Source: Takakia lepidozioides
Taxonomy: Eukaryota > Plantae > Bryophyta
Direction of reading: 5' to 3'
Assembly (NCBI GenBank): GCA_030704615.1
Contig: CM060732.1
Span: forward strand, 4,960,001-5,024,000
DNA: 64,000 bases
Shown: positions 1 through 64,000 of the stretch, in pieces
Layout of the letters: the number at the start of each line of letters is the position of its first letter
How positions within the stretch are numbered: the first letter of the stretch is position 1
The notes under the pieces: model-generated
Told to the model about the DNA's origin: nothing
Databases searched by the model: none
The model's input: the letters and a program-made list of their open reading frames with translations, nothing else
Position numbers and translations under genes: made by a program

Positions 1-792
1 AATCCTCTGAATTCGGAATAGTGTGTGGACCAAGCTTGTTTCACATGCGATTTCTCGTCGAAAAAAACATTGGAAACATTGCATTCCTTAACACTGTTTT
101 TTGGGATTAACAAGACTACAGAGGGAATGAAATCTCTAGGATGACTTACTTGTTCACGTCGTGCATAGCTGTAAGAAGCCTAGCGATGTCGTTTCCTGGA
201 TCCAAAACCATTGCCTCCACAGCAACATGCTTGTCTTTGTCTTTCGCATGGTGTTTCTGATGTATCCCATCCATGCCAGCAATCGGTGGTTGCCGTCCCA
301 GACGTAAAAACATGTGGTTGCAGAATTGTGGGTGTTCTTTCCCATCATGAGGCCCAGCTCGAACTCCTCATTGGCATCTTTCCAGCACTCATCCCAGGTA
401 TCACTGATCTCTGGAGACACTAATGTGCTTTTCCCATTTATATCCGTCAGTGACACATAAAAAACTTGTGCACCAAGTCTGTATCCATGCACGAAATCAC
501 TCTCCAATTTTGTTATGTCATGGGAAAGAGGTGGACGCACAACAGGCATAGATATCATCCGGCACAGAGGGATGTCCAGACGCCCTCCAGATACGAGCAT
601 GTCCCTTATAACCTCCTGAGAGTTTACCTTCTGGAATGACATGAGTTCTTTCACCTTGTCAAGGTAGTGCACTTCAGATTCATCTGCTTCATCGTTATTC
701 TCTGAGCTTTTTCCAGACTCGTCCCCATCTCCAGATCCTTTCCCCTCTGATCCTGTAGGCTTGGACCTCACAGTTTTTTTGCACGATGCCAT
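1..792 (-). pseudogene. ParB/Sulfiredoxin-like (DGNHR motif) accessory gene of a Mutator-like element, copy 1; spliced, runs off the window start
   Basis: ORF 154..792 has PLCRMISMPVVRPPLSHDITKLESDFVHGYRLGAQVFYVSL...FYVWDGNHRLLAW. After a frameshift it continues ...AMHDVN|gtaagt (donor near 149), then an exon reading TEKSHVK.SLVHTLFRIQ. Homologous to 23035-23940. Confidence 0.65.
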
Positions 793-1608
793 TCAATTTG
801 ACTGAGTAATGTGCAAATAGTGAACGGCGGTAACGACCATCACTCTGTCTCGACGAAACTCACAATGAATGGTGTGAAACAAATTCAGAACCATCTACAC
901 AAGCAAAGCTGATCTGCCGAATTCAAAAACAAAGCGAGAGCGAGAGCGAACGGCGTTAACGACAATCACAAAAGACAAGGACCTGCCGGATCGGTGTTGT
1001 GTAATGACATATGTGTAAGTGATTGGCGGCAACGACATTCAGTATAGTTTAGGGCGGACAGTAAGTGCAGATTATTCAGATTGACTCCATTGTGATTACC
1101 GTCGCAAGCATTCACGGTTTCTTGTCTATGTCGAGAGTACTTTCCAATCGATACTCTACCTGAATCTACAGTATGGTCTTCAAATCTTTGATTGGCGGTA
1201 CCGCCTTTCCACTTCTCTATCTGTTCAACCTCATACAAAGAAAATGCATTGCAATACATTATGACTGAATATGCGACCCTCACTCTCTCTCTTCAAACAC
1301 ATAGGTAAATAAATCTCATGAGGAGAATCAAAATGGCGTTAACGACGCTCGCAATTCAGTAGACTTCAATCACATGTTCCTGCTAAAGAAGGGAAGAGGA
1401 AGGACTGCTTGAAAGGCAATCAGACAGACTGTATGATCTGAACAACAGTGAATGACGGTACCGTCAGTCACCCACTCATTGTGCGTAAACCCTTAACAGA
1501 GGAGTAGAAAGCAAATCACCGTTGTTTCATGGTGATGGTCGGTAGCGACAATCCCTTTCTGGGACATTCCACTCAATCTCTACGCAGATCTTCAAAATGA
1601 AATGTAAG

Positions 1609-2028
1609 TTAGAGAAAACTTACTGGCGCCTTCTTAGGTTTTGAAATTGGATCCCCTTCTGCAGCTTTCCTCTTCCCTCTCACATCTGCTGGAATTTTTG
1701 TCTGCTCTAGGGTTTCTGGACCTTCTCCCGGTTCAGCGTTCCTCGTACTTCCACCTCCTTCAGTTTCCCTGCGAGTCATCTCTGCATCCACAGGCTGGTT
1801 TCCAACGCGCACTGTTATCGCCGACTGTGTCACAGCCGCTGCCTCAGTCTCGGTCTGCTCTTGTGAATCAGTCTCCGCGTTCACCTGCTGCCTTGGCCCT
1901 GTGTTCTCCAACAAACGACGCCTCGTCATTTGCTCTCTTGCTCTGCGTCTCTCTCTAAGGGAAGTAAAATAAAGAGACTTTCTTCTCTTTCGTATTGTAG
2001 AAGGAACCCTCTCCAGCTTGACTACCAC
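1609..2028 (-). CDS. hypothetical charged/low-complexity protein, probably a transposon accessory ORF or upstream exon
   Basis: 139-aa ORF with basic NLS-like stretches (RKRRKS, KRKAAE, KPKK); lies between the ParB-like gene and the transposase; no recognisable domain. Confidence 0.3.
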   Translation of the reverse strand: MVVKLERVPSTIRKRRKSLYFTSLRERRRAREQMTRRRLLENTGPRQQVNAETDSQEQTETEAAAVTQSAITVRVGNQPVDAEMTRRETEGGGSTRNAEPGEGPETLEQTKIPADVRGKRKAAEGDPISKPKKAPVSFL

Positions 2029-2773
2029 TCTCCCTCTAAGCGCGAAAAGTAGAAAAACGAAGTGACTGATTTCTTGCGGGATTGCGTGCGTTGTTGCTTG
2101 TCTCTAGAAGCATCGGATTCCCTCTCGCGTGACCGTTACACATAGTCGTTCCCTTATTAGTGCACATGCCACAATTAGTGTACAGCTGTTCGTATTCAGT
2201 TATCGATGTCTGACGTGTGTCGCCCAAAATAAACGGCGTGTTCTTTATTAGAACGGTTTCAATATTTAAAAAAACGCGAATCCCATAAATCTTGGCGCAC
2301 AGTCTTAGACAAATATATGTAAATGAACGAGAGTTTGATGACAAATTTTGGGATATCATACACGGTCATCCTTGTTAGCCAACCCCACGTCGTTTCACAT
2401 TTTGAACTTTCCAGGTGCGCATGATCATTGGTAGTAGTATAAAGATACATTTACTTAATCTGCAATCCCACCCTCAGATCCTGTGGCATGCTTCCAGGAA
2501 GTCGGCTTGTTTGTGTTTATTGATGAGGTTCTGATTAACGGTTTAACAGCTGCCGACATGCTCGTAGGATACTCTGACCACTGGGCCCACAAGAAAAGTA
2601 ATTAAAATGGACGGCTGCATATCTGGAAGGAATACAGAATATGCACAGTCGTCGTCTGAGCTTCCTCCGCCATATTCTCTGCTCATTCTTCAACTGTGTT
2701 CTGGAGACATCAGTAAACCGATTTACACTGAAGGTCTGCGATAGCAAGGTATCAACGTACGCGAGGAAGGAAG

Positions 2774-5000
2774 ATGGCTTCCTCTGAAGCGGAGTTCTTC
2801 TCTGACGACAAACCAGTGAATCCCAGGAAGTCCTTGACAATGGATTTGCAATTGTTCTGGAACATGTCTTGGCTACCCGTTTTCAGCTTCAGAATGGCTC
2901 CATCTTTTTGGAGAAAGAGGTGTACGATTGAAAGGGAAGTTGTTGAAATACTCTTTCCAAAACCGTGATGAGACGGCTCATGTCAGCCAGTGGAGAGTGC
3001 CCTCGTCGATACAGAGTACTTGGAGAGCCTCGGCAAAGTCCCTTGGGTCATATGTGACGCCCGGGACTGCTGCTTCGGTCGTTGAAGACAAGAGGGGTGG
3101 TGGTGAAAAAAGAACAGACGTCCTCCCACTCCAATCGTTGAGCTTTCGGATTCGTCCGATGATGACATAAGTGAAATTCCAAATCCAGTCCTTCCTACTG
3201 TGGTTGGAGAAGCTGATGAAGAAGAGATTTGTAGTGTCATTCCAAAATTACGGGCGATGGGAGTGGCTGGATTCAAAAGTGAGTTGCGAGGAATTGATTG
3301 GGAATCTTTGAAGCAGGTGCCTGTGAAGTTCTTGCCAGAGACTTTTGATGGCGATATCCTATTCGAGCTGCCTCCTCCTCCGCGAGTTGGAGGTGTAACA
3401 ATCATGATGCATGGAATGGACAAGAAACACGACGGGCACCCGTGGTGCAGAACAAAAACATCCAATATTCAGAATGATGACAAGCTTGTTTTCAGGAGAA
3501 CAGTTTGCAATGGACACCTTAGGTGTGATAATTTGAATTGCAGACACTTTCTTAGTCTGGGGTTCATAATCAAAGCGAATGGGAGGGTCTGGCGGAAAAT
3601 CCATTTCAGCCTGGGACTGCCCCACCACCGGCAAACACTTTCGTCTGCAAATTCTGCAAACTTGTGCCATCCTGCTTGGCGCTCTGCGGAGCAAGAATGT
3701 ACTATGTTGTCCACCGTTTGAAAACAATGACAAGAGCTTGTGTGCATTTCGGATTCCATAACCATCCTCTCGAAGGGGGATTACAGGGAGAGTGTTGAGA
3801 CAGTATCGAGGTTGATTAAACAGGAGTTCGGGAGAAACCCATCCGCAACAATCTGCAATTGCTCTTGGCGCAAGCAAGTCCTTCTTGGAAAGCCATATTT
3901 TGAGTGAAGGGGATTCTGTGGGGACTAAACTTGACGGTGCAGCATTGGACCTGGTCATGGATCATTTCTTTCTCCACTTTGAGTTCACCTAACATTCGGC
4001 ATCAGATCAATGCAGAATGTCTGGTATCAGAGGCTACATAGACAACATTTTGGAGTTGAAACGAGTGAGCAAGTACGATTACATCCAGGACAATGTATTC
4101 CCAGGTCAAGGTGCCATCAAAGTTTTTCTTTTCAAAATGTCGACTGTTGGGGAGGGCAGTGGGGTTAGCCTCGTGAAGCGGATGCAGAAGACTGGGGACT
4201 TGAAGAACTGTTTTCTTATGTTTGATCATGTGCGAGTGAAGGATTGGACGACAATGGCTTGTCATGTCTACGATCCAGTGTACCAACGAGTTATGACAAT
4301 TGCAGTTTGTGACATGCAATCCGAGGATACGGAATCCCAGAAGCTCATGTGGAATTCCCTGATACGTGTCATGGGCTGCCATCTCCAAATTTCGCAGGTT
4401 TCATGGCGGATAGTGCTCAAGCAAATTTCAATGTTGTTCGTATTGTCTTCGGATCGGGCGACCCAAAAGTGCCAATGCGAGGAAGAGAGCGTACATGTCT
4501 ATTCCATTGGACACAATCTCTGGAAAAATACAAAGTCGGACATCAAACCAGAGATGCAGACTCAGCACCGTAAATTGTGCAAAGAGTACAAAGATGCTAG
4601 AACAATGAAAAAGGCGGACACTTTGTTCCAGACAATTCGTGCCTGGTGGTTCTCTTCTGGAGCTGCATCACTTGAGAGTATGAGAGCATTGGAAGATTGG
4701 CTGGCGTTTTGGCACTTCCGGTATAGACAGTGGGGAGCAGCCATGCCAGTGGTACGAGGCTTATATTTCTTGCTTTATTCATACATTTACTTTCCATTTT
4801 ATTGTGTCCTCACTTTCTTTATGTTGTTTTCTGTTCACTGTTTTGAAGTGTGGTTCTCCACTTTGCAGAACATGTCCATGGAGGAAATGGCGGACATGCC
4901 ATCTTGCAATTTGGCAGAAACTGTGCACAACGTAGGGTTGCAGCAGTCTGGGAAATGAGGTCGAGATTTGTATGTGGCAACAACAGATGATTCTACTCTT
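2774..5000 (+). pseudogene. Mutator-like (MULE) DDE transposase with WRKY/GCM-like zinc-finger DNA-binding domain, N-terminal part; frameshifted and interrupted at ~5000
   Basis: DGHPWCRTKTSN...RRTVCNGHLRCDNLNC and CKFCK...C..C...HFGFHNHP (GCM-like). Catalytic segments LMFDHV, GFMADSAQAN, CLFHW (CxxH) and CNLAETVHN. One intron at about 4752-4868. Confidence 0.65.
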
Positions 5001-5004
5001 GTGA

Positions 5005-5395
5005 GTTGTATCAGGAGACTGGCCCCTTGCGTAAAGGGAGTTAGTTAATGTTCGTGAGTGGGATAATTTCCGAAACTAACGTGTTGTTGTTGGTGGACAC
5101 AGGAGCGTCGGACTCCTTCATGACACCGGCAACGGCACGGAAGCTGGGGCTCCCGACAAGTGATGTGGGGGCCTCTATTGAAGTGCGTTCTGCCAAAGGA
5201 GAACCACAACTGGCGACGAGGTTGGCGTTCAATGTCCCTCTTCAGCTCGGGAGTTGGGATGGACGTGAGAACTTCACCATTTGCGAGATCGATGGAGTGG
5301 ATCTCATTTTGGGGATGACATTTTTGAGCAAATCCGGAGCGGTCATAGATGGCCGCAAGAGAATAGTCACCTGCGTCAACAACCCTTCCCAAAAG
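5005..5395 (+). mobile_element. Ty3/gypsy aspartic protease fragment
   Basis: LLVDTGASDSFM and DLILGMTFL retropepsin motifs in ORF 5048..5482. Confidence 0.85.
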
Positions 5396-5666
5396 GCTAC
5401 TGGCATGAGAGGCATCTGTTGGTCTGGAGGAGCCTCTGGGAAGTCCTCGGGCTCCGATTCCCAAAATTCCTCCCGTTCTTGAGCGGCCTCGCTTTCAGAA
5501 GCATGAATCGCCTCTTCCAATTGCCGCTTCGGTGACACGCCGCCCCCACCAGGCTCACCAGGATCATCATCTTTCGGGCCGTTCCGCTTTCGCTTTGTCT
5601 TGTCCGACCCCATCATGAGGCCGATCTCAAGGACGATTGCGTACTGAACTTTAAGCTCTGATACCA
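5396..5666 (-). mobile_element. Ty3/gypsy tRNA-iMet PBS and gag N-terminus (opposite strand to the adjacent protease)
   Basis: gctctgatacca at 5655-5666 is the reverse complement of TGGTATCAGAGC; it is followed on the minus strand by MGSDKTKRKRNGPK... Confidence 0.8.
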
Positions 5667-5668
5667 AG

Positions 5669-6445
5669 TGTCGTGCACCTCACTTCGGTAAGCTCCCCTT
5701 CACGTCATAGTTACTTGCTTTGATGCGCGCGCCTAACTCCCAAACTGGCCGCCGGGCCAACTCGGAGCTTCGGCTGCTCACCGGGACATAAGGGTCCCTT
5801 TTTGCTCCTCCACAAGACCCTCGCTCACTTTGGGCCTAGTGGAAATTCCCTTTGGTTGTTGGCAGTCTGGAACAGCTCCCCCACCCTTGGTCGTTTTCTC
5901 TGGCTCGCACGCTTACTCACTAGTTTCTGGTCACCAACGGGCTTACACCGTTCTCGGAGTTACTACTCCCTATATATACTTTTGTGACTGTTCGCGGGGT
6001 TTCACAAACAACACCGTCCTTTTATGGCGAACCACCACGAAGACCCTTGACTCCCGCTGATGAGTTGCGGTGAGTCTTGGCCCACCCACCACGGCCCCAA
6101 TGGACCGTGATGAGTCCCAAGACTCCCCAGACTCCCACCACAACGTTCCCGCCCCATGGTGAGTCCTATGCCACCCCTACTAAGACCCACTAAGCTACCA
6201 CCACCCCTCGTGGAACCACCCCCCACCGCAACCCGGTGTGCGGGGCTCCACCTAGTGAGCGCCTTCGCCTCCTTGAGTGCCTTGGGCACTCAAGGGTGCT
6301 TCAGCCCCCGTACCTATTGTTGCCACTGCCCCCACCACAGGGGCAGCCCCTCTTGTATCCCGACCCCCTACCCTCAAAGCAAAGGGCCGCGACAAGCTCG
6401 GTCGGCCCTACCTTCAACCACACTCATGCCATGCACAAGGTCACA
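5669..6445 (-). mobile_element. 5' LTR of a Ty3/gypsy element (about 777 bp)
   Basis: TG...CA ends (tgtc at 5669, ggtcaca ending 6445); 2 nt from the PBS; TATA-like tatatata at ~5971. The outer boundary is approximate. Confidence 0.6.
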
Positions 6446-8169
6446 TTACGTGGCTGGACGATCTAGTGATATAGTTGAGCAAAAACGAATGGCATGCAAC
6501 AATAAAGCACTTGGTCCTTGAACAAAGAAATCAAGCCAGAAAGGGTTAATTAGGCATTCCCCCTTGCAACAGGTAAGAGCATGTTCCTTGTCACCAATCA
6601 CCAGAGCTGTGGGGATGCCCAATGCCTGCCAATTCAAGGTCTGACGACTGAAAGCGAGTCGTTTGATCTCAGCGATGGGTAAAATGGTGTGTGTCCACGA
6701 AGCACAATCTTCAGAGGCAAGCGGAAGATGTTGTGTGTTCAAAGAGTTATCTTCCAGGTGCATGCGCTTAGAGATGTAATGTGGGTAGCTCTTTCAAACT
6801 CTCTGCGAATGGCGTTGAGGAAACATTCGTAGCAACGGGAGTCTTCACTCAATGGTTGTAGTTCATGCAGATGTAAGATGTGCTGTTATTGTAGGTCATG
6901 TGCGATCTGGGCCAAGACTTCTTCAGGAATTAGACCCACAGGATCACAGTCCCAATCAAGAGTTTCTTCCTCCCAAGGGGCTTCGTACTCCTCAAATGGA
7001 TGTGTGCACTGTAAGGAGGGCAAGACTCAGCGTAGAATCCGTTCACAGGGGCAATGATAAGGGCGGACTGCGCAGACCATATCACCCGCGGGGTCAAAGA
7101 GCTGGTGACCACACCAAGGGAAGCTCGGGAGAAAGGAGACAAAGTAGACGAGGAATCAGATGAAGCAGCAGCAGAAGCACGGGAAACCATGCTGAACTAC
7201 AAGAGTAGAGAACACACAGGGAGAGGAAAATCGAAAGGGAAGTTGCGGGAGAAAATAATAAGAAGAAGTCATGGTGACGACGAGCTGATGAGCTGAGATT
7301 TAGGCAAACCGCATCTCCACCACAAAATTTTAGGGCTTGATTCTCCTTCCTCTACAAAAACGCAACAACAAACATTCGTGTCTTTTCCGAATCGACTTCG
7401 TATCCGAAACCACTGTGGGAACAACTTCGCAGTCCACGTTACTACTGGAGAGTCGCAACGGACAATGAAGGCCCACGGGGGCATTTCTAATGGCGGATAG
7501 AAGTTGCGTCAATGAGTCCGCCGTCGTTGCAATAATCGCGGCTATTTAATTCAATTACGTAAATTGGAAAAAAATAAAAAGCGGCAATTACAAGTTGTTC
7601 TAATTACTTCACATGCAACTAGAAAAGTACGTTCCTATTAGATGTAATGGAATAAAAATATTTATTCATTTAAATGAGTATACATCGATGGCGACTCCAT
7701 AACACCCCCATTGATTGCACCCTGGATCGGGCCCATTTGCTGACGTGTGTTTCAACAACAGAGGTGAACAATGAAAAGTCCGACGGGAATACTATTTTAT
7801 ATGTACCTCTTACTTTGCTCCACCTGGAAGTGACATGGATGCCCGTGCTGTCGAGAGAACATGGCGGGATGGAATAATTCGCCCTGGCCGGGTGAATGCG
7901 AACCAGACTGTGGATGACCTTCGTATACTACGAGTGCAGGTAGTGGCTTCTCAGAAGTGTGTGACATCGGGGTCGCGGTCAGAAGAGGGACGCCATAGCT
8001 CGCAGCGCAAGGAGGGTGTAATCAGCAATGGTGAAGCGTGGTCCTCCTGCAAGATTGCCATGCATGGAAGAGAAGCGCCTGCTTGGGACTGAACTCTCTG
8101 CAGCCCACACTCAGATCAGAAAGCTGGAAGAAGCTGTTGGCAAGATGGAAGCAAGGTGGTGCCCTGTCA

Positions 8170-8850
8170 GGTGCGTGTAGCCTCAGCAAATGTGTGTGCG
8201 AGCCTGGCAGCCATGCAAAAGGGCAAAGAGGTCCATGGTGACATCATCAAGCTGGAGAATTGAACCAGATGTCTTGCGAACATACCTGTGGTGGACATGG
8301 TTCCAATGTGGTAGCATCGCAGTTGCGAAGGGAGAGTTTGACAACATTGCTGAACAAGATGTTGTCTCATGGAACACGCTAATCGCAGGATATGGCCAGC
8401 ATGTGCGCGAGATGATGGCATTGAGACATATGAGCAAATTTGCGGGAGGGGTGCAGCCTGACCGGTTCACGTCATTTGTGTTTTTGCAATGCATGTGCAA
8501 ACCTGGCAGCCCTGAAAACCTGGAGACCTGGTCAAGGGCAAAGAGATCCATCGTGACATCGTCAAAGTTGGACTCTCACCAGAATGTCATTCTGAACAAT
8601 ACCCTCGTGGACATGTATGCAACGTGGGAGCATTGATCGATGCAAAGGGAGTGTTCAACAATATGGTTGAGCGAAATGTGGTGTCGTGGAACGCGATGAT
8701 CGCAGGACATGCACAACAGGAGCGGGAATTAGAGGTTTTGGAAACCTACATGAGCAAATGATGTGGGAGGGGGTGAAGCCCGACCACAACGTTTGTTTGC
8801 GTTTGCAATGCTAGTGCGAGCTTGCTGGAGAAGGGCAAGAGGTCCATGGT
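8170..8850 (+). pseudogene. PLS-class PPR fragment
   Basis: DVVSWNTLIAGY, NVILNNTLVDMYA and GKEVHG-type motifs, with frameshifts. Confidence 0.85.
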
Positions 8851-8879
8851 TTGCAATGCCAACGCGGAACAACAAGGTC

Positions 8880-9190
8880 GAGGACAATGTGGTGAGGGCA
8901 CCTTCTTTTTCAACCTATTTCAGCCTGTTTTTCCCTCTCATCAGACTCGGCCCTGAGATGCATATTGAATTCTGTAAGTAATCTCGTTTTGCTTCTAAAA
9001 GAATTTCAAGGGAGGGAGTCCATTATGCCTCTTCTGGCTCTTCTGGGCATGTGAAGATGCTTTGTGAGGCAGGCAGACTAAAAGATGCTCTACAGACTTT
9101 AAACCAAGGAGCATTTCAGCAGATTCAAATTTGTATGTATGTCTCTTGCTTAAGTGCATCAAGATGAAAGGTCTGGAAGCGGGAAAGCAG
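8880..9190 (+). pseudogene. 5' exon/linker fragment of the PDF-PPR gene family, truncated at 9190
   Basis: Near-identical to 33590-33765 (SSGHVKMLCEAGRLKDALQTLNQG...YVCLLLKCIKMKGLEAGKQ), and includes the recurring exon ending gaattct|gtaagt. Confidence 0.7.
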
Positions 9191-9549
9191 GACTGGGCTA
9201 GGAACCGCCACTTCACGAGGCCCTTCAACCTGACCTTGGGCCTTGGCAAGTGCGGCTTCCTTGCGGAGGAAGGGGTCTATATAGGGGTGACATCCAAAAG
9301 TTGCCTGAACCGGGGCCCCGAACGGGTGATGCGCTTGCCAAGGTACATTTCACCCGTCTTGGTGGCCGGGGGTGTCCTCAACTGACCATCCGGCCCAACA
9401 ACAACCTCCCAAATAGGAGAGGTGGCTCGTCTTGTCCCGGTCCAAGACGGGGACAAGAGGGGGGGTACTGGCCTCAGGGGGCAGACGAGCCCATCCGGCT
9501 GCGGCTGTCAACGGGGCTGGTTAACCGTGAGACGCCAACCCGCGTCACA
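9191..9549. mobile_element. probable LTR fragment
   Basis: GC-rich segment that interrupts the PPR fragment; contains ctatatagggg and ends cgcgtcaca; no partner LTR in the window. Confidence 0.35.
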
Positions 9550-9705
9550 CGTGCCGGCAAAACAAACGAGTTCTCCGCCCCTTTCTTTGGGGCAGGGGAC
9601 TTCTTCTCTTTTTCCCCTAAGCGTGGCACAAGTCATGCAAACCCAAAAGTTTGCCTCACCAGGAAACATCTCTACATTCCAGATCCAAAAAAAAAACAAA
9701 GCATG

Positions 9706-9832
9706 TGGGGGGCTGAGAGCAGCAAGTGCTGCTGCTCTCAGCTTCCCCCCACCAGAGAGGGTGCAAGAAAATAAAATAAAAATGTGGGGGGGGGGGGGGG
9801 GGGGAAGTGACTGAGCAGCAGCAGCTGCTCAG

Positions 9833-9863
<31 letters not shown>
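9706..9863. repeat. two adjacent GC hairpins with poly-G/poly-C arms
   Basis: ggggggctgagagcagca-agtgc-tgctgctctcagc-ttcccccc, and G19 (9786-9804)...ctgagcagc-agca-gctgctcag...C31 (9833-9863). Confidence 0.8.
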
Positions 9864-9891
9864 ACCTTTTTGTTTTTGTTTGCTCGTCTCG

Positions 9892-9894
<3 letters not shown>

Positions 9895-9958
<64 letters not shown>
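9895..9958. repeat. (TC)n microsatellite
   Basis: about 32 perfect TC units. Confidence 0.97.
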
Positions 9959-9962
<4 letters not shown>

Positions 9963-10116
9963 CACTCCCCACAAAAAAACAAAAATCGGAGAGGAGAGAG
10001 AGGGGGCAGCAGAGAGGGAGAGAGATGGATAGAGGGGGAGAGAGAGGGCCGTGTTTCCTGGTCAGGAGCGACCAATTGCACCTGATTCAATACAGGCTGG
10101 CGGACACAATCAATAT

Positions 10117-11150
10117 ATGAATCAAATTACGATATAAGTATTGATGCGTCGTATACTACGCATATTGCAGCCACGACTTGATGCCCAAGCTCGCAATCAC
10201 ATTGCACGGGAGGCATTTCGCGCCGGTCTGCTTGCAGAATTTGTGCCAGAGCCTGTGCCCGATGACACCAGTTGGTTCCCCCAGTACCACGTAGATAAGA
10301 TGCATAGGGTCGAGGGGTATCGTAGATGTTGTAGGCGTAATGGCCGGTGACGAACATGCCCACCCCCCCCTCCGGTTTCCTCAGGCGGTCCCCCTGATCC
10401 AGTGTCCTCATCTGATGATTCTTCGCGCCGTACATGCAGTAGCAGCTTACAGGCCGATTGTGCCCCCCCCCCCCCCCCCTGTCTGTTTCTTTTCCTGATC
10501 CACCTCCGGTAGTACCTGATCCGGATGTTGTACCCCCAGCTACACCTCCGACATTACATCCTCAACCACCTCCACTTTTATCTCCTCCGCCAGCAGTACC
10601 ACCTCCACCTCCACCTCGACGTGCATGTGCCCCCCGAACCCCTTGGAGGGGTCGGCTTCGCCCTAGGTTTCCTCCCCTTCGGCTTGGGCGACCTGAGCCG
10701 GATCCTCGCCCCCGCTGGGAAGCATATAGGACTATGTTACTGAGGACCGTTCAGCCTCGTTGTTGGGGGAATCATCTCGACCCTCCTACCCCCATCCAAG
10801 AGAATGTGGAGTTTGAGTATTGGGGTAGACGTTATGTTGTGAGAGCCGCTACTGACCCTGCTATGGGTCGGGGTTTATTCACGGTCAATGATATTGTGGT
10901 TCCTCGTGGGAGCAACAGCATGGTGGACTTGTTTCCCTACTACGGTCCATACTATACCTCCGGGGAATTCCGTACATTACGCCTCGAAGCACCATATATT
11001 TTACCCTACATTTTGTGTGTCAACGGACAGGATGTACGTAGATGGGGGCTGTCTCCCATTGAGATCAGATTTTGTGATGGTGACCTCGATATCTTCAGCA
11101 ATGTTGCTGGGCTGGTCAACAGTTCTTTTGGTCATCTTAGGAGAACCAAT
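10117..11150 (+). pseudogene. divergent SET-domain gene with proline-rich linker, 3'-truncated
   Basis: ORF 10458..11198 has MGRGLFTVNDI...PYYGPYY...YILCV...FCDGD...NVAGLVNSS...N, the SET motif order GxGLF / YxG / D / N-x(4)-NHS-like. The C-terminal EL..DY motif is absent. A possible first exon lies at 10117-10347. Confidence 0.55.
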
Positions 11151-11629
11151 AACCCTATTTTAACCCGGACTTTTGACTTAAATCCGGACGAAACTTAATA
11201 TATAACATATTAAAATTAATTCAGGTAATAATAATAATATCGTGGAATATTGAGTCATTTAACTTGTCATTTATGTAACATCAAATGGTAAGTCGAATGA
11301 CGTACTTTGCATCAGAAAATTATAAAGATAAGATCGATTGAATGAAGTTATTAATAAATTGATAGATGTATGACATAAACAAATGATTCAAGAAGATAAT
11401 ATACAAATGAAAAGTAAACATCCATACCATGCTTACAGTATAGTAGTACCATAAACCAATGTATTGCAAGTTTTTAATTGATGGATTAAAACGTTGAATG
11501 GAATAAGGTTGGATTTCAATGAAACATGTGAATTATGTTTCAAAATATTTAGAGATCATTCCGAAAGGTTCATGTGACAACCAAATATGGTGGAAGAGTG
11601 TCATGTAGATTAAGCTAAAAAATCATTGA

Positions 11630-12500
11630 ACCAAGCTGGAATTAGGTTTTAGGTTATAGAGTTTGCTAGGGAACATTGAAACATAGTACTTGGTATGAAT
11701 GGAAAAGAAAATATGGGAAAGTATACAGATGACTTGGCACCTATGAAAATTTGTTAATGAAATATCCCAACCACAGATTGTATCCAAATTTCTATGAGGA
11801 ATGTGAATCAAACAATGGAGTTTGGTTTAGGGTTTAGGGTTTTAGAAAACTACAGTTTGAGTCTTTACCCATACGTAGAACAATTCATGAAATATTATCC
11901 CCACCACTTCGACCGTACCCAAAATTGGAAGTAATAAATAAATAAACATCAAACATTGAAATTAGGTTTTAGGATATATAGTTTGCGACTAACCATAGTA
12001 CTCGGTATGAATGGAAAAGAAAATATTGGGAAGGGTACAGATGACTTGTCACCTATGATTTAGGGTTTAGGGAATAAAATTTCCCAACCAGAGATTGTAT
12101 CTAATATATGAAGAATGCGCATCAAACAATGGAGTTACGTTTAAGGGCTTAGGGTTTAGGGTTTAGAAAACTATAAATGGACAAACAATTATGGAATGTG
12201 AGTCTTTACGTGGAGGTCGTACAACAATTCAGGAAATATCCCCTCCACTTCGACCGTACCAAAAACTGGAAGCAATAAATTAAATAGGCATCAGACATTG
12301 GAATTAGGTTTTAGGGTACGGAGTTGAGTAGTGTAGTAAACATACTACTGGGTATGAATGGACCAAAAAATCTGGGAAAGTGTACAAGTGACTTGTCACC
12401 TAAGAAATTAGACGAATGAAGTATCCCAAGGGCCATTCTATTATGCCCAACCTGAAGAATGCGCATCAAACATTCGAATTAGGTTTAGGGTATATGGTTT
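11630..12500. repeat. AT-rich tandem repeat, about 2.6 copies of a 320-340 bp unit with telomere-like TAGGGTT motifs
   Basis: unit start attaggttttagg at ~11641, ~11961 and ~12303; shared blocks ggtatgaatgga..., gacttgtcacct, ccacttcgaccgtacc. Confidence 0.8.
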
Positions 12501-13039
12501 AAGGTGAGGACAATGTAAGGACTGAAGGCCCCAGAAGTATTGTCTTTAGAAGGTCCTAATAAGATAACAGACCCAAGATAAATTGACCTGAGATGACACG
12601 GAATAACGGGTGGCAAAGCGAGGTTCAGGACTGATTAGTGACGAAGAAAATTGAGAAGAATCTTAAGATAGTCCGAAAAGGCAGTAAAGGAAATGTAATT
12701 TTGTACTTGAAGCCAGACTTACAGAAAGCTAATGACGAGTAATGGGAGAAGATTCACAAGATTCACAAGCAGTAAACCGCGAGAAAGCTTGTCCATTGAA
12801 GCAACATCTTTCACAAATTGCCACGCGGTTTATACTCAGGACATTTTTTAGACCAATCATATTGAGCCCAACAATACGATCATGTGGACCGAGAATGAAG
12901 GAGATGGGCGAATCTGTTGAGGAGAAGACACTTTGGTGAGAACCAGAGAACCAAAAGAAATGGATGTAATGTGAGAGATGAACTGCAAAGAAAATGAAGC
13001 AGTGACATCAGGAAAAACTAGGAACTCCGGATGATCACT

Positions 13040-13871
13040 CACTACAACAGATCGTGGTATTTATGACTATATATATGACTATTCTGCAGTTATAAACGGT
13101 ACATATGACTTCTATGACTGTAAGTCGTGGAAACAAAGTCAATACAATGAGTACATGATGGTACGGTCCGGATGACTACAGTCATATGAACCAAGTGATA
13201 TCTCTTACTGCAGTCATATATACCATACTGCAGCCGCCGCTACCGCGCCACGTGACGAGGCGCAATTGATTTAAAAAATTAAATTAAACTAAAAAAGTAA
13301 AAACATATGTCAAACGCCGCGTTGCACCGCATTGTGCCACGTGGCATAATGTATTTTATAATAATGAAAAAACCACGTGGCAGTCCATCTAGGGTACCAC
13401 GTGCTATCCCTAGCTCGCCTACTAACCCTAGGGCCATCTTATCCATTTGATTGTACTTAGAGGAATTTGAACCTGCAACCTCTTTAATATAAGAGTTATA
13501 GTTCACTACCTGTTAACCAATACACCCATTAGTCATTCATATGATCATATGGTGTTTTAATTGTATTATACACACCAAATTACAAAATCCCCATCATGAC
13601 TATGTAACCTCATCCATGTACACTGTAGTCATGGAAATGACTATGAATGGTGAACTAAATCTGGTCAATTGCCGTTGACCAGCCTTCCGCCCATTCCGGA
13701 GCCATGTAGTCATACAGACGACTATTTAGATAGTCGTTCATATGACTGTAGTCGTATGAACGACTGCGGGAGGTCAATTTCATATAAAAACATGGTGCAG
13801 TCATGGTCAAAGTCATGAAAACCATGACTACCACGGTTTGGCAGTCATAACTACCGCGATCTGTTGTAGTG
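13040..13871. mobile_element. non-autonomous CACTA (En/Spm) element, 832 bp
   Basis: 29-bp TIRs CACTACAACAGATCG(T/C)GGTA(T/G)TTATGACT with 2 mismatches; 3-bp TSD ACT at 13037-13039 and 13872-13874; many subterminal ATGACT/AGTCAT motifs. Confidence 0.95.
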
Positions 13872-14050
13872 ACTCGAGGTTCCCGAAACGTTACAGAGAT
13901 GAGGTCCGGAAAAAAGCTGGTGGCTGGCAAAGAAGGTAGATTAATATTTGAACACGTAAAGAGAAACAAATGGAGAGTGGAGGTAAAACATTAGTTTTAT
14001 TCTTGAAAACATGCCGAGGAGTGAACCTCCACAATATGTCCTTGTCAACC

Positions 14051-17000
14051 TTATTCTCCGCCCGAGGTTGCATTGTCTTCATTGTCTGATTGTTGATTGG
14101 CCTCATCCAAATTTGCTCGTGCTTTCTCCGCCTCCACCGCGGTAATTTTCTTAGAGCTATTACGTGTCGTGTTTTTTCTGGCGGACATTGTCCAAACGAC
14201 AGAGTTAATGTGAATCCACTGAGGGGGATCATCTGGATTGAACTCCCAAACTTTGAACCAACAATCTCTGTACCTGTCCAAATCGGAAAGGCTACCTCCT
14301 TTCTTGGGTCTCCATCATTCGACGTGAACCTTCTTAAAATTCCTGGATCCTCTGTCGCGGACCACATCCGATATTGCCATCCCCATCCAAACTGGAAACG
14401 TCACAGTATCTACTGGTCGAACCAAGACGAAGAATCCATTCTCAATGTCCTTGAACGGATTTAAATGCTGCTTCGGTCTATCACACTGAGGACCACAATA
14501 CGGCTCCATGACTTCATCTTCTTCCGACAAATCATCCTCTGCAGGTGTATGGATTCCGGCTCTGTGGTGGTTGACAGCCCACTTGGTTGAGGGCCAAAAA
14601 CCCTCTTTAAGCGCGATTGAATGTCGTGATTCTCCATGAATGGGAAGATCAAGTTCTGCAAGGATTGCTTCCCAGTATTGATCATATTGTATAATGATGT
14701 CACGATAATGATCGTCAAGCAACATCCCCTTCTTCCAGAACTCCCTGTATTTTTTAATTCCAGTTTTGATAAAAGACTGTTTATCGGATGAGTCGTCTCC
14801 CACACCCCAAATTGGTGTTTTTTTTACAGCCTTGGGTTGTACTGCTACAGGCAACTTTGGAGATCCATCGGGATTCGACTTCCACATCTTCACCGCACCT
14901 TTTTTGGGGAGCCACTGAGAATCAGTAGCAAACTTCTTAAACTTCATGACAGGCCAACCATCTTCATCTACATAGAATCGAAATACGTGCATTTCTGTTT
15001 GCCCAACTAAAGCCTCTTTTCCATCGAGAATGCAACCGTCCACATACGCCTTGAAATCTGGCACCTCTTGAATGATTTGAGGAATAAATTGCAGATCTTG
15101 AGAGATCATAAAAAACCTCATAAGTTCGGAGAGAACGTAGGTGCTGTTTTACTTCAGCTTCTTCGATAAATAACTGAAGAATCCGTCGATGTCCTCATGG
15201 GTATGGCCAACCATGAGAAATCCCATCTGAATCTCCTCAAACACTCCTCTTGCAGTTAGGAGCGACAGAAAAGCCAGCATCCACCTGTTTTTGTTTTCCT
15301 TCACGCAGTTGTCCAACTGCAGGTAGAGTCTTCGTAGAAGTGAGACTTTTCTTTTTTTCTTCTCCTTATCGCTGAAAGGTTTCAGAACGTCGAGACACCT
15401 CGATTTACCCTTCATGAGAGATTCGAAATAGGAATTTTGAGGTGGGTGGTCAAAGATGTTACGACTTTCGCGGCAAGATGGCTTCTCTAGTTGGCGAAGG
15501 CATCTTACTAGAGAGCCAATCGTGAAGTTCGGGTCTCCCGGCCAGAAGTCCAGAGAGTACTGTCCGTAGGCTCCGTCCCCGTGGCCGTGGGTGACCATGC
15601 CGGTTAGCGAGATTGGAAGCTGACCTAAGCCGGAGACCATCTTGTTCGTCGTCTGCAACCTTGGAATAGCTGTTTTCCGATGATCCATCTTGTCATGAAT
15701 GATGCAGAGGAACTCGGACGGCATCATAGTTGACTCATTCCTCCAGCTGTGATAGAGTCTCCTACAAGACTCTTGAAGCCTGAGGTGCTTATCAAGTGCT
15801 TTCTTGTGCGAGGCCTGCTCATCGCTACGTTTGACCGACTTCTTGATTAGGTCTTTGAGCATCTCACAGTCTGTGCATTTGGCAAACGTGCTACCACTTT
15901 TTCTAACCTAGACATTGGGAAAAATCCGTTGTCTGATTCTACTGACGGCTGCCTGGGAGATAGGCTTCAACCCACATATTTTATTCGTCTGCAAGACGTC
16001 GGGGAAATGAACCTCGCGCGATCGTCCGAGCTTTAATAGTGAGAGGTCCGATACATTGTGTAGAAGCAAAACAGGGAAGGTCCCAAAAAATATAAAATTC
16101 GAAAAGTGGTAAAAAGAAGAAGAATTGACCTCATTACACTCCTCACGAATTTTTTTCCAGTTCAGTTTATGTGGCAGAACTCAAAGAGTATCTCTCCGTC
16201 CGTCTCGAATACAATGGGTCTTATGAGGCATGAGATCGGAATTTTCGTTTATAATCGACATTAAGTTTCCTTCAGCTTGACGAGTTTGTGGACGGGGCCG
16301 TTTCACTCCGGAATTCCCGTGCAACAATTTAACCACACCCTCTCTGCTTAGTTTTTTGTATTCCATGTAGGTTGAACGACCGATTCCGTGAATTGTCCAC
16401 CAAGCTGTCTCACACACATCAACGCCCTCAATGGTTATGTAGTCCTTTGTCGAAACCCCGTCGATTCGATGAAGTCTTTTGGGAACATCAAAACCGAGCT
16501 CTCTCCGTTCGTCGTAAGAGGATCCCCAATAAGCGGTCCGGATAGCGAGTGTTTTTCTCTAGTCGAAATATTGGCAACACTGTAAATTGCAACATTGTTT
16601 GCTGCTGACTTCTCGAATTGCCTGCAGAGAGAGACGAATATTTATCTTTTTGGAATCGTCTTTTTTCGAATTTTTTTTGGGTCTGTTGAAATGTTGGTAT
16701 GGTGCTTTTTTCACACCTTTCTCGTTGTGACCAATATCTGTTTGTTCAACCTATGAAGCTCATGTGACAATGTCCTGTCACTATCAATCAACCGAGTCTG
16801 CGTCAATGGCCAGTTCACGAGACACATGAGATTGGTCGAACCGCCATTCAAAATCCTTGTAACGAGCATCCCGACGTGATGTTCTCCAACTTTCTCACAA
16901 AATATCACCTCGTCAGGATGACATGCTTGAATTCTAAAGCACTTTGTTCATCTCCAAGGAGAATACACAATTTATTTCTCCAACTGTCTCTACCTATAAC

Positions 17001-17410
17001 AACATCGTTATTTGGAGATGGCCTTGACATGTCAGATTCAATTTGTTCATTGAATTTTGGATGGTAATCAGCCGCAGATGTCAATTCGACCTCCGAGAAC
17101 CGAGGAACCTCATTGTTGGTGTTGGTGTTAGTCCTAGTATCTTTTGAATTTTCACCACATCCCAAACGACAGGTGTTCCGATTGCTTCTCCCAAAGAGTC
17201 TGCATCCATGTGCGGATATGGCAACGACACAGAAGAATGTGTCGGATCGCAAGACACTATAACAACAGATATTGTGGACCCGTTTAGCTGTCGTCCATGA
17301 CAACTTCCGCAACCAGTCACGTTGAGACATTCTGTTGTTGCGACGATAGAGTTCGAGCCCTCAAGAGTGAGGAAAACTTGTTGACCAGTTTGGAACAACG
17401 ACATTTCCAC
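14051..17410 (-). pseudogene. Sola-like DDD transposase (spliced; in-frame stops)
   Basis: VCETAWWTIHGIGRS, FAKCTDC, IIHDKMD, LYLQLDNCVKENKN and FLMVGHTHEDIDGFFS motifs. In-frame stops at 15149-15151 (TAA) and 14315-14317 (TGA in place of W). The 5' limit is uncertain. Confidence 0.7.
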
Positions 17411-20009
17411 GAACCTCGCGCGATCGCGCGTGTATCCTACAGTAGAGATCCTGGTGATTAATGATTCGGCACTATATCGATGGACACTAAGAAAGAGTGA
17501 AACAATAAGTTACTGAAGTTTGTTTAGAAAAACTGAGGATGAAGATGAAAATAAACCTCGCGCGATCGCCCGCGTTTAGGGTTATAATGATTTGGAAATT
17601 GAAAATAGAACTCGGACTCTCGGATAATGTACTAGAATGTACAACGTAGGTCTCTATTGGTTGAAACAGAAATTTGTAGAAAATTAAAGGATCTGCTAAA
17701 GCTACGACCCAAATGCACAACATTGTCTACGACTCCATAACATAAATAGAACCACGTCGACGGGCCTTCGCGCGTGGTTCAGATGGATGAAATGAAGGAC
17801 GGATGAATAATGGTAGACGAGTTTCAGATGACAAATAAGAAAATGGATGAATAAATGAAAACATGGATGAATGAAACAGCTGTAGTGCGAGTGATCATTC
17901 AAAGTACATAAAACGGTCGGGTGTGTATGTAAGATCTTTGTAGACAGTGGATGGGAACAGAGGAGCAGAGAGACAGAAGAGAAACCCAGATGAAATGGAG
18001 AGGCTCTCAATATTGACAAGAGTACAAAGGGAAGAATGAACGTAAAACAGACAGTTCTGAAGATCAGCGAGCCAGAGCAACTGAGAGGGAAAAAATGGCA
18101 TGCGTGCATAGGGCAGGCTCTTATACAGATTATCAAACAGTATGAGGTCGACGTGTTCACATTACAGAGGTGCGTTTGGGTGTCATGGATCGACAAATTG
18201 TCGCCCTGGATATGCTCTTTCGTGTAATCTAGTGGCTATTACGTGTCCTCCAGAGCATAAATTCAAGTAGGAGTCTGAAATCCACCGAATATTAATGGGT
18301 CCATAAGTTATTGCGTCCAATGCGAATAACTAATTGATTCGAGATATGGAATCTGACATCCAAAGCACCAGAAAAGCAGCAAATCCAATGTTGAATTAAA
18401 GATACAAGAGAAGGAATAGTCGGCGACGAAAGTGGCCGCCTCTTAAGGCCATTGTGATGAGCCGGCAGCCATCTATGGCAAGGTGACATTAAGTAGCCGC
18501 AATGAATGTGGGGCCGTAGATGAGGTGTAGGTAGAGAAAACGTGAGACCGATCAAGACCCAAATGCACGTCCCGACACCTCATTATTGAACCTATGAATA
18601 ATTTTTTATCACTGGATGAAATACGAGCCTTCGCGGATGAAAGAGAGGTATGCTGGATGAGATGACTGCCCTAGTGGATGATTCAACTACCCTCATGGAT
18701 GAGCGCCGTCACGGGAACCCGCAATAATTCCAGGGTGTTCACTTTATGAAGGCGTCGGATTGTCGCGCCGTAACACTCTGGACAAAATGGTGGAGTCCAT
18801 TCGTTACTGAGAGTCATGTCGCATATTGTACCTGCATAAATTTAGGGGTCCTCAGCGAACCGTTGGGAAACATCCCGCCTTTCATTCATCCATGCATCGA
18901 GGCCACAAACCGTCGGATGCGACATAACGCCGACGGTTGAGATCACAGGTGGTAAGGCATATAAGGAGGAGTGACGAAAGGATCTCCTTTTGCATTCATT
19001 GATACACGCGGAAGCCCTGTTCAATTTTGGACTCAAGGAAGAGGTGCGAGAGAGAGCGACTGAACGAGAGAGGCAGAGAGGTGGAGATCGAGGAAGCGAG
19101 AAAGTGAGAGATCGAGGGAGCGTGAGTTGGAGTGAGTGTGGGTTTGAGCAATTCACCGTGTGCGTGGGAGTGTGACAGAGGAGGTTTACTATTTCATGAG
19201 CAGAAACCATGATCCATGAGCCATGAGCCGCATGAGCGGTGAACCAAAGTCTAAGACACGCAGTTTTCATGAGCGGACTCCTCCAAATTTGGAAATGTGG
19301 CAGATTAAAAAAGTATTAAAATAATAGTTTTTTTAAATTTGACCTTGCCGTTTTTGGAAGTTCCAGATCCTGTAATGCGGCAAAGATATGTCGTCAGTAA
19401 CAACTCCGCTCATGGTTTTTTAGATCCGCTCATGGAAATGCGTGACCGTGCAACGAGAAATCCATGATACCACGACAAAAGGACGTCGCAATACTGGCCT
19501 GTTATAGAGTATCCGCGGTTTTAAATTACATGCCTAACATTGGAATGAGCTGACCCTTCTACCGCGATTGAACCATAGATCTGCACCATAGAATCTGCAT
19601 TACTTCACAATTCTGTCATCTTCGTATTCGGCGGAAAGGTTTTGCGAGTCAACTGGGAAATGCGGTGCCGCATAACGGTTCGCACGTGCGAAATTTCTGG
19701 GGGGTTCGCTGTTGGCGACGGTCAGCTCCCTGAAGACTGGGTGCAACTATCTTGCTATGACGAAGGCCGCAACTACCAGGACCTACGACGTTACTTGGAA
19801 ATGCGGCGCCGCATTTCCTTGCCGGGGATGGAATGAGGAAAAAGTTTGGAGAGCAGAAACATGAACCCTCCAACAAAAAAAATACAAGCACGTGAAACAA
19901 GTGGATGACATAGTTTTCTTAGTTCGAGCAAATAGGTTACTGGTAGGCAAGACATAAGTCGAACATTTCTGTGGCCAAAGTCAGAGGGTACTTGCAGCAG
20001 TACAGTTTA

Positions 20010-21216
20010 CTATAACTGAAACTCCGAAAAGAGGGCGTAACATTGTGTTTTGGCCCGCAAGCCAAGCTCACTGGTCCCCCTGGATCCATATTCAGAAGAT
20101 TGTAAACCTCTGGGCTCACCCTGGTGCATGTATGAAGTGATGAGTTGTGGAATTATATCGAGTCTCTTTAGGTACGCACGTAGTACAAATGCTTGCAAAG
20201 GGCAGTATGATGCCCCGTCTTCGCCATGATCTGAAGTCGGTTGCAATTGCAGGTGGGTAATTCTGAAATGGTGATGGTGTACACCCTCATTGCAAACAGC
20301 TGAGGTCCCGCCATGGCCATCTGATACACATGCCCGAAGCCTGGTGGGGGCACTTCGTCGCTCTGGATTATAGTTGTCGGGATGTCAGTGCGCTGCACCA
20401 TCCCGAAATCCTGCGGCTGACTCAATCGCAGCTGTTTCCACCCCGGCCACACCGTGGGAGCCTCTGGCATTGTTTGATGTCGTACTTGGGTTTTCCATAC
20501 ACGCAAGAAGTCATAATGTCTTGCCTGCAGAACCAGAACTGGGTGGGTTGTCGTCTCCGCAAACTTTGCATGGACAAATCTTTCTTGGAAAATAGAGCAG
20601 GACGCCCCATCTGGATTCCTCCTTATCAACTCTAAACAACGTTGTCATGTATCCACTCGAATTGCGGAACACCTGCCTCGAAACGTTGGCTTTGTGCAAG
20701 CAATTCTCCACTGTGACGCAGACACAGTCGTCTCCACACGCTTGGCCATACTGCATAACAGCGGGCGGAATCTGGGGCAAGCGAGCGGTGGGACTTTCTC
20801 GCACGAATCCCCGCTTGAAGGCGATGGCGATCGTGAAACTCTTGAGCTCCACTGCTGGAAGACACATTGTGCGGCAACATGACGAGACCTCGAGGTGTTG
20901 TCCGAATGTTCCTGTCGGATCTCTAGGAATCCTCTTCACACCCGGGTTCCTCTTCAATCCTCCGCCTCACAGGGCGAGTTACGACGTCCCCCTCTAGGTG
21001 TTCACCTCTGCGGTGCAGAGGCGTCATTTTGATCTTCTTTCGCAATGCTGTCATCCACTTCAGTGGATTCTTCGACCTCAAAGTTGTTCGTACCAACAAT
21101 TCCTCCATATCCGGCCCAAAGCCCCATTGTTTCCCGCTCAGGAACTTGTAATACGTGGCTTGCTGCATAATTGCTCTGTCGATGTCCTCCATTATGGCCG
21201 TCACTACGTCCACCAA
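20010..21216 (-). pseudogene. Mutator-like transposase C-terminal part with SWIM zinc finger (same family as 2774-5000, different copy)
   Basis: VDVVTAIMEDIDRAIMQQ..YYKFL corresponds to the DLYVATTDD segment of copy 1; YTITISELPTCNC...CKHLYYV is a SWIM CxC...CxH motif. Confidence 0.65.
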
Positions 21217-21224
21217 ATGTGCGG

Positions 21225-22327
21225 CAGCAACACTTGATGCCGATTCGGACCCGCTTCATCTTTGAAGTAAGGCTTCAAAAGGGAAACATAGAATACCGGA
21301 TGCACCTCGCCTTTGTACACCAACATGAGCTGCTGCTTTCTACTTAAAGCATCGGCCACCACGTTGTCCCGTCCCGTTTTGTATTGGAATACCACGTTCG
21401 AAACTGCCAAGTGTCTTGCCCCTAAGTTGTTTGGGGACCACTTAGGCTGTGTGGCAAAATATTTCACCGTGACATTGTCCGTGAACACCTTCACCGGGTT
21501 GGAACCAACATAGTGGCACCAAAACTCAAGGCAATGTACCACCGCCCTTATTTCTTTCTCGTGCGTAGGCCACCGTCGCCCCACTTCATTCAGTTTCTTA
21601 CTTTCGTAAGCCACTGGACGTCCAGCCTGCATGACATCCGCTGCTTCAACTCGACAAAAGCTTGGCCATAAAAAGTGTTCCATACCCATACCTTGGACTT
21701 ACACAGAAGGTCTGACAGCGGCCCCACGATCTTGGCGAAATTTCTCACATACTTTCAGTAATAGGAGGCGAGTCATAGGAAGGATCGTACTCTCGGGACC
21801 GAAGTCGGAGGCTCCCAGTCCAAGATCGCCCTCACCTTTTTGTCATCCATTTTGATCCCATCTTGTGTAATTACATGCCCTAGGAACTCCACTTTTGTGA
21901 CCCCGATTTCGTACTTTGAAGCTTTGGCATACAACTTCTCTTCCCGCAATTTCTGGAACACCCTTTTGATGTGCTCCAGGTGCTCTTCTTTCATTTTCGA
22001 GTACACCAAGATGTCGTCGATGTACACGATCACAAAGTCATCCAACCACTCCTGGAAAAGGCTGTTCATTAGCGTGCTAAAAGTCGCGGGTGCGTTGGTG
22101 AGCCCAAAAGGCATCACCAAGAACTCATATGAACCATATCTTGTCTCGTACACGATCTTCTCCTCATCTCCTTCCGCCACTCGGATTTGATGGTAACCTG
22201 AGCGCATATTGATCCGGCTGACATACTTTGCTCTTGCCAACCGATCGAAGAGATCGTCGATCCTTGGCAAAGGGTACCGGTTTTTTATAGTCACCTTATT
22301 CAGAGCCCTGTAATCGACACACATCCG
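21225..22327 (-). mobile_element. Ty3/gypsy (chromovirus-like) pol remnant: RT, RNase H, integrase C-terminus, internally deleted
   Basis: RMCVDYRALNKVTIKNRYPLPRIDDLFD, YIDD, GRPVAYESKKLN, NVVADALSR, HPVFYVSLLKPY. Confidence 0.92.
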
Positions 22328-23030
22328 TTGAGTGACGAGGATCGGGTGGAAGTGGCTCCCACCTATTTGAGGGGCTATGCTCAACAATGGTGGCAGAAAC
22401 GCTTCATGACCAAGGTCCAAACCCAGAAACCTTGAGCTGGAGTGGGTTCAAGGAACTTAAAAAAAGACAGTTTGTGCCCTTCAACGCGTCTTGGCTGGCC
22501 CGAGACAAGATGAGGAATTTGAAGCAAACGGATGACATTCGGGGATATGTTCAGGCTTTCAATGTGCTATTGCTCAAAGTCACGGATATTGCAGAACCAG
22601 AAATGGTCTTCAACTTTGTGGCGGGACTGGCCCCATGGGCCAGGCGGAAGTTGGAGGAGAAGCCACCTAAGACTTTGAACGAGGCAATTGAAAGGGCTGA
22701 ATGTTTCTCGGATGTCCCTAGGGGCGAAAGACAAGGTCGTACGGAGTTGAATCATAAGAAGGCCCGGCGGGAGGGTGATTCCTTCCGACCGGAAAAGAAG
22801 TGGGATAGGCCACGCGGCGACAATGGCACATGGAAACCGAAGGGAAGGCCTTCACACGTCAAAGCGGCACTCGGTGCTCCGAAAGGAAAATCAGGTGCGG
22901 CGGCTTATGGCGGACAGAAGGCGACCTTCGATGGAGTGTGCTTTAATTGCGGGGAGCCTGGGCACATGGCCAAGAAGTGCGCGAAACCCCGACAATTGAA
23001 CATGACTCGGGCGACCACGGAGCTGTCCGA
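22328..23030 (+). mobile_element. Ty3/gypsy gag fragment with CCHC knuckle (inverted relative to the adjacent pol)
   Basis: TYLRGYAQQWW, ARDKMRNLKQT..IRGYVQAF, FNFVAGL, CFNCGEPGHMAKKC. Confidence 0.88.
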
Positions 23031-23034
23031 AGAT

Positions 23035-23940
23035 TCCATCAGCCGCTTGGTAGAGGTGGTAGTCGCCAAGACTTGCAAGCCACTCTGTCGCATGGTCTCC
23101 CTTCCCATCGTCAGGCAGGCTCTTCCAAGAGATGTGGATAAGCTCAAGTTCGCATTTCGAGAAGGGTACCGTCTAGGTTCGCTAGCCTTCTACGTTTCCA
23201 TTGAGAATGAGGACGACGAAACTCGTGGACCCACTGCGGATGAATTGTCAGGATGGGATACCCACTGGCACGCTCGCAACGACAAATTTGAGACAATGCT
23301 GAAGGGTGATCCAGACTTCGGCCATATGTCGGGCAAAATGTTTTTTGTGGGACGGGAATCACCGACTTCTTGCCTGGTGGGAGTACATCAAGCAGAACCA
23401 TTCCAAGCATATTGGCTGGCATTACATGGTGGAGTGTGTCATCCTCAAGGTGAAGGCGGCAGACTCCTCCCTGCTCAAGAATGCCATGGCGGACCTCAAC
23501 TCGTAAGATTCTCATACCCTCCCAAGCACATCCAATTAGTTTTGTTTCCGTGCTTCATTGGACTGAACTGGAGAGTGTGCCTTGCAGGTTCACTGAAAAT
23601 GCTTACGTGCATACCCACATGGCACATATGCTGTACAGGGTGAGGAAAACTGGTCTCACTGACCCGCACATGTTCACCAAAATGCTGGAGCCCGAGCTCA
23701 TTCAAAAAGCCCTGGCAAAAACAGACCGGACATGGTATCGCCTCACTATGGATGAAATGGTGGAGGTGATATACGAAGTAAGTCGTCCTCCCATTTTCCT
23801 CTGCTCATCCTTCCCCAATTTCTAGTCATCTTTCCACATGGATCGTATGTAATGCTTCTACATGTTTTTCTTGGCAGTCAAACATCAAGCTGGATTTGGT
23901 CCATGCCAAACGCTTCTTCATGGAAAGTGAGGGGTTCACC
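23035..23940 (+). pseudogene. ParB/Srx-like (DGNHR) gene, copy 2; 5'- and 3'-truncated, spliced
   Basis: PLCRMVSLPIVRQALPRDVDKLKFAFREGYRLGSLAFYVSI...LWDGNHRLLAWWEYI...AMADLN|gtaag, with the same intron position as copy 1; next exon FTENAYVHTHMAHMLYRVRK. Confidence 0.65.
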
Positions 23941-24941
23941 TGTACACAATTCGTATTGCAGCTTTTCCCGCCCCCTCCTGGTGTGTAAACTCCACGCTCC
24001 TTCTTGATGTCTGCAGCTCCCTGGCGAAGAGGTTGTCCTTGTACGCACATCTGAAACGTGTCACGTAGTCTTCTAATGTCTGTGTTCCATCCCATTTGAC
24101 ATACAAGCCGAACGAATCACTATGCATTACGACTTGCTCCTTCGCATTCATCATTACCTGCGTTTCCAACATGCATTGTCACGTAGGAGTTCACGGAATT
24201 CATCCCAGCAAAGCAAATCGGGGGAAGTACCTTGAATTACCTAGAACCACCAAGTCATGCGGTTGAGCCACACATCCACTGCAGGGTCGGAAACTTCGAG
24301 TGGAAAAGACCACATGGTCCTTATACTCTCCGATGCATTCCAGATCGACAGCCACCGTGTTTGCCATTTCCGATCCAATGTCAGGAGCAGGAAGAAGAGT
24401 GGCTATTGCTAGGAAGGAACTTCAGTGCATTGAAACCTCACCTTCTCTTTCGCCTCCACATATGCCGTTGAGAGGTGATGCAATTTCTCCAACTGCATGG
24501 TCGGCTGCATGGCCCGAGAATAGTGTTTTGCAATCTCGGGGATGAAGTCCTTTCCAAGTGTCGGATCTGCAATGGCCACCAGCTTCACAAGCTTTATTGG
24601 TTCTGGACTTGACCCCGGCTTCCTTCAAGTGCTCGGTCAATGACTGTAATGCGGTGCCGCATTTCCGAGCTTGGGCATGGAGATGTTTCCTTTTACTCAT
24701 ACATGGATTTCCTTCACCTCAGGACTTTGATATCGCTGACTCTGGTATATTCATGTGGACAGACACATTGTAGAAATGAGACCACAAATTGTAAATAGTG
24801 GGCCAATTACAGCAGTTCTTGAACACAATGAAACACAGCACACAGAAGTGAGGTACGATGGGTTGTTTTATTGATCGAACACGGTGTCTCACATTTAGCA
24901 ACTCCAGACAAATCTAAGCCCTTCCGCTTTCTACATGGGCG

Positions 24942-25520
24942 TCACCAAGTCGACGAAACTTCGATAGCCCTCAAAACAAGCTCATTACTGAACCGGCACC
25001 TCCAGGTAAACTGCACTGCGGTCGTTCTGGTGCCCTTGGTGGAGCTGACAACAATGTCATGCCCATCAATGATACCACCATCATACATTGACAAGGTCAC
25101 TGTGGGCCTCATGTGCCCGTGCGATTCGTCTTCGCAACTCAGCCGAATGTCTCCATACACTGGAAGAGCGGAGTGAACTCCACGAATATAGTTTTCCCCG
25201 GTGCCGTCCTCCCTGGTCCACTGGCAGCAGTTCCAGCGCCAAAGCGAGGCCGTGCGTGATCTGTCCGGCATCCCATTCCAGCTTGGTATATCGAGGTCAA
25301 CAATTTTCAGGACCCACGGACCGCATTGACCCTTGCCCTCACCTCACTCAAAGTGGTAATAGCCCTCCAAATACTCCATTGCGTGGAAAGATTCCCATTT
25401 GATTCCAGAAGCGTCAATGAAAACAGAGAGCCAGACAATGATGTCTCCTGATTTTGGTTTGAACATAGCATAATCGTGGCCATGATAAGGGCAGTCAACA
25501 GGATTGCGGCAGCACGACAT
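24942..25520 (-). pseudogene. unknown ~192-codon protein, paralogue A of a head-to-head pair; one in-frame TGA (25344-25346)
   Basis: MSCCRNPVDCPYHGHDYAMF..SGDIIVW...WNCCQWT...YGDIR...GHDIVV...QFTWR...ELVLRAIEV aligns end-to-end with 26077-26640. Confidence 0.7.
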
Positions 25521-26076
25521 CCTTGAAAAAGATTAGCGGAGTACGCTCAATGACAGCAGCTCCTGGATGGAGGAGGCAGCAGCGCGGTGGCTGGAAGAAG
25601 TTCAAGCAAACGCTGCAATTCCTCACTAACACTCCAGGGCACATTTAAATTTTCCCCCTACAAGAACCTGCACGGATGAAGATTGGCTACTCCATGAATG
25701 TAGCCGTTTCAGTTTCCTTCCATGCCATGCAAACTATGGGCAGTAAGTGCCAGGTGGTCCTATAGCCACTCGAGACGACGAAGTCCATCCCCCCTTCGAT
25801 GTAAATGCGGCGCCGAATTTCCATTCGGGGGATGGACTTCGGTGGCAGATTTCAAACTATACCCCGTGGATGAGAAAGAGGTATCGGTTCATCCACCGCT
25901 GGCATGATGAACACGTTACACGATGATTGGTGGGTACGTGGGACCCAGATGCTCCATTATTGGAGCCCGCACTGCTCTTCCGCTTCTCATCATTTCGAAA
26001 ATCTAAGGGCTTCGTTACTATCCGCAAGGTCATTGTCATCGGCATCAAAGACGTCCTCAGGTCCTCCTTTGTAAGG

Positions 26077-26640
26077 ATGTCGTGCTTCCGGAACCGGGAC
26101 GACCGCCCTTATGGAGGCTTCGATTATGCAATGTATTCGGCCACATCGGGAGACATCGTTATCTGGTACACAGTTTACACAGAAGATACTGGTTCGAATG
26201 TGGAAACATTGTCCGTTTTTTAGTATATCCCAGGCCACTACGCCTTTGAGCGGGGTGACGATCTTGGTCTGAGGAGTCCGTGGCTCCTGCGCATCCTTGA
26301 TTCCGATTTTCCCAGCTACGATGGGCACCCATGTAGAAGAATGCGCACTGCTATGCTGTTGCAGTGGAACTGTTGCCAGTGGACGTGGGTGGACTCCATC
26401 GAAGAGACGTATACTCCTGAAGGAGTGCGCTCCTCTTCTCCATTGTATGGGGACATTCGCATTGGTGTGGACGACAAAAACGTGAAGCTTTCCATATTCA
26501 ATGGTGGTATGATTGAAGGACACGACATTGTGGTGAACATTAACAGGGGCGGTACAACGGTTGCAATCCAGTTTACTTGGAGGAGCCCGATGACTCATGA
26601 GCTAGTTTTCAGAGCAGTCGAAGTTCCATTGACAACGTGA
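26077..26640 (+). pseudogene. unknown ~187-codon protein, paralogue B; one in-frame TAG (26221-26223)
   Basis: MSCFRNRDDRPYGGFDYAMY..SGDIVIW...WNCCQWT...YGDIR...GHDIVV...QFTWR...ELVFRAVEV. Confidence 0.7.
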
Positions 26641-28576
26641 CTTGTATTCAGAAGGCACAGGGCTAAAGATTTGTTTGCACCTCCAATTCTTAGGTGATTG
26701 AGTTCAATCCACCCCTCCGGAAGGGCAAACTCCCTTTTAATCTCCAAATTCTGGCTTAAAAAAAGTCAATCTATATCAAAGTCCCTAGGACTATTTATCC
26801 ACAATTATCAATTCAAAGAAATGGCCAAAAACTAATAGAAAATAAGTAAATCATAAAACATACCCCTCAATAGAGAATCCTCTCTAGATCCCAAAGAACC
26901 TGAAATTACTTGCAGGGGGGCCAGGGAACACCTTGGGAACCAACCTTTTAAGTGGGAACTCCGGGGAACCGCTCCCAGGCATGGGGAACAGGCACAGGGA
27001 ACAGCCGCCCATGATGGATGGATGAAATGCAAGGCCTGCCGTTCATCCGTCGCTCAAAAACATTCATCCGTTGCTTGAAACATGCTAAGTGAAAATTATA
27101 TAATACTTCAATTGGTGGGACCAGCCTATTCCCTCTCTAGGTACCCTTAGATATCATTAAATAATGGAAGAAGTGCGCTTTCCCTATCTAGAATGAGTCA
27201 TCCTCTTCCTCTTACCACTCACTATTCCCTACTGTTAGTCTTAAAACAAGGGTAGAGTATTTTGCATCCAAACTTTCCCTCTCGCTGTCTCGGCGTATAG
27301 CTCGGAGCTCGGGACTCCCCTAGAGCTGAGCCCCGGCTTAGCTGAAAGGCCTCCCTTGAGGCAACCTCCTACCAAAATCTAAGATTTTTGCTATCCATCA
27401 AACACTAGATATAAAGAAAATCAACACAAGAGGGTTCACCAAATATTCATTAGTTGAATGGTTCAAAAAAACCCCTTAAGGCAACCGCGGGGGCCGTCCG
27501 CTGGGTAAAAGCGCCCCCTGCCACGTGGCAAGGCGCAAGCAGGCGTGGCCCACGGCAGTCGCCTACCCCGCGGTCCTTGTAGCGGTCTCAGCTGGCGACC
27601 AGCGGTCCGCCACCTAACCCGGGTGTCCAACGGTCCCTGGCACAAACCCTCTCAGCTCGCACGCGTGCTGTTGCCCCGCGTTACAGCGAAAGAGGGGAAG
27701 TTAGAGTGGGAGGGTCTGAGCATGCTGTTGTTTCGTTCTTCCATCCATTTCGATGTGGTCCCTTCTGTGTTGTGACAAATAGTCTGCCCGTTGTGTCTGT
27801 CTGTGTCCGTGGGCGTCTGTGAAGAAAAGGGGAGTTTACCTCAATTTGATTAGAGTGTCGTCAAACATTCATGATAGGGTGTGGTGCACTTAACGTACTG
27901 TTTTTAGGGTTTCGAAGTTAGGCAGAAAACGTCCCTGAACTTGTTTCCAGTCTGTGACATGGGTGAGGACCTTAAGGATGATCTCAAGGGCCTACCTACC
28001 CTTGGCACTAGAGTGAAATTGAAACTCGGGGCGGGAAGCCTACCGTTGAACAATAGACAGATGCAGAGAGGAAGAGGAGATTGTAATTTGCCGATGTGTG
28101 GGCAACCTGAAGGCAATTATATTGTTATATGATACATTGTTCGGGATATTCTCACCAGAGAGTGACCCTCTTCAGGACAATCAAGAACTTTGTCTTGGCA
28201 CCTCTGTTCACTGGTCAACTTTCAAAATCTTGAGGCGGAGCCTAAAGCCCTGGCCCTGTTGGGGTCCAACTTTTGGGCTGCTCGCACACAGCAGATTGAT
28301 GCTGGTGTGAAGGGCTATCTAGAGGATATCTGGAAAGCCCGAACTAATTGTTATATCAAGGTAAGTCACACTACTGGAGTGAGCCCCTCACAAAGGTAGT
28401 GCCTATCCCCTATGTTTCTGTCCAAACTGTGCGTGGGGGTTATGGTCACGAGGCTTATGAAGTTCCGGTCTGCTGTTCACTTGTATTCTTCTACCCTCCC
28501 TTACAGTTCAGCATTGCAGTGCCATGGGCATCATAGGATTGTGTGCCATACTGAAGGGGTTGGGTGTGGGATGCAG

Positions 28577-28667
28577 CATCTATGGAGTGCACGACGAGGC
28601 TAAAGACAAGGCATTTGAGCTAGAAATGAGCCGATTCTGTGATGAGTCCAAGCGTCTGCATGAGCGG
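28577..28667 (+). pseudogene. isolated exon of 20S proteasome alpha-7 subunit (PAG1/PSMA3-like)
   Basis: cag|IYGVHDEAKDKAFELEMSRFCDESKRLHER|gt matches the conserved alpha-7 segment; no other exons recognised. Confidence 0.75.
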
Positions 28668-29812
28668 GTCTGTAGTTTACCTTCAAAAGCTCTCTTTCGT
28701 ATTTTCTCCCTCTTGGCCTCACAAGTTTTTTTCTCCCTCTTGGGTTCATGGTCAGTCAAATCCTCCATGGGTCATGACACAAGGTCAAGGACAATGTGGT
28801 GAGGGCATCCACTTCTTCGACCTATTTCAGCCTGTTTTACCCTTTCATCAGACTCGGCCTTGAATTTGCATATTGAATTCTGTAAGTTGTTAGCTCGCTG
28901 GGTGGATCTGTGGTGGTTGGAGCAGGCCGTGTTTCAATCTCAGCCCGCTCAGCTGCACCGTGGTGGTTCTCACATACCAATCCGACATTACCTGACTACA
29001 AACACAAGCAGCACACACAAGAGGTCCTCTTGGGTTCTTGGTCAGTCAAATCCTCCATGGGTCATGACACAAGGTCAATGACAATGTGGTGAGGGCACCT
29101 TCTTCTTCGACCTATTTCAGCCTGTTTGCCCTCTCATTAGACTCGGCCTGAATTTGCATATTGAATTCTGTAAGTTAGCTCGTTGGGTGGATCTATGCTG
29201 GTTTGGAGTGACTTTGACAAGTTGCTGCCGATGTGGCAGCTCAGGAAAGTACCCAAAAACAAATAAGAGAGATGAAGAAAAGCTTTGGAATGAACACTTT
29301 TCCGGCTCCTTCTGGGCTTGACACAGAGTTCTATGGAAAAATGTGCATGATACCTGTTCATTAATTGAATAGTTGGTTACTTCAAAAGCATAGCAATGAA
29401 TCTAATAATTTGTTTGGCACAACATGTAGGGTGACTCCTTGGGTCATGCCGTGGTGGAGTATGAAGCAGCCGCTCGCATTTTCAGGTGTGAACATTCTAG
29501 CACTCTTTTGGTATGTCGGTTATGTTTATCTATGGGTATGTATGGCAGTACAGCAATGCCTGACCCCATGAAGGCTTGTGACACTGCCCGCTAGTATCAT
29601 TAAGGAGAGTACTGTTGTGCCCCCGTCTAAAAAGCCTAGTTTCATAGGGTTGCTTATACATAGTATTTCTTCTTTACAGCTACACAGGTTGTGACAACCA
29701 GGGATGGTAACCACCTCCCTTGGGCCCTTTATCCTAAATTTTCTGCAAGTTAGCTGGTTGAGTGAATCATGTTTGGAGTGACTTTGACATGATACTGCCA
29801 ATGTAACAACAG

Positions 29813-30240
29813 GAAAGTATCCAAAAACACGTGACAAAGATGAGGAGAAGCTGTGGAATGAGTATCTGACCCCAGTCAATGGTGGGACAACCGAGGCAAA
29901 AAGGTGAATGCCTATTAGATTACAGAGAGTAGCAGACGCAATTCAGCATAGGAACTGTGGATAAGCTGAGTTGGATGTTTCCTAGAACAAATCTAGGCTG
30001 TCATCATCAACTGCAAGGCAAGGATGTATGTATGCAGGTTTGTGCAGAGGTGCCAGTGATAGCTGAAGGAGCAGGGATAGAGTGTGGGTCCAGATTTATC
30101 CAAGAGGGCCAGATTTCAAGCACAAGTTTACCTATGATTCCCTGTGGATCAATAGCTACAAGAAACCTGCATGGGTAGACGGTCAACTAAAGGCAATTGC
30201 TGCAGCGGCACAGTTGATAAAATCAGGCACCTCAACCATG
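29813..30240 (+). pseudogene. two exons encoding an OSB-type PDF ssDNA-binding motif (N-terminus of the PPR gene family)
   Basis: EKLWNEY..DPSQWWDNRGKK | GT-AG intron 29904-30093 | IYPRGPDFKHKFTYDSLWINSYKKPAWVDGQL. Confidence 0.75.
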
Positions 30241-31095
30241 ATCACACATGTGGCACAGATCTCATGTAGTACTTACAGTTGCGCACTCCTATTCACTTGT
30301 TGTTGATCTGCTTATACATATGTGCATTCATGTGCAGGACATGCGATCTTGATATCTTGTAAGGAGGACGCAGAAGGTCTTGGGGCTGAAGGAGGCATGC
30401 TATGGACAATCAGGGAGGAGGAAGGTGTTCGGTCTGTCACATGTTTGGATCCATATATGTGCAGTGGGTAGTTGGGTAGTTGGGCTACCGTTGAGAGATT
30501 AGATTCTTGAAAACACTTCACTTTTTTGTTGATCTGGAGGCACTGCACAGATTTGAAACATGGAACCATTGTCTTCCTATCATATTTTACATCAATCGTT
30601 GAATTTCTTTTTAATCAATTGGCTCGTGACATCGTGTATTTGTGCAAAATAATATATTCTCCATATTATAAGTTACATATAAACGGTATTATATTTGAAT
30701 ACATATAAACATAATAAATTCAGTAAACATACAACACAAATTAAACCAATGTCCCCTGTTCTTTGAAAAATAAAATAAAAATAAAAATAAAAATAAAACA
30801 AATGCATCCATCCACTTGTCGCGTGGCATGCATGCGAGATAGGGTCGTCCCTACACATGTCATCATCTGAAATTGACACGTAGCAATCCGGGGAGAGTCG
30901 TGTGTTGCTAGAAAACAGTCACTGACGTGACCAAAAATAGGGTCATGTATCTTGCTCACTGGGGATGTCACCCAGAGTCATATTCACGACACGGATATTA
31001 GAGTCATCGTAACGACACGGTCTGCATGACTCTTTGCAAAAGAGTAAAAAATGAATCAAAATGATCAAAAGAGTCATGAAAACAGTAAAAAAAAG

Positions 31096-32345
31096 TGTCT
31101 AAGCCCAACCACATCACGTTTGTGTGCATTTGCAAATTCATATGCAAGCCTGGCAGCTCTGGAAAAGGGCAAAGAGGTGCATGGTTGCATCACCAAAGAA
31201 TTGTACCAGATGTGATTATGAACAATACCCTCGTGGACATATATGCCAAATGTGGGAGCATTGAGGATGCGGTGGGAGTGTTCAAAAATATGGCTGAACG
31301 AGATTTGGTGTCATGGAACGCGATGCTTGCAGGATCTGCACAGCAGGGCGCAGGACGGAGGCCTTGGAAACCTATGAGCAAATGATGGGGGAAGGGGTGA
31401 AGTGCCACCGCATCACGTTTGTGTGCGTTTGTAATGCTTGTGCAAGCCTGGTAGCCCTGGAAAATGGCAAAGAGGTCCATGGTGACAATCATCAAAGCTG
31501 GAATTGTACCACATGTCATTATGGACACTGCCCTGATGGACATGTATGCGAAATGTGGGTGCATTGAGGATACAAAGGGAGTATTTGACAATATGGCTGA
31601 ACGAAATGTGGTGTCATGGAATGCGATGATTGCAGGATATGCTCAGCATGGTTGTCATACGGAGGTCCTGCAACTATTTGAAGGAATGGAAAAGAACAGC
31701 TTGAAGCCGGACAGTATCACCTCTATATGTGTTCTCTCTGCATGCAACCACATTGGCCTACTCAATGAAGGAAGACGCTACTTCGATTCCCTGAGTCAAG
31801 ATCATGGTGTCACTCCGACAGTAAAGCACTTTGGCTGCATGGTGGACCTTCTTGGACGTGCGGGACAACTGGATGAGGCAGTGGACCTGATTAATAAAAT
31901 GCCAATCAATCCAGATGTTGTGGTGTGGAAGGCCTTGCTTGGTGCCTACAGAATCCATGGCAATGTGGAGATGGCTGAATGTGCGGCAACATCTATCCTC
32001 AAGTGGGATGAACACGATGCAATATGTATTGCTATCAAACATCTATGTTGCAGCTGGCAGGTGGGATGATACTACAAAGGTGATAAGAATGATGAAGGTC
32101 AGAGGGGTTAGAAAGGAGCCACGTCGCTGCTGCATTGAGGTTGGCAACAGGATGCACACGTTTGTCGTAGATGACAAGTTGCATCCCAGAATTAAGGAAA
32201 TCCATGCTGAACTGAGAAGATTGTCTGGGCAGATGAAAGAGGCAGGGTATGTTCCTGACACGCGCTTTGTATTGCATGATGTGGGGGAGGAGGAAAATGA
32301 ATTTTCTCTTTGCCACCACAGTGAGAAGCTGGCCATTGGTTTTCA
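31096..32345 (+). pseudogene. PLS-PPR + E/E+ + partial DYW deaminase (RNA-editing factor) pseudogene
   Basis: P/L/S motifs, HFGCMVDLLGRAGQLDEA, YVLLSNIY..AGRW, PG-box-like KEPRRCCIEV, GYVPDT, HHSEKLAIGF, then truncated. Confidence 0.92.
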
Positions 32346-32816
32346 CAGACCAATCCAGGATCACCAGACTATAGACATAAGCAGCACACGCATGAGGTCC
32401 TTTGGATTGAGAGTTGGTTGAATCCTCCTTGGGTGGAAGAAAAGCTAGCTGCTTTCATGAGACAAGATCAAGGACAACTGGTGCGGGCACTTTCTTCTTC
32501 AACCATTTAGTCTTGTTTTGTCCTCTTATCACATTCATTCCCAATTTTTCACTTTGTGTTTTTAAGTTACCTCGTTGGGTGAATCTATGGTGGTTTGGAT
32601 TTTTTGCACATGTTACTGCCAATGGGATAATAGACGCATTGAAAAAACTTTCTCACAAATTGTCAGCAATGCAGCACCAAAACTAGTGTGTGGTAAGTAT
32701 GGTCAGGGTGTTTGCTAGATAAATTTTAGGTTATCATTGTCAGCTCTTAGCAGCAGGGCCATACTGTTGCCTAGGCAGGGTTAGCTGAAAGAGGCAGGGA
32801 TGAAGTGTGGGTGCAG

Positions 32817-34795
32817 ATCCATCCGAGAGGTCCTGATTTCAAGCACCAGAGTGCATATGACCACTGAGGATTGACAGCTACAAAAAACCTGCAAGGGTAG
32901 ATGGTCATCTTGAAGAGGCAATGGCAGCACAATTGATAAAATCAGGCACCTCCACAATGATCTCCACTTCCAAAAGAGGACCCTGGGAAGAAGTTCTCAA
33001 GATTTCTTCTGGCGCTTCTGAACTTGTGAGGACACTGTATGAGGCACACTGAAAGAGGCTCTAAATTTTTGAACCATGGAGGCATTTTCACAGAGTCAGA
33101 TAATGAAGGCACCTTCATCAACACATTTCATCCTGTTTTTCCCTATTATCAGAATTGGCCCTAAATTATCGTGTTGAATTCTGCAAGTTAGCTGGTTGAG
33201 TGAACTTTGATAGTTTGAAGTGACTGACATGATACTGCCAATGTGACAACAGAAAAGTATCCAGAAATAGGTAACAGAGACGTGGAGAAGTTGTGGAATG
33301 AAAACTTTCCTGACCCCAGTTAATGGTGGGACAATCGAGGCAAAAAGGTGAATGTCTGTTGGATTACAGAGAGTAGCAGATGCAATTGAGCATATGAACT
33401 AGTGTGATAAGTTGAGTTGGGTGTTTCCTAGAACTTCAAGCTCCAGATTACTTATGATTCCCTGTGGATCAATAGCTACAAGAAACCTGCATGGGTAGAT
33501 GGTCACCTAAAGGCAGCAGCTGCAACGGCACCTTTGCTAAAATCAGGCACCTCAACCTTGACCACAACTTCTGAAAGAGGATCAAGAGAGGGAGTCCACA
33601 ATCCCTCTTCTGGCACTTTTGGGCATGTGAAGATGTTTTGTGCGGCAGGCAGTCTGACAGAGGCTCTACAGAATTTAAACCAAGGAGGCATTTCAGAACG
33701 TATGTCTGTCTCTTGTTTAAGTGCATCGAGATGGAAGGTCTGGAAGCTGGAAAGCAGATGCACACTCACATTATCCAAAGTGGGATTCCCGCCAAATGTT
33801 TTTCTACTCAACACCCTTGTCAACATGTATGTTAAGTGCAGGAGCATCATGGATGCTCACCAAGTGTTAACAGAAGGGCTCAACCATCTTTGATCACGTG
33901 GAACACGATGCTTGCAGGGTATGTACAACAAGGGCGTGGTATGGAGGCCTTGGAGACCTATGATCAAATGATGGGGGAAGGGGTGAAGCCCGACCACATC
34001 ACGTTTCTGTGCATTTGCAATGCGTGTGCAAGCCTGGCAGCTCTGGAAAATGGTGAAGATGTGCATGGCGATCAAATCTGGAATTATACCAGATGTCATT
34101 TTGAACACTACCCTGGTGGAAATGTTTGTCAAATGTGCGTGCATCGAGGATCCAAAGGGAGTGCTCGACAGTATTGGCTGAACGAGATGTGGTGTCGTGG
34201 AGTGCGATGATTGCAGGATATGCACAACAAGGGTGTTTGATGGAGGCTTTGGGGACCTATGAGCAAATGATGTGCGAAGGGGTGAAGCCCAACCACATCA
34301 CATTTTTTTTGTTTGCAATGCGTGTGCAAGCCTGGGAGCTCTGGAAAAGGGGAAAGAGGTCCATGGTGACATTGTCAAAGCTGGAATTGTACCAGATGTC
34401 ATCCTGAACCCTGCCCTGGTGGACATGGATGCAAAATGTGGGTGCATTAAGGATGCAAAGGGGTGAAGCCCAACCACATCACATTTGTTTTTGTTTGCAA
34501 TGCGTGTGCAAGCCTGGGAGCTTTGGAAAAGGGGGAAGAGGTCCATGGTGTGAAGACAATGTCTGCCACCACATTTTCGTGCGCGGGATTGGAGTTACCA
34601 CCTGCCTGGGCGCTTGTTGCTCAAAGCTGGAATTGTACCAGATGTCATCCTGAACACTGCCCTGGTGGACATGGATGCAAAATGTGGGTGCATTAAGGAT
34701 GTGAAGGGAGTTTTCAACACTATGGCTGACCGAGATGTGGTGTTGTGGAACGCGATGCTTGCAGGGTATGCACAGCAGGGGCGCGGGATGGAGGT
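32817..34795 (+). pseudogene. PDF-motif + PLS-PPR pseudogene pieces
   Basis: PDF second half at 32817-32910; WWDNRGKK exon at 33255-33347; FKLQITYDSLWINSYKKPAWVDGHL continues in frame through a linker, then (two frameshifts) into PPR motifs (33435-33870); further PLS repeats with local duplications. Confidence 0.8.
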
Positions 34796-35379
34796 CTGCT
34801 TCTGTAAGGTACTTCTTTGTGATGCAGTGCAAAGCTTGTAGATAGATGAAGGACACTTGGTCAAAGGCACAATGCAGACAACCTCTTGTGGCAATTCGTA
34901 TAGCCTAGCGCAAATCTGTGAGAGCTCCAAAAGTAGGTTGCATTCTTTCTGGCTGTTGTTCCTGAAGTACTGTCACTCGTGTTTTAGGTTGAGGCTGTAA
35001 GGCTGCACCATACTGAGGCTGCCAAAACTCTGTTGCTACTTCCGTGTGTGCGGGATGAAGGTGTACATGACCAATAGGACTGCAGGTGTTTGTCTTTGTA
35101 TTATTTTTCAAATGAGTGATGGTGGGGTGTTGTGCAGTGTGTTTACTCCTCTTCTCATATGAGCTTCACCGTCGGCTGCACTCAAGTGACGACTCTTCTC
35201 ACATCTCAGTCGTGCACGGTCTTCTCCTCAGACCCACTCCTCAACTTTATCTGCTTCCCTACAAATTGAGTGCTTAATGTTGCATTTTTGTCAACAGTGC
35301 TGCAGATCCAGGGGCAGTGAATACTGACATTTTGCGGGAAGTACCTGTTTGGCTTGCAAAGCTGAGCAATGTGCTTCTC

Positions 35380-38300
35380 ATGAGGTGTGACACCCAACAT
35401 TATTACATTCATTTCTGTTCTCAATGCTTGTGCCAGCCTAGTAGCCCTGGAAAAAGGTACAGAGGTCCATGAGCTGACATAATTCTGGAGACTACCCTTG
35501 TCGATATGTATGCCAAGTATGGGAGCTTGAACGATGCCAGACAAGTTTTTGACAAAATGTCTCAACGAAATGTGTTCTCATGGAGTGCGATGATGGAGGA
35601 TTTTGAGATGTATGAGCAGATGATACGGGAAGGCATAACGCCCAACAAGGTCACGTTCATTTCCATTCTCAATGCATGTGCCAGCATAACAGCCCTGGAG
35701 AAGGTCCATGCTGACATCATAAAAAATGGAGTTGTCTCATATATCTCTTTAGAAAATGCACTTTTTAACAGGTATGCCAAATGCGGCAGCTTAAAGGATG
35801 CACGGGAAGTGTTCCACAACATGGTTGAGCAAGATGTGGTATCATGGAGCGCAATCCCAGTGCAATGTCGATTGCAGGATATGCTCAGCATGGGTTTGAT
35901 AAGGAGGCTTTAGATATCTATGAGCAAATGATACAGGAAGGGATGACACCCAACAAGGTTATGTTCATTTGTGTTCTCAAGGCCTGTGTCATTCTCTTCG
36001 ACCAGTAGATGCCAATTAGACGCTGCTCCATGATAATGCTGCGGGGTTTGAGGCCGCTGTGTCAAGCAGTCAACTGCTTGTAGGATAAGCAAGTTGATTC
36101 TTGTCATATGATCATGTCGGGGCTCTCTCTAGCAGCATTGTCGACTGAGCTTATGCCTAAGTCACCTGCATGATTCCACAATGGTGCTAGCCACATAGAA
36201 TCTTGCAGGCAGAATTAGGGTAAGTGACGGTGGTCCATGGGTTTGCCCACAACTCGCACTAACTGTTGAGGGCAGATGTGGGCCCCTGCATTGAACAATG
36301 CCTTGGAGAATCGCCTGTCAACTGGCCTTTCAGCCTTTTGTCGGTGAGGGGTTGATGTAGTTGACCTACTTTAGGGTTTTGGAGTTGTTCAATCTATTTT
36401 TTTTCTCTCCTGCAGTCATGTGAGAAATGTTAGTGCCTCCTAAGTGTATACAAGGTGTCCAGACTTGAGTCTAATTAGTTTCCAATGCTAATTTGCTGCA
36501 GACAGGGTCATTATGCAGTCACCTGTGGTTCAAGATTAGTATTTAGTCTCCAGGCAGCTCTGCCTTGCAACGATGCCTTCCACCAGCATTTCCCTTCTTT
36601 GTGTAGATCATTGGTCGGGCCCCTACTCGCAACATCACTCCAATCAGCAGCATAGCTCTTCAGTTACAGGTCAAACGCAGAGTGCTTTGTGGAGTAGGAG
36701 GGTTCAATCATGCAGCAAGCAAGTTTATAGCAGTTTTTCAAGTAGAGTGTCTCTGTCATTGGCCAGGCTCCATGGTCGAAACCAATTGAAAATTTAAAAA
36801 TATCATATAAAGAACATTCATAATACAAATCTGTCAATTGTATCAAAACCTCCCGTTCATTTGTATTCTCATGCATGTGCCAGCCAAGTAGCCCTGGAAA
36901 AGGGCCAAGAGGTCGATGCTGACATCACCCAAGCTGGGATTGCCCGAGGTATCATTCCGGAGACTACTCTAGTTGACATGTATGCCAAATGTGGGAGTAT
37001 GAAGGATGCATTCTCAGCGTTTGACAGAATGGCTAAACAAGATGTGGTAGCCTCCGCAACAATCCACCATTTTTTTGAAAAACAAAGAAACACATGATGT
37101 ATGTATGTAACACTCTGGGGATGACCCACCCCTTTATGCTTCCAAACTCTGGGGATGCCGAAGAGGAGGGACCAGCAGGATTTTGGCCCTCTTTCCTTTG
37201 AAAAATAAAAATAATATGATAGCTTCGGCAACACTCCGCCGTTCTTCTTCCGGAAAACAATGAAATATGGGATGTATGTATGTAACACCATGGAGATGAC
37301 CCACCCTTTTTGTGAAAAATTGAACGTAGTTCTCAGAATTTGTCGCTTGTAGTGCGGAGCAACGCGAAGCCCTAGTTCTAGCGACGACCGAAGGTCGGAA
37401 GCTAATTTAGCGTAGAGCAGGAATAGGGTGCCATAGTGCCACGTCATCATCACCACGTCATCATAGCCAGGTCATCGTAGACACGTCATCATCGTCGTCA
37501 ATTTCTTTGGAATCTGCCCGGACTGCCCGCCCAAAATATGCCAATAGAAATCGTTGCGCCAACTTTTTCGGAACTGCCCGCAATGCCCGGATCTTGATCT
37601 TCTTGAACTGCAGGAGCTCTTCGTTTTCTGCCATCGTTCACCTTGGTAGCTGCAAGCTCTCAACAAATTGAGGAAATCCATGCTGAGGTAGATTGTCTTG
37701 GCAGATGAAGGATCAAGCATAGAAATGTCTTAATGTGGCTTTCGACATTGGGTGAGCCAGTGAGGGTTGTAAAGTTCAAGAATTTGAGTGATACGAAACC
37801 TGAAAACAACTGGATGGTGAACGCTATAAAGAAGTGTAGTGGAGGGGATCTGTCATGGAGAAGGTATTTACTGAATTTGAGGTCTTGTGGATAGAACTCA
37901 CATTGAAGTGAGAAAAGAAAAGTTGAAATTTGAACAGAACTGTTTGACTCTGATTGCAATGGCCTTCATTTCAGAGTTGGTTTGAAGTCAAGTTTGACAT
38001 AGGCTGCAGGGGTGCGGGATGGAGGCTTTGGAGACCTATGAGCAAATGATGGGGGAAGGGGTGAAACCCGACCACGTCACATTTGTATGTGTTTGGAGTG
38101 TGTGTGCTGGAAAAGGGCAAAGAGGTGCATGGTTGCATCGCCAAGCTGGAATTGTACATACTGAACCATACCCTCGTGCACATGTATGCCAAATTTGGGA
38201 GCATTGAGGATGCGGAGGGAGTGTTCAACAATATGCCTGAACGACGTTGTGCCGTGACAGGTGGTGTGCTTGAAGCAGAAGCAGCGACACAATTGATAAA

Positions 38301-40880
38301 ATCAGGCATCGCTAATCAAGGCACCTTCTTCAATACATTTCACCCAGTTTTAAATATCTGTGCGTTCGATACCACCTGAAACCGGGGTCGGTTTTTTTGG
38401 AGGAGGAAAGGAAGGACTCAAACGGCCTTGTTGTCGAGAGTATTGTTGTGCTCCACGATGATTTTGGCGATGGCAGGGAATGGCGAGTTCCACCATCGGA
38501 CAACGTCATATACAGGGCTGTTGGGGACTTCATTTGCACGCCAAATGCACCTTCTATCCTAGCGCCTTCCACGAAACAATCCGCGAATCAGAGAGTGGCT
38601 ACCTCAAAGAGAGAAGTCAGCAACGAAGTAAATCCAAAGCCGAACCCATCCATGAAGACGACAACAGGAAAGTAGCCAAAAACAGGTAACAGAGATGAGG
38701 AGAAGTTGTGGAATGAATACTTTTCTGAGCCCATTTACTGGTGACAGCCCTGGAAAAGGGCAAAGATGTGCATGGTTGCATCACCGAAGCTGGAATTGTA
38801 CCAGATGTGATTCTGAACAATACTCGTGGACATGTATGCCAAATGTGGGAGCATTGAGGATGCGGAGGGAGTGTTCAACACTATGGTTGAATGAGATGCG
38901 GTGTCGTGGAATGCGATGCTTGCAGGCTGTGCACAACAGGAGCGGGGGATGGAGGCTTTGGAGACCTATGAGCAAATGACGGGGGAAGGGGTGAAGCCTG
39001 ATCACATAACGTTTGTGTGCTTGTGCAAGCCTGGCAGCCTTGGAAAAGGGCAAAGAGGTCCATGGTTGCATCGTCAAAGCTGGAAATGTACCAAATGTGA
39101 ACTATACCCTTGTGGACATGTATGCCAAATGTGGAGGGAGTGTTCAACAATATGGCTGAATCTGCCTGTTTTGCCCTCTCAACAGACTTGGCCCTGAGAT
39201 GCATATTGAATTCTGTATGTTAGCTCGTTGGGTGTATCTGTGGTGGTTAGGAGTGACTTTGACAAGTTACTGCCGATGTGGCAGCAGGAAAGTATCCAAA
39301 AACAGATAACATAGATGAGGAGAAGGCTTGTTGGTGGATCTATGGTGGTTTTGGAGTGATTTTGACAAGTTACAGTAGGTAGGGTTGGGGTGTTTGTTGG
39401 AAGAACTTTGCGCCGTCAGTGTCAGCTGCTAGCAGCAAGGCTGAGGATGTATTCACGATATGTACACAGGCATGGATAGCTGAAGGAGCAGGGATCGAGT
39501 GTGGGTCCAGATTCATCCAAAAGGGCCGGATTTCAAGCTCCAGATTACCTATGATTCCCTGTGGAAGGATAGCTACAAGAAACAGATGGTCAACTGGAAG
39601 CCGCAGCAGCAGCGGCACAATGGAGAAAATCAGGCACTGCTAATGAAGACACCTTCTTCAACACATTTCACCCTATTTTTCCCTCTTATCAGAATCGGCC
39701 CTAAATTTCCATGTTGAATTCTGCAAGTTAGTTGGTTGAGTGAATCTTGTTTGGAGTGACTTTGACATGATACTGCCAATGTGACAACAGGAAAGTATCC
39801 AAAAACAGGTAACATAGATGAGAAAAAACTGTGGAATGAATACTTTTCTGACACCAGTCAATGGTGGGATAACCGAGGCAAAAAGGTGAATGCCTGTCAG
39901 ATTACCAGATGTGATTTTGAACACTGCCCTGGTGGACATGTATGCCAAAGTATCGAGGATGGCAAGGGAGCGTTCAACACTATGGCTAAACGAGATGTGG
40001 TGTTGTGGAGCGCGGTGCTTGCAGGGTATGCACAGCAGGGACGAGAGATGGAGGTGGGATGGAGGCTTTGGAGACCTATGCGCAATCGATGGGGGAAGGG
40101 GTGAAGCCTGATCACATCACGTTTGTGTGCGTTTGCAGTGCGTGTGCAAGCCTGGCACCCTGGAAAAGGGCAAGAGGTGCATGGTTGCATCACCAAATCT
40201 GCGAAGGGAGGGTTCGACACTATGGCCGAATGTGATGTGGTGTCGTGGAACACGATGCTTGCAGGGTATGCACAGCAGGGGCCTGGGAGGAGGCTTTGGA
40301 TACCTATGAGCAAATGATATTACATGTATGCAATTAGGGAGTATGAAGGATGCACATCAAGTGTTTAATAAAATGGGTCAACGGGATGTGGTCTCATGGA
40401 ACACCATGATTGCAGGATATGCCCAGAATGGGTGTGGTAGGCAGGCTTTGGAGATCTATGAGAAGATGCAACAGGAAGGGGTGACACCCAATAGGGCCAC
40501 GTTCCTTTGTGTTCCGAACGCCTGTGCAAGCCTAGGAGCCTTGAAAAAGGGCAAAGAGGTCCTTGCTAACATTCTCAAACCTGGAATCGCGTCATATATT
40601 AACTTGGAAACTGCCCTTGCTGACATGTACGCCAAATGCAAGAGCATGAAGGACAGACGACAAGTATTTAAGAGTATGGCTGTACGAGATGTGGTCTCAT
40701 GGAGTGCCATGATCATTGGGTACGCTCAAGAGGGTGTAGTAGTTGGGAGGCATTGAGGTTTATAAGAAAATGCAACAGGAAGGGTGTGACACGCAACAGG
40801 GTCACCTTCATCTGCATTCTCAAGGCTTGTGCCAGCCTAGGAGCCCTGGAAATGGGCAAAGAAGTCCACAGTGACATCAT
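35380..40880 (+). pseudogene. mosaic of PLS-PPR and PDF-exon fragments; the last PPR copy (40328-40880) is split by the retrotransposon
   Basis: repeated DVVSW/LVDMYAKCG/GVKPDHITF motifs; PDF exons at 38665-38725, 39500-39590 and 39790-39885; the reading EVHSDII|KAEIV resumes at 53528. Confidence 0.85.
37061..37376 (+). repeat. dispersed repeat ending in CTAG|T (Helitron-like 3' end), also at 56304-56448
   Basis: shared gatgacccaccc...gtgaaaaattgaac.tagttctcagaatt.gtcgct.gtagtgc.gagcaacgcgaagccctagt; similarity stops right after CTAGT in both copies. Confidence 0.45.
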
Positions 40881-41207
40881 TGTCAAGTTATTTTACCACT
40901 AGTGTGAAACTAGCTAGGAAATAGCTATCTTTTACATATTGACATTTGGGATTGGCCCAAGTGTCAATCCAGGGGTCAAGGCAGATTTAGGCCCTGGAGT
41001 GGTTATCTTCACGGCAAGCGCGGGAGGCTCATCTTTCTCGAGTTGAGCCTCACCGCGCCTAGCTATGGCGCCGTAGTGTGGATTCCCCATGGCGTGGGGT
41101 GCACTTGGCTTGACTTGTATTTGAGTGATGAGGTTATATATGCATGAGTTTATGCTTCAGCTTTGTGAGCTCGCATGAGCTTGTGCTTGTATTCTTCTTC
41201 TTTATCA
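40881..41207 (+). repeat. 3' half (segment A) of the 5' LTR, ending TTTATCA
   Basis: 326 bp identical to 53015-53340 except 2 substitutions. Confidence 0.92.
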
Positions 41208-41219
41208 CTCGAGAAAGAT
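41207..41219 (+). promoter_or_regulatory. self-priming primer-binding site (complementary to LTR 41031-41043)
   Basis: actcgagaaagat is the reverse complement of atctttctcgagt; there is no TGG tRNA-type PBS after the LTR. Confidence 0.7.
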
Positions 41220-42734
41220 CAGCTCGTATCTGTGAGTGCCAGATACGAGTTAGTTGTAGCACTTGTGGTTTTTTCTTGAGAATGAGAGAAACCAAGTTGT
41301 TATGCAAGGAGCACCGTGGAGCTCTTAGTTGTTAGAAGCGGAGGCGATGTGGGTTACGAGGTGGTAGACCTTGGCATTCGATCTTCAGCTTCAGAGATGA
41401 AAGCACCATGCTGCAGGTAATTCCAGAGCACCTTGATGGTTCCAGATTGTGTACATGCATGAGCAAGCACGATTGGGAAGAGGACCAGTCAAGAGCAGGT
41501 TATAGTGGCTTTGGTGGCAAAGCTGAGAACTGGACTTGGGAATGCGAGCTTTCATTGTGTGAAGGATTGCAAGACCAAGCGAAAGGGCTGATTTGCTTGG
41601 GGCAAATCAGTGCACTTTGTGGAGTATGGTGAGATTGGGTTTCAATCTCGAGCTTCAGCATTGAGAGGGCTCTTGTCATGGCAAGAGCAGGGCTGGAACA
41701 GGAGCTAAGAGGTGCGGCAAGGCCATGGAATGTGCACCTAGGGTTTCAGAGCTTGGAAGAAGAGTTCTTGCACCACAAGAGAAGTGTCTTGTGGCTGGAA
41801 ATGTAAGCCTTAGGGTTTCAGGAGCTTGGCAAAGGCTATGGAGTGCTTAGTCTTGTCATAGAGAGCATCAAGGAGCCAAGGAGCCAAGATAGGGGCTGAT
41901 ATCTCTTGTGTGAAGAGTTTGCATGTGTGAGCATGTATTCAGCTCATTGAAGCTTCCATCTTCAAGCTTGGAGGGCAAGCAAGGAAGAGGGAAGGGCTGA
42001 CTTCCCTTATGTGAGGGCAATGTATGTGTGGAGCATGCTATCAGCCTGGTGAAGGCTTGCACTTTTAGGTGTGGGAGTGCAAGAAAGGAAGGAAGGGGCT
42101 GGTTTCCCTGTAGGGCATGTAGAGCATGCTTTCAGCCTGCTGAAGCTTGTATTATCAGGTTTGTGGGTGCAAGAAATGAAGCAAAGGAGCTGATTCTCTT
42201 ATGGTGAGAGTGGGGCATGTGTGGAGCATGCCTTCAGCCCATTGAGGCTCTTGCTTCAAGCCTTAGAGAGCTAGAACGGAAGGTCTAGGGCTGGTTTCCA
42301 CTTGGAGTGAAAGAACAGCACTTGTAGGGCCTATGTGAGTTGGGGTTTCAACTTCAAGCTTGAAGGGAGCGCAACTCTTGAAGCAACAGGTGTAGAGGGC
42401 TGGAATAGGCTCTAAGACAGATGCTATGGCCAATGAGGGGAGTGCTTGAATGAGTGCTCACAAGGGCTGGGAACCAGCAGGGCTTGGTTGTTTGCCATTG
42501 AGTTTAGTGGCGTGTTGGGGGAGGCTAAGTGAGAAAAAAGGCTTGGTTTGTGGCAACCACCTCATGGCTTAGGGCTACTATGGTGGTGTGTGGGAGCCGA
42601 AAGAGCAAGGATACCTTGCTGATTTCCTCACAGCCACCATAGCTCGGTGGAAAGAAGCCTAGAGTCAAGAGACACAAACCCTAGCTTGGCGTGGCTAAAC
42701 CCCTTGGAGAAATGGCTAAACTGCCAGAGCGGCC

Positions 42735-45090
42735 ATGTGTGGGGCTGTGGTGTGTGTGGGGCTGTGTCATGTGTGCGGCTGTGGCAAGCTGTGAGGGCTG
42801 TTGTGACGGGCTGTGACAGGCTGGTGTGTGGGAGATGTGTGATGTGTGTGTGTAGTTGTGGACGGGCGGGTGTGGGTGTGACTGGCTGTGGTGTGCTGTG
42901 GGGCTGTGACAGGCTGTGCCGAGGCCTTTGAGGCTGTGACGGGGTGTGACAGGCTGTGACAGGCTTGTGCCCTGGGCCTGGGGGGCTGTGAAGGGGCCTT
43001 TGTGAGCAGGCTGTGGGGCTGTGACAGGCTGTGCCCTGTGGCCTTTGGGGCTTGTGCTGTGACGGGCTGTGTGCGGGGCTGTGACAGGCTGTGCCCTTGA
43101 GGCTGTGGGGCTGTGAGGGGCTGTGACAGGCCGTGTGCCTGATGGCCTTTGGGGAGGTGGGCTGTGAAGGGCTATGAGGGGCTGTTGAGGCTGTGCTGAG
43201 GCCTTTGGGGAGTGGCGGCTGTGTGTGGGCTGTGAGGGGGCTGTGACAGGCGGTGCCTGAGGCCTTTTGAGGATGGGGAGGGTGTTGGTGCGAGGGGTTG
43301 TGAAAGGTGGAGGCATGGCTTGGGGTGTATGTGAAGGGCTGTGAGGGGGCTGTGACAGGCCGTGCCTGAGGCTTTGAGGCTGTGAGGGGCTGGGATGTGG
43401 GCTGTGAGAGGTGGAAGGCTGTGACAGGCTGGGCTGGATTTGGGCTGGTGGGGTGTGCTGTGTGAGGGTGGTGGTGTGTGAGAGGCTGTGTGCACTTCTG
43501 TGAGGGCTGTGAAGCCGTGCCTGAGGCCTGTGGTTGCTGGCGGGGATTGTGTGTGAGGGGCCGTGACTGAGGCCTTTGGGGCTGTTGTGGGGGTTGTGAC
43601 AGGCCGTGATGAGGCCTTTGGGGCTTGTGACGGGCTGTAGGGGATGGGTGTGTTGGTGTGCAGGAGGTGTGAGGCTTGAGGAGGGGTGAGTTGAGATGTG
43701 AGGAGGGCTGTGTGTGAGGCTGTGACGGAGGCTGGGGAGGTGATGGGCTTCTGTGTATGGGCTGTGATGGGGTGTGAAGGGGTGCCATGGGCTGGGTGGC
43801 TGTGAGGTGTGAGGGCTGGTGTGTAAGGAGTGAAGTGGACTTGGGGGATTGTGTGGGATGTGGGGTGTGTGAAGGGCTGTGAGGGGCTGTGTGACAGGCC
43901 GTGCCCATGGCTTTGGGCTTTTTGTGCTGTGACGGGTGTGAGGGGCTGTGACAGGCCGTGCCTGAGGCCTTTGAGGCTGTGACGGGCTGTGAGGGCTGTG
44001 ACAGGCCGTGCCATGGCCTTTGGGGCTGTGACAGGCCGTGCATGAGGCCTTTGGGGCTGTGACGGGCTGTGAGGGGCTGTGACAGGCGTCCCATGGCTTT
44101 GAGGGCTTTGTGTGCTGTGAAGGGCTGTGAGGGGCTGTGACAGGCCGTGCCATGGCCTTTGGGCTGTGACGGCTGTGAGGGCTGTGACAGGCCGTGCCTG
44201 AGGCATGTGGGGCTGTGACGGGGCTGTGAAGCTGTGCCCATGGCCTTTGGGGCTGTGATGGGCTGTGAGGGGCTGTGACAGGCCGTGCTGAGGCCTTTGA
44301 GGATGTGTGTGTGATGGGTTGTGAGGGGCTGTGACAGGCTGGGCCCTGTGCCCTGTGGGGCTGTGACGGGCTGTGTGGGCTGTGACAGGCTGTGCCAGTG
44401 GCCTTTGGGCTGTGACGGGCTGTTGTGAGGGGCTGTGACAGGCTGTGCCCTGAGGCTGTGGGGCTGTGTGACGGGCTTGTGACGGCTGTGGTGCCATGGC
44501 TTTGGGGCTGTGATGGGCTGTGAGGGCTGTGTGACAGGACGTGCCTGAGGCATTTGGGGCTTTGTGCTGTGGCTGGTGTGACGGGCTGTGTGAGGGGCTG
44601 TGACAGGCCGTGCCTGAGGCCTGTGAGGCTGTGTGAGGGCTGTGTGAGGGGCTTGTTGTGAGGGCTGTGGTTGTGTGTGGACAGGCCGTGCTAAGGCCTT
44701 TGGGGCTGTGATGGGAGGGTGTGAGGGGATGGGGTGACAGGTTGTGGATGAGGAATTGTGAGGCGGTGTGGAGTTCTTGTGTGGTGTGTGTGTTTGTGAA
44801 GGGCGTGTGAGGGTGTGTTCGGTGGTGTTGGAGGGGCTGTGGGTATGACAGGGCCGTGGCCTGAGGCCTTTGAGGCTTGTGTGAGGGGCGTTGTGTGGAG
44901 GGGCTTTGTGTGAAAGCAGTGCCTGAGCTTTGAGGCTTTGTGGAGAGCTGTGAGGGGCTGTGACAGGTTGTGCCCCGTGGCCTGTGGGACTGTGAGGCTT
45001 GGTTTGTGTGACCAGTGAGCTTGTGGGCCTGTGCTGGTCTGTGGGGCCCGTGTTGACCTGTGGATGGCCTGTGCTGACTCGTGGAGGCAC
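42735..45090. repeat. G/T-rich degenerate tandem array (GGCTGTGA core; ~45-55 bp higher-order unit) in the retroelement 5' region
   Basis: many ggctgtga / ggctgtgacaggccgtgcc / gaggcctttgggg units; strong strand asymmetry. Confidence 0.9.
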
Positions 45091-45289
45091 TGTGGACTAA
45101 GGACTGGCTGTGGTCTGGAAGGCGAATTGTGAAGCTGTGGAGGGCGGTTTGAGGAGTATCTTCATGATATTCCCATGGTCATGCAGAGGTTCAGGTGTAG
45201 GCTATGTTAGGAACTTAGTATTCCAAACCATAAGCCGCAACAGGTTCTCTACCCGGTTACCTTGTGGAGAGGGGGTTAGGGACATGTTC

Positions 45290-46809
45290 ATGACCGGTTG
45301 AGTGTCAACACGGAGGTGCCACTAGTTGCTGGGGACAGTGCCGGTTCGAGCACTAGCGATACTAGTGGGTACACGAGACGAGGTGTGCGGTTTAGGCCAC
45401 CTTCACCTCCTGTGTCTTCACGGAAGGTTCTGATTCGGATTGTGAATCAGGAGGCTCATACGGCGGGTGCAAGTTGTTTCTTTGCCATTGTTGTGGGACA
45501 CAATGGAGGAGATGTATGGAGCTACCAAGGGGCCACGAAGGTACTCTGGGGCGGTGGGCACCATTGAGTTGGATGATTTTATCCAAGAGTTTGATAGTTG
45601 GTGTGATTTGCAGCAAATGCGCAATCCACAACTATTTACGCCGTTCATGGCATGGAAAGGGCTGTTTCAGCACCTTGAGGGGCCGCCTATGGATGATTAC
45701 CATGAGTTCAGGCGGGGGCATGAGGTTGAGATCGAGGAGTGGAGGATGTACTGGTCACCCGACTATGTCTCCATCACTAGGGGCACTAGAGCCACGAGGG
45801 CAGTGGCTACACCTGCCGCTGCACCGGCAGCTTCAGCAAGTAGCAGTGGGACTGGTGGTACAGTAGCTACGACGTCCACCCAAGCCACTACCGCACCAGC
45901 ACTAGCACCCGTGCCTGCCTTCAACCCTGTTGTGGAGTTCTTCGAAGAGTTGAGAGGGAACTACCAAGGGGTGAGGACAGAGAAGTTGCGGAGCTTGCAA
46001 GAGTTCCAACGGAAGCCGACCGAGAGCTTGAGGGAGGCTTTCACTCGCATGAGGCGCTTGATAAATGTAACCAAAGGGGTTACGGAAGCTCAGGCAGTCC
46101 AATTCTGGTATGGGATATTGGACAAGGAGCTGAGGAGAAGGGTGCGGGATGCAACTCTCCTACAAGCGGCCCAACCCACCTTAGCAAATGTGTTTTTGCT
46201 GGCAGAGCGGATAGAGCTCAACATGGTGGAGGAACGAGTGGTCATGGTGGGATTTGCTAAGGAGACACCACGGGGTAGTGGTGCTCCTAGCCAACCACTA
46301 CCTCAACGTGCTCAAGGCAACAAGGGGGCTCAGGTGAAGCTCAGGGAAGGGCAGAGAGGACCTCAGATGCAGGGGTCTCTCCCTTCATTTGCTGGCCAAC
46401 AACGGGCGGATGTGGTGTGCTGGACATGTGGAGGACCCCATGTCAAGAAGGATTGCCCAGAGGGAGGCAAAGGGCCGGCACATGCACAGCCTGCACAGTT
46501 GCAGTGTGGGCATTGTGGCAAGCACGGGCATGGAGAGGCCCAGTGTATAGTTTGCATCCTGAGTTGCGCCCAGGCCAGTTCCAAGGGAACAATGGTGGCC
46601 GGGGGCGAGGTGGAGCAGCCCAGAGAGGACGAGGTGGCCAGCCACGAGGTGCAGGCCAAGGGCAAGCTCAACGTGGCCAAGGACGCGGAGGTCAGGGTGT
46701 TGACCAAGGCATGGCCAACCGGCTTCAGCAGCTAGAGCAGAGGCTCGCTGCCATGGCTACAGCTCAGGTGGTACCGGCTCTAAGGCCGGATGGTCCACCT
46801 CCTGCCTGA
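45290..46809 (+). CDS. retrotransposon gag with two zinc knuckles (frameshifts)
   Basis: LDDFIQEFDSWCD, FQRKPTESLREAFTRM, CWTCGGPHVKKDC, CGHCGKHGHGEAQC. Confidence 0.8.
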
Positions 46810-47479
46810 GGGAGGAGAGAGATATGGGAGGCATGGGATTCATGTGTGGAGCAGCACTACCACTAGTGCAGGTGGAGTCTGCTGCAGCCGTGACTCGAGG
46901 AGCAGCACGAGTTCCTGAGCCACGAGGTGCAGAGGTGGAGTTGGATCCACAGCGTGGGGAGGCAAGCCGTCAGGCTAGGCTTCCTCAGTCATTCACATTG
47001 GCGGAGACAGTGTCGACGCCATCCATGGCACCTAGTTCTCGCCCGACTGTTACCGAGGCGGAGGTTACTATGCCATGGGGGAGAGCTACACGGGTAGCAC
47101 CACTACCTAGTGTTGCCAAGGCTACGGCAGCTAGTGTGCTGCTAGGAGCGGCCACATCTGTGTGCCAGGCTCCATTGTTCTCGGCTACCATGATTGCGAC
47201 GCCGGGGGTAAGACCAGCTGAGGTGTTCAGGCTGGCAGCTACACTCTGTGAGAGTGGGGAGGTTACTTCATCTTCTGCGGAGATAGTGGGAGGTGTAGTG
47301 CCGGAGGGATCCTCGGATTTGAGGGTCAAGACTGCCACGGCGGCGCCATGGCAAGCTGCAGCTGCCAGGTTGATGGAGCTGCCAGCTAGGCCAGCCATTG
47401 AGCGCGCCATGGTGACACCTGGAGTTGTCATGTTAGACAACCAGGATGGCATTTTCTGTTTGAGTGGACCGGCAGGCAA

Positions 47480-47800
47480 GAGGTACCGGCCACTGCGAGT
47501 CTTGTTGGACTCGGGAGCTCAGCCACTGATGCTGGGCAGAGCTGCTATTGCAGGCTTGGGCCTCACGGAGGCGGATGGATATGGAGCCTTGTCCTTTCCA
47601 GATACAGACGTCTCTGGGAGGATCGGAGCAGGCTCGGGGCATGACACGGCATGAGTTGGCTATCAGACTACGGCCGGATCACCCTACAGATGGCTCAGTG
47701 ATGCGAGCCAAGGCCATTGTGACAGACGCAGTCTCATACGATGTCCTGGTGGTGGGGGCAGTGTTGTACCCCATGGGCTTCACCCTGGATTTTTGGGAGG
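47480..47800 (+). CDS. retrotransposon aspartic protease
   Basis: RVLLDSGAQPLMLG...YDVLVVG. Confidence 0.8.
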
Positions 47801-48224
47801 AGTCAGCTTCCTATAGGCCTGCATGGCAGTCAGGGGAGGGCCGGCGTGTGCAGCTCCCTGTGACGTTCATAGGAGGAGTTGCGGTTGCCCAGCGAGGCAA
47901 GATGCCGACACTAGCAGCATTCACAGCGGCAGTGAGTTGGCCTAGAGAGTTGCTTGAGGGCAATGCTCATTCAGAGGATGTACCACCTCCGGGAGAGCAG
48001 GATGACATGTATGGTATGGCGGAGTTGCCTACCATGGTTGCTCAGACTCCATTGTGGGGCACGAGCAAGGATTTGCAGCGGGATGCTGATCGACGGGTGC
48101 AACAAGCCTGGGTGGAGGCTTTTGTACCGTCAGGAGAGGAGGAGAGTGTGGGGATTGCACCAGGACCACCTCAATGTCTCCATTGGACACCACACCTATT
48201 GTGTGGCAGTCTCCGGATGAAGGC

Positions 48225-49170
48225 ATTTGTCTTCTGGACTTGTTTGGCGGGATCAGCACCGGATTGGCTGCTGTGTTACAGGCAGGTGTACGAGTTCGGC
48301 GTTACCTGTATGTGGAGAGGGATGAGACTGCACGACGCGTTTCACTTCGCCATGTTGCTCAGTTGGTGCAGCGGTACCCTGAGTTGTTGTCGGTGTCTGC
48401 AATTCGTGGATATCAGCAGGCCTTGCCAGCAGACATTTCGTTGCTGGGGGCGCAGGATTTGGAGCGGGTTGGCTCCATTGATCTGGTAGTGGCAGGTTGG
48501 CCCTGCCAAGGGCATTCATCAGCCGGGCATGGCAATGGATTGCGAGACTCGAGGTCGGGTCTGTTTTGGGAGATGGTGCGGGTTTTGCGCCACTTGCAGC
48601 TTCATCAAGCTGTATCTCCAGCATACATCTTGGAGAATGTGCCACTGATGGGCGATTCTCGGGCCAGGGTGATGGCCAGTGTGCATCAAGTCCGGTCGTG
48701 GCTTGGGTCAGCAGTGTTGCTAGATGCAGCTACAGTGGGGTCACGGGCTCATCGTCCACGGCTATGGTGGACTAACATGATGCCACCCGCACTGCTCAAG
48801 CGTGCATTTGATGGGGTGCAGCGGCCAGCACATCTCACAGTGGATAACATTCTGGACACAGGGAGGCAGTCTCAACGTGTGAGACACGATGACCGTTCGC
48901 CTTTGCAGTGGTCAACAAGGTGGGTCAACCACGAGCAGCATTACCTACACTGCTCAGCTTCCCAGGATCGCATGCTTTCCGGGATAGTGGACCTGGCCTC
49001 CTGTGGGATGCTCAGTTGCAGCAGTTAGTGGAGCCTAATGCTGACGAGCGTGAGCGGGCAATGGGTTTTACCACTGGTACCACGGCGGTGTCGTCTCTTT
49101 CTGAGGCATCACGTCGTCAAGTGTTGGGGCAAGCAATGGATCTCAATTGCTTGACCTGGATTATCAGCTT
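48225..49170 (+). CDS. C5 cytosine DNA methyltransferase domain, DNMT3-like, inside pol
   Basis: motif I LDLFGGI (F at 48243), II YVERD, III DI, IV AGWPCQG (PC 48501-48506), V SRSGLF, VI LENV (48633), VIII AHRPRLWWTN, IX ERERAMGF, X RRQVLGQAM; one frameshift at ~48905. Confidence 0.92.
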
Positions 49171-49679
49171 GGCTCTAGCTGAGCAACGCAGAGTGCGGAA
49201 TACACTTCCCTCAATGGTCTCTCTGCCTACCGAGACGGTACAGGCAGTGAGTGGGGGCGAGCATATGAGGACCACGGGGTGCATGCATCCATGGCACACG
49301 TGGGAGGTGCTCGAGGTTCAGAGAGGGAGTTGGCAGCCAAGGCGGCTGTGATGGATGAGGTTGGGGATTCTTCTCGAGTTGAGGAGGTCCTCAAGGATGA
49401 GATGATGGGGCAGGATGATGCCTTGTCATTGACTGAGCAAGGTAGGGAGTACTGCTCAAGAGGTTGCAGCAAGCACCACGGGACGCGTCCTCTACTCTAA
49501 GCCCACTGGACTTAAGGTTGTAGTTACGGAGGACAATTGGGAGCCTGACATTGGACCCATTGCACCGGAGGAGAGAGACGACGTATACGGCGGTTCCTGA
49601 GGGCTTACAGGAATTGCTTTACCTTCAGTTTGAAGGACTTGGAGCACTGAAGGGTCAAGAGATCCGTATTGAGTTGGCC

Positions 49680-50960
49680 ACTGACACGCCAATCTTTCGG
49701 AGACCCTATAGATACAGTGACATGGAGAGGTCTTTGATTCGATGAGGACTCAAGATCTCTGGGAGGCAGGTTTGGTGGAGCTCTCTGGTGAGAGTATTCT
49801 TCAGCACAGTGATGCCAGCCAAGGGATGTCTATGGGCAATTGGACGGAGAGACTTATGTTGCGGTGATTACCGGCCTGTAAATCGTCAGACCAAGTCCGA
49901 TAAGTATGCCATGCCAACACCAGAGGAGATCTTTGATGCCATCGGGCATGCTAAGGCCTTTAGCACTTTGGATTTACGATCCGGATATCACCAGTTGCCA
50001 ATCAAGGAGGCGGACAAGCAGAAGACGGCATTCTGGGGGATCAATGAGCACGGCAAGGATTGCCTATATCAGTGGCGGTTCTTACCATTTGGGCTTAAGA
50101 ATGCTCCTGCAGAGTTTCAGAGAGTCATGGATAGGATTCTAGCAGGGGTGGACTTGCTCGGTGCTACATAGATGACATCATCATCTTTAGTGTTACGATG
50201 GAGGAGCATGAGAGACACCTTCAGGTGTATTGGAGCGCTTAAGAGCGCACGGATTGAAGTTGCATCCGGGGAAGTGCAAGTTTTTCCACAACCAGATTGA
50301 GTATCTGGGTCACATGATATATCCTGGAGGATTGGGGGTACAGCAGACTAAGGTAGAGGCCATTGCACAATTCCACGCCCCACGGATGTGAGCCGAGTTC
50401 GAGCTTTCATGGGGTTGGCAAACTATTATAGACGGTTTGTCAAGGGATTTAGTACCATTGCAAGGCTCTAACCAAGCTGACCAAGGTGGACCAGGAGTGG
50501 CAGTGGGAAGATGAGCAGGAACGAGCTTTTCAAGAGCTCAAGGCGAGGTTGACCTCGGCGCCTATCTTGAGACGACCTATCAGGGGGCGTCCCTTTCAGC
50601 TGCATACGGATCGGAGCATCTGGGGCTTGGAGCGGTGCTCACACAGGTGGATGATGAGGGAAGAGAGTTCGTAGTGGCTTACGCTAGCCGCTCGAACAAC
50701 GCTGCAGAGGCAAAGTACAGCTCATATGAGGGAGAGTGCTTAGCTGCAGTGTGGGCCGTGGCACACTTCAGGTGCTATCTATACGGCAATCTTTTCACCC
50801 TTGTCACGGATCACCAGCCACTCAAGTAGTTGATGGAGTCAGACAAGCTTACGGGGAAGCTTGCACGGTGGGCACTTATACTCCAGGAGTATGACTTTCA
50901 GGTTGTGCATCGACCGGGTTGGTCAATCGGGATGCGGATGGATTGAGTCGCAATCCATGC
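49680..50960 (+). CDS. reverse transcriptase and RNase H (frameshifted)
   Basis: CGDYRPVN, STLDLRSGYHQ, LPFGLKNAPAEFQR, YIDD (50165-50176), FQLHTD, VAYASR, EGECLAAVWAV, VTDHQPL. Confidence 0.93.
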
Positions 50961-51259
50961 ATGAGCCAGCAGGATGACACTGGAGCTCGGTGGCCATGGT
51001 GAGACGGACGAGGAGATGGTGCCGGGATGGCACGCATCTGCATTTTTGTGTATCTTGGCATCGGGAGGTCAGATTGGACCTACAACAGGGATGACTGTAG
51101 ACGGAGTGTCTGAGGACCCTGAGGCTAGTGATGAGCTAGGTGGTGCCAGAGATATACATGAGGATTCGGCTGTGTTGGACTACCTCCGCACGGGAGACAC
51201 GGCAGCCATTGTGACTGCCAGGGAGAGGGATCGGATCCTACAACGAGCCAAGAGGTTCA

Positions 51260-52380
51260 AGTGGGAGGGGATACACCTACTTCGAGTGTGGGAGGGTGGT
51301 CGGGTAGGATTGTGCCTCACCCCACACAGCGTGCACGGTTAGTGCGGCATGCCCATGAGGAGTTGGGGCATTTTGGAGTGCGACGCACTCACAGTTTACT
51401 GCAGGGGCAGTATTGGTGCGTGGTATGCATACAGAGGTGCAACAGTTTGTGGCTAGGTGCATGGTGTGTGACAGGGTGCGTGCTTCGTTTAACACCCCTA
51501 CACCACAGTTGCATCCTTTACCTATCATGGGATTGGGCTACAGATGGAGTCTTGACTTCGCAGGACCGTTGCCACTGACTATGCGCCACCACAGATATGT
51601 GTTGGTGATGGTGGAGCACTTCTCCAAGTGGATTGAGTTGGTTCCATTGCCTGACAAGGCTAGTGAGGGGCTGCGTATGCATTCTTGGATCGTGTGCTTA
51701 GCCGATTTGGTGCTCCAGCTGAGGTACTCATGGACCAAGGGAGAGAGTTCTTGGGGAGTTTCAGGCTTTGTGTGATAAAGCCTTGATAGACCACCGCACC
51801 ACTTCTCGGATCATCCTGAGGCCGATGGCTTAGCAGAGAGAGTTGTTCAGACGGTGAAGAGGGGTTTGCGCAAGTATGGCTTGCAGAAGGGACACCTAGG
51901 AGATTGGGATCTTCAGGTTTCTTGGTTAGCCATGGGCTACAGGTTCAGCAAACAAGCATCACTTGCCTCCTTCTCACTGGCCGAGAGCCGGATTTGCCTG
52001 CAGCCATTCGTAGGGACACTGCTCAAGTCCTTAACCTTGACGATCCGGACGTGTGGATACGTGCATGTGATCAGCGTGCAGAGTTGTTCAAGAAAGTCAT
52101 GCCCCATGGCTTTTGAGAACCTTGCCATTGCACAGCACCGTGATACGTTGAGGTATGCCACTATACGTGGTGGGGATATCGTCCTGGGGTTCGGAGGTTT
52201 AGCCCTGGTGACTATGTTTATTTGCAGCAGACTGCTCCTACGACTCTGGATGTTACTGTAGGGCGTGTTATTCTGAGGGTTCGAGAGGTGTTGCCCTCAG
52301 GGGTCCCGATCTAGAGGGTCGGGATGGCATGACTTGGAAGACCATGTGCGTAATTGTGCGCCATGTCACCTTCCCAATGT
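51260..52380 (+). CDS. DDE integrase (frameshifted)
   Basis: AHEELGHFG...CMVC (HHCC), WSLDFAGPL, VEHFSKW, DQG, HPEADGLAERVVQTVK. Confidence 0.9.
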
Positions 52381-52429
52381 CGATGGCAGAGTTGACCCAA
52401 ACTTGGCAGTGGTACCTGCAGGTTTGAGG

Positions 52430-52564
52430 TGCATGCTCTGTGGGTCTGCCAAAGGGGCAGCCACCATGCTGGTGTGTGATCGGTGCTCAAGGGTTGGCAT
52501 ATGGGATGCTTGACACCACCTCTTGAGAAGGTTCCTGACGGAGATTGGTTTGTGTCCACACTGC
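52430..52564 (+). CDS. PHD finger at the integrase C-terminus
   Basis: CMLC...MLVCDRC..GWHMGCLTPPL.KVPDGDW.CPHC (C4HC3), read across two 1-nt indels. Confidence 0.85.
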
Positions 52565-52829
52565 TTGGGATAGTGGCAGTGGACATGACTGGAGGCAGCT
52601 AATAACATGGAGGCCAAGCTCATAGGAGTCAATACATGAGATCCCAAGCTCAAGTTCACAGGTTGCAAGATGGCGACTAACGATGGGGCAACTCTTGCAC
52701 CCGGCCTCTTGATCTATCGAGTTTGAGTGTAGTAGGGATAGTGGTGGAGGACTTAGTGAGGCTATGGTCACTATCACATCTTGTGGCTACCTGGACTTAG
52801 AGGGACCTAAGCACCAGCTAGGGGGCGAT

Positions 52830-53340
52830 TGTGTGGACTAGTGTGCTGCCATAGTGGGCAGCGTAGTGGCAGCCTGTGACTGACTAGTTGTAGCCTAGTG
52901 GTTGGACTAGTGCTGGACTAGTGGTAGTAGTGGTATACTAGTGTGTGGTGTGCACATGTGTTGTGTGGTTTTGGACAGCGATGTAGTTGTGTAGCGATAT
53001 GTATGCGCACCAGCTGTCAAGTTATTTTACCACTGGTGTGAAACTAGCTAGGAAATAGCTATCTTTTACATATTGACATTTGGGATTGGCCCAAGTGTCA
53101 ATCCAGGGGTCAAGGCAGATTTAGGCCCTGGAGTGGTTATCTTCACGGCAAGCGCGGGAGGCTCATCTTTCTCGAGTTGAGCCTCACCGCGCCTAGCTAT
53201 GGCGCCGTAGTGTGGATTCCCCATGGCGTGGGGTGCACTTGGCTTGACTTGTATTTGAGTGATGAGGTTATATATGCATGAGTTTATGCTTCAGCTTTGT
53301 GAGCTCGCATGAGCTCGTGCTTGTATTCTTCTTCTTTATC
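52830..53340 (+). repeat. complete 3' LTR (B+A, 511 bp) preceded by PPT AGGGGGCG
   Basis: starts TGTGTGG after tagggggcgat; ends TTTATC. Confidence 0.88.
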
Positions 53341-53343
53341 TAT

Positions 53344-53527
53344 TGTGTGGACTAGTGACTGCCATAGTGGGCAGCGTAGTGGCAGCCTAGTGACTGACTA
53401 GTTGTAGCCTAGTGGTTGGACTAGTGGCTGGACTAGTGGTAGACTAGTGGTATACTAGTGTGTGGTGTGCACATGTGTTGTGTGGTTTTGGACAGCGATG
53501 TAGTTGTGTAGCGATATGTATGCGCAC
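53344..53527 (+). repeat. extra 5' half (segment B) of the LTR
   Basis: repeat of 52830-53010 with a few small indels. Confidence 0.9.
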
Positions 53528-54634
53528 GACATCATCAAAGCTGAGATTGTGTCAGATATAACTTTGGAGAATACACTTGTCGACATGTATGCCAAATGTG
53601 GGAACATGAAGGATGTGCATCAAGTGTTTGACAAGATGACTAAACGAGACATGGTCTCATGGAGTGCCATGATCGCAAGATACATACAGGATGGGTCTAG
53701 TAGGGAGGCTTTCAAGATCTATGAGCAGATGGAACTTGAAGGGGTGATGCCCAACCATGTCACATTTATTTGCATTCTCAATGCGTGTGCCAGCCTTGGA
53801 GCCTTGGGAAAGGGTAAAGAAGTCCATGCTGACATCTTGAAAGCTGAAATTACGTCATATGTAAATCTGGAGACTGCACTTGTAGACATGTAAGCCAAAT
53901 GTGGGAGCTTAGAGGATGCGCGTGAAGTGTTTGACAGTATGGCTAAACAAGATGTGGTCTCATGGAATGCGCTGATCATAGGATATGCTCAGCACGGGTG
54001 TGGTAGGGAGGCCTTGCTCCTATTGGAACAAATGCAACAGGAAGGCGTGAAGCCTAATAGTAGTACCTTCATATCTGTCTTTTCAGCAAGCAGCCATGGG
54101 GGTCTAGTGGATGAAAGCCATCAGTGCTTTGATTCCTTGAGACATGATCATGGTCTCACTGCTACAGTGGAGCATTTTAGCTGCATGGTGGACCTTCTTG
54201 GCCGTGCAGGGCGATTGTATAAAGCAGAGGACTTAATTAACACGTGCCAATCATGCCAGATGTTGGGGTATGGATGGCCTTGCTTGGTGCCTGCAGAGTT
54301 TGGAGATGTGGAGATAGCAGAACGTGTAGCAAAGAGCATTCTCAAGATTGATCTGGAGCACTCCGCGGCTTATGCGCTGCTATCAAACATTTATGTTGCG
54401 GCTGGCAGGTGGGATGACAAAGCAAAGGTGAGAAAAATGATGAAGGACAAGGGTATCAGAAAGGAGCCAGGGTGCAGCTGCATTGAGGTTGACAACAGGG
54501 TGCATACTTTTGTTGTAGGAGACAAATTGCATCCACAAATTCAGGAAATTCATGCTGAGCTGCAGAGATTGTCTGGACTGATGAAGGGGGTGGGATATAT
54601 TCCTGACACGCGCTTTGTGTTACATGACGTTTAG
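53528..54634 (+). pseudogene. 3' part of the PLS-PPR-E/E+ gene split by the retroelement; truncated in the DYW domain
   Basis: DIIKAEIVSDITLENTLVDMYAKCG..., HFSCMVDLLGRAGRL, YALLSNIY, KEPGCSCIEV, GYIPDTRFVLHDV*; in-frame TAA at 53891. Confidence 0.9.
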
Positions 54635-54644
54635 GAGGACATGA

Positions 54645-55709
54645 TGTCAAATGTGGGTGCATCGAGGATGCAAATGGAGTGTTTGACAGTATGGCTGAAC
54701 GTGATGTGGTGTCGTGGAGTGTGATGATTGCAAGATATACACAACAAGGGTGCAGGATGGAGGCTTTGGAGACCTATGAGCAAATGATGTGCGAAGGGGT
54801 GAAAACCAACCACATCACGTTTGTGTCAATGCTTGTGCAAGCCTGGTAGCCCTGGAAAATGGCAAAGGATGCATGGTGACATCATCAAAGCTGGAATTGT
54901 ACCAAATGTCATTCTGAACACTGCCCTGGTGGACATGTATGCGAAATGTGGGTGCATTGAGGATGCACAGGGAGTATTTGACAATGTGGTTGGCTTGAAG
55001 CCGGACAGTATCACCTTTATATATTTTTTCTCTGCATGCAGCCACACTGGCCTACTGAATGAAGGAAGATGCTACTTCGATTCCCTGAGTCAAGATCATG
55101 GTGCACCCCGCCAGTAAAGCACTTTGGCTATGGTGGACCTTCTGGACGTGCGGGACAACTACATGAGGCAGTGGACCTGATTAATAAAATGCCAATCAAT
55201 CCAGATGTTGTGGTGTGGAAGGCCTTGCTTGGTGCCTGCAGAATCCATGGCAATGTGGAGATGGCTGAATGTGTGGTAACATCTATCCTCAAGTGGGATG
55301 AACAGGATGCCACGACTTATGTGTTGCTATATCAAACATCTATACTGCAGCTGGCAAGTGGGATGATACTGCAAAGGTGAGAAGAATGATGAAGGTCAGA
55401 GGGGTTAGAAAGGAGCCAGATGACAAGTTGCATCCCAGAATTAAGGAAATCCATGCTGAGCTGAGAAGAGGAGGCGGGGTATGTGCCTGACACACGCTTT
55501 TTATTGCATGATGTGGAGGAAGCTGAGAAGCTGGCCATTGGTTTTGGGCTGATCAGCACGACTCATCAAGAATCTTCGAGTGTGTGGAGACTGCCACACC
55601 TCCACCAAATTCATCTCAAAGATTGTTGGCCGAGCAATTGTTGTATGGGACGCTAACTACTTTCCACCACTTTGAAGATGGGATTTGTTCTTGTGGTGCT
55701 TACTGGTGA
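54645..55709 (+). pseudogene. PLS-PPR-E-DYW pseudogene with DYW C-terminus (ends CSCGAYW*)
   Basis: [49 protein letters not shown]; HSE zinc motif deleted; very similar to 31450-32345. Confidence 0.9.
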
Positions 55710-56557
55710 AAGGATGTTTTCTTGGAAAGATGCTAGTGTCTTGCTTCATTCATTGATCTGTGTAGCTACTCAGACCATCCACCATTTCCTGAGAATACTG
55801 ACCATCATGTATTGTTGAGTGCAAGATGCAAGTGTCTTGCTTCATTCATTGATCACTCAGACCATCCACCATTTCCTGATAGTGGGGTCTACCCGGCATA
55901 GGTGGGAAGTCAACCCACAATTGCACTTGACTGAAGGGGTGATTTTTGACTGATTCTGGTGACAAATCAAAGTGCTGTCCTAATTCTAGGTTTGGGTGGT
56001 GGAGCTTCTACAAAGCTTGAAGATGGAAGTGAATACAAATTTTAATGAGCTTGATGAGAGGGGCATCCATGTGCACAAGTTTGTTCAGCATCTTAAATTT
56101 GGACATGTTTTTTTGTTTCTCGTGGTGTGGTCTTTGGATGGAGCCCTTGACGAACTTGCATGAATATTGTCAAAAGCTAGCCTTAACCCACCAAGATCCA
56201 ATCCCATGGTGGATGCTTGAAAGTTCATATAGTGAATGTAAGGGTATTTGGGTATGTTTATATAAATTGATGCGGCTTGTGAAAATTGAACATTGAAATG
56301 CAGATCCGCCATTTTTCTTCCAGAAAAAAACAAAAAACGGGATTTGTGCATGTAACACCGTGGGGATGACCCACCCCTTTCTTGTGAAAAATTGAACATA
56401 GTTCTCAGAATTCGTCGCTAGTAGTGCAGAGCAACGCGAAGCCCTAGTACTTAAGAATCCAAGTAGGTTGCAAGCTGCAGTGGGTAGCATGATGGTAAGG
56501 TGGTGGCATTGCAGGCGGCGAGGCTCAGGGTTTGATTCTTGATGGGAGGCACTTGTA

Positions 56558-56810
56558 GTGTAACCCTGGTTGGTGTAACCCCAGTACTGTAACCCTCTGT
56601 AACCCTGGTTTCTCATGTAAGTCTAGTTAGTCCATTTTATACTTAGTCAAATTTCGAGACCAAGTGTGAGTTACACCGAGAAGAGTTACACTCCATTCCG
56701 TGTAACCCTGAGTGTAGTTACACACCTCATCGTGTAACTTAATGTAACCCCAAGTGGAGTTACACACCTCGTCGTCTAACCCAGTGTAACCCCGACTCGA
56801 GTTTACACTC
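56558..56810. repeat. cluster of TGTAACCC/GTTACAC direct and inverted motifs (probable subterminal region of a non-autonomous DNA element)
   Basis: about 12 copies of tgtaac / gttaca in both orientations within 250 bp. Confidence 0.55.
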
Positions 56811-57697
56811 CTTCAGTTCCATGTCACCCTCAAGAGAAGGTGGGGAAGATTTGACATGCCGGAAACCTGCGTACCATCCTGTCAGAGTTTGCTCGTGTGC
56901 ATTAAGTTCTTACATTATTCCTATTATCTTCCATTTTTAAATGAAGGTCGACATGAGTCATGCAACAAATTGTTAAATAGCAAGTTTAGAAGAACTAAAA
57001 AAATATATCAGATAGCGGATGCTACACCAATACCATCATATCATCAATGATCGTGATGATAGGATATGGACTTCTCCTAACATGGACCATCTCTCTCTAT
57101 ACACATTGTCCATACATACATATACATACAACATCATTTAGGCATGTGCATGTATGCCACTAGAGATAATGTTGAGACTATTCCACTGGCACGGTTACTA
57201 GCAAACACGCACCATCCATTGACGGTAAGGCACCAGAGACCGTTCAGGCAACTGGCAAGGGGTCACCCGGGAATACAACAGGTGGTGAAAATAGATTTAA
57301 ATCGCAGAGAAATGAAGAGCAAACCGTCCACCGGACTAGTTTTTCACATTTCCAGCGTTTTCACATGCGATTCGCACTTGAGAAGTGCAAAATGGACGTT
57401 TTTCACACAGGTGCAAACGGGACGCCATACAAGCAACCTAGTAGACGCTTGTGAGGCCAACTGCAGTTGGGAAGAAGGGGGTTGGGAAGCGTGATTGCAG
57501 GTCTCGATTTTGAGAGAAGAGGGAGCTGGGAGAGGGGACACAAAACATTGAAAGATCTTACGGATCGTGAGTCTGGGCAGGGACAGGCAGGGTAAGAAGG
57601 TTACGAAGAGGATTGGGAAGGTGAAATTGGGTGTTTGGGTTCTGAGGTAGACGCCAACGAGGATCAGACCAGGAAAGATATTTGAGAGGGGGAGAAG

Positions 57698-60433
57698 ATG
57701 GATTATGATTATCGCAAGGAAGATTTGAGACCTCAACTCACGGGCTATGATGTACCAAGAACCGCATACCAACCGCGCTACGATAGGGCGGGGAGCACAC
57801 AGGGGACAAATTCATCGTTTTACCCTCGAGTGGCACAACCCGCAGGCCCCCCCATGAGTCGACCACCACCGCCTGTCCCTAAGTCGAGTTCTTCTCCATG
57901 TAAGTTCTTTCATATGACGAGTCGGCTGTTAGCCAGGGTTGGAAGCTCACGGGCCGCTGATGATTGTATGCCGGGGAACACCTGAAGACGCCATAAATTG
58001 GTACAATTGATACCAGACTGAACATAGGGGGCTGTGCCAGATTTTCCTGATTGACTTGCTAGTTGGTATGGGTACTCACTCGCTGAGTGGCTGATGGTTG
58101 GCAATGTTATTTATGTATGATTTGTATTGGATTGGTTTCGATGCATAATCAACTAATATTTATAGGTAATATTTTTCACGATGTAGGTCTTATCCTTTCT
58201 GAAGGATTGGTGTCTGGGTCTTCATGGCAATTCTCGGAATTCGTATCTACATCCGCACGCAAACTAGAAGTGAAACTATGATAAGTGCCAAGGGAGTTGT
58301 GGTGCATAACTATGATCAGCTTCCAGCGAAGTAATTGTGAGGTGTACTATTGTAGCATCGCTTTGCCAGAGTTTTTTTCCATCTCTCATCACCTCTCTGT
58401 TGGTGTTATGATACGTCAGAGACACGTCTAGAGCCATGAGGGTTTAGGTCGGATCCATGGGTTTTGGCCATTTGGCATCTGTGAACCCTAAATTGTGCAC
58501 CATGTGCTGTTGGAGGAGGTATAGCAGTGATCCTCGGAATGGCAAGCCTTAGAATCTAAGCCCCCATGGAATTGACTTGACAAGATGACCTAGTTAAAAC
58601 AATGTATCTGTACATTGCGTATTGTGTAGTTAGGAAGGCTGGCCTCTCTATGTAGTAAAAGGGTGGAAAGTGTGGGTACATGGTTGCAGCGGGAATGGGT
58701 ATCAGAGTGGCCATCAAACCCGAGTACCAAGTGGGTCTCCCGGTATACCCCCTTCTTGTTTCTCCTTCTAAATATTGATTCACTATTGCTTTTTGGGTCG
58801 CACGAATCTAACGATGCTATTGTCTATGTGCTGAAAATCATATGTGTAGTGTTAACCTCGACACTACACCTTGTCTTTGACTCCTGTGGATGACAAATGA
58901 CAGGTGCAATTATCACCACAAGAGGTGGAGGTACCCCGCTGCCTGTTCCAGTTTGACTTTGAGCTAGAGCGTCGCATCCTAGCTGAGGCTGAAAGCCGGG
59001 GGCACTCTTGGAGTAGGAGTGCTGTGGACAACTCTCGGAATGGGGGCGAACCAAACCTTTCCTTGGTAAATGTCTTTTGCTCCCCTGTGTTTCAAGAGGA
59101 TCAATTGAGTCCAGCTCCACACATCAGACCTTCTCTTGAACTACTGATTTCTCTTCATAGCCCCTGAAATGCCAACAAAACAGTAAACACTGTGATGTAA
59201 TTCAATGAAAACCAACCAAAAAATCTGCCAGTAACCATAGTGTTGAGGAGACTTGAGTCATCAATGTCAAACTCTGGAATGATTTCAAATAAGCACTTGA
59301 GTTTCAGAGCCTCAGTGACATGTCCACAGTGAATGGGAATTCACAACCCTATGCCTTTGAGTGATGACAAGCCAAGGCTTACGAATGTGTAAAGTAAGGC
59401 TTAATATATATTATGCTGCTTGATTTACAGCCTCTAGACAACAATCCCTAAGGGGTCCAGTCCTCTCATGAAGGTAGGTAGTTGAAGGTCTTCCTTTCGT
59501 TCTGGATTGAGTATTCTTCAGGCTATAAACTCTCTGGGACCTTTTAGTGATATTTTGGCCCATCTACATCTCTTTCTTTGAAGAGGCTAGCAAGCAGAGG
59601 ATTAATGTGTGAGGATGGCATGCATCTGTGAAGGGCATAGTGGAAGACCCAGTTGTCAGCAAATATGTTGCCATGGGGCTCGGCAAGGAAGCAGTGGTTT
59701 TGGCAATAGCAAGCTTCGGAGATGTTCAGAACAAGGTAGGTGTAAGGGTGTCACACACCTCTGTCTCTCTCTCGCCCGGTGCTGTTAACACTCAACCATC
59801 TCTATTTCTGTGTTAAGCAACTTATTCCATTCTCGGGCCAGCTAATACTAGGAAGGCTTTCAATTAGCACTTCATTTTCATCTGGATCTTGCTGTGTTTC
59901 TTATGTTGAAAGCAGATCTCCCTTACACTTTTGGAAAGATACATGGACGATGTAGACCAGCTTTTATGGGAGAGACATTTGGTGTTTTGGGATGTAGGAG
60001 AAGTATGAATAAGATTGCCACTAATTGTTCGGGCGTGAACCTCATGCTCGCATGCAAAGGGGAAGAGGCAGAACAGCATGTTTGTGTGAGGAAGAAGGGC
60101 CAGGGACAAAAAGATATTGTGACTTTCTGCAAGGGTTAAGGCGTTCCAGAACCTTACAAGTGTGCGATAACATACACACAACATTAAATCACTCTTCTGC
60201 TCATGACTTTACACTTGAATTGCGTTAGAAAGAGCAGCTTTAGAAGAGGAGAATAACATTGACGTAAGTGTGAATATGCCAATCTGCTGTGTGTCAATGT
60301 TTGAGTGCAGGTGTTTGGATTTTGTGCATCTTATAGTTTGTTGAGGGAGATGGGATTTCCTTCAGATGCCGTGGCAGGAGCTCTGGCAATGTACGATAAT
60401 GATAGAGAGCGAGCACTCTCTCACTTGGTTTAG
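57698..60433 (+). CDS. UBAP1/MVB12-like ESCRT-I associated protein (UMA + UBA domains), 5 exons, about 213 aa, intact
   Basis: Exons 57698-57899, 58690-58742, 58904-59065, 59634-59735 and 60311-60433, all GT-AG and in frame. Motifs: MDYDYR, GIRVAIKPEY, FQFDFELERRILAEAE (UMA), DPVVSKYVAMGL, LREMGFPSDAVAGALAMYDNDRERAL (UBA). Confidence 0.88.
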
Positions 60434-61819
60434 GCTTTGTTGGAGACAAACCTCTCATCCTTTACCCCCTTCCTTTCTGCCCCCTCTGTTTGCCCTGCCC
60501 TCTCTGCGTATGAGGTTGTACTATAGTAACGACATTGTCACTAATGTTATTGCTTTAGTTACTGGCTTTGAGACTGGAGAATTCACTAGGATTTGGAGAA
60601 ACGGAGAGTATTGTTTCTCTTCTCTCTCTTCCCACTATAGTAGGGTGTTGACATCTAAGTCGGCCTAGGAGAAAGCAGCTATACATCATTTGCAGGTATA
60701 TAAAATGTTTTTTTCTTTCTTTAAATGTAGAGAATGAGCTAGAAGTTTCACTCATGATTTGTTCTTCAGTAGCAGCGTGGGCCTCATTCAGTAGGGAGGA
60801 ACAGATAGATGTATAGATGTCTGCTGTACCTGCCCATTGCTCACTTCTTGACAGAGCACAAACTGGCCCTTGGAGAGAGAAGCGAGCATGGATCAGAAGA
60901 AAAACATCTGGCGTCGTTGGGTTATGTGGGATTCTAGACTAGTAGAAGCCCATGTTTGTCAATGCTTGAAACAAAGTTTCATTATTTTCTGTACTTCCTA
61001 CCAACCTCACTCCATTACAAGTGCATGGAGCAGAACATGCTGTATATGCATTTGGGTTAAGACACTACAGCATTTTGGGGTGCGTGCGATGGCCTGTCCC
61101 TAAACGTAGTTTTGGTTATCCCATGCAAAGCACTATGCGGATGTTGGTTTGAGGCGGACTTAAAAGAGTGACCCCGAGGGGTTGCTCACTTAAAACTACT
61201 CTGCCGTCGCTTTTGGAGCAACCCCTTGAGAGGTGCTTCTAATATGCGACACCAATACAAAGATCGCCCAGGGGGTCTCTTGAGTAGAGAGGAAGACTTT
61301 CTATCAATATTCTGCTCCCCTGGAAAACCTTAACCTACGGCGACCTCTTGGAAAATCCATGGAGCGACTCCTAGGATGCTGCAAGGTCAATCCCAAAGGT
61401 GACTGCCTGGAGTTGCATGGGTGCAAAAAAAGACGATTTGTGCGCGAATAAAGAAAAAGTGCATATATGGTTAAGAACAAGAAAACATATTTGTGACTAG
61501 GCTTAAAACAAGTGGCTAGTTGCATAACGGATCCACCCTACAAAGCCGAAATGCTAGTACTTGATTTTCTTGAAATCAAAATAATAAATGTCAACCCGCT
61601 GCCCTGCCCATGTGTGGGATTGTTCGTGACGGTATGTCTGGGCGTTGATCGTCTTGTAGGCCTCATGGCCCATAAATGAAAGAGGGTTAATTTTTCCCCC
61701 TCCTCAAGGGCCTGAATTGTGGGCTGTCGCTCCCAGGTTTCCTTTATTATATATATACAATTGGAACCTTCAGCACTGATAGTAATCCCTGAGGTTAATA
61801 ATTAACAAATAAAAGTGAT

Positions 61820-63560
61820 TTTTTTTATTTTTTATTTTTTTTAAAGAAAGGGGCTGATACTCTGCAAAAACTTTATTGGAGCGTCAAAACGAGCACAGAG
61901 AGGAGGAAAAAATAACCTCCTTAGGGGCCGTAAAGGCGTGTCACATGGGGAATCACCCAGCACTGATAGGAAGTAGGGGGGAGTTGTAGAATACTACTGA
62001 CCAAAAACCTTGGTTGGGGGGAGAGGGGGGATTGCAACGAGGCCTAACCACGAGTAAGGCCACCTAAAACGAAAAATCAGCCTAAGTATTTGGTTGTTTA
62101 AGCAGCTGCGGGGGGGGGGATAGTGATTCTATCACAAAACCAGCGAAGATGACTAGCCACCAAAGTTCAGCTGGAGCTTCGACTTTGCCGCACGCAGACT
62201 GAGATGTTTCCAGTTGACATCGGGCTCTTCCGACTCAGCAGGGGATTTGCCATTCCCTGGGGATGGCATCATGCCAAGTGATTCGCGAGTCCGAGATCCT
62301 GGTGCAGAGGATGCCGCCTTTTGCCCAGGAGAGGTCGAAGTCCGAGAATAATTGATTACACCTCCTGTCACTGCACCTGCCTGCAGCTGTTTGCAAAGAC
62401 ACCCAAGCCTTGCGCCCCTCAGTCATCAGATCAGCAAATAGTTTGTAAAGCACTAATCTGATGCTGGGGCTCTTCCCTTGAAATATCAGACTACATCTTG
62501 CCTTCCATAAAGACCAAAGGGTGTGGCCCCTCAAGCATCCCCATACTGGGCAGTTATTCTAGATGGAGCCACTGCGTAGATTAAGCAGAATAATGTGTGC
62601 ATCTCGTGGGGACACAACCTGCCACTGCGCATAGAATGCGGTCACCAGATGCCAGGTTCTAGCAGCTAGATTGCAGTTTGTGAAGGCATGCTCGATAATC
62701 TCACTTTGGTTGCAATTACAAACCACACAGGCAGGGTCAGCATCTGGAAGGCTGGCAGCCATTGGAAAAATTATGTTCGCCAACTTCCGTAAGAAAGCAC
62801 TGATTTTGGAGGAGCGGTGTTTGGCCCATATGTCCTTCCAAATTGAGTTCCATGCAGGGGGCTGCAAATCGAGGTTCCATTTATCTACAAAATTCGCCTT
62901 CCCGAGAAGCAACCTATACCCCGTTTTCACTGTGTAGCCCAGTAGTGGCGTGTTTTTGTCATCTTTCCATGACCAATCCCCCGGGTCCATCTGTAATCTA
63001 GAGAGCGGAAAGCATATAAACCAAATGAATTTGGATTTTCTAGCCCAACATATCTCTCCGCCCTGAGGAGGTGTTGGCACTGTGGACCCTGATAGAGTAT
63101 CGAAGACTCTAATTCTAATGGTGCAGCTCCCCTGTTCCGATTAGCACTAATCTCCCTGTGCCGGTTGCTTGGAAAAGCAGTCCGTTCCAATGAGTGCTTG
63201 TAGACGAAATTGCTAGGAGGGCCACTTGCCTGCCTCCTACCGAGCATCCGAACCAGACAGGCAAGCCATTACCAGTACAGGGTCCCCCTAGCAGGAGGGG
63301 CTGCACAAATTCTTATGATATCCCATCCGCTCCTGCTGGAGTTTGTGGATAAGAGGGAGGATAACAAGGGGAGGTCTAGAAACTGATTTTTTCCCAGATA
63401 TTGGCAATGTGTGAAAGCCCTTTTGTCCCCTAAGTTGCCCACTTTTTATGGAGGGTAGTCAGGGCTTCATTTTGCAAGTTGGGGTTCCCGAACAAGGGTT
63501 GGCGAATCGCCTCTTCAAAGCAGGTAGGTGCCCTTTGAGTAAGATGGGGCCTCATCACTT
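61820..63560 (-). mobile_element. LINE (L1-clade-like) 3' part: ORF2 C-terminal zinc finger, 3' UTR and poly(A)
   Basis: WKDIW...CVVCNCNQSEIIEHAFTNC (zf-RVT), WSLWKARCSLIFQGK; T-rich tract at 61820-61842 is the minus-strand poly(A). Confidence 0.8.
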
Positions 63561-63562
63561 TG

Positions 63563-64000
63563 TAATGCACCAGCAACCTTTCAGAGAATGATAAGTGAAT
63601 CTTTTCATGAGTATCTAGATGATTTCATGCAGGTGTTCTTGGATGATTTTAGTGTGTACAGCTCTAAGAATGAGCATTTGCATAAATTAGAGTTATGTTT
63701 GGCCAAATGCAGGATGAGAGGTCTGGGCCTGAATCGAGAGAAGTGTACTTTCTGTGTGAACTCAGGGGTGCTTTTGGGACACATTGTGTGTAAGAGGGGA
63801 CTTCTTGTGGATCCCAGAAAAATAGAGGCCATTAAAGCCTCTCCACCACCAGTAAATGTTAAGAGTCTAACGAGATTTCTTGGACAAACCAGTTATTACA
63901 GAAGATTTGTCAGACGGTATGCACAGATAGCAGCACCACTGAGCAAGCTTCTGAAGAAAGATGCAGTGTTTGCATGGACAGCTGAATGTCAACAGGCTTT
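63563..64000 (+). mobile_element. Ty3/gypsy RT fragment running off the window end
   Basis: NAPATFQRM...FMQVFLDDFSVY...LNREKC...LLGHIV...FLGQTSYYRRFV. Confidence 0.92.

Follow-up and report, generated by a model that had tools for sequence, protein, structure and literature searches.

The means by which plant transposons escape silencing by methylation are, to our knowledge, understood in few cases, VANC being one example. The ParB/Srx nucleotide domain, for its part, is best known from bacterial clamps. Mutator-like elements (MULEs) with accessory ORFs include MuDR (mudrA, mudrB), VANDAL/Hiun (vanA, vanB, vanC) and yeast Mutyl, and are outlined in PMC6446971 as sharing long terminal inverted repeats (TIRs), one or two extra ORFs and a DDE transposase that contains CxxH and SWIM. 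That account gives VANC anti-silencing as a feature of MULEs, and a fusion of ParB and methyltransferase domains is absent from the accessory types that it names. Nor did our literature search find a description of a transposon carrying such a fusion. A second precedent comes from VirB, a ParB-family protein described as acting against silencing in a CTP-dependent manner (PMC10245682).

Bacterial-type beta-class amino-methyltransferases have been described in eukaryotes as well. MpDN4MT1 of Marchantia is presented as a protein without extra domains (10.1101/2021.02.12.428880), and N4CMT of bdelloids as one with a chromodomain that marks transposons for silencing (PMC8885841). Other eukaryotic methyltransferases are traced to ParB-Tls loci, and in the cases described the fusion partner is FHA or the HTH of ParB rather than its catalytic domain (PMC4738411). 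Here we analyze a 64-kb stretch of the genome of Takakia lepidozioides (the window) that contains a decayed Mutator-type element with a ParB-like accessory gene, together with relatives of this element in which the accessory protein continues into a methyltransferase-like domain.

Results

Copy 1 of the element

The original prediction placed a DGNHR-motif gene head-to-head with a GCM-finger/DDE transposase at the left end of the window, and this layout is confirmed for copy 1 (Table 1). Exon 1 of the accessory gene runs on the minus strand from an ATG at 792 through an acidic N-terminus, IPLCR and DGNHR (297-283) to MxDxN at the exon end, with the intron donor (149-148) two bases 3' of the AMHDVN codons. 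The gene extends past the window edge, and any methyltransferase-like exons would lie outside. The transposase has a GCM-like Cys/His region at ~3400-3770, the first D in FDH (4221-4229), the second D in MADS (4403-4414), CxxH at 4496-4507, the E in CNLAE (4905-4919), and an intron at ~4753-4868; Ty3 sequence truncates it at 4992. Both genes are frameshifted, and several of these indels are absent from other copies. Copy 1 is thus a real but decayed copy of the element. The spacer between the genes is probably a bidirectional promoter region. A Pfam search of 145 window ORFs gave no match in pieces of either gene.

Table 1. Coordinates of features in the window
Feature	Position	Strand	Remarks
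Accessory gene, exon 2 start, copy 1	1..55	-	By-eye likeness of the translation to the post-intron block of homologs
ParB/Srx-fold accessory gene, exon 1, copy 1	149..792	-	Frameshifted pseudogene; fold predicted from homolog model
Spacer between divergent genes	793..2773		Repeated in the genome with both genes; all bins covered by contigs (runs X2 and X5)
Mutator/IS256-type transposase, copy 1	2774..4992	+	Small N-terminal domain, GCM finger, D-D-CxxH-E; frameshifted
Ty3/gypsy pieces (two)	4993..5670		Protease on the plus strand, gag start with primer-binding site on the minus strand; cut off copy 1; not part of the MULE
CATGAGC motif cluster	19191..19275	+	Five copies; candidate copy-2 terminus, lead only
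C-terminal transposase tail	20170..21210	-	Diverged, same family; SWIM CxC...CKH at 20251-20186
Remaining pieces of the same Ty3 element	21250..23079		RT/RNase H on -, gag on +; between tail and second ParB gene
Second ParB-fold gene	23080..23780	+	Diverged; 5' end missing; DGNHR motif 23351-23365; intron shared with copy 1, exon 2 spanning ~23589-23777
Later helical exon piece of second ParB gene, inverted	24439..24588	-	Matches L010 in tblastx at E 1.3e-4 (36%, 50 aa)

Transposase

D517, D583 and C612xxH are kept across 56 transposase homologs, and the E lies one exon further on. Among the long structural matches of the modeled protein, the best is ISCth4 (IS256/Mutator; Z 9.2 over 178 aa, Foldseek probability 1.0), and the GCM domain 1odh is matched with a probability of 0.97 (E 0.025), both as expected if, as originally proposed, this is a Mutator-type transposase with a GCM finger. 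A C-terminal SWIM tail (CxC...CKH) is found in the window and at two related loci (L002 and L054), and a well-folded N-terminal domain of ~85 aa stands apart from the rest. The transposase is therefore a DDE enzyme of the IS256/Mutator type with CxxH, a GCM-type finger and a C-terminal SWIM. It differs from the enzymes of known MULEs in its GCM-fold DNA-binding domain, and the family is missed by Pfam: the MULE, FAR1 and SWIM models matched none of the 56 homologs, and Transposase_mut reached E 0.034 in 2 of the 56.

The second ParB-fold gene lies in a scramble

A second divergent module had been proposed at 20010-23940. The DGNHR genes do resemble each other, at 36% across 90 aa and 59% across 22 aa, and they interrupt their reading frames at the identical intron position, as predicted; related loci also break there, most with GT. 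On the other side of the supposed module, however, only the C-terminal tail of a transposase is present (E 3e-4 against L002 and 6e-5 in a second comparison), and tblastx found no match to the copy-1 transposase at 20010-21255. The ParB gene has lost its 5' end, its next exon is inverted, and between gene and tail lie pieces, in opposite orientations, of one broken Ty3 element whose other pieces adjoin copy 1. 'Copy 2' is thus a scramble of Ty3 pieces, a transposase tail and a partial ParB gene, not an intact module, and for this reason its head-to-head layout is not independent evidence for the pairing. We considered whether the tail at 21210 is copy 1's own end, moved by inversion, and rejected this since other copies run past the point corresponding to 4992 with different sequence.

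Linkage, third gene and termini

Evidence for the pairing comes instead from related loci. We used the best 80 of 277 loci, most of them decayed; 48 non-redundant loci were counted. Of the 48, 11 have a transposase upstream, on the opposite strand, as do 11 of the 19 with at least 8 kb upstream (8 of the 19 have none). These counts cover related loci that may stem from few host species and so lack phylogenetic independence, L025 and L036, for example, sharing 92-93% identity. On the downstream side no transposase was found in 128 kb, versus 262 kb examined upstream. The divergent pairing is hence conserved beyond the window, as had been claimed; had the genes been unlinked elsewhere, the claim would have fallen.

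In the relatives, a third gene, of no assigned function, converges on the accessory gene. It has no Pfam match in 30 locus fragments and no match within the window. Inverted homology of ~200 bp joins two left ends to three or four right ends, all from different loci, no single locus containing both ends and no target-site duplication, of the 8-11 bp typical of MULEs, being seen. A left-end profile finds the right ends inverted at E 4e-15 to 5e-12, and a right-end profile finds the left ends inverted at E 4.5e-15 and 1e-12, with no match in shuffled sequence. Inverted-repeat scans within each of five loci gave no TIR pair, and the TIR profile search gave no match within the window. CATGAGC clusters like that in Table 1 also occur at the termini of two related loci (L033 and L042). 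Element length exceeds 17 kb at one locus (L037), nested insertions included. We also considered an extra gene lying in the interval from the transposase to the ParB gene; the shared upstream matches proved to be inserted repeats and Ty3 pieces, and this candidate was rejected.

The relatives are, very probably, three-gene Mutator-type elements composed of a transposase, a divergent ParB-methyltransferase gene, a third gene and TIRs, of which the window holds a decayed copy. The earlier two-gene picture was right about the divergent pair and incomplete in other respects, having missed the methyltransferase-like fusion, the third gene and the TIRs. The family is best read as a Mutator-type transposon of seed-free plants.

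ParB/Srx fold

An AF2 model was obtained for P0003, a homolog of the ParB domain (mean pLDDT 67, core mostly 80-93). All eight of its matches at Z of at least 5 are ParB/Srx proteins, among them PadC (7.4), KorB (7.3), Srx (6.8), SerK (6.5) and SbnI, the next unrelated protein scoring 4.3, and the top 12 Foldseek hits comprise ParB, Noc, KorB, PadC and Srx proteins exclusively, although the individual scores are modest (Foldseek E at least 0.014, VIA Z below 8). A PHROG ParB-like match (E 0.0027) points the same way. DGNHR is present in 54 of 62 motif matches, and the N of the following helix is near-invariant (86/88). The model thus argues with high confidence for a ParB/Srx fold of the accessory N-terminal domain, the fold originally predicted; absence of such a match would have counted against that prediction.

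Compared with the superfamily (ParB, Noc, KorB, PadC, VirB, sulfiredoxin, SerK/SbnI, DGQHR/DndB-like), the domain has the same fold over 80-99 residues (Z 5.5-7.4), and its DGNHR sits at the GxxR-type nucleotide motif, with the N of the following helix nearly always in place. It differs in its low identity (8-15%), an inserted Trp-rich helix, the absence of a recognised HTH and its residence in an intron-containing eukaryotic gene. No ParB-type HTH was identified, and no HTH match stood out in the structural comparison. Pfam gave nothing for 16 ParB-domain homologs, and searching PDB sequences with the ParB profile returned chance matches only. Pattern scans of viral contigs (0/42 candidates) and prokaryote genomes (0/29) found no relatives; such scans are insensitive to distant relatives and silent on origin.

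Methyltransferase-like domain

In metagenome loci, Riccia, Selaginella and Adiantum, a beta-class N6/N4 methyltransferase-like domain forms one protein with the ParB domain. The full protein reaches ~1200 aa, with the ParB domain at its N-terminus and the methyltransferase-like domain at its C-terminal end. In Riccia P0341 (1207 aa), the DGNHR domain (hhalign probability 99.5) is joined to PF01555 (E 5e-5); P0339 matches PF01555 at E 9e-6, these Pfam matches being below cut-off. P0342 matches a PHROG DNA methyltransferase at E 2e-7, and Atlas N6_N4_Mtase clusters match at 0.95. In 21 of the 26 related loci with at least 4 kb downstream, the ParB exon is succeeded by a motif-IV exon. Judging from these sequence matches, the C-terminal domain has, in all likelihood, a permuted Rossmann methyltransferase fold with motif IV ahead of motifs X-I. 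Of the C-terminal domains suggested at the outset (HTH or methyltransferase), the relatives have one resembling the second. We infer that copy 1 itself encoded the same fusion.

Discussion

We tentatively favor, just short of calling it probable, a decayed multi-gene Mutator-type element whose fusion protein acts on the element's own DNA against silencing. A self-protective DNA-binding role for the fusion protein is possible, a view held slightly less firmly and based on gene architecture and analogy with VANC and VirB. Under this model, the GCM finger of the transposase would bind repeated TIR motifs, and the element would be cut and pasted. The accessory protein would be co-expressed with the transposase from the shared spacer, and its DGNHR domain would bind a nucleoside triphosphate as a switch for loading and spreading on DNA, like ParB and VirB. 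The methyltransferase-like domain would more likely grip or flip bases and shield them from the host 5mC machinery than write marks efficiently. Weak mark-writing is proposed because SAM-site residues are kept in Riccia and Selaginella but the base-stacking aromatic of DPPY/SPPY is usually missing.

Is the fusion protein instead an active amino-methyltransferase, writing 4mC or 6mA on element or host DNA, with the ParB domain providing processive, NTP-gated spreading and the mark blocking 5mC or timing transposition? With the catalytic part ahead of the SAM-binding part, it follows the permuted beta-class arrangement of N4CMT (PMC8885841), and the motif order IV...X-I-II is shared with prokaryotic and phage N6/N4 enzymes, among them the ones found in phage ParB-terminase loci. 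Riccia (DFAGGWG) and Selaginella (DATAGCG) have a canonical motif I (D-x-x-x-G-x-G), the acidic residue that follows strand 2 is preserved, and downstream PxWN retains W in 105/113 and N in 109/113 homologs. A liverwort 4mC writer is, moreover, reported (10.1101/2021.02.12.428880). Against this, most homologs depart from the catalytic (D/S/N)PP(Y/F/W) motif. On this plant DNA transposon, motif IV reads D-[VILM]-P-[GRETDS] rather than the DPPY of the prokaryotic and phage enzymes: its fourth position is aromatic in only 2 of 101 exon homologs, and it reads DLPT/DMPT in Riccia, DMPD/DLPD in Selaginella and DIPE in the near-intact locus L006, with the aromatic DVPF confined to Adiantum among these. 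L006 also has S in place of the second motif-I glycine (DWNASTG), motifs are eroded in decayed loci, and the transposon-borne N6A methyltransferases of DIRS1 are judged inactive in PMC4738411. Catalysis may be possible, since Adiantum has the aromatic and the D, P and downstream WN are kept in more intact copies. An active 4mC/6mA writer therefore seems unlikely, and so does the fuller scheme in which an NTP-gated ParB sliding clamp and such a writer, on a DNA transposon lineage of liverworts, lycophytes, ferns and probably mosses, spread a protective mark against 5mC silencing.

We consider it similarly improbable that the protein is a MURB-like transposition cofactor, its ParB domain bridging or sliding to pair distant ends and its methyltransferase-like domain serving as a DNA-binding scaffold in the transpososome or in target choice. 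The length of the elements would suit such a role, as would the transposase's separate N-terminal domain, given that MURB is described as bound by the MURA N-terminus (PMC12973397). Yet a SAM-type fold kept from liverworts to ferns would be unneeded for it, and the third gene could play the MURB part instead.

For the ParB/Srx domain to be a phosphotransferase for small molecules or proteins, or an NTPase, of the SerK, SbnI or Srx kind, forming a toxin, addiction or signalling module that does not act on DNA, is very unlikely: these proteins are among the structural matches, and the DGNHR motif has a weak match to the DGQHR family (E 0.022), but PadC and KorB score as high or higher, and both the DNA-methylase-like fusion and the location on a nuclear transposon speak for DNA. 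Passive cargo, a host or horizontally acquired gene captured in the manner of a Pack-MULE and without a role for the element, is most improbable, for while MULEs are described as capturing genes (PMC6446971) and most copies seen are pseudogenes, the family comprises 1158 clusters at 50% identity with several annotated copies in Riccia, and position, orientation and intron are kept, along with the third gene, across subfamilies ~65-80% identical in DNA.

The family resembles VANDAL in its three-gene layout. Its accessory protein resembles MpDN4MT1 and N4CMT in class, although those are described as host genes with an intact SPPY (10.1101/2021.02.12.428880; PMC8885841). The family offers a new candidate for silencing evasion with assayable enzyme folds (ParB/Srx nucleotide and amino-methyltransferase-like), and it bears on the origin of the 4mC/6mA enzymes of early land plants and on whether transposons carry them.

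A further lead is fungal DUF3723 (PF12520), which ranks first among the Atlas feature matches for the ParB-like domain (0.95, 177/256 features); the Pfam DUF3723 model gave no match. DUF3723 is a recurrent Starship gene, and its transposon class differs from that of the Mutator-type element. Finally, the family's proteins bear no annotation beyond 'hypothetical' or, in UniRef, 'trimethylguanosine synthase', because current Pfam models overlook this high-copy MULE lineage.

Copy 1 and its relatives

Six-frame translation recovered the divergent gene pair predicted for copy 1, a minus-strand DGNHR (accessory) gene and a plus-strand transposase gene, both carrying frameshifts. Run X2 contigs (22,785 on window positions 1-6000, a depth that does not equate to copy number) cover every bin, spacer included, and several indels of copy 1 are absent from other copies, indicating that copy 1 belongs to a repeated family and has decayed within it. 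The proposed identity of intron position also holds: the intron lies two bases after MxDxN in both window DGNHR genes, related metagenome loci break at the same position, with GT there in most, and 31 of 158 homologous proteins terminate at this point.

A metagenome scan gave 277 relatives, and the best 80 loci were taken, forming 48 groups. Among these, the transposase profile matches nine groups and the transposase tail two more (L025 and L036, 92-93% identical to each other). In all 11, the transposase is upstream of the ParB gene on the opposite strand (11 of the 19 groups with at least 8 kb upstream), and none was seen downstream in the 128 kb scanned. Thus, the two genes are linked at other loci, as the original prediction supposed. 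Of the 19 groups with at least 7 kb downstream, 11 carry a third gene, spliced and convergent with the methyltransferase end; ten of the 11 supplied its profiles, pairwise homology among these groups having been observed beforehand. This gene has no Pfam match; all three genes occur in L037 and L069.

Homology among element copies breaks off at defined termini, which open with repeated GAGCATGA-like motifs. Profiles made from left ends alone or from right ends alone match the opposite ends in inverted orientation (E 4e-15 to 5e-12) and gave no match on shuffled sequence; the ends compared come from different loci, both being found together in none. The related loci contain introns and LTR insertions, and we infer that they are plant DNA; they may represent few species. 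CpG observed/expected within the element is 0.23-0.31 in L018, L042 and L069 (L012 groups with these depleted loci), whereas near-intact L006 has 0.67 and the window genes 0.5-0.6. Strong depletion in most copies is consistent with long host methylation.

Positions of features in the window and in related loci
Feature	Position	Strand	Basis
Accessory DGNHR gene, copy 1	ATG 792; DGNHR 297-283	-	six-frame translation
Transposase, copy 1	2774-4992	+	six-frame translation
Ty3 piece 1, protease	4993-5391	+	
Ty3 piece 2	5392-5670	-	
Degraded DUF7869 gene, transposase-like in appearance	14300-16500	-	PF25273, E 4.6e-35
C-terminal SWIM tail, transposase of same family	21210-20170	-	sequence match
Ty3 piece 3	21250-22333	-	
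Ty3 piece 4, gag	22334-23079	+	
Gene of ~200 aa, two divergent copies	24905-25545; 26052-26677	-; +	65% DNA identity
Ty3/gypsy-like element (gag, protease, RT, RNase H, integrase finger)	45400-52300	+	
Third gene	L018:14500-16300; L037:16700-18800; L069:17200-20400; eight more loci	-	

Copy 2

Copy 2 had been taken for the same divergent module. Its DGNHR gene indeed matches that of copy 1, but the two copies retain non-overlapping parts of a transposase; other copies run on beyond 4992 with sequence unlike the SWIM tail of copy 2, which therefore derives from a diverged subfamily. The four Ty3 pieces are one broken element; its gag piece (end at 23079) and protease piece (start at 4993) are adjacent in intact copies. 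Between 4992 and 23080, this single element is split into four pieces, reoriented and fused to two separate MULE copies, through a complex rearrangement or possibly as an assembly artefact. The second ParB gene lacks a start, and one later exon is inverted. Because the region is scrambled, copy 2 may or may not reflect a natural layout. The DUF7869 gene, another DNA element, adjoins copy 2.

Transposase and accessory protein

Across 56 aligned transposase homologs, of 242 found, the Cys/His pairs, D517, D583 and CxxH are conserved; the third acidic residue is encoded in the next exon. Of the long alignments to the transposase model (pLDDT 80), the best is with ISCth4 (IS256/Mutator), at Z 9.2 over 178 aa; RAG1 has Z 7.5 and Hermes Z 6.7. 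Foldseek also ranked ISCth4 first (E 1.4e-3) and matched the GCM domain, in keeping with a Mutator-like, GCM-finger transposase. A further observation concerns residues 1-85 of P0073 and window positions ~2830-3040 and 38334-38582.

A word-based search with the DGNHR domain found 14 homologs, Selaginella among them, and a profile search 1158 clusters (E ≤ 0.001); the eight long profile matches whose source was checked belong to Riccia sorocarpa, Adiantum nelumboides and Selaginella moellendorffii. Neither window genes nor homologs match Pfam over this domain; PHROG matches are weak (ParB-like, E 0.0027; DGQHR, E 0.022), and the top Atlas match, fungal DUF3723 (0.95), is a lead only. Homolog P0003 was modelled with AlphaFold from 17 sequences (mean pLDDT 67; mostly 80-93 in the core), and the top 12 Foldseek matches to this model are all ParB, Noc, KorB, PadC or Srx, none at E ≤ 0.001. 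Against 48,161 chains, all eight with Z of at least 5 belong to the ParB/Srx superfamily, including PadC (Z 7.4, rmsd 2.8 over 97 aa) and KorB (Z 7.3, rmsd 2.6 over 93 aa); the highest-scoring unrelated chain has Z 4.3. The scores are middling but the matches agree, and hence the model supports the predicted ParB/Srx fold.

In related loci, conserved exons reach ~3.5 kb beyond the ParB exon; they encode a helical region, which is followed by a domain resembling beta-class amino-methyltransferases. Such a C-terminal domain is also present in Riccia KAL3677308 (1207 aa), which carries both parts in one protein (ParB part, probability 99.5; PHROG DNA methyltransferase, E 8.7e-7; PF01555, E 5.2e-5, below cut-off; Atlas N6_N4_Mtase clusters, 0.95). 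Because these exons fall beyond the window, we infer the fusion for the window copy. The labels of motifs IV, X, I and II, GxxR and the SWIM CxC...CxH are those we take to apply. Of the 48 loci, 25 contain the motif-IV exon (profile trained on 7 loci); among those with at least 4 kb downstream, the count is 21 of 26. Among the matches listed (120 of 160 found), 101 exon homologs, many from decayed copies, show D45/N44, V45/I34 and P40/L33 at the first three positions and G42, R24, E12 and K8 at the fourth, which is aromatic in two; downstream, again among matches listed, W occurs in 105/113 and N in 109/113. Named species have DLPT/DMPT, DMPD/DLPD and DVPF. Since active enzymes carry SPPY or DPPY (PMC8885841), the sequences suggest a methyltransferase fold that is kept, with canonical catalysis doubtful.

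Possible role and novelty

The analysis shows how the three genes of the element are laid out, its TIRs, the folds of its proteins and the state of their motifs. The accessory protein would be co-expressed with the transposase from the spacer, load on DNA in an NTP-gated manner and act on the element's own DNA. We tentatively favour, at a little under even chances, a protein that binds the element's DNA to protect it from silencing and whose methyltransferase is weak or dead, given the precedents of VANC in MULEs (PMC6446971) and of VirB, a ParB-family protein with CTP-dependent anti-silencing (PMC10245682), and a methylase fold that persists without its stacking residue, which DIRS1 elements also show (PMC4738411). 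The main rivals are an active methyltransferase writer, which seems improbable, and a MURB-like integration cofactor (PMC12973397), about equally unlikely.

No description of such an element or accessory protein was found in the literature searched, whose scope left out subscription journals and Repbase; a mention could exist in the supplement of PMC4738411 or the journal version or supplements of the Marchantia 4mC paper (10.1101/2021.02.12.428880). We place the element in the Mutator superfamily, as a new form whose type of accessory protein is absent from that literature. The window copies are dead.

Other features of the window

The Ty3/gypsy-like element contains a C5 cytosine DNA methylase domain (48090-49025; PF00145, E 2.6e-13); C5 methylases occur on retrotransposons of dinoflagellates and charophytes. 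Directly before it lies a long G-rich tandem low-complexity tract (42620-45180; GC 0.63, strong skew). The ~200-aa gene pair has no Pfam match. Numerous degraded, mutually similar repeats lie at 8180-9000, ~28700-41000 and 53500-55500; PPR matches in the 8181-8758 copy suggest a decayed PPR gene cluster.

Follow-up and report, generated by a model that had tools for sequence, protein, structure and literature searches.

The window, a 64,000-nucleotide stretch of Takakia lepidozioides DNA (GenBank GCA_030704615.1, contig CM060732.1, positions 4,960,001 to 5,024,000), contains relic PDF exons at 28.6-40.9 kb that alternate, on the + strand, with broken PLS-PPR, E, and DYW pieces. A six-frame motif scan and tblastn searches with the window's own pieces recovered at least six exon-1-type pieces, encoding the first half of the PDF motif through WWDNRGKK (at 29238, 29803, 33243, 38688, 39278, and 39781), four exon-2-type pieces (PDFKHK...LW...P.WV; at 30082, 32805, 33432, and 39499), and linker/PPR lead pieces at 32933, 33534, and 8991, all on the + strand and with tblastn E-values between copies of 1e-4 to 1e-37. 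The initial annotation had described recurrent PDF half-exons and a linker near 9010, both of which these searches recover; two relics of a diverged PDF second half (PDF-A; 28967-29063 and 32340-32470) were absent from it. The features, in order of position, are:

8991..9104, + strand: lone linker/PPR-lead relic (tblastn E 5e-13)
28967..29063, + strand: relic of the PDF-A second half (PDYKHK...NPPWV), frameshifted (tblastn with the N-terminus of Diphasiastrum P0141; OSB-PDF profile E 7e-4 on the piece 28886-29089)
29238..29309, + strand: exon-1 relic that ends after its LWNE part (tblastn E 2e-7 against the intact copy at 39781)
29803..29903, + strand: exon 1 with one frameshift and a GT donor at 29904 (motif scan, tblastn; OSB-PDF profile E 1e-5 on 29862-29915)
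29904..30093, + strand: intron dividing the PDF motif, GT...AG, 190 nt (sequence reading; position as in the Diphasiastrum, Sphagnum, and Calypogeia genes)
30094..30255, + strand: uninterrupted exon 2 encoding the PDF second half and an Ala/Ser/Thr linker (ORF 30082-30306; protein search E 1e-23; OSB-PDF profile E 6e-12)
31100..32343, + strand: PPR repeats, E1, E2, and a partial DYW that ends at HSEKLAIGF, with frameshifts (Pfam PPR 8e-24; E motif 4e-9 and E+ 7e-6 on 31915-32421; DYW_deaminase 8e-8)
32340..32470, + strand: PDF-A second half, uninterrupted (64% identity with the second PDF of Diphasiastrum P0141; OSB-PDF profile E 5e-10; PPR-linked profile E 8e-15)
32620..32646, + strand: exon-1 relic with an internal deletion leaving the WDNR part (ORF 32575-32718 compared with the 29.8 kb copy)
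32805..33046, + strand: exon 2 interrupted by one stop and one frameshift, followed by linker and PPR lead (tblastn E 5e-15, 2e-5)
33243..33347, + strand: exon 1 with an in-frame stop just ahead of WWDNR (motif scan; tblastn E 1e-12)
33432..33870, + strand: exon 2 lacking its first ~10 codons, continuing through the linker to the first PPR motif, with two frameshifts (ORFs 33534-33893 and 33638-33835; Pfam PPR_1 9e-5; tblastn)
33870..36030, + strand: broken run of PLS-type PPR repeats (repeat families D1-D10; Pfam on ORF 35506-35913)
38254..38325, + strand: linker relic fused to sequence usually found upstream of exon 1 (tblastn; repeat D19)
38688..38741, + strand: exon-1 relic joined mid-exon to a PPR fragment (motif scan, tblastn)
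39278..39325, + strand: exon-1 relic of the 16 initial codons only (tblastn E 1e-4)
39499..39640, + strand: exon 2 with a frameshift past its SYKK part (motif scan, tblastn; OSB-PDF profile E 8e-5)
39781..39885, + strand: exon 1, uninterrupted, with a GT donor, then ~13 nt of intron and a PPR fragment (motif scan, tblastn; OSB-PDF profile E 2e-8)
39900..40880, + strand: broken PPR repeats, longest frame 142 aa (ORF 40328-40756, Pfam PPR_2 7e-19), bounded at ~40880 by what we take to be a Ty3-type retrotransposon
53951..55706, + strand: PPR-E-DYW relics past the retrotransposon (tblastn with the E-DYW part of P0141, E 1e-40, 8e-20)

The joints between these pieces vary from copy to copy. Homology in the exon 2 at 30094..30255 stops at ~30250, followed by unrelated AT-rich DNA; no convincing terminal repeats, which would be a sign of a transposon, flank this AT-rich stretch (30250-31100), and Rfam gave no match within 27-42 kb. 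The PPR-E-DYW piece at 31100..32343 is 59% identical to Diphasiastrum P0141, and its DYW portion covers Pfam profile positions 1-34 of 93, the zinc-binding CxxC part being missing. The PDF-A half at 32340..32470, whose closest similarity (64%) is to Diphasiastrum, abuts this truncated DYW directly, at what looks like its former splice acceptor. This joint at 32.34 kb occurs in a single copy, since alignment A2 shows other sequence upstream in the 28.9 kb copy; an origin of the joint before the local duplications was rejected on these grounds. Past the retrotransposon, one relic within 53951..55706 extends to a C-terminal CSCGAYW and is broken by stops and deletions; at 55.2-55.7 kb, both CxxC and the C-terminal end of DYW are still present in a broken relic. 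The PDF profile found no match near the linker relic at 8991..9104. At 33432-33870, exon 2 reads on into the first PPR motif with two small frameshifts on the way, in agreement with the original description.

Searches for the PDF motif were run exon by exon, with exons 1 and 2 kept as separate queries rather than spliced into one. A profile built from 139 non-PPR PDF motifs matched ten pieces, all on the + strand and all inside 28.6-40.1 kb, with E-values of 6e-12 for exon 2, 5e-10 for the PDF-A half, and 2e-8 for exon 1. Exon 1 corresponds to profile positions 7-32 and exon 2 to positions 30-61, and together they therefore make up one complete PDF motif. An exhaustive search of 1.8 billion proteins with the exon-2 ORF matched PDF-bearing proteins at E 1e-23, and because of this score and the ten pieces matched by the 139-motif profile, the recurrence of PDF pieces is, by sequence comparison, far above chance. 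BLASTP against a Sinapis OSB-type protein with three PDFs gave 48-55% identity. The signature residues (W12, W22, D24, R26, K29, PDF, LW, P54, and W56) are 94-100% retained in PPR-linked copies and are equally conserved in the non-PPR context. Judged by these matches, the window motif is a true OSB-type PDF motif (~50 aa, WWDNR...K...PDFKHK...LW...P.WV), as the initial annotation had proposed.

The partner domains are likewise recognizable, since local ORFs carry tandem PLS-type PPR motifs (Pfam PPR 8e-24, PPR_2 8e-23) together with E1/E2 motifs. A complete DYW deaminase (HxE, CxxC, and C-terminal DYW) was not found locally and is found in Diphasiastrum relatives. No PDF exon in the window is connected to an intact PPR-DYW frame, and the PPR-E-DYW part has no uninterrupted coding frame locally; the three longest PPR reading frames measure 201, 142, and 135 aa. 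Stops or frameshifts are seen in every copy. With the longest PPR frame at 201 aa and all copies damaged, every PDF-PPR copy in the window is therefore a damaged pseudogene fragment and no working gene is encoded, contrary to the earlier suggestion that the window encodes such factors. Three uninterrupted pieces (exon 1 at 39781-39885, exon 2 at 30094-30255, and the PDF-A half at 32340-32470) could be taken as a sign that some local copy still works, its defects being skipped by splicing, but we regard this as highly improbable: no intact PPR array follows any of the three, the undamaged exon 1 is joined to a PPR fragment by way of 13 nt of intron, the 32.3 kb DYW piece lacks its zinc-binding part, and PPR-DYW factors require a contiguous frame of at least 600 aa. 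The regions at 28.6-40.9 kb and, beyond the retrotransposon, at 53.9-55.7 kb form a mosaic of dead paralogues from a single gene family, whose pieces were joined at arbitrary points by duplications and illegitimate deletions.

Intact members of this family are found in other plants. Full-length proteins with one to three PDF modules followed by PPR, E, and DYW domains occur in Diphasiastrum, Sphagnum, Calypogeia, Adiantum, and Ceratopteris, where they are annotated as "hypothetical"; the Sphagnum and Calypogeia proteins have one canonical PDF each. A Trinity transcript of Pteridium encodes three PDFs, PPR, and E within one reading frame, and Logan contig L001 contains a single 1371-aa frame. 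Diphasiastrum complanatum has ~100 annotated PDF-PPR genes, about one-third of them with a full DYW domain (as in P0124, P0141, P0174, and P0194), and in intact relatives the DYW cytidine deaminase ends in CSCGDYW. The proposal of an expanded family thus holds for Diphasiastrum complanatum but not for the window, where all copies are pseudogene fragments. From these gene and transcript sequences, the PDF-PPR-E-DYW architecture is genuine, with intact members in a liverwort, mosses, a clubmoss, and ferns. A full-text literature search found no publication linking PDF or OSB with PPR or DYW, in line with the initial annotation, which knew of no description of such an architecture. The parent family is a lineage of PLS-PPR-E-DYW proteins, putative organelle RNA-editing factors; its small 5' exons specify an N-terminus resembling a presequence, followed by between one and three PDF modules of the OSB type.

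Each PDF module is split by an intron after the conserved lysine that follows WWDNR, and this intron lies at the same codon in a liverwort (Calypogeia), a moss (Sphagnum), a clubmoss (Diphasiastrum), and the window; it is missing from both OSB-type genes examined (Sinapis and Sanguina). On a motif tree, the PPR-linked label requires 3 changes versus 32 in shuffles, and a tree constrained to a single PPR-linked clade is not rejected (p-AU 0.90), although this tree is based on 66 columns and is poorly resolved, with many of the PPR-linked rows being Diphasiastrum paralogues. In the unconstrained tree, the fern motifs fall outside the main PPR-linked clade. The count of changes and the constrained tree speak for a single lineage of PPR-linked PDF motifs.

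These observations also bear on whether the PDF exons could come from a distinct OSB gene brought next to PPR pseudogenes by rearrangement, making the fusion illusory. The locus is strongly rearranged, and its PDF pieces adjoin one another as in multi-PDF OSB proteins, but this reading is already contradicted at the sequence level and retains next to no likelihood: the window has no OB-fold or SSB-like sequence; five other genera have annotated, intact genes with the PDF-linker-PPR order, and the fern transcript has this order too; exon 1 of the window has the FSDPSQWWD signature typical of PPR-linked motifs, and both it and the PDF-A half score higher with the PPR-linked profile than with the non-PPR profile; and the motif-splitting intron is shared with PPR-linked genes, whereas neither of the two OSB-type genes examined has it. 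The PDF half-exons are accordingly best assigned to PLS-PPR-E-DYW genes, as first annotated.

An AF2 model of the PDF module, calculated for a family representative (Calypogeia P0224:47-112, 148 aligned motifs) rather than for the broken local copies, has a pLDDT of 89.8 and shows a compact helix-strand-strand-helix unit directly before the first PPR helix. Compared with the ESM Atlas, the model matches PPR/DYW clusters with TM 0.91-0.94 and a plant SSB-family (PF00436) cluster with TM 0.86 and an rmsd of 1.1 Å; PDB fold searches gave no credible match (Foldseek best E 6.7; VIA-align best Z 3.9). As modeled, the PPR-linked PDF shares its fold with the OSB/SSB-family PDF.

Taken together, we consider it probable that the locus is explained by dead local paralogues of a real PDF-PPR-E-DYW lineage whose PDF module would bind single-stranded nucleic acid. 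In such a factor, the PPR tract would recognize RNA lying upstream of the target C, the base that the C-terminal DYW deaminase would edit; by analogy with OSB proteins, the N-terminal PDF module, at the 5' end of the bound RNA, would add sequence-independent single-stranded nucleic-acid binding. The PDF of AtOSB1/2 binds ssDNA in preference to dsDNA or RNA (PMC6963530, PMC4166229). Our preferred reading, which we hold tentatively and at somewhat less than an even chance, is that the PDF would anchor the factor to single-stranded stretches of the organellar nucleoid, near nascent transcripts. The initially proposed tethering to nucleoid ssDNA or R-loops, or placement of a deaminase near ssDNA, would be an extrapolation only from the published Arabidopsis OSB1/2 PDF. 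Because moss PPR56 still edits in Escherichia coli without the N-terminus upstream of its PPRs (PMC10482289), the editing core can dispense with such an N-terminal module.

Nearly as likely, and still short of an even chance, is direct contact of the PDF module with the target RNA at a site 5' of the PPR footprint; it would then act as a built-in helper that raises affinity in plants without MORF-type helpers rather than as a DNA binder. PPR proteins bind with their N-terminus facing the 5' side of the RNA, an established polarity that would put the module on this side; in the bryophyte proteins it lies only ~15 residues ahead of the first PPR, and many aromatic-stacking ssDNA binders also bind ssRNA. 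Against this, OSB1 and OSB2 favor ssDNA over RNA according to reviews (PMC4166229). Less plausibly, the module could have lost nucleic-acid contact and become a protein-protein or structural element that serves in oligomerization, capping of the PPR solenoid, or import and suborganellar sorting. The tetrameric state of AtOSB2 (PMC6963530) and the predicted compact unit directly ahead of the first PPR helix would fit this role, but with the OSB signature residues 94-100% kept in PPR-linked copies, the same ligand is the simplest explanation. A broad extension of the preferred nucleoid reading, to which we give slightly less credence again, is that a large share of the DYW factors of seed-free land plants would be physically coupled to organellar DNA via the PDF, with editing taking place co-transcriptionally on a displaced strand or R-loop; in its extreme version, the DYW domain would reach single-stranded organellar DNA.

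Plant organelle editing relies on a PPR tract and a DYW deaminase, to which flowering plants add separate helper proteins. If our explanation is true, the editing factors of liverworts, mosses, clubmosses, and ferns would contain a conserved built-in module for single-stranded nucleic acid; this module would count as a new accessory component of the editosome, would link editing to the nucleoid, and could matter for the design of synthetic PPR editors. The window itself is of smaller value, documenting the decay of such genes in tandem arrays. Small upstream exons are easily dropped from PPR gene models, neither Pfam nor NCBIfam has a model covering the PDF part, and domain-based surveys are blind to PDF because Pfam lacks such a model. 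A recent catalogue of PPR fusions lists MORF, RRM, and RanBP2-Znf fusions and leaves OSB and PDF unmentioned (PMC13386178).

Compared with OSB proteins, the PDF-PPR family has the same ~50-aa motif with the same nearly invariant residues and the same predicted fold (TM 0.86). It differs in lacking an OB-fold/SSB-like domain (PPR, E, and DYW domains were found in intact relatives, PF00436 was not), in placing the PDF N-terminal to a PPR array rather than C-terminal to an OB fold, in having an RNA-editing deaminase as the partner domain, and in the intron within the PDF, which the two OSB-type genes lack. With PLS-class PPR-E-DYW factors such as Physcomitrium PPR56 and PPR65 and the Arabidopsis DYW proteins, the intact relatives have PLS-type PPRs, E1/E2, and DYW in common, and the local relics have the same parts; in the PDF-PPR family, however, one to three PDF modules precede the PPR tract, and the 5' end comprises several exons, in contrast to the typical intronless PPR gene. 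Like PPR-RRM/ORRM, PPR-SMR, and PRORP proteins, the family combines a sequence-specific PPR tract with a second nucleic-acid-handling module.

The initial annotation read 29813-33870 as encoding PLS-PPR-DYW RNA-editing factors with, at the N terminus, the PDF motif of plant organellar single-stranded DNA (ssDNA)-binding (OSB) proteins. The recurring PDF pieces it described were recovered both by a six-frame motif scan and by tblastn with the window's own pieces. Its reading of the locus as encoding editing factors is, however, not supported, as no intact gene is present: every local copy is damaged, and the longest PPR frames in the window are 201, 142, and 135 aa. All PDF and linker pieces found in the window lie on the + strand.

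Relics of PDF-PPR-E-DYW sequence in the window
29238, 29803, 33243, 38688, 39278, and 39781, + strand: exon 1, first half of the PDF motif (LWNEYFSD.SQWWDNRGKK); motif scan, tblastn
30082, 32805, 33432, and 39499, + strand: exon 2, second half (PDFKHK...LW...P.WV) with an Ala/Ser/Thr linker; motif scan, tblastn
32933, 33534, and, alone, 8991, + strand: linker and PPR lead; motif scan, tblastn
29904-30093, + strand: 190-nt intron (GT...AG) between exons 1 and 2 of the best-preserved pair; read from the sequence
32340-32470 and 28967-29063, + strand: second half (PDYRHK...NPPWV) of PDF-A, a second, diverged motif type; tblastn
53951-55706 (53.95-55.7 kb), + strand: further PPR-E-DYW relics; tblastn

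Only three pieces are uninterrupted, namely an exon 1 (39781-39885), an exon 2 (30094-30255), and a PDF-A half (32340-32470), and none of them is followed by an intact PPR array. This exon 1 runs via 13 nt of intron into a PPR fragment, and the PDF-A half directly abuts an E-DYW piece (31915-32343) that ends after HSEKLAIGF, at position 34 of 93 in the DYW profile. The fusion point of the exon-1 relic at 38688 lies mid-exon, and junctions differ from copy to copy (alignment A2); identity among the local copies is 87-91%. With its damaged copies, broken frames, and differing junctions, the region is a decayed, rearranged array rather than a gene.

Beyond the intact exon 2, the expected linker and PPR lead are replaced by unrelated AT-rich DNA (30250-31100) that includes an (AAAATA)n run near 30770-30800; a search for terminal repeats around this stretch found no convincing ones. 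Two E-DYW relics lie within 53951-55706, one of which retains CGDCH and a C-terminal CSCGAYW, yet its frame is broken by stops and deletions. The window holds no OB-fold sequence, and an Rfam search of 27-42 kb gave no match.

Pfam has no model covering the PDF motif, and homology searches were run exon by exon, with exons 1 and 2 as separate queries. Consistent with the OSB assignment, an OSB-type profile made solely from 139 motifs of non-PPR proteins matched ten window pieces, all of them + strand and confined to 28.6-40.1 kb (E values of 6e-12 for exon 2, 5e-10 for the PDF-A half, and 2e-8 for exon 1). Exon 1 aligns to positions 7-32 of this profile and exon 2 to positions 30-61, and the two thus add up to exactly one motif. 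An exhaustive search of 1.8 billion representatives with the exon-2 ORF alone returned 108 proteins (best E 1e-23), most with tandem PDF copies and OSB-like lengths. These matches include Kingdonia uniflora P0001 (1160 aa; 12 PDF stretches and a weak SSB hit), Coptis P0051 (a kinesin motor with two PDF motifs), and Striga P0046 (SSB with three PDFs, though named a ROP interactor); all three are probably merged gene models, but they could be real fusions.

The PDF-PPR-E-DYW architecture is real in other plants. Two of the 108 matches are long PPR proteins with N-terminal PDF motifs, and intact PDF-PPR proteins occur in a liverwort, Sphagnum, Diphasiastrum, and ferns. The proposal of an expanded family is borne out in Diphasiastrum complanatum, where the N-terminal region of KAJ7568880.1 retrieved ~100 annotated PPR proteins, all termed "hypothetical", about a third with PF14432 (DYW). 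In four proteins of this species (P0124, P0141, P0174, and P0194), two or three PDF motifs accompany PLS repeats, the E and E+ motifs, and a complete DYW domain with CSCGDYW at its end. The Sphagnum proteins and P0224 of Calypogeia fissa have a presequence-like N terminus and then one canonical PDF ~15 residues before the first PPR. Among ferns, it is seen in Adiantum and Ceratopteris, in a Trinity transcript of Pteridium aquilinum (1374 aa), and in a Logan contig of 4755 nt that contains one frame of 1371 aa, and an ESM Atlas shape search found the module in three PPR/DYW clusters (57-127 members).

Neighboring locus tags are common among the Diphasiastrum genes (e.g., 16G079600-079900, 05G046600-047200, 13G104100-104300, and 15G072100/072200), indicating that the family tends to form tandem clusters. 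Such clusters could be the setting in which arrays like that in the window form.

As the initial annotation held, the architecture appears undescribed: a full-text search of literature outside subscription papers found none tying PDF or OSB to PPR or DYW. A 2026 catalog of domain fusions in editing factors (PMC13386178) does not mention OSB or PDF, nor does a 2026 OSB family paper mention PPR.

AlphaFold2 on 148 aligned motifs confidently predicts a small fold made up of a helix, two short strands, and a helix (pLDDT 89.8). In the ESM Atlas, this model fits PPR/DYW clusters at TM 0.91-0.94 and one plant SSB-family cluster at TM 0.86 (rmsd 1.1 Å); PDB fold searches with it gave no credible match. 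Two clusters of tailed-phage (Uroviricota) hypothetical proteins (54 and 122 members, 187-199 aa) also resemble the fold, with TM 0.63-0.69 over 57-64 residues, which may hint at its origin, although a fold this small could also match by chance. PPR-linked copies retain the signature residues at 94-100%, just like other PDF motifs, leaving aside the PDFKHK columns, which served to select the motifs.

The PPR tract binds RNA with its N terminus toward the 5' side, and DYW edits the C just 3' of the footprint; the PDF module thus occupies the 5' end of the complex. There, it would provide an anchor to single-stranded nucleic acid that does not depend on sequence. The PDF motif of AtOSB1/2 binds ssDNA in preference to dsDNA or RNA (PMC6963530, PMC4166229), and by analogy, the module may tether the editing factor to nucleoid ssDNA, a reading that we favor tentatively. 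The anchored strand might instead be RNA, the less preferred ligand of AtOSB1/2, and a role as an RNA clamp is nearly as likely. A protein-protein or structural role is less likely for a motif that keeps the signature of other PDFs. Because moss PPR56 without its N terminus still edits in Escherichia coli (PMC10482289), the module is probably accessory and not catalytic.

Several observations bear on the history of the PPR-linked modules. Window exon 1 and the PDF-A half score higher with a PPR-linked profile than with the OSB-type profile, and the PDF-A half shares 64% identity with the second PDF of P0141. In a 148-motif tree, the label for PPR linkage takes 3 changes versus 32 in shuffles, and a tree constrained to one clade is not rejected, scoring above the rapid unconstrained tree (p-AU 0.90). 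Resting on 66 columns with many Diphasiastrum paralogues, this result is suggestive of one lineage rather than repeated accidents.

When proteins were mapped onto their own genomic loci, the PDF was found split directly 3' of the conserved lysine after WWD.R in both motifs of Diphasiastrum, in Sphagnum magellanicum, and in C. fissa, the same position as the window intron (29904-30093). In the latter two species, the second PDF half and the entire PPR-E-DYW form one exon, and the window copy at 33432-33870 likewise runs from the second PDF half into PPR. The Diphasiastrum gene O6H91_01G051500 has an additional intron, missing from the bryophyte genes and from that window copy, that separates its PPR exon from the last of the PDF exons; its degenerate first PDF carries a long insertion. 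In two genes compared, an OSB-type one from Sinapis and an OSB-like one from the green alga Sanguina, all PDF motifs lie in one exon.

Follow-up and report, generated by a model that had tools for sequence, protein, structure and literature searches.

A DNMT3-like methyltransferase in a Ty3/gypsy retrotransposon with permuted ends from Takakia lepidozioides and in its green-plant relatives

The window analysed here, the whole 64,000-nt stretch of Takakia lepidozioides DNA, contains a broken Ty3/gypsy retrotransposon (40881..53531, plus strand). With a probability of about 0.7, we interpret it as a land-plant copy of the KnitGypsy-Dnmt3 kind, in which the cytosine methyltransferase (MTase) is under selection, probably produced along with Gag and probably methylating the element's own cDNA, and the integrase probably cuts a palindrome inside the LTR. 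The KnitGypsy-Dnmt3 type was already known, and elements of this kind had been published only from one green alga, Klebsormidium; the relatives collected here turn a one-alga curiosity into a green-plant-wide lineage. As the original prediction had it, no characterised land-plant family of MTase-bearing Ty3/gypsy elements was found in print.

Architecture of the window copy and its methyltransferase

The element is flanked on both sides by TCAT, a 4-bp target duplication, and its insertion interrupts a PPR (E/E+) gene or pseudogene. The Gypsy domains (gag, PR, RT, RH, IN) are all present and in the Gypsy order (Table 1). The predicted Ty3/gypsy identity thus stood, whereas the plain LTR pair closing at 53527 gave way to an A ... 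B-A-B layout that ends at 53531. The window by itself suggested an 8-bp target duplication, which was ruled out by other copies of the family, taken from contigs of public sequencing runs, which end in GACA, and by two relatives with 4-bp duplications.

At least five frame breaks in gag-PR-MTase and further ones in RT-IN leave the window copy not coding-intact. Because the PPR flank is highly repeated and the right junction was bridged by none of the contigs listed, decay and assembly error are not separable as the source of these indels. Repeats A1 and A2 differ at 2 of 326 bases, exactly as counted before, and by themselves support a recent insertion, a claim with which the many coding indels conflict. 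In the window, the gag match to PF03732 (E 0.002) fell below the significance cut-off; the PHD-finger piece gave no Pfam match, and the PHD finger of an intact relative (L027) matched PF00628 at E 2.6e-10. The CpG observed/expected ratio was 0.53 in the element versus 0.34 in the flanking PPR DNA, and CpG depletion was discarded as an element-specific sign because it was no stronger in the element than in that flank.

Table 1. Features of the element and its flanks (window positions)
Feature	Position	Strand	Remarks
Left target-site duplication, TCAT	40877..40880	.	same 4 letters at 53532-53535
Repeat A1	40881..41207	+	starts TGTC; presumed 3' part of U3 plus R-U5
13-nt stretch exactly complementary to the bases just past A1	41031..41043	+	presumed transcript 5' end and self-primer
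Self-priming-type primer-binding site	41207..41219	+	no TGG tRNA site; criterion from the available part of PMC6317226
GT-rich degenerate tandem array	42734..45094	.	part of the 4.3-kb leader
gag with zinc knuckles	45503..46764	+	break near 46.54 kb; 59% to Marchantia P0004
Aspartic protease	47400..47880	+	LLDSGA 47502-47519; break near 47.57 kb
DNMT3-like C5 cytosine methyltransferase	48222..49180	+	motifs I-X; one frame break near 48.9 kb
Reverse transcriptase	49532..50370	+	YIDD 50165-50176; RVT_1 E 4.9e-15; several breaks
RNase H	50600..50915	+	PF17917 E 1.3e-23; broken
Integrase	51300..52305	+	HHCC zinc domain and DDE core; broken
PHD-finger remnant	52430..52554	+	placed by likeness to relatives; broken
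Polypurine tract adjoining B1 upstream	52820..52829	+	
Repeat B1	52830..53012	+	starts TG; presumed 5' part of U3
B1/A2 joint	53009..53018	.	imperfect in the window; palindrome GACAGCTGTC in other family copies and relatives
Repeat A2	53015..53341	+	
Repeat B2	53344..53531	+	ends GACA; 2 letters link A2 to B2, presumed join of cDNA ends
Right target-site duplication, TCAT	53532..53535	.	inside PPR (E/E+) gene or pseudogene

The MTase lies between protease and RT and matched PF00145 in the window (E 2.6e-13). All the motifs named in the original prediction, within the range I to X, were recovered at their places and in canonical order: motif I at 48222-48254, PCQ at 48501 with the predicted catalytic Cys at 48504-48506, ENV at 48633, AHRPRLWWTN at 48747, ERERAMGF at 49046 and RRQVLG at 49112. 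Profiles ranked DNMT3A (1.5e-26) before DRM (5.5e-16), HhaI (1.3e-9) and DNMT2 (3.5e-6), and a model of the MTase of one relative (L002, pLDDT 95.4) matched DNMT3A/B best (Z 29.8, rmsd 2.5), with Z 25.8 for M.MpeI and 24.4 for HhaI. Profiles, residues and model agree with the original assignment: the enzyme is DNMT3-like and unpermuted, with a complete fold. In a quick tree holding no host DNMT3 rows, 22 PR-MTase-RT rows formed one side (SH-aLRT 97), and both the window MTase and the K. nitens enzyme fell inside this clade; phage MTases from a viral collection (24-50% identity over short segments) served as outgroup and control. Homologue searches for MTase relatives returned no host DNMT3 sequence, and the ESM Atlas matches were phage-type methylase clusters only.

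The MTase is family-wide and under purifying selection. The catalytic Cys was present in 231 of 236 full domains and the motif VI Glu in 235, counts that come from a protein set biased to similar proteins; PCQ was found in 32/32 loci, partly by construction, as the scan pattern itself contained it. Between the window and five loci of other families, pS was 0.74-0.77 and pN 0.18-0.21. Window pairs were saturated at synonymous sites; dN/dS was 0.19-0.22 for L002 versus three loci and 0.30-0.58 inside one decaying family. If the window indels were assembly errors, they could speak for a chimeric assembly, or for a single capture event involving part of a host gene. Both were ruled out, with next to no residual probability, by the same domain order in 84 of the 425 proteins collected, by even read depth (similar over MTase, gag and RT), and by synonymous sites that are saturated while the protein is conserved. 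One contig bridges PR-MTase, and no joint skipping the MTase appeared among the 15 of 20 joints listed. Neither of the other results named beforehand as refuting, a majority of copies without MTase or non-conserved Cys and ENV, was found.

Relatives and permuted ends

The closest homologues were 65-77% identical, the named ones coming from Marchantia, Calypogeia and Sphagnum. With further relatives in Closterium and in chlorophytes, the lineage spans bryophytes, Closterium and chlorophytes and is an old green-plant lineage. The K. nitens protein P0418 reads PR-MTase-RT-RH-IN, with 45-66% identity by piece. In chlorophyte relatives the MTase sits between RNase H and integrase; P0403 and P0416, RT proteins in the chlorophyte-type clade, run from RNase H to integrase with no MTase between, suggesting that the MTase is dispensable in some lines. 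Streptophyte-type rows had no clear placement in an RT tree of search hits only, and a chromodomain occurred together with a PHD finger in 1 of the 120 relatives listed. We found no published report of the liverwort, Sphagnum or Closterium relatives or of the RNase H-integrase position of the chlorophyte MTase.

The two whole terminal LTRs of canonical Ty3/gypsy elements are absent from the inserted copy, and the sequence of its A ... B-A-B ends identifies them as one LTR (B+A) in permuted form. A polypurine tract before B1 and a self-complementary primer site after A recurred in three families with different letters, and the 4-bp duplication was present in 3/3 copies having both ends, with TG...CA termini. 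L003 and L011 showed no self-priming site, L019/L020 had it in an offset position, and in the chlorophyte-type loci L038 and L057 it was weakly suggested (11-12 nt). The palindrome GACAGCTGTC was found at the B/A joint in both architectures. Of 30 loci, 10 carried GACAnnTGTC downstream of integrase (9 exact, versus 0.065 expected), with C-GACA on the B side of 9 of these joints and TGTC-A on the A side of all 10. The palindrome was missing from the other 20 loci, most of which end within 2 kb; L039 and L042 had none across 3.7 kb. Judging from this anatomy, the DDE integrase probably cuts an internal LTR palindrome rather than using DNA ends, unlike the textbook LTR cycle. No published report of permuted-LTR anatomy or of a recurring B/A palindrome was found, and LTR finders expecting two terminal repeats likely miss or misdate such elements.

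In the cycle that these ends suggest, transcription would start within A1 and the RNA would prime itself, after which ordinary LTR reverse transcription would yield a linear B-A-internal-B-A cDNA. Its ends would then be joined as in a 2-LTR circle to give the A2/B2 join, a step with good sequence support; at one locus (L006) that join holds 9 nt of primer site plus PPT-end letters. Integrase would finally cut GACA^GC-TGTC on both strands of one LTR and insert those ends, leaving the observed TGTC...GACA termini and 4-bp duplication. A 2-LTR circle has two equal palindromes, so the finding that 0/9 independent 5' ends (window included) show the cut at the other palindrome counts against the circle step. 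This polarity might reflect a preference for one of the LTRs if integrase cut the left-LTR palindrome of linear cDNA and host end-joining sealed A2-B2 in the chromosome, which would give the same A-int-B-A-B product and ragged join. Such a course is possible but not the one we expect: the chromosome break must stay open with two free cDNA ends, and foamy virus offers a precedent for an integrase cleaving the palindrome of a 2-LTR circle, there at the LTR-LTR junction (PMC1180852, available part). The identical A-coding-B-A-B layout could also come from split repeats as in DIRS/PAT/Ngaro, with a circular intermediate formed by repeat-guided strand transfers and integrase replacing the recombinase. 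This route is very improbable, as Pfam scans of the window and element proteins found no tyrosine recombinase, an ordinary LTR element would have just such a PPT, primer site, TG...CA unit and 4-bp duplications, and a primer remnant marks the A2/B2 join.

The conserved stop and the role of the methyltransferase

In bryophyte-type relatives, a conserved stop divides gag-PR-MTase from RT-RH-IN-PHD, an arrangement for which no published report was found. The stop plus CAR-Y occupies the same position in 20 of 21 loci (the strict CAR-YYA context in only 3 of 21 stops, CAA-CCC in 17), and five Marchantia proteins of 1278-1281 aa terminate at it. In the closest families the MTase is, through this stop, the last domain of the gag-PR frame and does not lie inside pol as originally predicted. 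The window copy is broken across the MTase-RT interval and the stop is not placeable there; P0418 and some other proteins have no stop between MTase and RT, and a conserved stop before RT was sought in chlorophyte-type loci and not found. The conserved stop and its readthrough-like context suggest that MTase and Gag are likely produced jointly, gag-PR-MTase being the abundant product and RT-RH-IN-PHD arising by presumed readthrough of a leaky stop; a similar stop in Tca2 showed no readthrough in yeast.

The packaged MTase would putatively place CG methylation on the cDNA, marking the new copy like host DNA. The Klebsormidium MTase produced no methylation in yeast, which counts against cDNA methylation, and its authors call the test inconclusive (PMC5890265, available part). 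That inactivity also fits a tentative alternative, in which the MTase acts on host or rival DNA or RNA, or is mainly a CpG-binding module. Replacement of the motif IV Pro by Glu in 97/151 chlorophyte-type and 16/57 streptophyte-type domains, and expression at the level of Gag, which would exceed the need of one cDNA, point the same way. We think it unlikely given the complete DNMT3-like fold, and mere binding would not need the near-invariant catalytic Cys, Glu and Arg. Rather doubtful is a further proposal from the joint sequences, that the element's MTase methylates the single CpG retained on the B side of the internal att palindrome and that this mark decides which of the two palindromes is cut. 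If true, it would link MTase, permuted ends and cut polarity in a restriction-modification-like switch inside a retroelement, and a lineage of retrotransposons dating back to the origin of green plants would be integrating through an internal att palindrome. Annotations of Marchantia polymorpha, a model species for which methylation mutants exist, include full-length gag-PR-MTase genes, making the purpose of a transposon MTase, a question raised by the 2018 paper, directly testable. Element MTases also make the number of DNMT genes in bryophyte and algal annotations appear too high.

Comparison with known systems

Troyka, as described in the available part of PMC12440569 (CG...CG termini, 3-bp duplication, animal hosts), does not fit the element. 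Tf1/Sushi elements and plant Tcn1 chromoviruses share the self-priming site, Ty3/gypsy order and non-seed-plant hosts, but the window lineage differs in its MTase, its permuted ends and a PHD finger instead of the chromodomain that follows integrase in Tcn1; 'PHD' and 'methyltransferase' occur 0 times in the available text of Neumann et al. 2019 (PMC6317226). Host plant DNMT3 enzymes of non-flowering streptophytes likewise have an unpermuted DNMT3-type domain but carry DUF3444 (Yaari et al. 2019, PMC6453930, available part), for which the element proteins scanned gave no Pfam match.

SymbioDIRS-Dnmt3 combines a DNMT3-like domain, which methylates CG in yeast, with A-coding-B-A-B repeats (PMC5890265, available part). 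It has a tyrosine recombinase and a DIRS RT, whereas the window element has a DDE integrase, a Gypsy RT and 4-bp target duplications, and so does not belong to DIRS/PAT/Ngaro, which have a tyrosine recombinase and no target duplication. Foamy-virus integrase also cuts a palindrome in continuous DNA into integration-ready ends (Delelis et al. 2005, PMC1180852, available part); the virus is cut at the LTR-LTR junction and its provirus is colinear, whereas here the site would lie inside U3 and the copy is permuted.

KnitGypsy-Dnmt3, the charophyte element cited in the original prediction, has the same odd repeats and belongs to the same lineage as the window element. It combines Gypsy domains with DIRS-like repeats, according to a figure legend, and shares the unpermuted DNMT3-like MTase and purifying selection; the 2018 survey, which included no liverwort or Sphagnum, concluded that the K. 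nitens lineage had acquired it, and the available text leaves its repeats without explanation (de Mendoza et al. 2018, PMC5890265). The K. nitens protein GAQ92009.1 has the order PR-MTase-RT-RH-IN and an MTase of the same clade as that of the window, but its MTase is continuous with RT, whereas the two are separated by a stop in bryophyte-type families.

A broken Ty3/gypsy-type element among PPR gene pieces

The element carries, in order, gag, protease (PR), a C5-methyltransferase (MTase), reverse transcriptase (RT), RNase H (RH), integrase (IN) and a PHD remnant, and every motif named in the original prediction was found, as were the 2 mismatches in 326 bases that it gave for the A repeats; the B repeats are 96.8% alike. 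We regard this as a real feature and a member of the KnitGypsy-Dnmt3 kind, known from Klebsormidium nitens (probability about 0.9). The PPR gene that it interrupts, with E and E+ motifs, belongs to a kind whose established range makes a land plant the most likely host. The window copy is not coding-intact: aligned with unbroken relatives, gag-PR-MTase falls into six segments, with one frame break within the MTase near 48.9 kb, and RT-IN into still more. Contigs from public runs differed from the window by many indels of 1–4 letters (at least 12). The state of the copy would fit either a decayed copy moved in trans or long-read assembly errors. The leader is 4.3 kb long, compared with only 1.14 kb in the family of the related locus L021. 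Contig depths over parts of the right flank were similar to those of the element itself, indicating that the genome has many copies of the surrounding PPR pieces.

Features of the window and of the element within it
Feature	Coordinates	Strand	Remarks
Ty3/gypsy-type element	40881-53531	+	inserted in PPR gene with E and E+ motifs
Hairpin	41223-41249		perfect, 10 bp, directly behind primer-binding site; may help a self-priming fold
91-bp repeat	41970-42239		in leader
Degenerate tandem array	42734-45094		GT-rich, 2.4 kb, in leader
Broken PPR gene pieces	8181-8800, 31000-40880, 53532-55700		long array around element
Second, unrelated gypsy remnant	21204-23643	- / +	RT and RNase H pieces (-); gag (PF03732, zf-CCHC) (+)
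Two ORFs	14315-15907	-	one with DUF7869 (E 4.5e-35); transposase-like by eye
Pieces including transposase-like ones without Pfam match	3107-4958, 154-792, 62559-63140	+, -, -	LINE-type zf-RVT piece at 62559-63140 (62.6-63.1 kb)

A family-wide, DNMT3-like methyltransferase

The DNMT3-like character originally proposed for the MTase was borne out by three comparisons, all best to DNMT3. A PDB search with the N-terminal part of the window MTase ranked DNMT3A first (E 8e-10), ahead of DRM (2e-5) and HhaI (3e-4), and a profile of 44 relatives' MTases gave 1.5e-26 for DNMT3A, 5.5e-16 for DRM, 1.3e-9 for HhaI and 3.5e-6 for DNMT2. For the unbroken MTase domain of the related locus L002, the full length of a structure model (pLDDT 95.4) matched DNMT3A/B/C, with a Foldseek E of 2e-19, a Z of 29.8 and an rmsd of 2.5 across 272 residues; M.MpeI reached a Z of only 25.8. 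This assignment comes from search, profile and structure ranking; the MTase trees covered element sequences and phage or bacterial outgroups.

Summed contig depth in run X1, which is not a copy number, was 16–30 thousand over the MTase, 17–25 thousand over gag, 19–36 thousand from RT to integrase and 1.6 thousand in the first flank bin, with no dip across the MTase relative to the rest of the element. None of the 15 contig joints listed, out of 20, skipped the MTase, and one run X8 contig (47477-49164) bridged it to the protease. A first protein search gave 42 matches, with Marchantia polymorpha, Calypogeia fissa and two Sphagnum species as named sources; in a representative library, 112 clusters reached an E of 1e-30 or lower, among the best 150 rows overall. 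Relatives were assigned to type A, which has the window's order PR-MTase-RT, or type B, RT-RH-MTase-IN. The 425 related proteins comprised 84 of type A, 164 of type B, 77 with the MTase alone and 100 without an MTase match, these last being mostly pieces starting shortly upstream of RT. Even depth, the bridging contig and the 84 same-order proteins show the MTase to be family-wide, one of the points that the original prediction put up for checking.

Across 236 whole MTase domains, a set biased towards similar proteins, three residues were nearly invariant: the catalytic Cys (231 domains), the Glu of motif VI (235) and the second Arg of motif VIII (232). Between families, synonymous sites were saturated and pN was low in the MTase (0.18–0.21), lying between gag (0.25–0.33) and RT (0.10–0.15); the selection check originally proposed therefore also found the domain conserved. 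In the same alignment, the P-C-Q of motif IV is replaced by E-C-Q, which is unusual among C5 MTases, in 97 of the 151 domains of type B and 16 of the 57 of type A. Putative self-methylation of the element's cDNA by the MTase is an evenly balanced possibility.

The MTase-RT stop and the element ends

Of the 21 type A loci in which both MTase and RT are present, 20 have a stop followed by CAR-Y (TAG in 12, TAA in 8) at a constant position between the two domains; these loci represent three families and include several records of the same insertion. L026 has TAG TAG at this position; L027 consists of two clean frames, gag-PR-MTase and RT-RH-IN-PHD, separated by a single stop, and five Marchantia proteins of 1278–1281 aa terminate there. 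In tobacco mosaic virus, readthrough is signalled by a stop followed by CAR-YYA (PMC2194720); the strict form occurred in 3 loci and CAA-CCC in 17. Because this conserved, readthrough-like stop ends the gag-PR-MTase frame, bryophyte-type families likely produce the MTase at the level of Gag. The MTase-RT frame is continuous in P0418, a K. nitens protein, and in several others.

Repeats and internal region are arranged A1-internal-B1-A2-B2. When B and A are taken together they make up an ordinary LTR, with a polypurine tract (PPT) before B1, TG at the start of B and CA at the end of A. Inserted copies start (TGTC) and stop (GACA) within U3, and all three copies with both ends have a 4-bp target duplication. 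The intact B/A joint, GACA-GC-TGTC, was seen in host copies. Of 30 loci, 10 carried its palindrome (GACAnnTGTC) downstream of integrase, 3 of them being type A and 7 type B by domain order; 9 matched exactly, where 0.065 would be expected, and 1.27 million bases of phage loci had none. Directly after A1 comes a sequence exactly complementary to part of A, over 13 nt in the window, 17 nt in L012, L018 and L021 and 16 nt in L027, with letters differing from family to family; under a 10-nt criterion such a sequence was found at the A end in 6 of 11 tested 5′ ends, and two had none. The A2/B2 join varies from 2 letters in the window and L021 to 17 in L006/L007, where it contains 9 primer-site letters and finishes in PPT letters, the look expected of two joined cDNA ends with primers unremoved.

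The LTR-like unit, permuted termini, palindrome and primer remnants suggest that ordinary LTR reverse transcription would yield cDNA, that its two ends would be joined to give the A2/B2 join, and that integrase would cut at the palindrome inside the B/A joint. Judged from these sequence features, integration through an internal site is probable; it does not account for the opposite cut being seen at none of 9 independent 5′ ends. Two ends, L013:11868 and L015:7057, have a single B (PPT-B-flank without A2-B2), possibly because B copies recombined, a 1-LTR circle was inserted or the assembly collapsed.

Range, history and published relatives

Named sources of type A were Marchantia, Calypogeia, Sphagnum, Closterium and Klebsormidium, and those of type B Scenedesmus, Tetradesmus, Hariotina, Haematococcus and Volvox; one protein each from Coleochaete and Riccia matched in the RT-IN part only. 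Type A MTases formed one clade (support 99; 97 once Klebsormidium was added), as did type B RTs (100), and all element MTases fell on one side of 12 phage or bacterial outgroups (100). Read from few named rows and quick trees, this pattern would fit descent from a green-plant ancestor with a single move of the MTase domain; transfer between lineages is a possible alternative. No named MTase row came from a fern, lycophyte, hornwort or seed plant, a weak negative since repeats are masked. Marchantia annotation treats five full-length gag-PR-MTase frames of this family (P0004, P0462, P0463, P0469, P0470) as genes of the host, and two of these lie on the V chromosome. Precomputed Pfam annotation places a G-patch domain or chromodomain beside the PHD in four chlorophyte-type proteins (P0040, P0245, P0291, P0295), and the type B polyprotein P0269, filed under a bacterial MAG, is probably algal contamination.

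Our literature search, with subscription journals and Repbase reports outside its coverage, found no publication that describes a family from land plants or chlorophytes, the MTase-RT stop or the B/A palindrome. In the accessible parts of de Mendoza et al. 2018 (PMC5890265), whose survey is without liverwort or Sphagnum, KnitGypsy-Dnmt3 is presented as having been acquired within the K. nitens lineage, and its MTase was inactive in yeast, a result judged inconclusive by the authors; the accessible parts of two later papers from the group mention the elements only as present in 'streptophytes'. As far as that 2018 text goes, KnitGypsy-Dnmt3 has the same repeats and domains as the window element, and what goes beyond this known kind is a far wider range and an unusual integration model open to testing.

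Follow-up and report, generated by a model that had tools for sequence, protein, structure and literature searches.

A Gypsy-type element of Takakia lepidozioides with a PHD finger behind its integrase and a Dnmt3-like methyltransferase

The window, a stretch of 64,000 nucleotides of Takakia lepidozioides DNA, contains a 12.65-kb Gypsy-type element (40881..53531; this and all features below lie on the forward strand unless marked otherwise) whose integrase is followed by a C4HC3 PHD finger (52430..52564) and which also encodes a Dnmt3-like C5 cytosine methyltransferase (DNMT). The finger, first noticed in an initial annotation of the sequence, is confirmed in the window. In close relatives of the element the methyltransferase and the finger lie in separate open reading frames, so that, as far as sequence comparison goes, they are likely to work apart rather than as a reader-writer unit. 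The initial interpretation, a chromatin reader and writer in one polyprotein, is partly supported overall.

Structure and insertion of the window element

The domain order is gag-PR-DNMT followed by RT-RH-INT-PHD, and the order gag, protease, reverse transcriptase, RNase H and integrase, together with a DDE integrase, places the element in Ty3/Gypsy. The first part comprises a gag with CCHC knuckles (45503..46760; Retrotrans_gag below cut-off, 58% to Marchantia P0056), an aspartic protease of approximate limits (47490..47800; weak Asp_protease_2 match) and the methyltransferase (48219..49200; DNA_methylase, E 2.6e-13), whose motifs lie at 48237, 48495 (PC), 48633 (ENV), 48750 and 49130. Beyond the ORF1/ORF2 junction (49430..49500) follow reverse transcriptase (49850..50330; YIDD at 50165-50176), RNase H (50510..50900), an integrase with an H2C2 zinc domain and a D-D-E core (51300..52000; D51554, D51733, E51836), and the integrase C-terminal region with a linker (52000..52429), for which a low-confidence model gives a helix and a beta-rich domain (dN/dS 0.04 in relatives). 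The AlphaFold model of this tail is weak (mean pLDDT 56); Foldseek searches with it returned PHD-finger matches that add little, and Tudor-PHD matches that were unusable, with an rmsd of 13.

All eight zinc ligands of the finger are present downstream of the D-D-E core (codons at C52430, C52439, C52475, C52484, H52498, C52507, C52553 and C52562), as is the conserved tryptophan (W52546), and a stop at 52,571 makes the finger the extreme end of the Pol frame. Its position at the integrase C-terminus bears out the likeness to the chromodomain of chromoviruses that had been pointed out. Two frame breaks, near 52,490 and 52,549, split the finger into three pieces, and for each of them contigs free of the break were found in three of four sequencing runs (15/11/1/0 and 21/24/1/0 contigs). 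A single instance of the split pattern exists in the window, and none of 200 block shuffles produced it. With the unbroken first half and the linker as query, 52 of 81 candidates proved to be relatives (67-87% identity), those named coming from Marchantia, Sphagnum and Calypogeia; PF00628 was found in 44 of the 52, rve as well in 5, and the full ligand spacing in 31. The ligands and the tryptophan before Cys7 are invariant in 27 aligned relatives, a set picked for a full finger. Against a PF00628 cut-off of 24, the unbroken half in the window scores 14.3 by itself and intact relatives score 39-44 bits. An Rfam search gave no match.

The coding region of the window copy contains 30 frame breaks: 25, with no stops, against its closest ORF2 relative, P0139 (78% over 1,003 codons), and five, again with no stops, against Marchantia ORF1, counts that may miss short double shifts, which the aligner can conceal. 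Both YIDD and D-D-E are preserved. Only 12 of the 25 ORF2 breaks lie near runs of three, against a background of 34%. Since the A repeats differ at 2 of 326 nt without gaps and no stops have accumulated, the copy appears young, and most of its frame breaks are likely to be assembly errors. Two runs of one sample each yielded over 100,000 contigs that map to the element, which indicates that the family is abundant. The stretch 49524-52553 shares about 71% nucleotide identity over 3 kb with the related loci L017 and L049, and Marchantia and metagenome loci share 70-85% protein identity; such high identity across loci could reflect either strong conservation or horizontal transfer among bryophytes.

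The element begins and ends with TGTC...GACA, as related loci do, and its repeats are split. Terminal repeat A1 (40881..41206) matches A2 (53015..53340) at 99.4%, with 2 mismatches and no gaps over 326 nt; repeat B1, with the internal B|A junction (52828..53014), matches terminal repeat B2 (53342..53531) at 96.8%, with one mismatch and four gaps over 187 nt. The layout is thus A-coding-B-A-B. A purine-rich, PPT-like tract common to L017, L068 and L069 stands before B1 (52816..52829). A 4-bp duplication, TCAT, flanks the whole (40877..40880 and 53532..53535) within an interrupted PPR coding stretch, of which 40700..40880 remains on the left and 53532..54634, with PPR, E and E+ motifs and an in-frame stop at 53891, on the right. 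A joint skipping the element was seen in all four runs, and PPR paralogs may be its source. The 5' region is 4.2 kb long, against only about 1.5 kb in L017; within it a GGCTGTGA-rich tandem array (42750..45000) yields long low-complexity antisense frames, and there is no ORF of 100 aa in 41.2-42.6 kb. After repeat A1, at 41208-41250, no tRNA-type primer site was seen, a 10-bp hairpin that is not common to L017 standing there instead.

The related loci described here and below are the best 80 of 546, and 64 of these 80 match the L017 repeats. Two complete direct-repeat LTRs, as expected of Ty3/Gypsy, were not found; the nine loci with both ends have A-coding-B-A-B (four loci) or a short A-coding-B (five loci), and the exact 4-bp duplication is present in eight of the nine, corresponding to seven of eight distinct insertions. 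The short form, too, is flanked by duplications. At each of the 23 internal B|A junctions, two nucleotides separate a tetramer resembling the element's end from one resembling its start, and L068 and L069, of a more distant family, have the same junction. The TG...CA ends, the duplication and the layout shared with related loci indicate that the window copy was inserted by integrase, removing a doubt raised in the initial annotation. Capture of a two-LTR circle by repair, with an 8-bp duplication, was rejected because ends in GACA leave 4 bp and related loci share the layout; a tyrosine-recombinase element of the DIRS/Ngaro kind was rejected because 15 pieces and the intact relatives gave no recombinase match, 41.2-42.6 kb contains no ORF of 100 aa and a 4-bp duplication is present. 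The DDE integrase would cut the regenerated B|A (CA-NN-TG) junction in a circular intermediate. How an element that codes for a DDE integrase replicates with split repeats, such a CA-NN-TG junction and 4-bp duplications, as seen here and in L017, L033, L072, L068 and L069, may be its most unusual feature. Around 36 distinct sites the flanking sequence is AT-rich (GC 0.32) and the duplications vary; these copies are old and have been under selection, so they provide no test of targeting.

Finger, integrase and methyltransferase in related elements

The fusion of finger and integrase proposed at the outset holds in intact copies. RT, RH, INT and PHD occupy one open frame of 1,035-1,056 aa in L068, L069, P0139 and P0166, where the finger scores 39-41 bits (cut-off 24), and no Chromo domain matched these four ORF2 proteins at E 0.01. 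The proposal had been made to depend on two points, a stop codon before the finger in the consensus and loss of the zinc ligands among copies, and neither was found. Among 72 pairings of integrase core and finger from the best 80 loci, 51 are in frame and five fully open; no fixed stop separates the two. Stops are scattered, no codon having more than 12, and of the 20 that recur 18 coincide with Gln, Arg or Trp codons of P0139, the pattern expected of decay. The eight ligands are kept, in order, in 67, 72, 75, 75, 72, 73, 70 and 60 of 76 loci, counts biased by locus search patterns that included the His and one Cys. Between L068 and L069, dN/dS is about 0.05 for the finger (0.070/1.35), 0.04 for RT (0.056/1.59), 0.02 for the integrase core (0.019/0.79) and 0.14 for DNMT (0.17/1.24), values that come from one pair, 45 PHD codons and a dS near saturation; a comparison with L070 gives 0.06. 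Judged by this one pair, the finger is under purifying selection. From the catalytic Glu to the first Cys of the finger there are 203-204 aa in all five proteins measured, bryophyte-type and algal-type.

The arrangement upstream of RT is different. An in-frame stop lies 16 codons before the ORF2 anchor and is followed by CAA in 27 of the 36 loci that cover the ORF2 start (among the best 80 of 546), and lies 23 codons before it in two more, L068 and L069; of the remaining seven, one lacks the stop and the others are shifted or rearranged. The 27 commonest belong to one family and are not independent. Counting the motif in 30 loci (29 distinct) gave 21 TAG, 8 TAA and 1 GAG, the downstream letters having been part of the search pattern. 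The intact L068 consists of a gag-PR-DNMT frame of 1,369 aa, a single TAG and an RT-RH-INT-PHD frame of 1,047 aa with no Met in its first 116 codons. Its stop context, TAG-CAG-TTA (L068:5083-5091), and that of L069, TAG-CAA-TCA (L069:4661-4669), fit UAG-CAR-YYA, the tobamovirus readthrough motif (PMC3159437). The 27 commonest loci have CAA-CCY, short of the full motif, and in 26 of them an ATG lies in frame two codons on, so that re-initiation is possible there. The stop is likely to be leaky, allowing readthrough, and it would then sit behind the methyltransferase instead of behind gag. In Marchantia and Calypogeia, ORF1 proteins extend 97-99 residues past the last DNMT motif. Gene models that run DNMT into RT (P0061, P0064, P0072 and P0084) skip the junction at four different places and were set aside as model artefacts.

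In the window copy itself the ORF1 frame is open to 49,497, with a stop at 49,498, and the ORF2 frame opens at 49,433; with one break every 130-250 nt the junction is unreadable. The window family lies among stop-bearing relatives, which makes a stop or some other recoding at its junction likely. Searching proteins with the window junction piece gave no match among 64 candidates, and no relative was found among viral contigs. In an intact relative the best PDB matches of the DNMT are DNMT3A/3B/3C. A coupling like that of animal DNMT3, where a PHD-like ADD domain accompanies the enzyme, had been invoked for the element but finds no counterpart in ORF1: a domain scan of L068 ORF1 and P0056 showed neither ADD nor PWWP, and the CxxC motifs of P0056 and P0075 are gag knuckles only. 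A predicted complex of DNMT with the integrase tail and finger scored 0.00, giving no verdict.

Beyond the bryophyte-type elements, a DNMT search of cluster representatives gave 97 matches under 1e-30. Among 24 long DNMT proteins scanned (at least 1,400 aa; 36 listed), 17 have integrase and PHD, four have integrase without PHD and end within 144 aa of rve, and three have no integrase. DNMT stands directly before INT-PHD in one chain in 50 of 122 proteins of at least 900 aa (cluster members included), with RT and RH in front in 33 of these 50 algal-type chains; one such chain is the pol of Scenedesmus sp. PABB004. The description of reader and writer in one polyprotein therefore suits algal-type elements better than the window element, in whose own clade the stop of 29 of 36 loci divides them. 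In P0297 (Closterium, a gene model) and P0320 a single frame holds DNMT-RT-RH-INT and closes with no finger, so that DNMT does not need one. An integrase tree of 31 rows splits elements with DNMT before RT from those with DNMT before INT (99/99), as do an RT tree and a quick tree. More than one root fits, and the data are compatible with PHD bearers forming a single clade (p-AU 0.35), so that the finger may have been either lost or gained. Algal-type elements such as P0087, P0089-P0091 and P0179, among others, have 150-360 or more residues after the finger; in two of the algal-type elements a G-patch lies between DNMT and integrase.

Histone reading and competing explanations

PHD fingers that read K4me3 form an aromatic cage of which an invariant Trp is part; those that read K4me0, among which BHC80, CHD4 and DPF3 are listed, have no cage, a hydrophobic residue before Cys3 and an acidic cluster before Cys1 (PMC3241642). 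The best PDB sequence matches of a Marchantia relative of the finger are PHF12, CHD4, BHC80, ATXR5, KDM5B (KDM5), KMT2D and DPF3. The cage Trp would stand two residues before the His ligand, where 75 of 76 loci (best 80 of 546) have Gly and none of the 50 algal-type chains has Trp; neither set thus shows the cage Trp of ING or BPTF, and a role as an H3K4me3 reader is unlikely. Leu stands two residues before Cys3 in 73 of 76 of the same loci, giving the combination of no cage and a hydrophobic residue seen in H3K4me0 readers of the BHC80, AIRE and CHD4 type. Asp follows Cys3 in 73 of 76 of these loci and in 47 of 50 algal-type chains, and the Pro-x-Gly-x-Trp stretch is conserved in relatives; in solved complexes these elements hold H3 Arg2 and Ala1. 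Lacking the H3K4me3 cage, the finger is likely to bind the unmodified H3 tail. The acidic cluster before Cys1 is missing in the window and in most bryophyte-type loci (Gly-Leu-Arg; Asp at -3 in 11 of 76), so K4 sensing by the bryophyte-type finger may be weak; an acid lies within five residues of Cys1 in 38 of 50 algal-type chains.

The account towards which we lean, and which seems to us somewhat probable on these comparisons, is that INT-PHD tethers the element to nucleosomes with unmodified H3 while a separate, Gag-linked DNMT methylates the element's own new DNA copy. In such a high-copy element the integrase-borne finger would dock the integration complex on nucleosomes whose H3 tail is unmodified, by binding H3 Ala1-Arg2, and K4 methylation, in blocking this, would keep insertions off H3K4me3 promoters much as the chromodomain steers chromoviruses. 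ORF2, made by occasional readthrough of the stop, would supply little INT-PHD to a particle in which DNMT is abundant, and protease cleavage would separate the two. The Dnmt3-like enzyme made with Gag would methylate the new copy, and both modules would help that copy fit host chromatin without any ADD-like coupling. Methylation of cDNA has been proposed for a DIRS-borne Dnmt3 (PMC5890265), a proposal that a Gag-level DNMT would fit. Several points speak against this account besides the missing acidic cluster and the incomplete readthrough context of the commonest loci: the window copy itself sits in a PPR coding stretch; its ORF1 frame runs without a stop until 49,498; and the 50 algal-type chains with DNMT next to INT-PHD would fit a closer coupling.

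In such a coupling, modelled on ADD-bearing animal DNMT3, the finger would take the complex to chromatin of a given histone state, and DNMT, belonging to the same protein or complex, would methylate the insertion site; those 50 chains (cluster members included) speak for it. DNMT keeps company with INT-PHD across a wide clade (17 of 24 long DNMT proteins, the four without a finger ending within 144 aa of rve), the enzyme is Dnmt3-like and the finger resembles K4me0 readers. Yet we consider the coupling quite unlikely for the window element, since in its own clade a stop lies between the modules, about 1,000 residues of RT-RH-INT separate them, two relatives keep DNMT without PHD, and the Gypsy-7a_cRei element has a finger and no DNMT among its listed domains (bioRxiv 2022.06.16.496473).

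The finger could also be a structural or protein-binding part of integrase, serving in folding, multimer contact or the binding of DNA or a host factor, with no histone reading. Its fixed spacing to the integrase core and the absence of both aromatic cage and acidic cluster in the bryophyte-type finger would agree with this, but relatives with a complete C-terminus and no finger indicate that integrase does not need it, and the Asp after Cys3 and Pro-x-Gly-x-Trp, the H3 Arg2/Ala1 contacts of solved complexes, are conserved. Some PHD fingers do bind non-histone proteins (PMC3241642); on the whole this explanation is unlikely. That the finger is a mere passenger, a captured host fragment or a chance arrangement of Cys and His that does nothing for the element, might be read from its two breaks in the window and from the decay of most related loci (five of 72 core-PHD pairings fully open). 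This is very improbable and largely refuted by the dN/dS of the finger, by the shuffles, none of which reproduced the split pattern, by the same position in algal-type and bryophyte-type elements, and by core-to-finger stops that are scattered, the recurrent ones almost always on Gln, Arg or Trp codons.

More speculatively, and in our judgement improbably, the elements could form an old green-lineage Gypsy clade, from chlorophytes to bryophytes, with an epigenetic kit of its own: an H3K4me0-sensing integrase would pick silent chromatin, a Gag-level Dnmt3-like enzyme produced by way of a leaky stop would methylate the new copy and its flanks, and the DDE integrase would cut the regenerated CA-NN-TG junction of the DIRS-like split repeats. 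If this were true, high copy number would shape the host methylome.

Known reader- and methyltransferase-bearing elements

The closest known element is KnitGypsy-Dnmt3 of Klebsormidium nitens (de Mendoza 2018, PMC5890265), which by its published description likewise has Gypsy domains, a Dnmt3-like DNMT and DIRS-like A-coding-B-A-B repeats. It differs in that the text of that report contains no occurrence of PHD (Fig. 4c may show one), in that its DNMT is said to share an ORF with RT and RNase H, as against the stop between them in the window's relatives, and in that no land-plant members are reported there. DNMT lies in the RT frame in P0320 and P0297 and is absent from it in 29 of 36 related loci, the window copy being unreadable. 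No match named Klebsormidium occurred among the relatives looked up.

REM1 of Chlamydomonas reinhardtii is, like Gypsy-7a_cRei of the same species, reported to be a PHD-bearing Gypsy element. Gypsy-7a_cRei has a PHD finger in its Gypsy Gag-Pol, and its insertions are intergenic 2.6 times above chance, for which targeting has been proposed; unlike the present element it is listed with no DNMT and an ordinary LTR pair, and the legend gives its PHD before INT (bioRxiv 2022.06.16.496473). EpiLTRs of Cymbomonas and Euglena are single LTR elements that likewise carry both a histone reader and a cytosine methyltransferase, but by their description the reader is a chromodomain rather than a PHD finger, the DNMT is sister to DNMT4, and an adenine methyltransferase is present too; they are stated to be distinct from streptophyte Gypsy-DNMT3 (bioRxiv 2026.05.21.726589). 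Chromoviruses (MAGGY, Tcn1, Chlamyvir) carry a reader at the integrase C-terminus, the MAGGY chromodomain targeting H3K9me, whereas the window element has no chromodomain and the predicted ligand of its finger is the H3 N-terminus. The ADD-catalytic module of animal DNMT3A resembles the element in joining a Dnmt3-like catalytic domain to a PHD-type finger of the K4me0-reader kind, but the element bears its finger on integrase, which close relatives encode in a separate ORF, and no ADD or PWWP lies beside the catalytic domain.

PHD fingers are described as common retrotransposon accessories (PMC8557442, PMC6673714, bioRxiv 2021.11.30.470311), and the REXdb paper text has no occurrence of PHD, methyltransferase or Marchantia. 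PHD-bearing Gypsy elements and elements with DNMT plus a reader have thus each been published; we found no paper on a Gypsy element with Dnmt3 and integrase-PHD, on bryophyte members or on the stop, in a search outside which lay subscription papers, theses and Repbase (the supplements of bioRxiv 2021.11.30.470311 may list such fusions). The role of transposon-borne DNMTs is called open in the discussion of PMC5890265. That retrotransposon PHD fingers steer insertion is a long-standing proposal, and this family joins PHD and DNMT. Its many copies in Marchantia, for which chromatin maps exist, together with natural variants that have or lack the finger and that have or lack the stop, make both questions testable from existing insertions. 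Across Marchantia, Sphagnum and Calypogeia, many gene models named "PHD-type domain" and "DNA (cytosine-5)-methyltransferase" represent fragments of such elements.

The remainder of the window holds a PPR gene-fragment array (28700-40880 and 53532-55700; PLS, E/E+ and a DYW-like end) with many breaks. A second Gypsy RT (21632-22447, reverse strand) lies beside a gag (22336-23640, forward strand), as inverted or nested pieces. A DUF7869 frame and other long frames without Pfam matches (14318-15907, reverse strand; 3107-4955, forward strand; 62562-63998) are likely transposon-derived, and zf-RVT and RT pieces lie at the right end of the window.

Follow-up and report, generated by a model that had tools for sequence, protein, structure and literature searches.

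Reverse transcriptase and integrase define the same termini in textbook LTR elements. PAT, Ngaro and TOC1 are split-direct-repeat retroelements of the tyrosine-recombinase kind. Repeats of the DIRS type are given as A-coding region-B-A-B in the legend to Fig. 1 of de Mendoza et al. 2018 (PMC5890265), an article in which SymbioDIRS-Dnmt3 appears as a split-direct-repeat tyrosine-recombinase element, while the legend to Fig. 4 assigns to KnitGypsy-Dnmt3 of Klebsormidium nitens a DIRS-type repeat structure together with Gypsy domains. Streptophyte Gypsy-DNMT3 elements are also referred to in passing in a 2026 preprint (10.64898/2026.05.21.726589). The passages of the 2018 article devoted to KnitGypsy-Dnmt3 say nothing of termini, target duplication, a palindrome, a self-priming site, an A-internal-B form, a mechanism or land-plant members, and a search of its supplementary files returned no mention of a target-site duplication (TSD). 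For retroviruses, integration from a circle junction was proposed early (Panganiban and Temin 1984) and then dropped in favour of linear DNA (PMC11054761), with cleavage of 2-LTR circles reported later (PMC4372172, PMC1180852, PMC1905944).

Here, we analysed a 64,000-nt stretch of the Takakia lepidozioides genome (hereafter the window), which carries an element at 40881-53531 with the repeat order A-internal-PPT-B-A-B (Table 1). The A...B-A-B layout is genuine, and it is the normal form of one Ty3/gypsy lineage with the order gag-PR-DNMT-RT-RH-DDE integrase-PHD. A sequence-only reading of the same DNA had described this repeat order, the polypurine tract (PPT) and the A/B join, all of which are present in the sequence and in the repeat alignment. 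The two A copies (40881-41206 and 53015-53340) are 99.4% identical, with 2 substitutions and no gaps, and the two B copies (52828-53010 and 53342-53527) are 96.8% identical, with 1 substitution and 5 gap columns; counted as substitutions only, divergence amounts to 0.6% between the A copies and 0.5% between the B copies. In each of five complete copies, A/A and B/B divergence is of the same order. With its repeats less than 1% diverged, the element is, judging by its sequence, a young copy of a C5 cytosine DNA methyltransferase (DNMT)-carrying Ty3/gypsy lineage. Because the repeat pairs are less than 1% substituted and yet the coding region is full of frameshifts, the frameshifts and the single letters missing from B1 suggest assembly indel errors and not decay.

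Table 1. Features of the element in the window, with positions on the forward numbering of the stretch
Feature	Position	Strand	Remark
Left target-site duplication TCAT, 4 bp	40877..40880	+	Within PPR coding stretch
A1, left terminus, begins TGTCA	40881..41207	+	3' part of RT-defined LTR (putatively end of U3, R, U5)
Predicted self-primer, putative transcript 5' end	41031..41043	+	Complementary to 41207-41219
Self-priming primer-binding site (PBS)	41207..41219	+	Directly after A1
Degenerate GT-rich tandem-repeat array, 2.4 kb	42700..45100	+	Leader
gag, Retrotrans_gag E 0.002, below Pfam cut-off	45446..46735	+	
Protease region, LLDSGAQP motif	47400..47870	+	Aligns to Asp-protease region of relative L081
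C5 cytosine DNA methyltransferase (DNMT) domain, PF00145 E 2.6e-13	48110..49200	+	
Reverse transcriptase + RNase H, frameshifted in assembly	49620..50950	+	
H2C2-rve (DDE) integrase with C-terminal PHD finger, frameshifted in assembly	51300..52560	+	
Polypurine tract (PPT)	52820..52828	+	Directly before B1
B1, 5' part of LTR	52829..53012	+	Directly after PPT
Internal att-like palindrome, here CA-GC-TGTC	53011..53018	+	Family form GACA-GC-TGTC two letters longer
A2	53015..53340	+	Repeat alignment to A1
A/B join j, between PBS-defined and PPT-defined cDNA ends	53335..53350	+	
B2, right terminus, ends GACA	53343..53531	+	
Right target-site duplication TCAT, 4 bp	53532..53535	+	

The element sits inside a PPR cluster (31000-40880 and 53532-55100), which is large, carries E and E+ motifs and is heavily frameshifted. 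The window also contains pieces of another retroelement at 21700-26700, namely a minus-strand RT (21776-22447) and a plus-strand gag with a zinc knuckle (22336-23640), together with an inverted similarity of 65% between 24905-25545 and 26052-26677. DUF7869 is matched (E 4.5e-35) at 15149-15907 on the minus strand, and nearby, at 13039-13872, lies a pair of 30-nt inverted repeats 774 nt apart. In the leader array of the element (42700-45100), stop-free frames of up to 822 aa occur on the minus strand, the longest of which has no Pfam match.

We examined the window's own family through contigs of public runs aligned to 53011-54300 and 40770-41290. The sequence GACATCAT occurs at 40873-40880 and again at 53528-53535, and it had been read as an 8-bp target duplication accompanied by loss of CAGC at the opening point, with TGTC...GACA ends and a 4-bp TCAT duplication offered in brackets as the alternative. 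The repeated sequence does stand at both flanks, but the duplication is shorter: contigs leave the window after 53531, into A or into varied flanks (56 contigs with an agreement of 0.41 in run X1, and 39 contigs with an agreement of 0.39 in run X4), so that GACA at 53528-53531 is element sequence, the duplication is TCAT and the internal junction of the family is GACA-GC-TGTC. Moreover, GACA ends 43 of the 59 right ends called in relatives. The element thus begins with TGTC (40881) and ends with GACA (53531), only GC is lost, and it is the bracketed alternative that proved right. An 8-bp hAT-like target duplication is ruled out, as GACA belongs to the element.

Contigs from the family show the same anatomy. 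In run X1, contigs that leave A at 41207 other than into the PBS continue with B (12 contigs, agreement 0.98), and contig ends before 40881 are a mixture of B-GACA-GC and flanks (21 contigs, agreement 0.50), while a 1656-nt contig from the independent run X7 joins a different flank to A-PBS and represents a second copy. Run X8 had no contig on 40770-41290, which does not speak for absence. One join form dominates in this family; it is 1 nt shorter than that of the window (TTTATC-T-ATTGTGTGG at 53335-53350) and is present in all four runs aligned to 53011-54300 (28, 6, 2 and 2 contigs; at most three samples), and the internal palindrome of the window is two letters short of the family form, probably through an assembly error. 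None of the run contigs listed for either end bridges the flank junctions of this locus, and this single insertion therefore rests on the assembly, on the 4-bp duplication and on the alignment to a PPR paralogue, in which the PPR stretch resumes in register past TCAT. Summed contig depth in runs X1 and X5 is about twice as high over A and B as over the PBS region, a ratio that fits this layout and canonical elements equally, is not a copy number and was given no weight. One record of run X5 (record 22, 237 nt, with 6 differences and 1 gap over 191 positions) begins at 53528; it could represent either an empty allele or a closely related paralogue, and is left out of the counts.

An alignment search with the integrase-PHD region provided 84 loci from relatives, namely the best 80 of 496 confirmed metagenome matches and four loci from a genome collection. 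Downstream of the integrase, 33 of them carry B-A-B, 27 B, 5 B-A and 1 A-B, and 18 have no unit; 14 of these 18 have at most about 200 nt after the integrase, and two others are distant elements with repeats unmatched by the units used. The 59 called right ends come down to 48 distinct flanks once shared flanks are removed (24 B-A-B, 23 B only and 1 deleted B-A-B), and every left end with an intact start begins flank/A, without B in front (13/13). Among the 11 complete loci, the 4-bp duplication is exact in six, has one mismatch in three and is absent from two (L035 and L046); the six exact duplications are 4 bp and no longer, against a chance background of 8 exact 4-bp matches in 827 mismatched flank pairs (P about 4e-10). 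In all 30 distinct B/A junctions, drawn from four subfamilies, the spacer is 2 nt, and the junction reads (C)ACGACA-GC-TGTCA or a transition variant of it, in LTRs that are otherwise unlike among the subfamilies. The A/B join is variable, with at least six forms in 15 copies of subfamily 2 and an insertion in L012. Join type does not cluster on the subfamily-2 tree (148 of 200 shuffles score as low), nor does B-only status, in a test of little power, since the tree is nearly a star with 1 of 24 branches well supported. In every readable copy, the ends defined by reverse transcription and the integrated ends lie about 110-190 bp apart.

The sequence-only reading had left two accounts of the layout side by side, the insertion, as a rare event and by a non-canonical route, of an extrachromosomal 2-LTR circle opened within one LTR, or a non-standard integration route used by the whole family, and had proposed a comparison of termini across family copies, in which the same permutation point in many copies would mean a distinct architecture. 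This is what we observed: the permutation point recurs both within the family of the window element and across four subfamilies related to it, which speaks for the family-wide route and against the rare event. The opening does lie within one LTR, as suggested, but at a conserved integrase-type palindrome and not at an arbitrary point, and the TG...CA ends and 4-bp duplications are of the DDE-integrase kind, contrary to a non-canonical insertion.

The mirror form, A-j-B.A-internal-B, was not seen among the relatives, and all seven B-only copies with a visible left end start flank/A. One locus (L072) ends in B.A followed by unrelated DNA (3510-4140), with its left end off the contig, and is possibly a canonical right end or a failed join. 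Two further loci (L017 and L081) show B.A-PBS, which is unreadable because the contigs are or appear collapsed; that of L081 is circularly collapsed and that of L017 probably so. Collapse of short reads could also swell the B-only count or conceal copies of the mirror type. At L001:107-520, a diverged A is closely followed by B without an internal region, a candidate solo A-j-B with no clear duplication. Loci L081-L084 are likely contaminants of the cyanobacterial, mollicute and haloarchaeal assemblies in which they are found, since they are eukaryotic retroelements in records filed as prokaryote genomes. Viral contigs gave nothing for the junction motif, the DNMT or the integrase alignment, and an exact 27-nt A pattern had no match in metagenome contigs.

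The coding region places the element within Ty3/gypsy. The order is PR-RT-RH-INT with a Ty3-type RT (the RT of relative L081 has Ty3 as its best PDB match, E 6.7e-100), a PBS follows the 5' repeat, a PPT precedes the 3' repeat, and the termini are TG...CA with a 4-bp target duplication. The integrase domains PF17921 (H2C2) and PF00665 are matched, and the window sequence retains legible D, D and E motifs. Of 159 proteins gathered, the motif could be read in 89, and in 87 of these the second D and the E are spaced by 34 residues. What departs from Ty3/gypsy is the lack of paired complete LTRs, none of the 13 left ends carrying B before A. Canonical Ty3/gypsy elements, including Tf1/sushi and Tcn1 (PMC6317226), share with the window the gag-PR-RT-RH-INT order, the PPT, predicted self-priming, TG...CA ends and the 4-bp duplication, but in the window lineage the ends of integration differ from those of reverse transcription and the 5' end lacks a full LTR. 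Unlike canonical Ty3/gypsy and Tcn1, the lineage has a PHD finger and a DNMT; the PHD finger is called by Pfam in relatives, and at the integrase C-terminus of L019, L050 and L081 Pfam gives PHD and not the chromodomain that marks chromoviruses such as Tcn1 and Chlamyvir. A PHD finger is also found in Gypsy-7a_cRei of Chlamydomonas, which, however, has nearly complete paired LTRs (PMC9940879).

With the split-direct-repeat tyrosine-recombinase elements, the window shares the A...B-A-B arrangement, including an internal B/A junction that mirrors the joined termini. In contrast to PAT, Ngaro and TOC1, it has a DDE integrase, a Ty3-type RT, a PBS and PPT, TG...CA ends and 4-bp duplications, whereas the DIRS/PAT/Ngaro pattern is a tyrosine recombinase without a DDE integrase. 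As the earlier reading had noted for the window, no tyrosine recombinase domain was detected in the frames scanned, which comprised 65 of the 67 window-element frames of at least 70 aa (the other two lie in the repeat array) and 44 of the 66 frames of four relatives (L019, L045, L050 and L081). The element appears to work like a Ty3/gypsy element with relocated attachment sites, set apart from ordinary members by its unpaired LTRs and from DIRS/PAT by the missing recombinase.

Like KnitGypsy-Dnmt3 and the streptophyte Gypsy-DNMT3 elements, the window element combines a C5 DNMT within a Gypsy polyprotein with a DIRS-like repeat arrangement (PMC5890265). The DNMT, with readable PCQ and ENV motifs, lies between the protease and the RT, and in other relatives (P0025, P0029 and P0035) between RNase H and the integrase. 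Among the matches listed, its closest named relatives are from Marchantia polymorpha, Calypogeia fissa and Sphagnum (63-77% identical), and no K. nitens name appears among the listed DNMT matches (40 in one search; the best 120 of 197 in another). In the integrase tree, the window falls among proteins from Marchantia, Calypogeia and Sphagnum, on a branch lengthened by its frameshifts, a placement that by itself makes a bryophyte-type host probable; four K. nitens integrase-PHD proteins lie in or beside the wider clade, while KnitGypsy-Dnmt3 itself was compared by its description. Since the layout has already been mentioned for KnitGypsy-Dnmt3 (PMC5890265), what is new here is the description of how the ends are built, together with the proposed mechanism; we found no published account of such termini, palindrome or mechanism in a search that covered subscription journals, Repbase reports and theses thinly.

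The PPT before B and the PBS after A1 imply that the LTR, in the sense of reverse transcription, is B followed by A; A alone as the LTR is ruled out, because the PPT precedes B and not A. The 13 nt right after A1 (41207-41219) are complementary to 41031-41043 within A, a length reached in none of 300 shuffles, and pairing with the PBS is predicted for the 5' end of an RNA that begins at 41031. A self-priming arrangement of this kind is described for Tf1/sushi and Tcn1 (PMC6317226), and among 14 copies tested here the complement beats shuffles in nine. Since a hairpin within A (41018-41059) holds the self-primer in its loop, the pairing is predicted only with an RNA start near 41031. The PBS is followed by another perfect hairpin (41223-41249), and the predicted fold of the hairpin/PBS region is much stronger than that of shuffled sequences (z about -8). 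In line with the earlier reading, the A/B join is, by its PBS- and PPT-predicted position, the joint between the two cDNA ends.

We propose that the DDE integrase cuts not the cDNA ends but the internal palindrome GACA-GC-TGTC, and that the reverse-transcribed ends are end-joined to each other, a reading to which we assign a probability of roughly 0.6. Inserted copies end precisely at the two palindrome halves, without the GC between them, and are flanked by 4-bp duplications, while the joint of the cDNA ends is variable. The layout, the termini, the duplications, the conserved palindrome and the variable join are directly seen in inserted copies, from which we infer the later steps as follows. 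The RNA would start in mid-A and prime itself, and reverse transcription would yield B.A-internal-B.A, as suggested by the base pairing. The integrase would then make a staggered cut, CA^GC.TG, on both strands of the palindrome duplex GACAGCTGTC, giving two ends, each with its CA-3'OH recessed behind a 2-nt 5' overhang, that would be inserted 4 bp apart; ends of this form are those inserted by retroviral integrases (PMC11054761). As the absence of the mirror form suggests, the palindrome used would be that of the 5' LTR copy, which may be the first to become double-stranded; this copy appears favoured because all seven B-only copies with a visible left end start at A. In the standard scheme, strand displacement would complete the 5' LTR copy first. 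The free A end would be ligated to the start of B either before integration, as a 2-LTR circle, or after it, by gap repair, producing A-internal-B.A-j-B, with the join made by host repair or by an RT jump. The A-internal-B form, which is about as common, may derive from a 1-LTR circle, a double cut or B-by-B recombination, and such copies are predicted to be dead because they are without a 3' copy of R. Autointegration circles are ruled out as a source of the join, as they join an LTR end to internal sites and not end to end (PMC7197481).

The proposal resembles the retroviral circle-junction model in that an integrase acts on a twofold-symmetric CA...TG junction inside a DNA molecule. In retroviruses, however, integration proceeds mainly from linear cDNA, and the junction concerned is the point where two LTRs meet, with CA and TG separated by 4 nt, whereas in the window lineage the palindrome is built into each LTR, its spacer is 2 nt, and the integrase does not act where the two LTRs truly meet.

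Among the alternatives, the one that survives best, while still improbable, is copying as in PAT and Ngaro, in which the transcript crosses the join into B2, the join is templated, the RT product ends or has its circle junction at the palindrome, and the integrase inserts it. The layout equals that of split-repeat DIRS-class elements (PMC5890265), and the dominance of a single join form in the window's family is what a templated join would give; nevertheless, the conserved PBS after A1 and PPT before B1 put the cDNA ends exactly at the join, and in relatives the join forms vary without following the tree. We consider it similarly doubtful that a closed 2-LTR circle is an obligate intermediate and is cut equally at either palindrome, along the strict Panganiban-Temin route, the mirror form having been lost or collapsed. 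Such a route predicts the same termini, duplications and variable join as our preferred model, and HIV-1 integrase has been reported to linearise 2-LTR circles at their palindromic junction (PMC4372172), but two equivalent sites should make the mirror form about as common as B-A-B (24 of 48), and this is at odds with the uniform flank/A start of the seven B-only copies.

The remaining explanations carry little weight. A tyrosine recombinase supplied in trans, integrating a circle at the B/A junction as in DIRS, PAT and Ngaro, would leave the same repeat layout, yet it is largely refuted by the retained DDE integrase, by the lack of a recombinase domain in the window and four relatives, and by TG...CA ends with 4-bp duplications of unrelated sequence; to our knowledge, recombinase-based elements do not make such target duplications. 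It is even harder to believe that a normal LTR element was misassembled: the window does come from an indel-rich assembly with many 1-2 nt gaps and frameshifts, and no listed contig bridges the flanks of the locus, but the join and both end types are found in contigs of runs from several samples and in independent metagenome assemblies, and the 4-bp duplication lies in a PPR stretch that continues in register. Finally, the idea that the 2-LTR circle of an ordinary element was captured just once, at a chromosome break and with duplication of 8 bp, could draw on GACATCAT on both sides and on a window join 1 nt off the main form of the family, but is refuted by the recurrence of the break point in its own family and at 48 distinct right and 13 left ends of relatives, and by GACA being element sequence.

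That the ends of reverse transcription and of integration are about 110-190 bp apart points to a different integration intermediate and to a dependence on end-joining. On balance, we think it probable that in a streptophyte lineage of Ty3/gypsy the integrase attachment site has shifted away from the cDNA ends and into a palindrome within the LTR, so that each productive insertion would involve an internal double cut and ligation of the reverse-transcribed ends, an obligate version of the junction route of 1984 that would have reached high copy number in bryophyte-type genomes unseen by paired-LTR finders. Relatives do occur in the protein sets of Marchantia, Calypogeia and Sphagnum, and it follows from the layout that pipelines built on LTR finders overlook or mislabel an abundant family with a DNA methyltransferase of its own. 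A natural enzyme and its substrate also make it possible to test directly whether a DDE integrase is able to use an internal palindromic junction for integration, a question of long standing.
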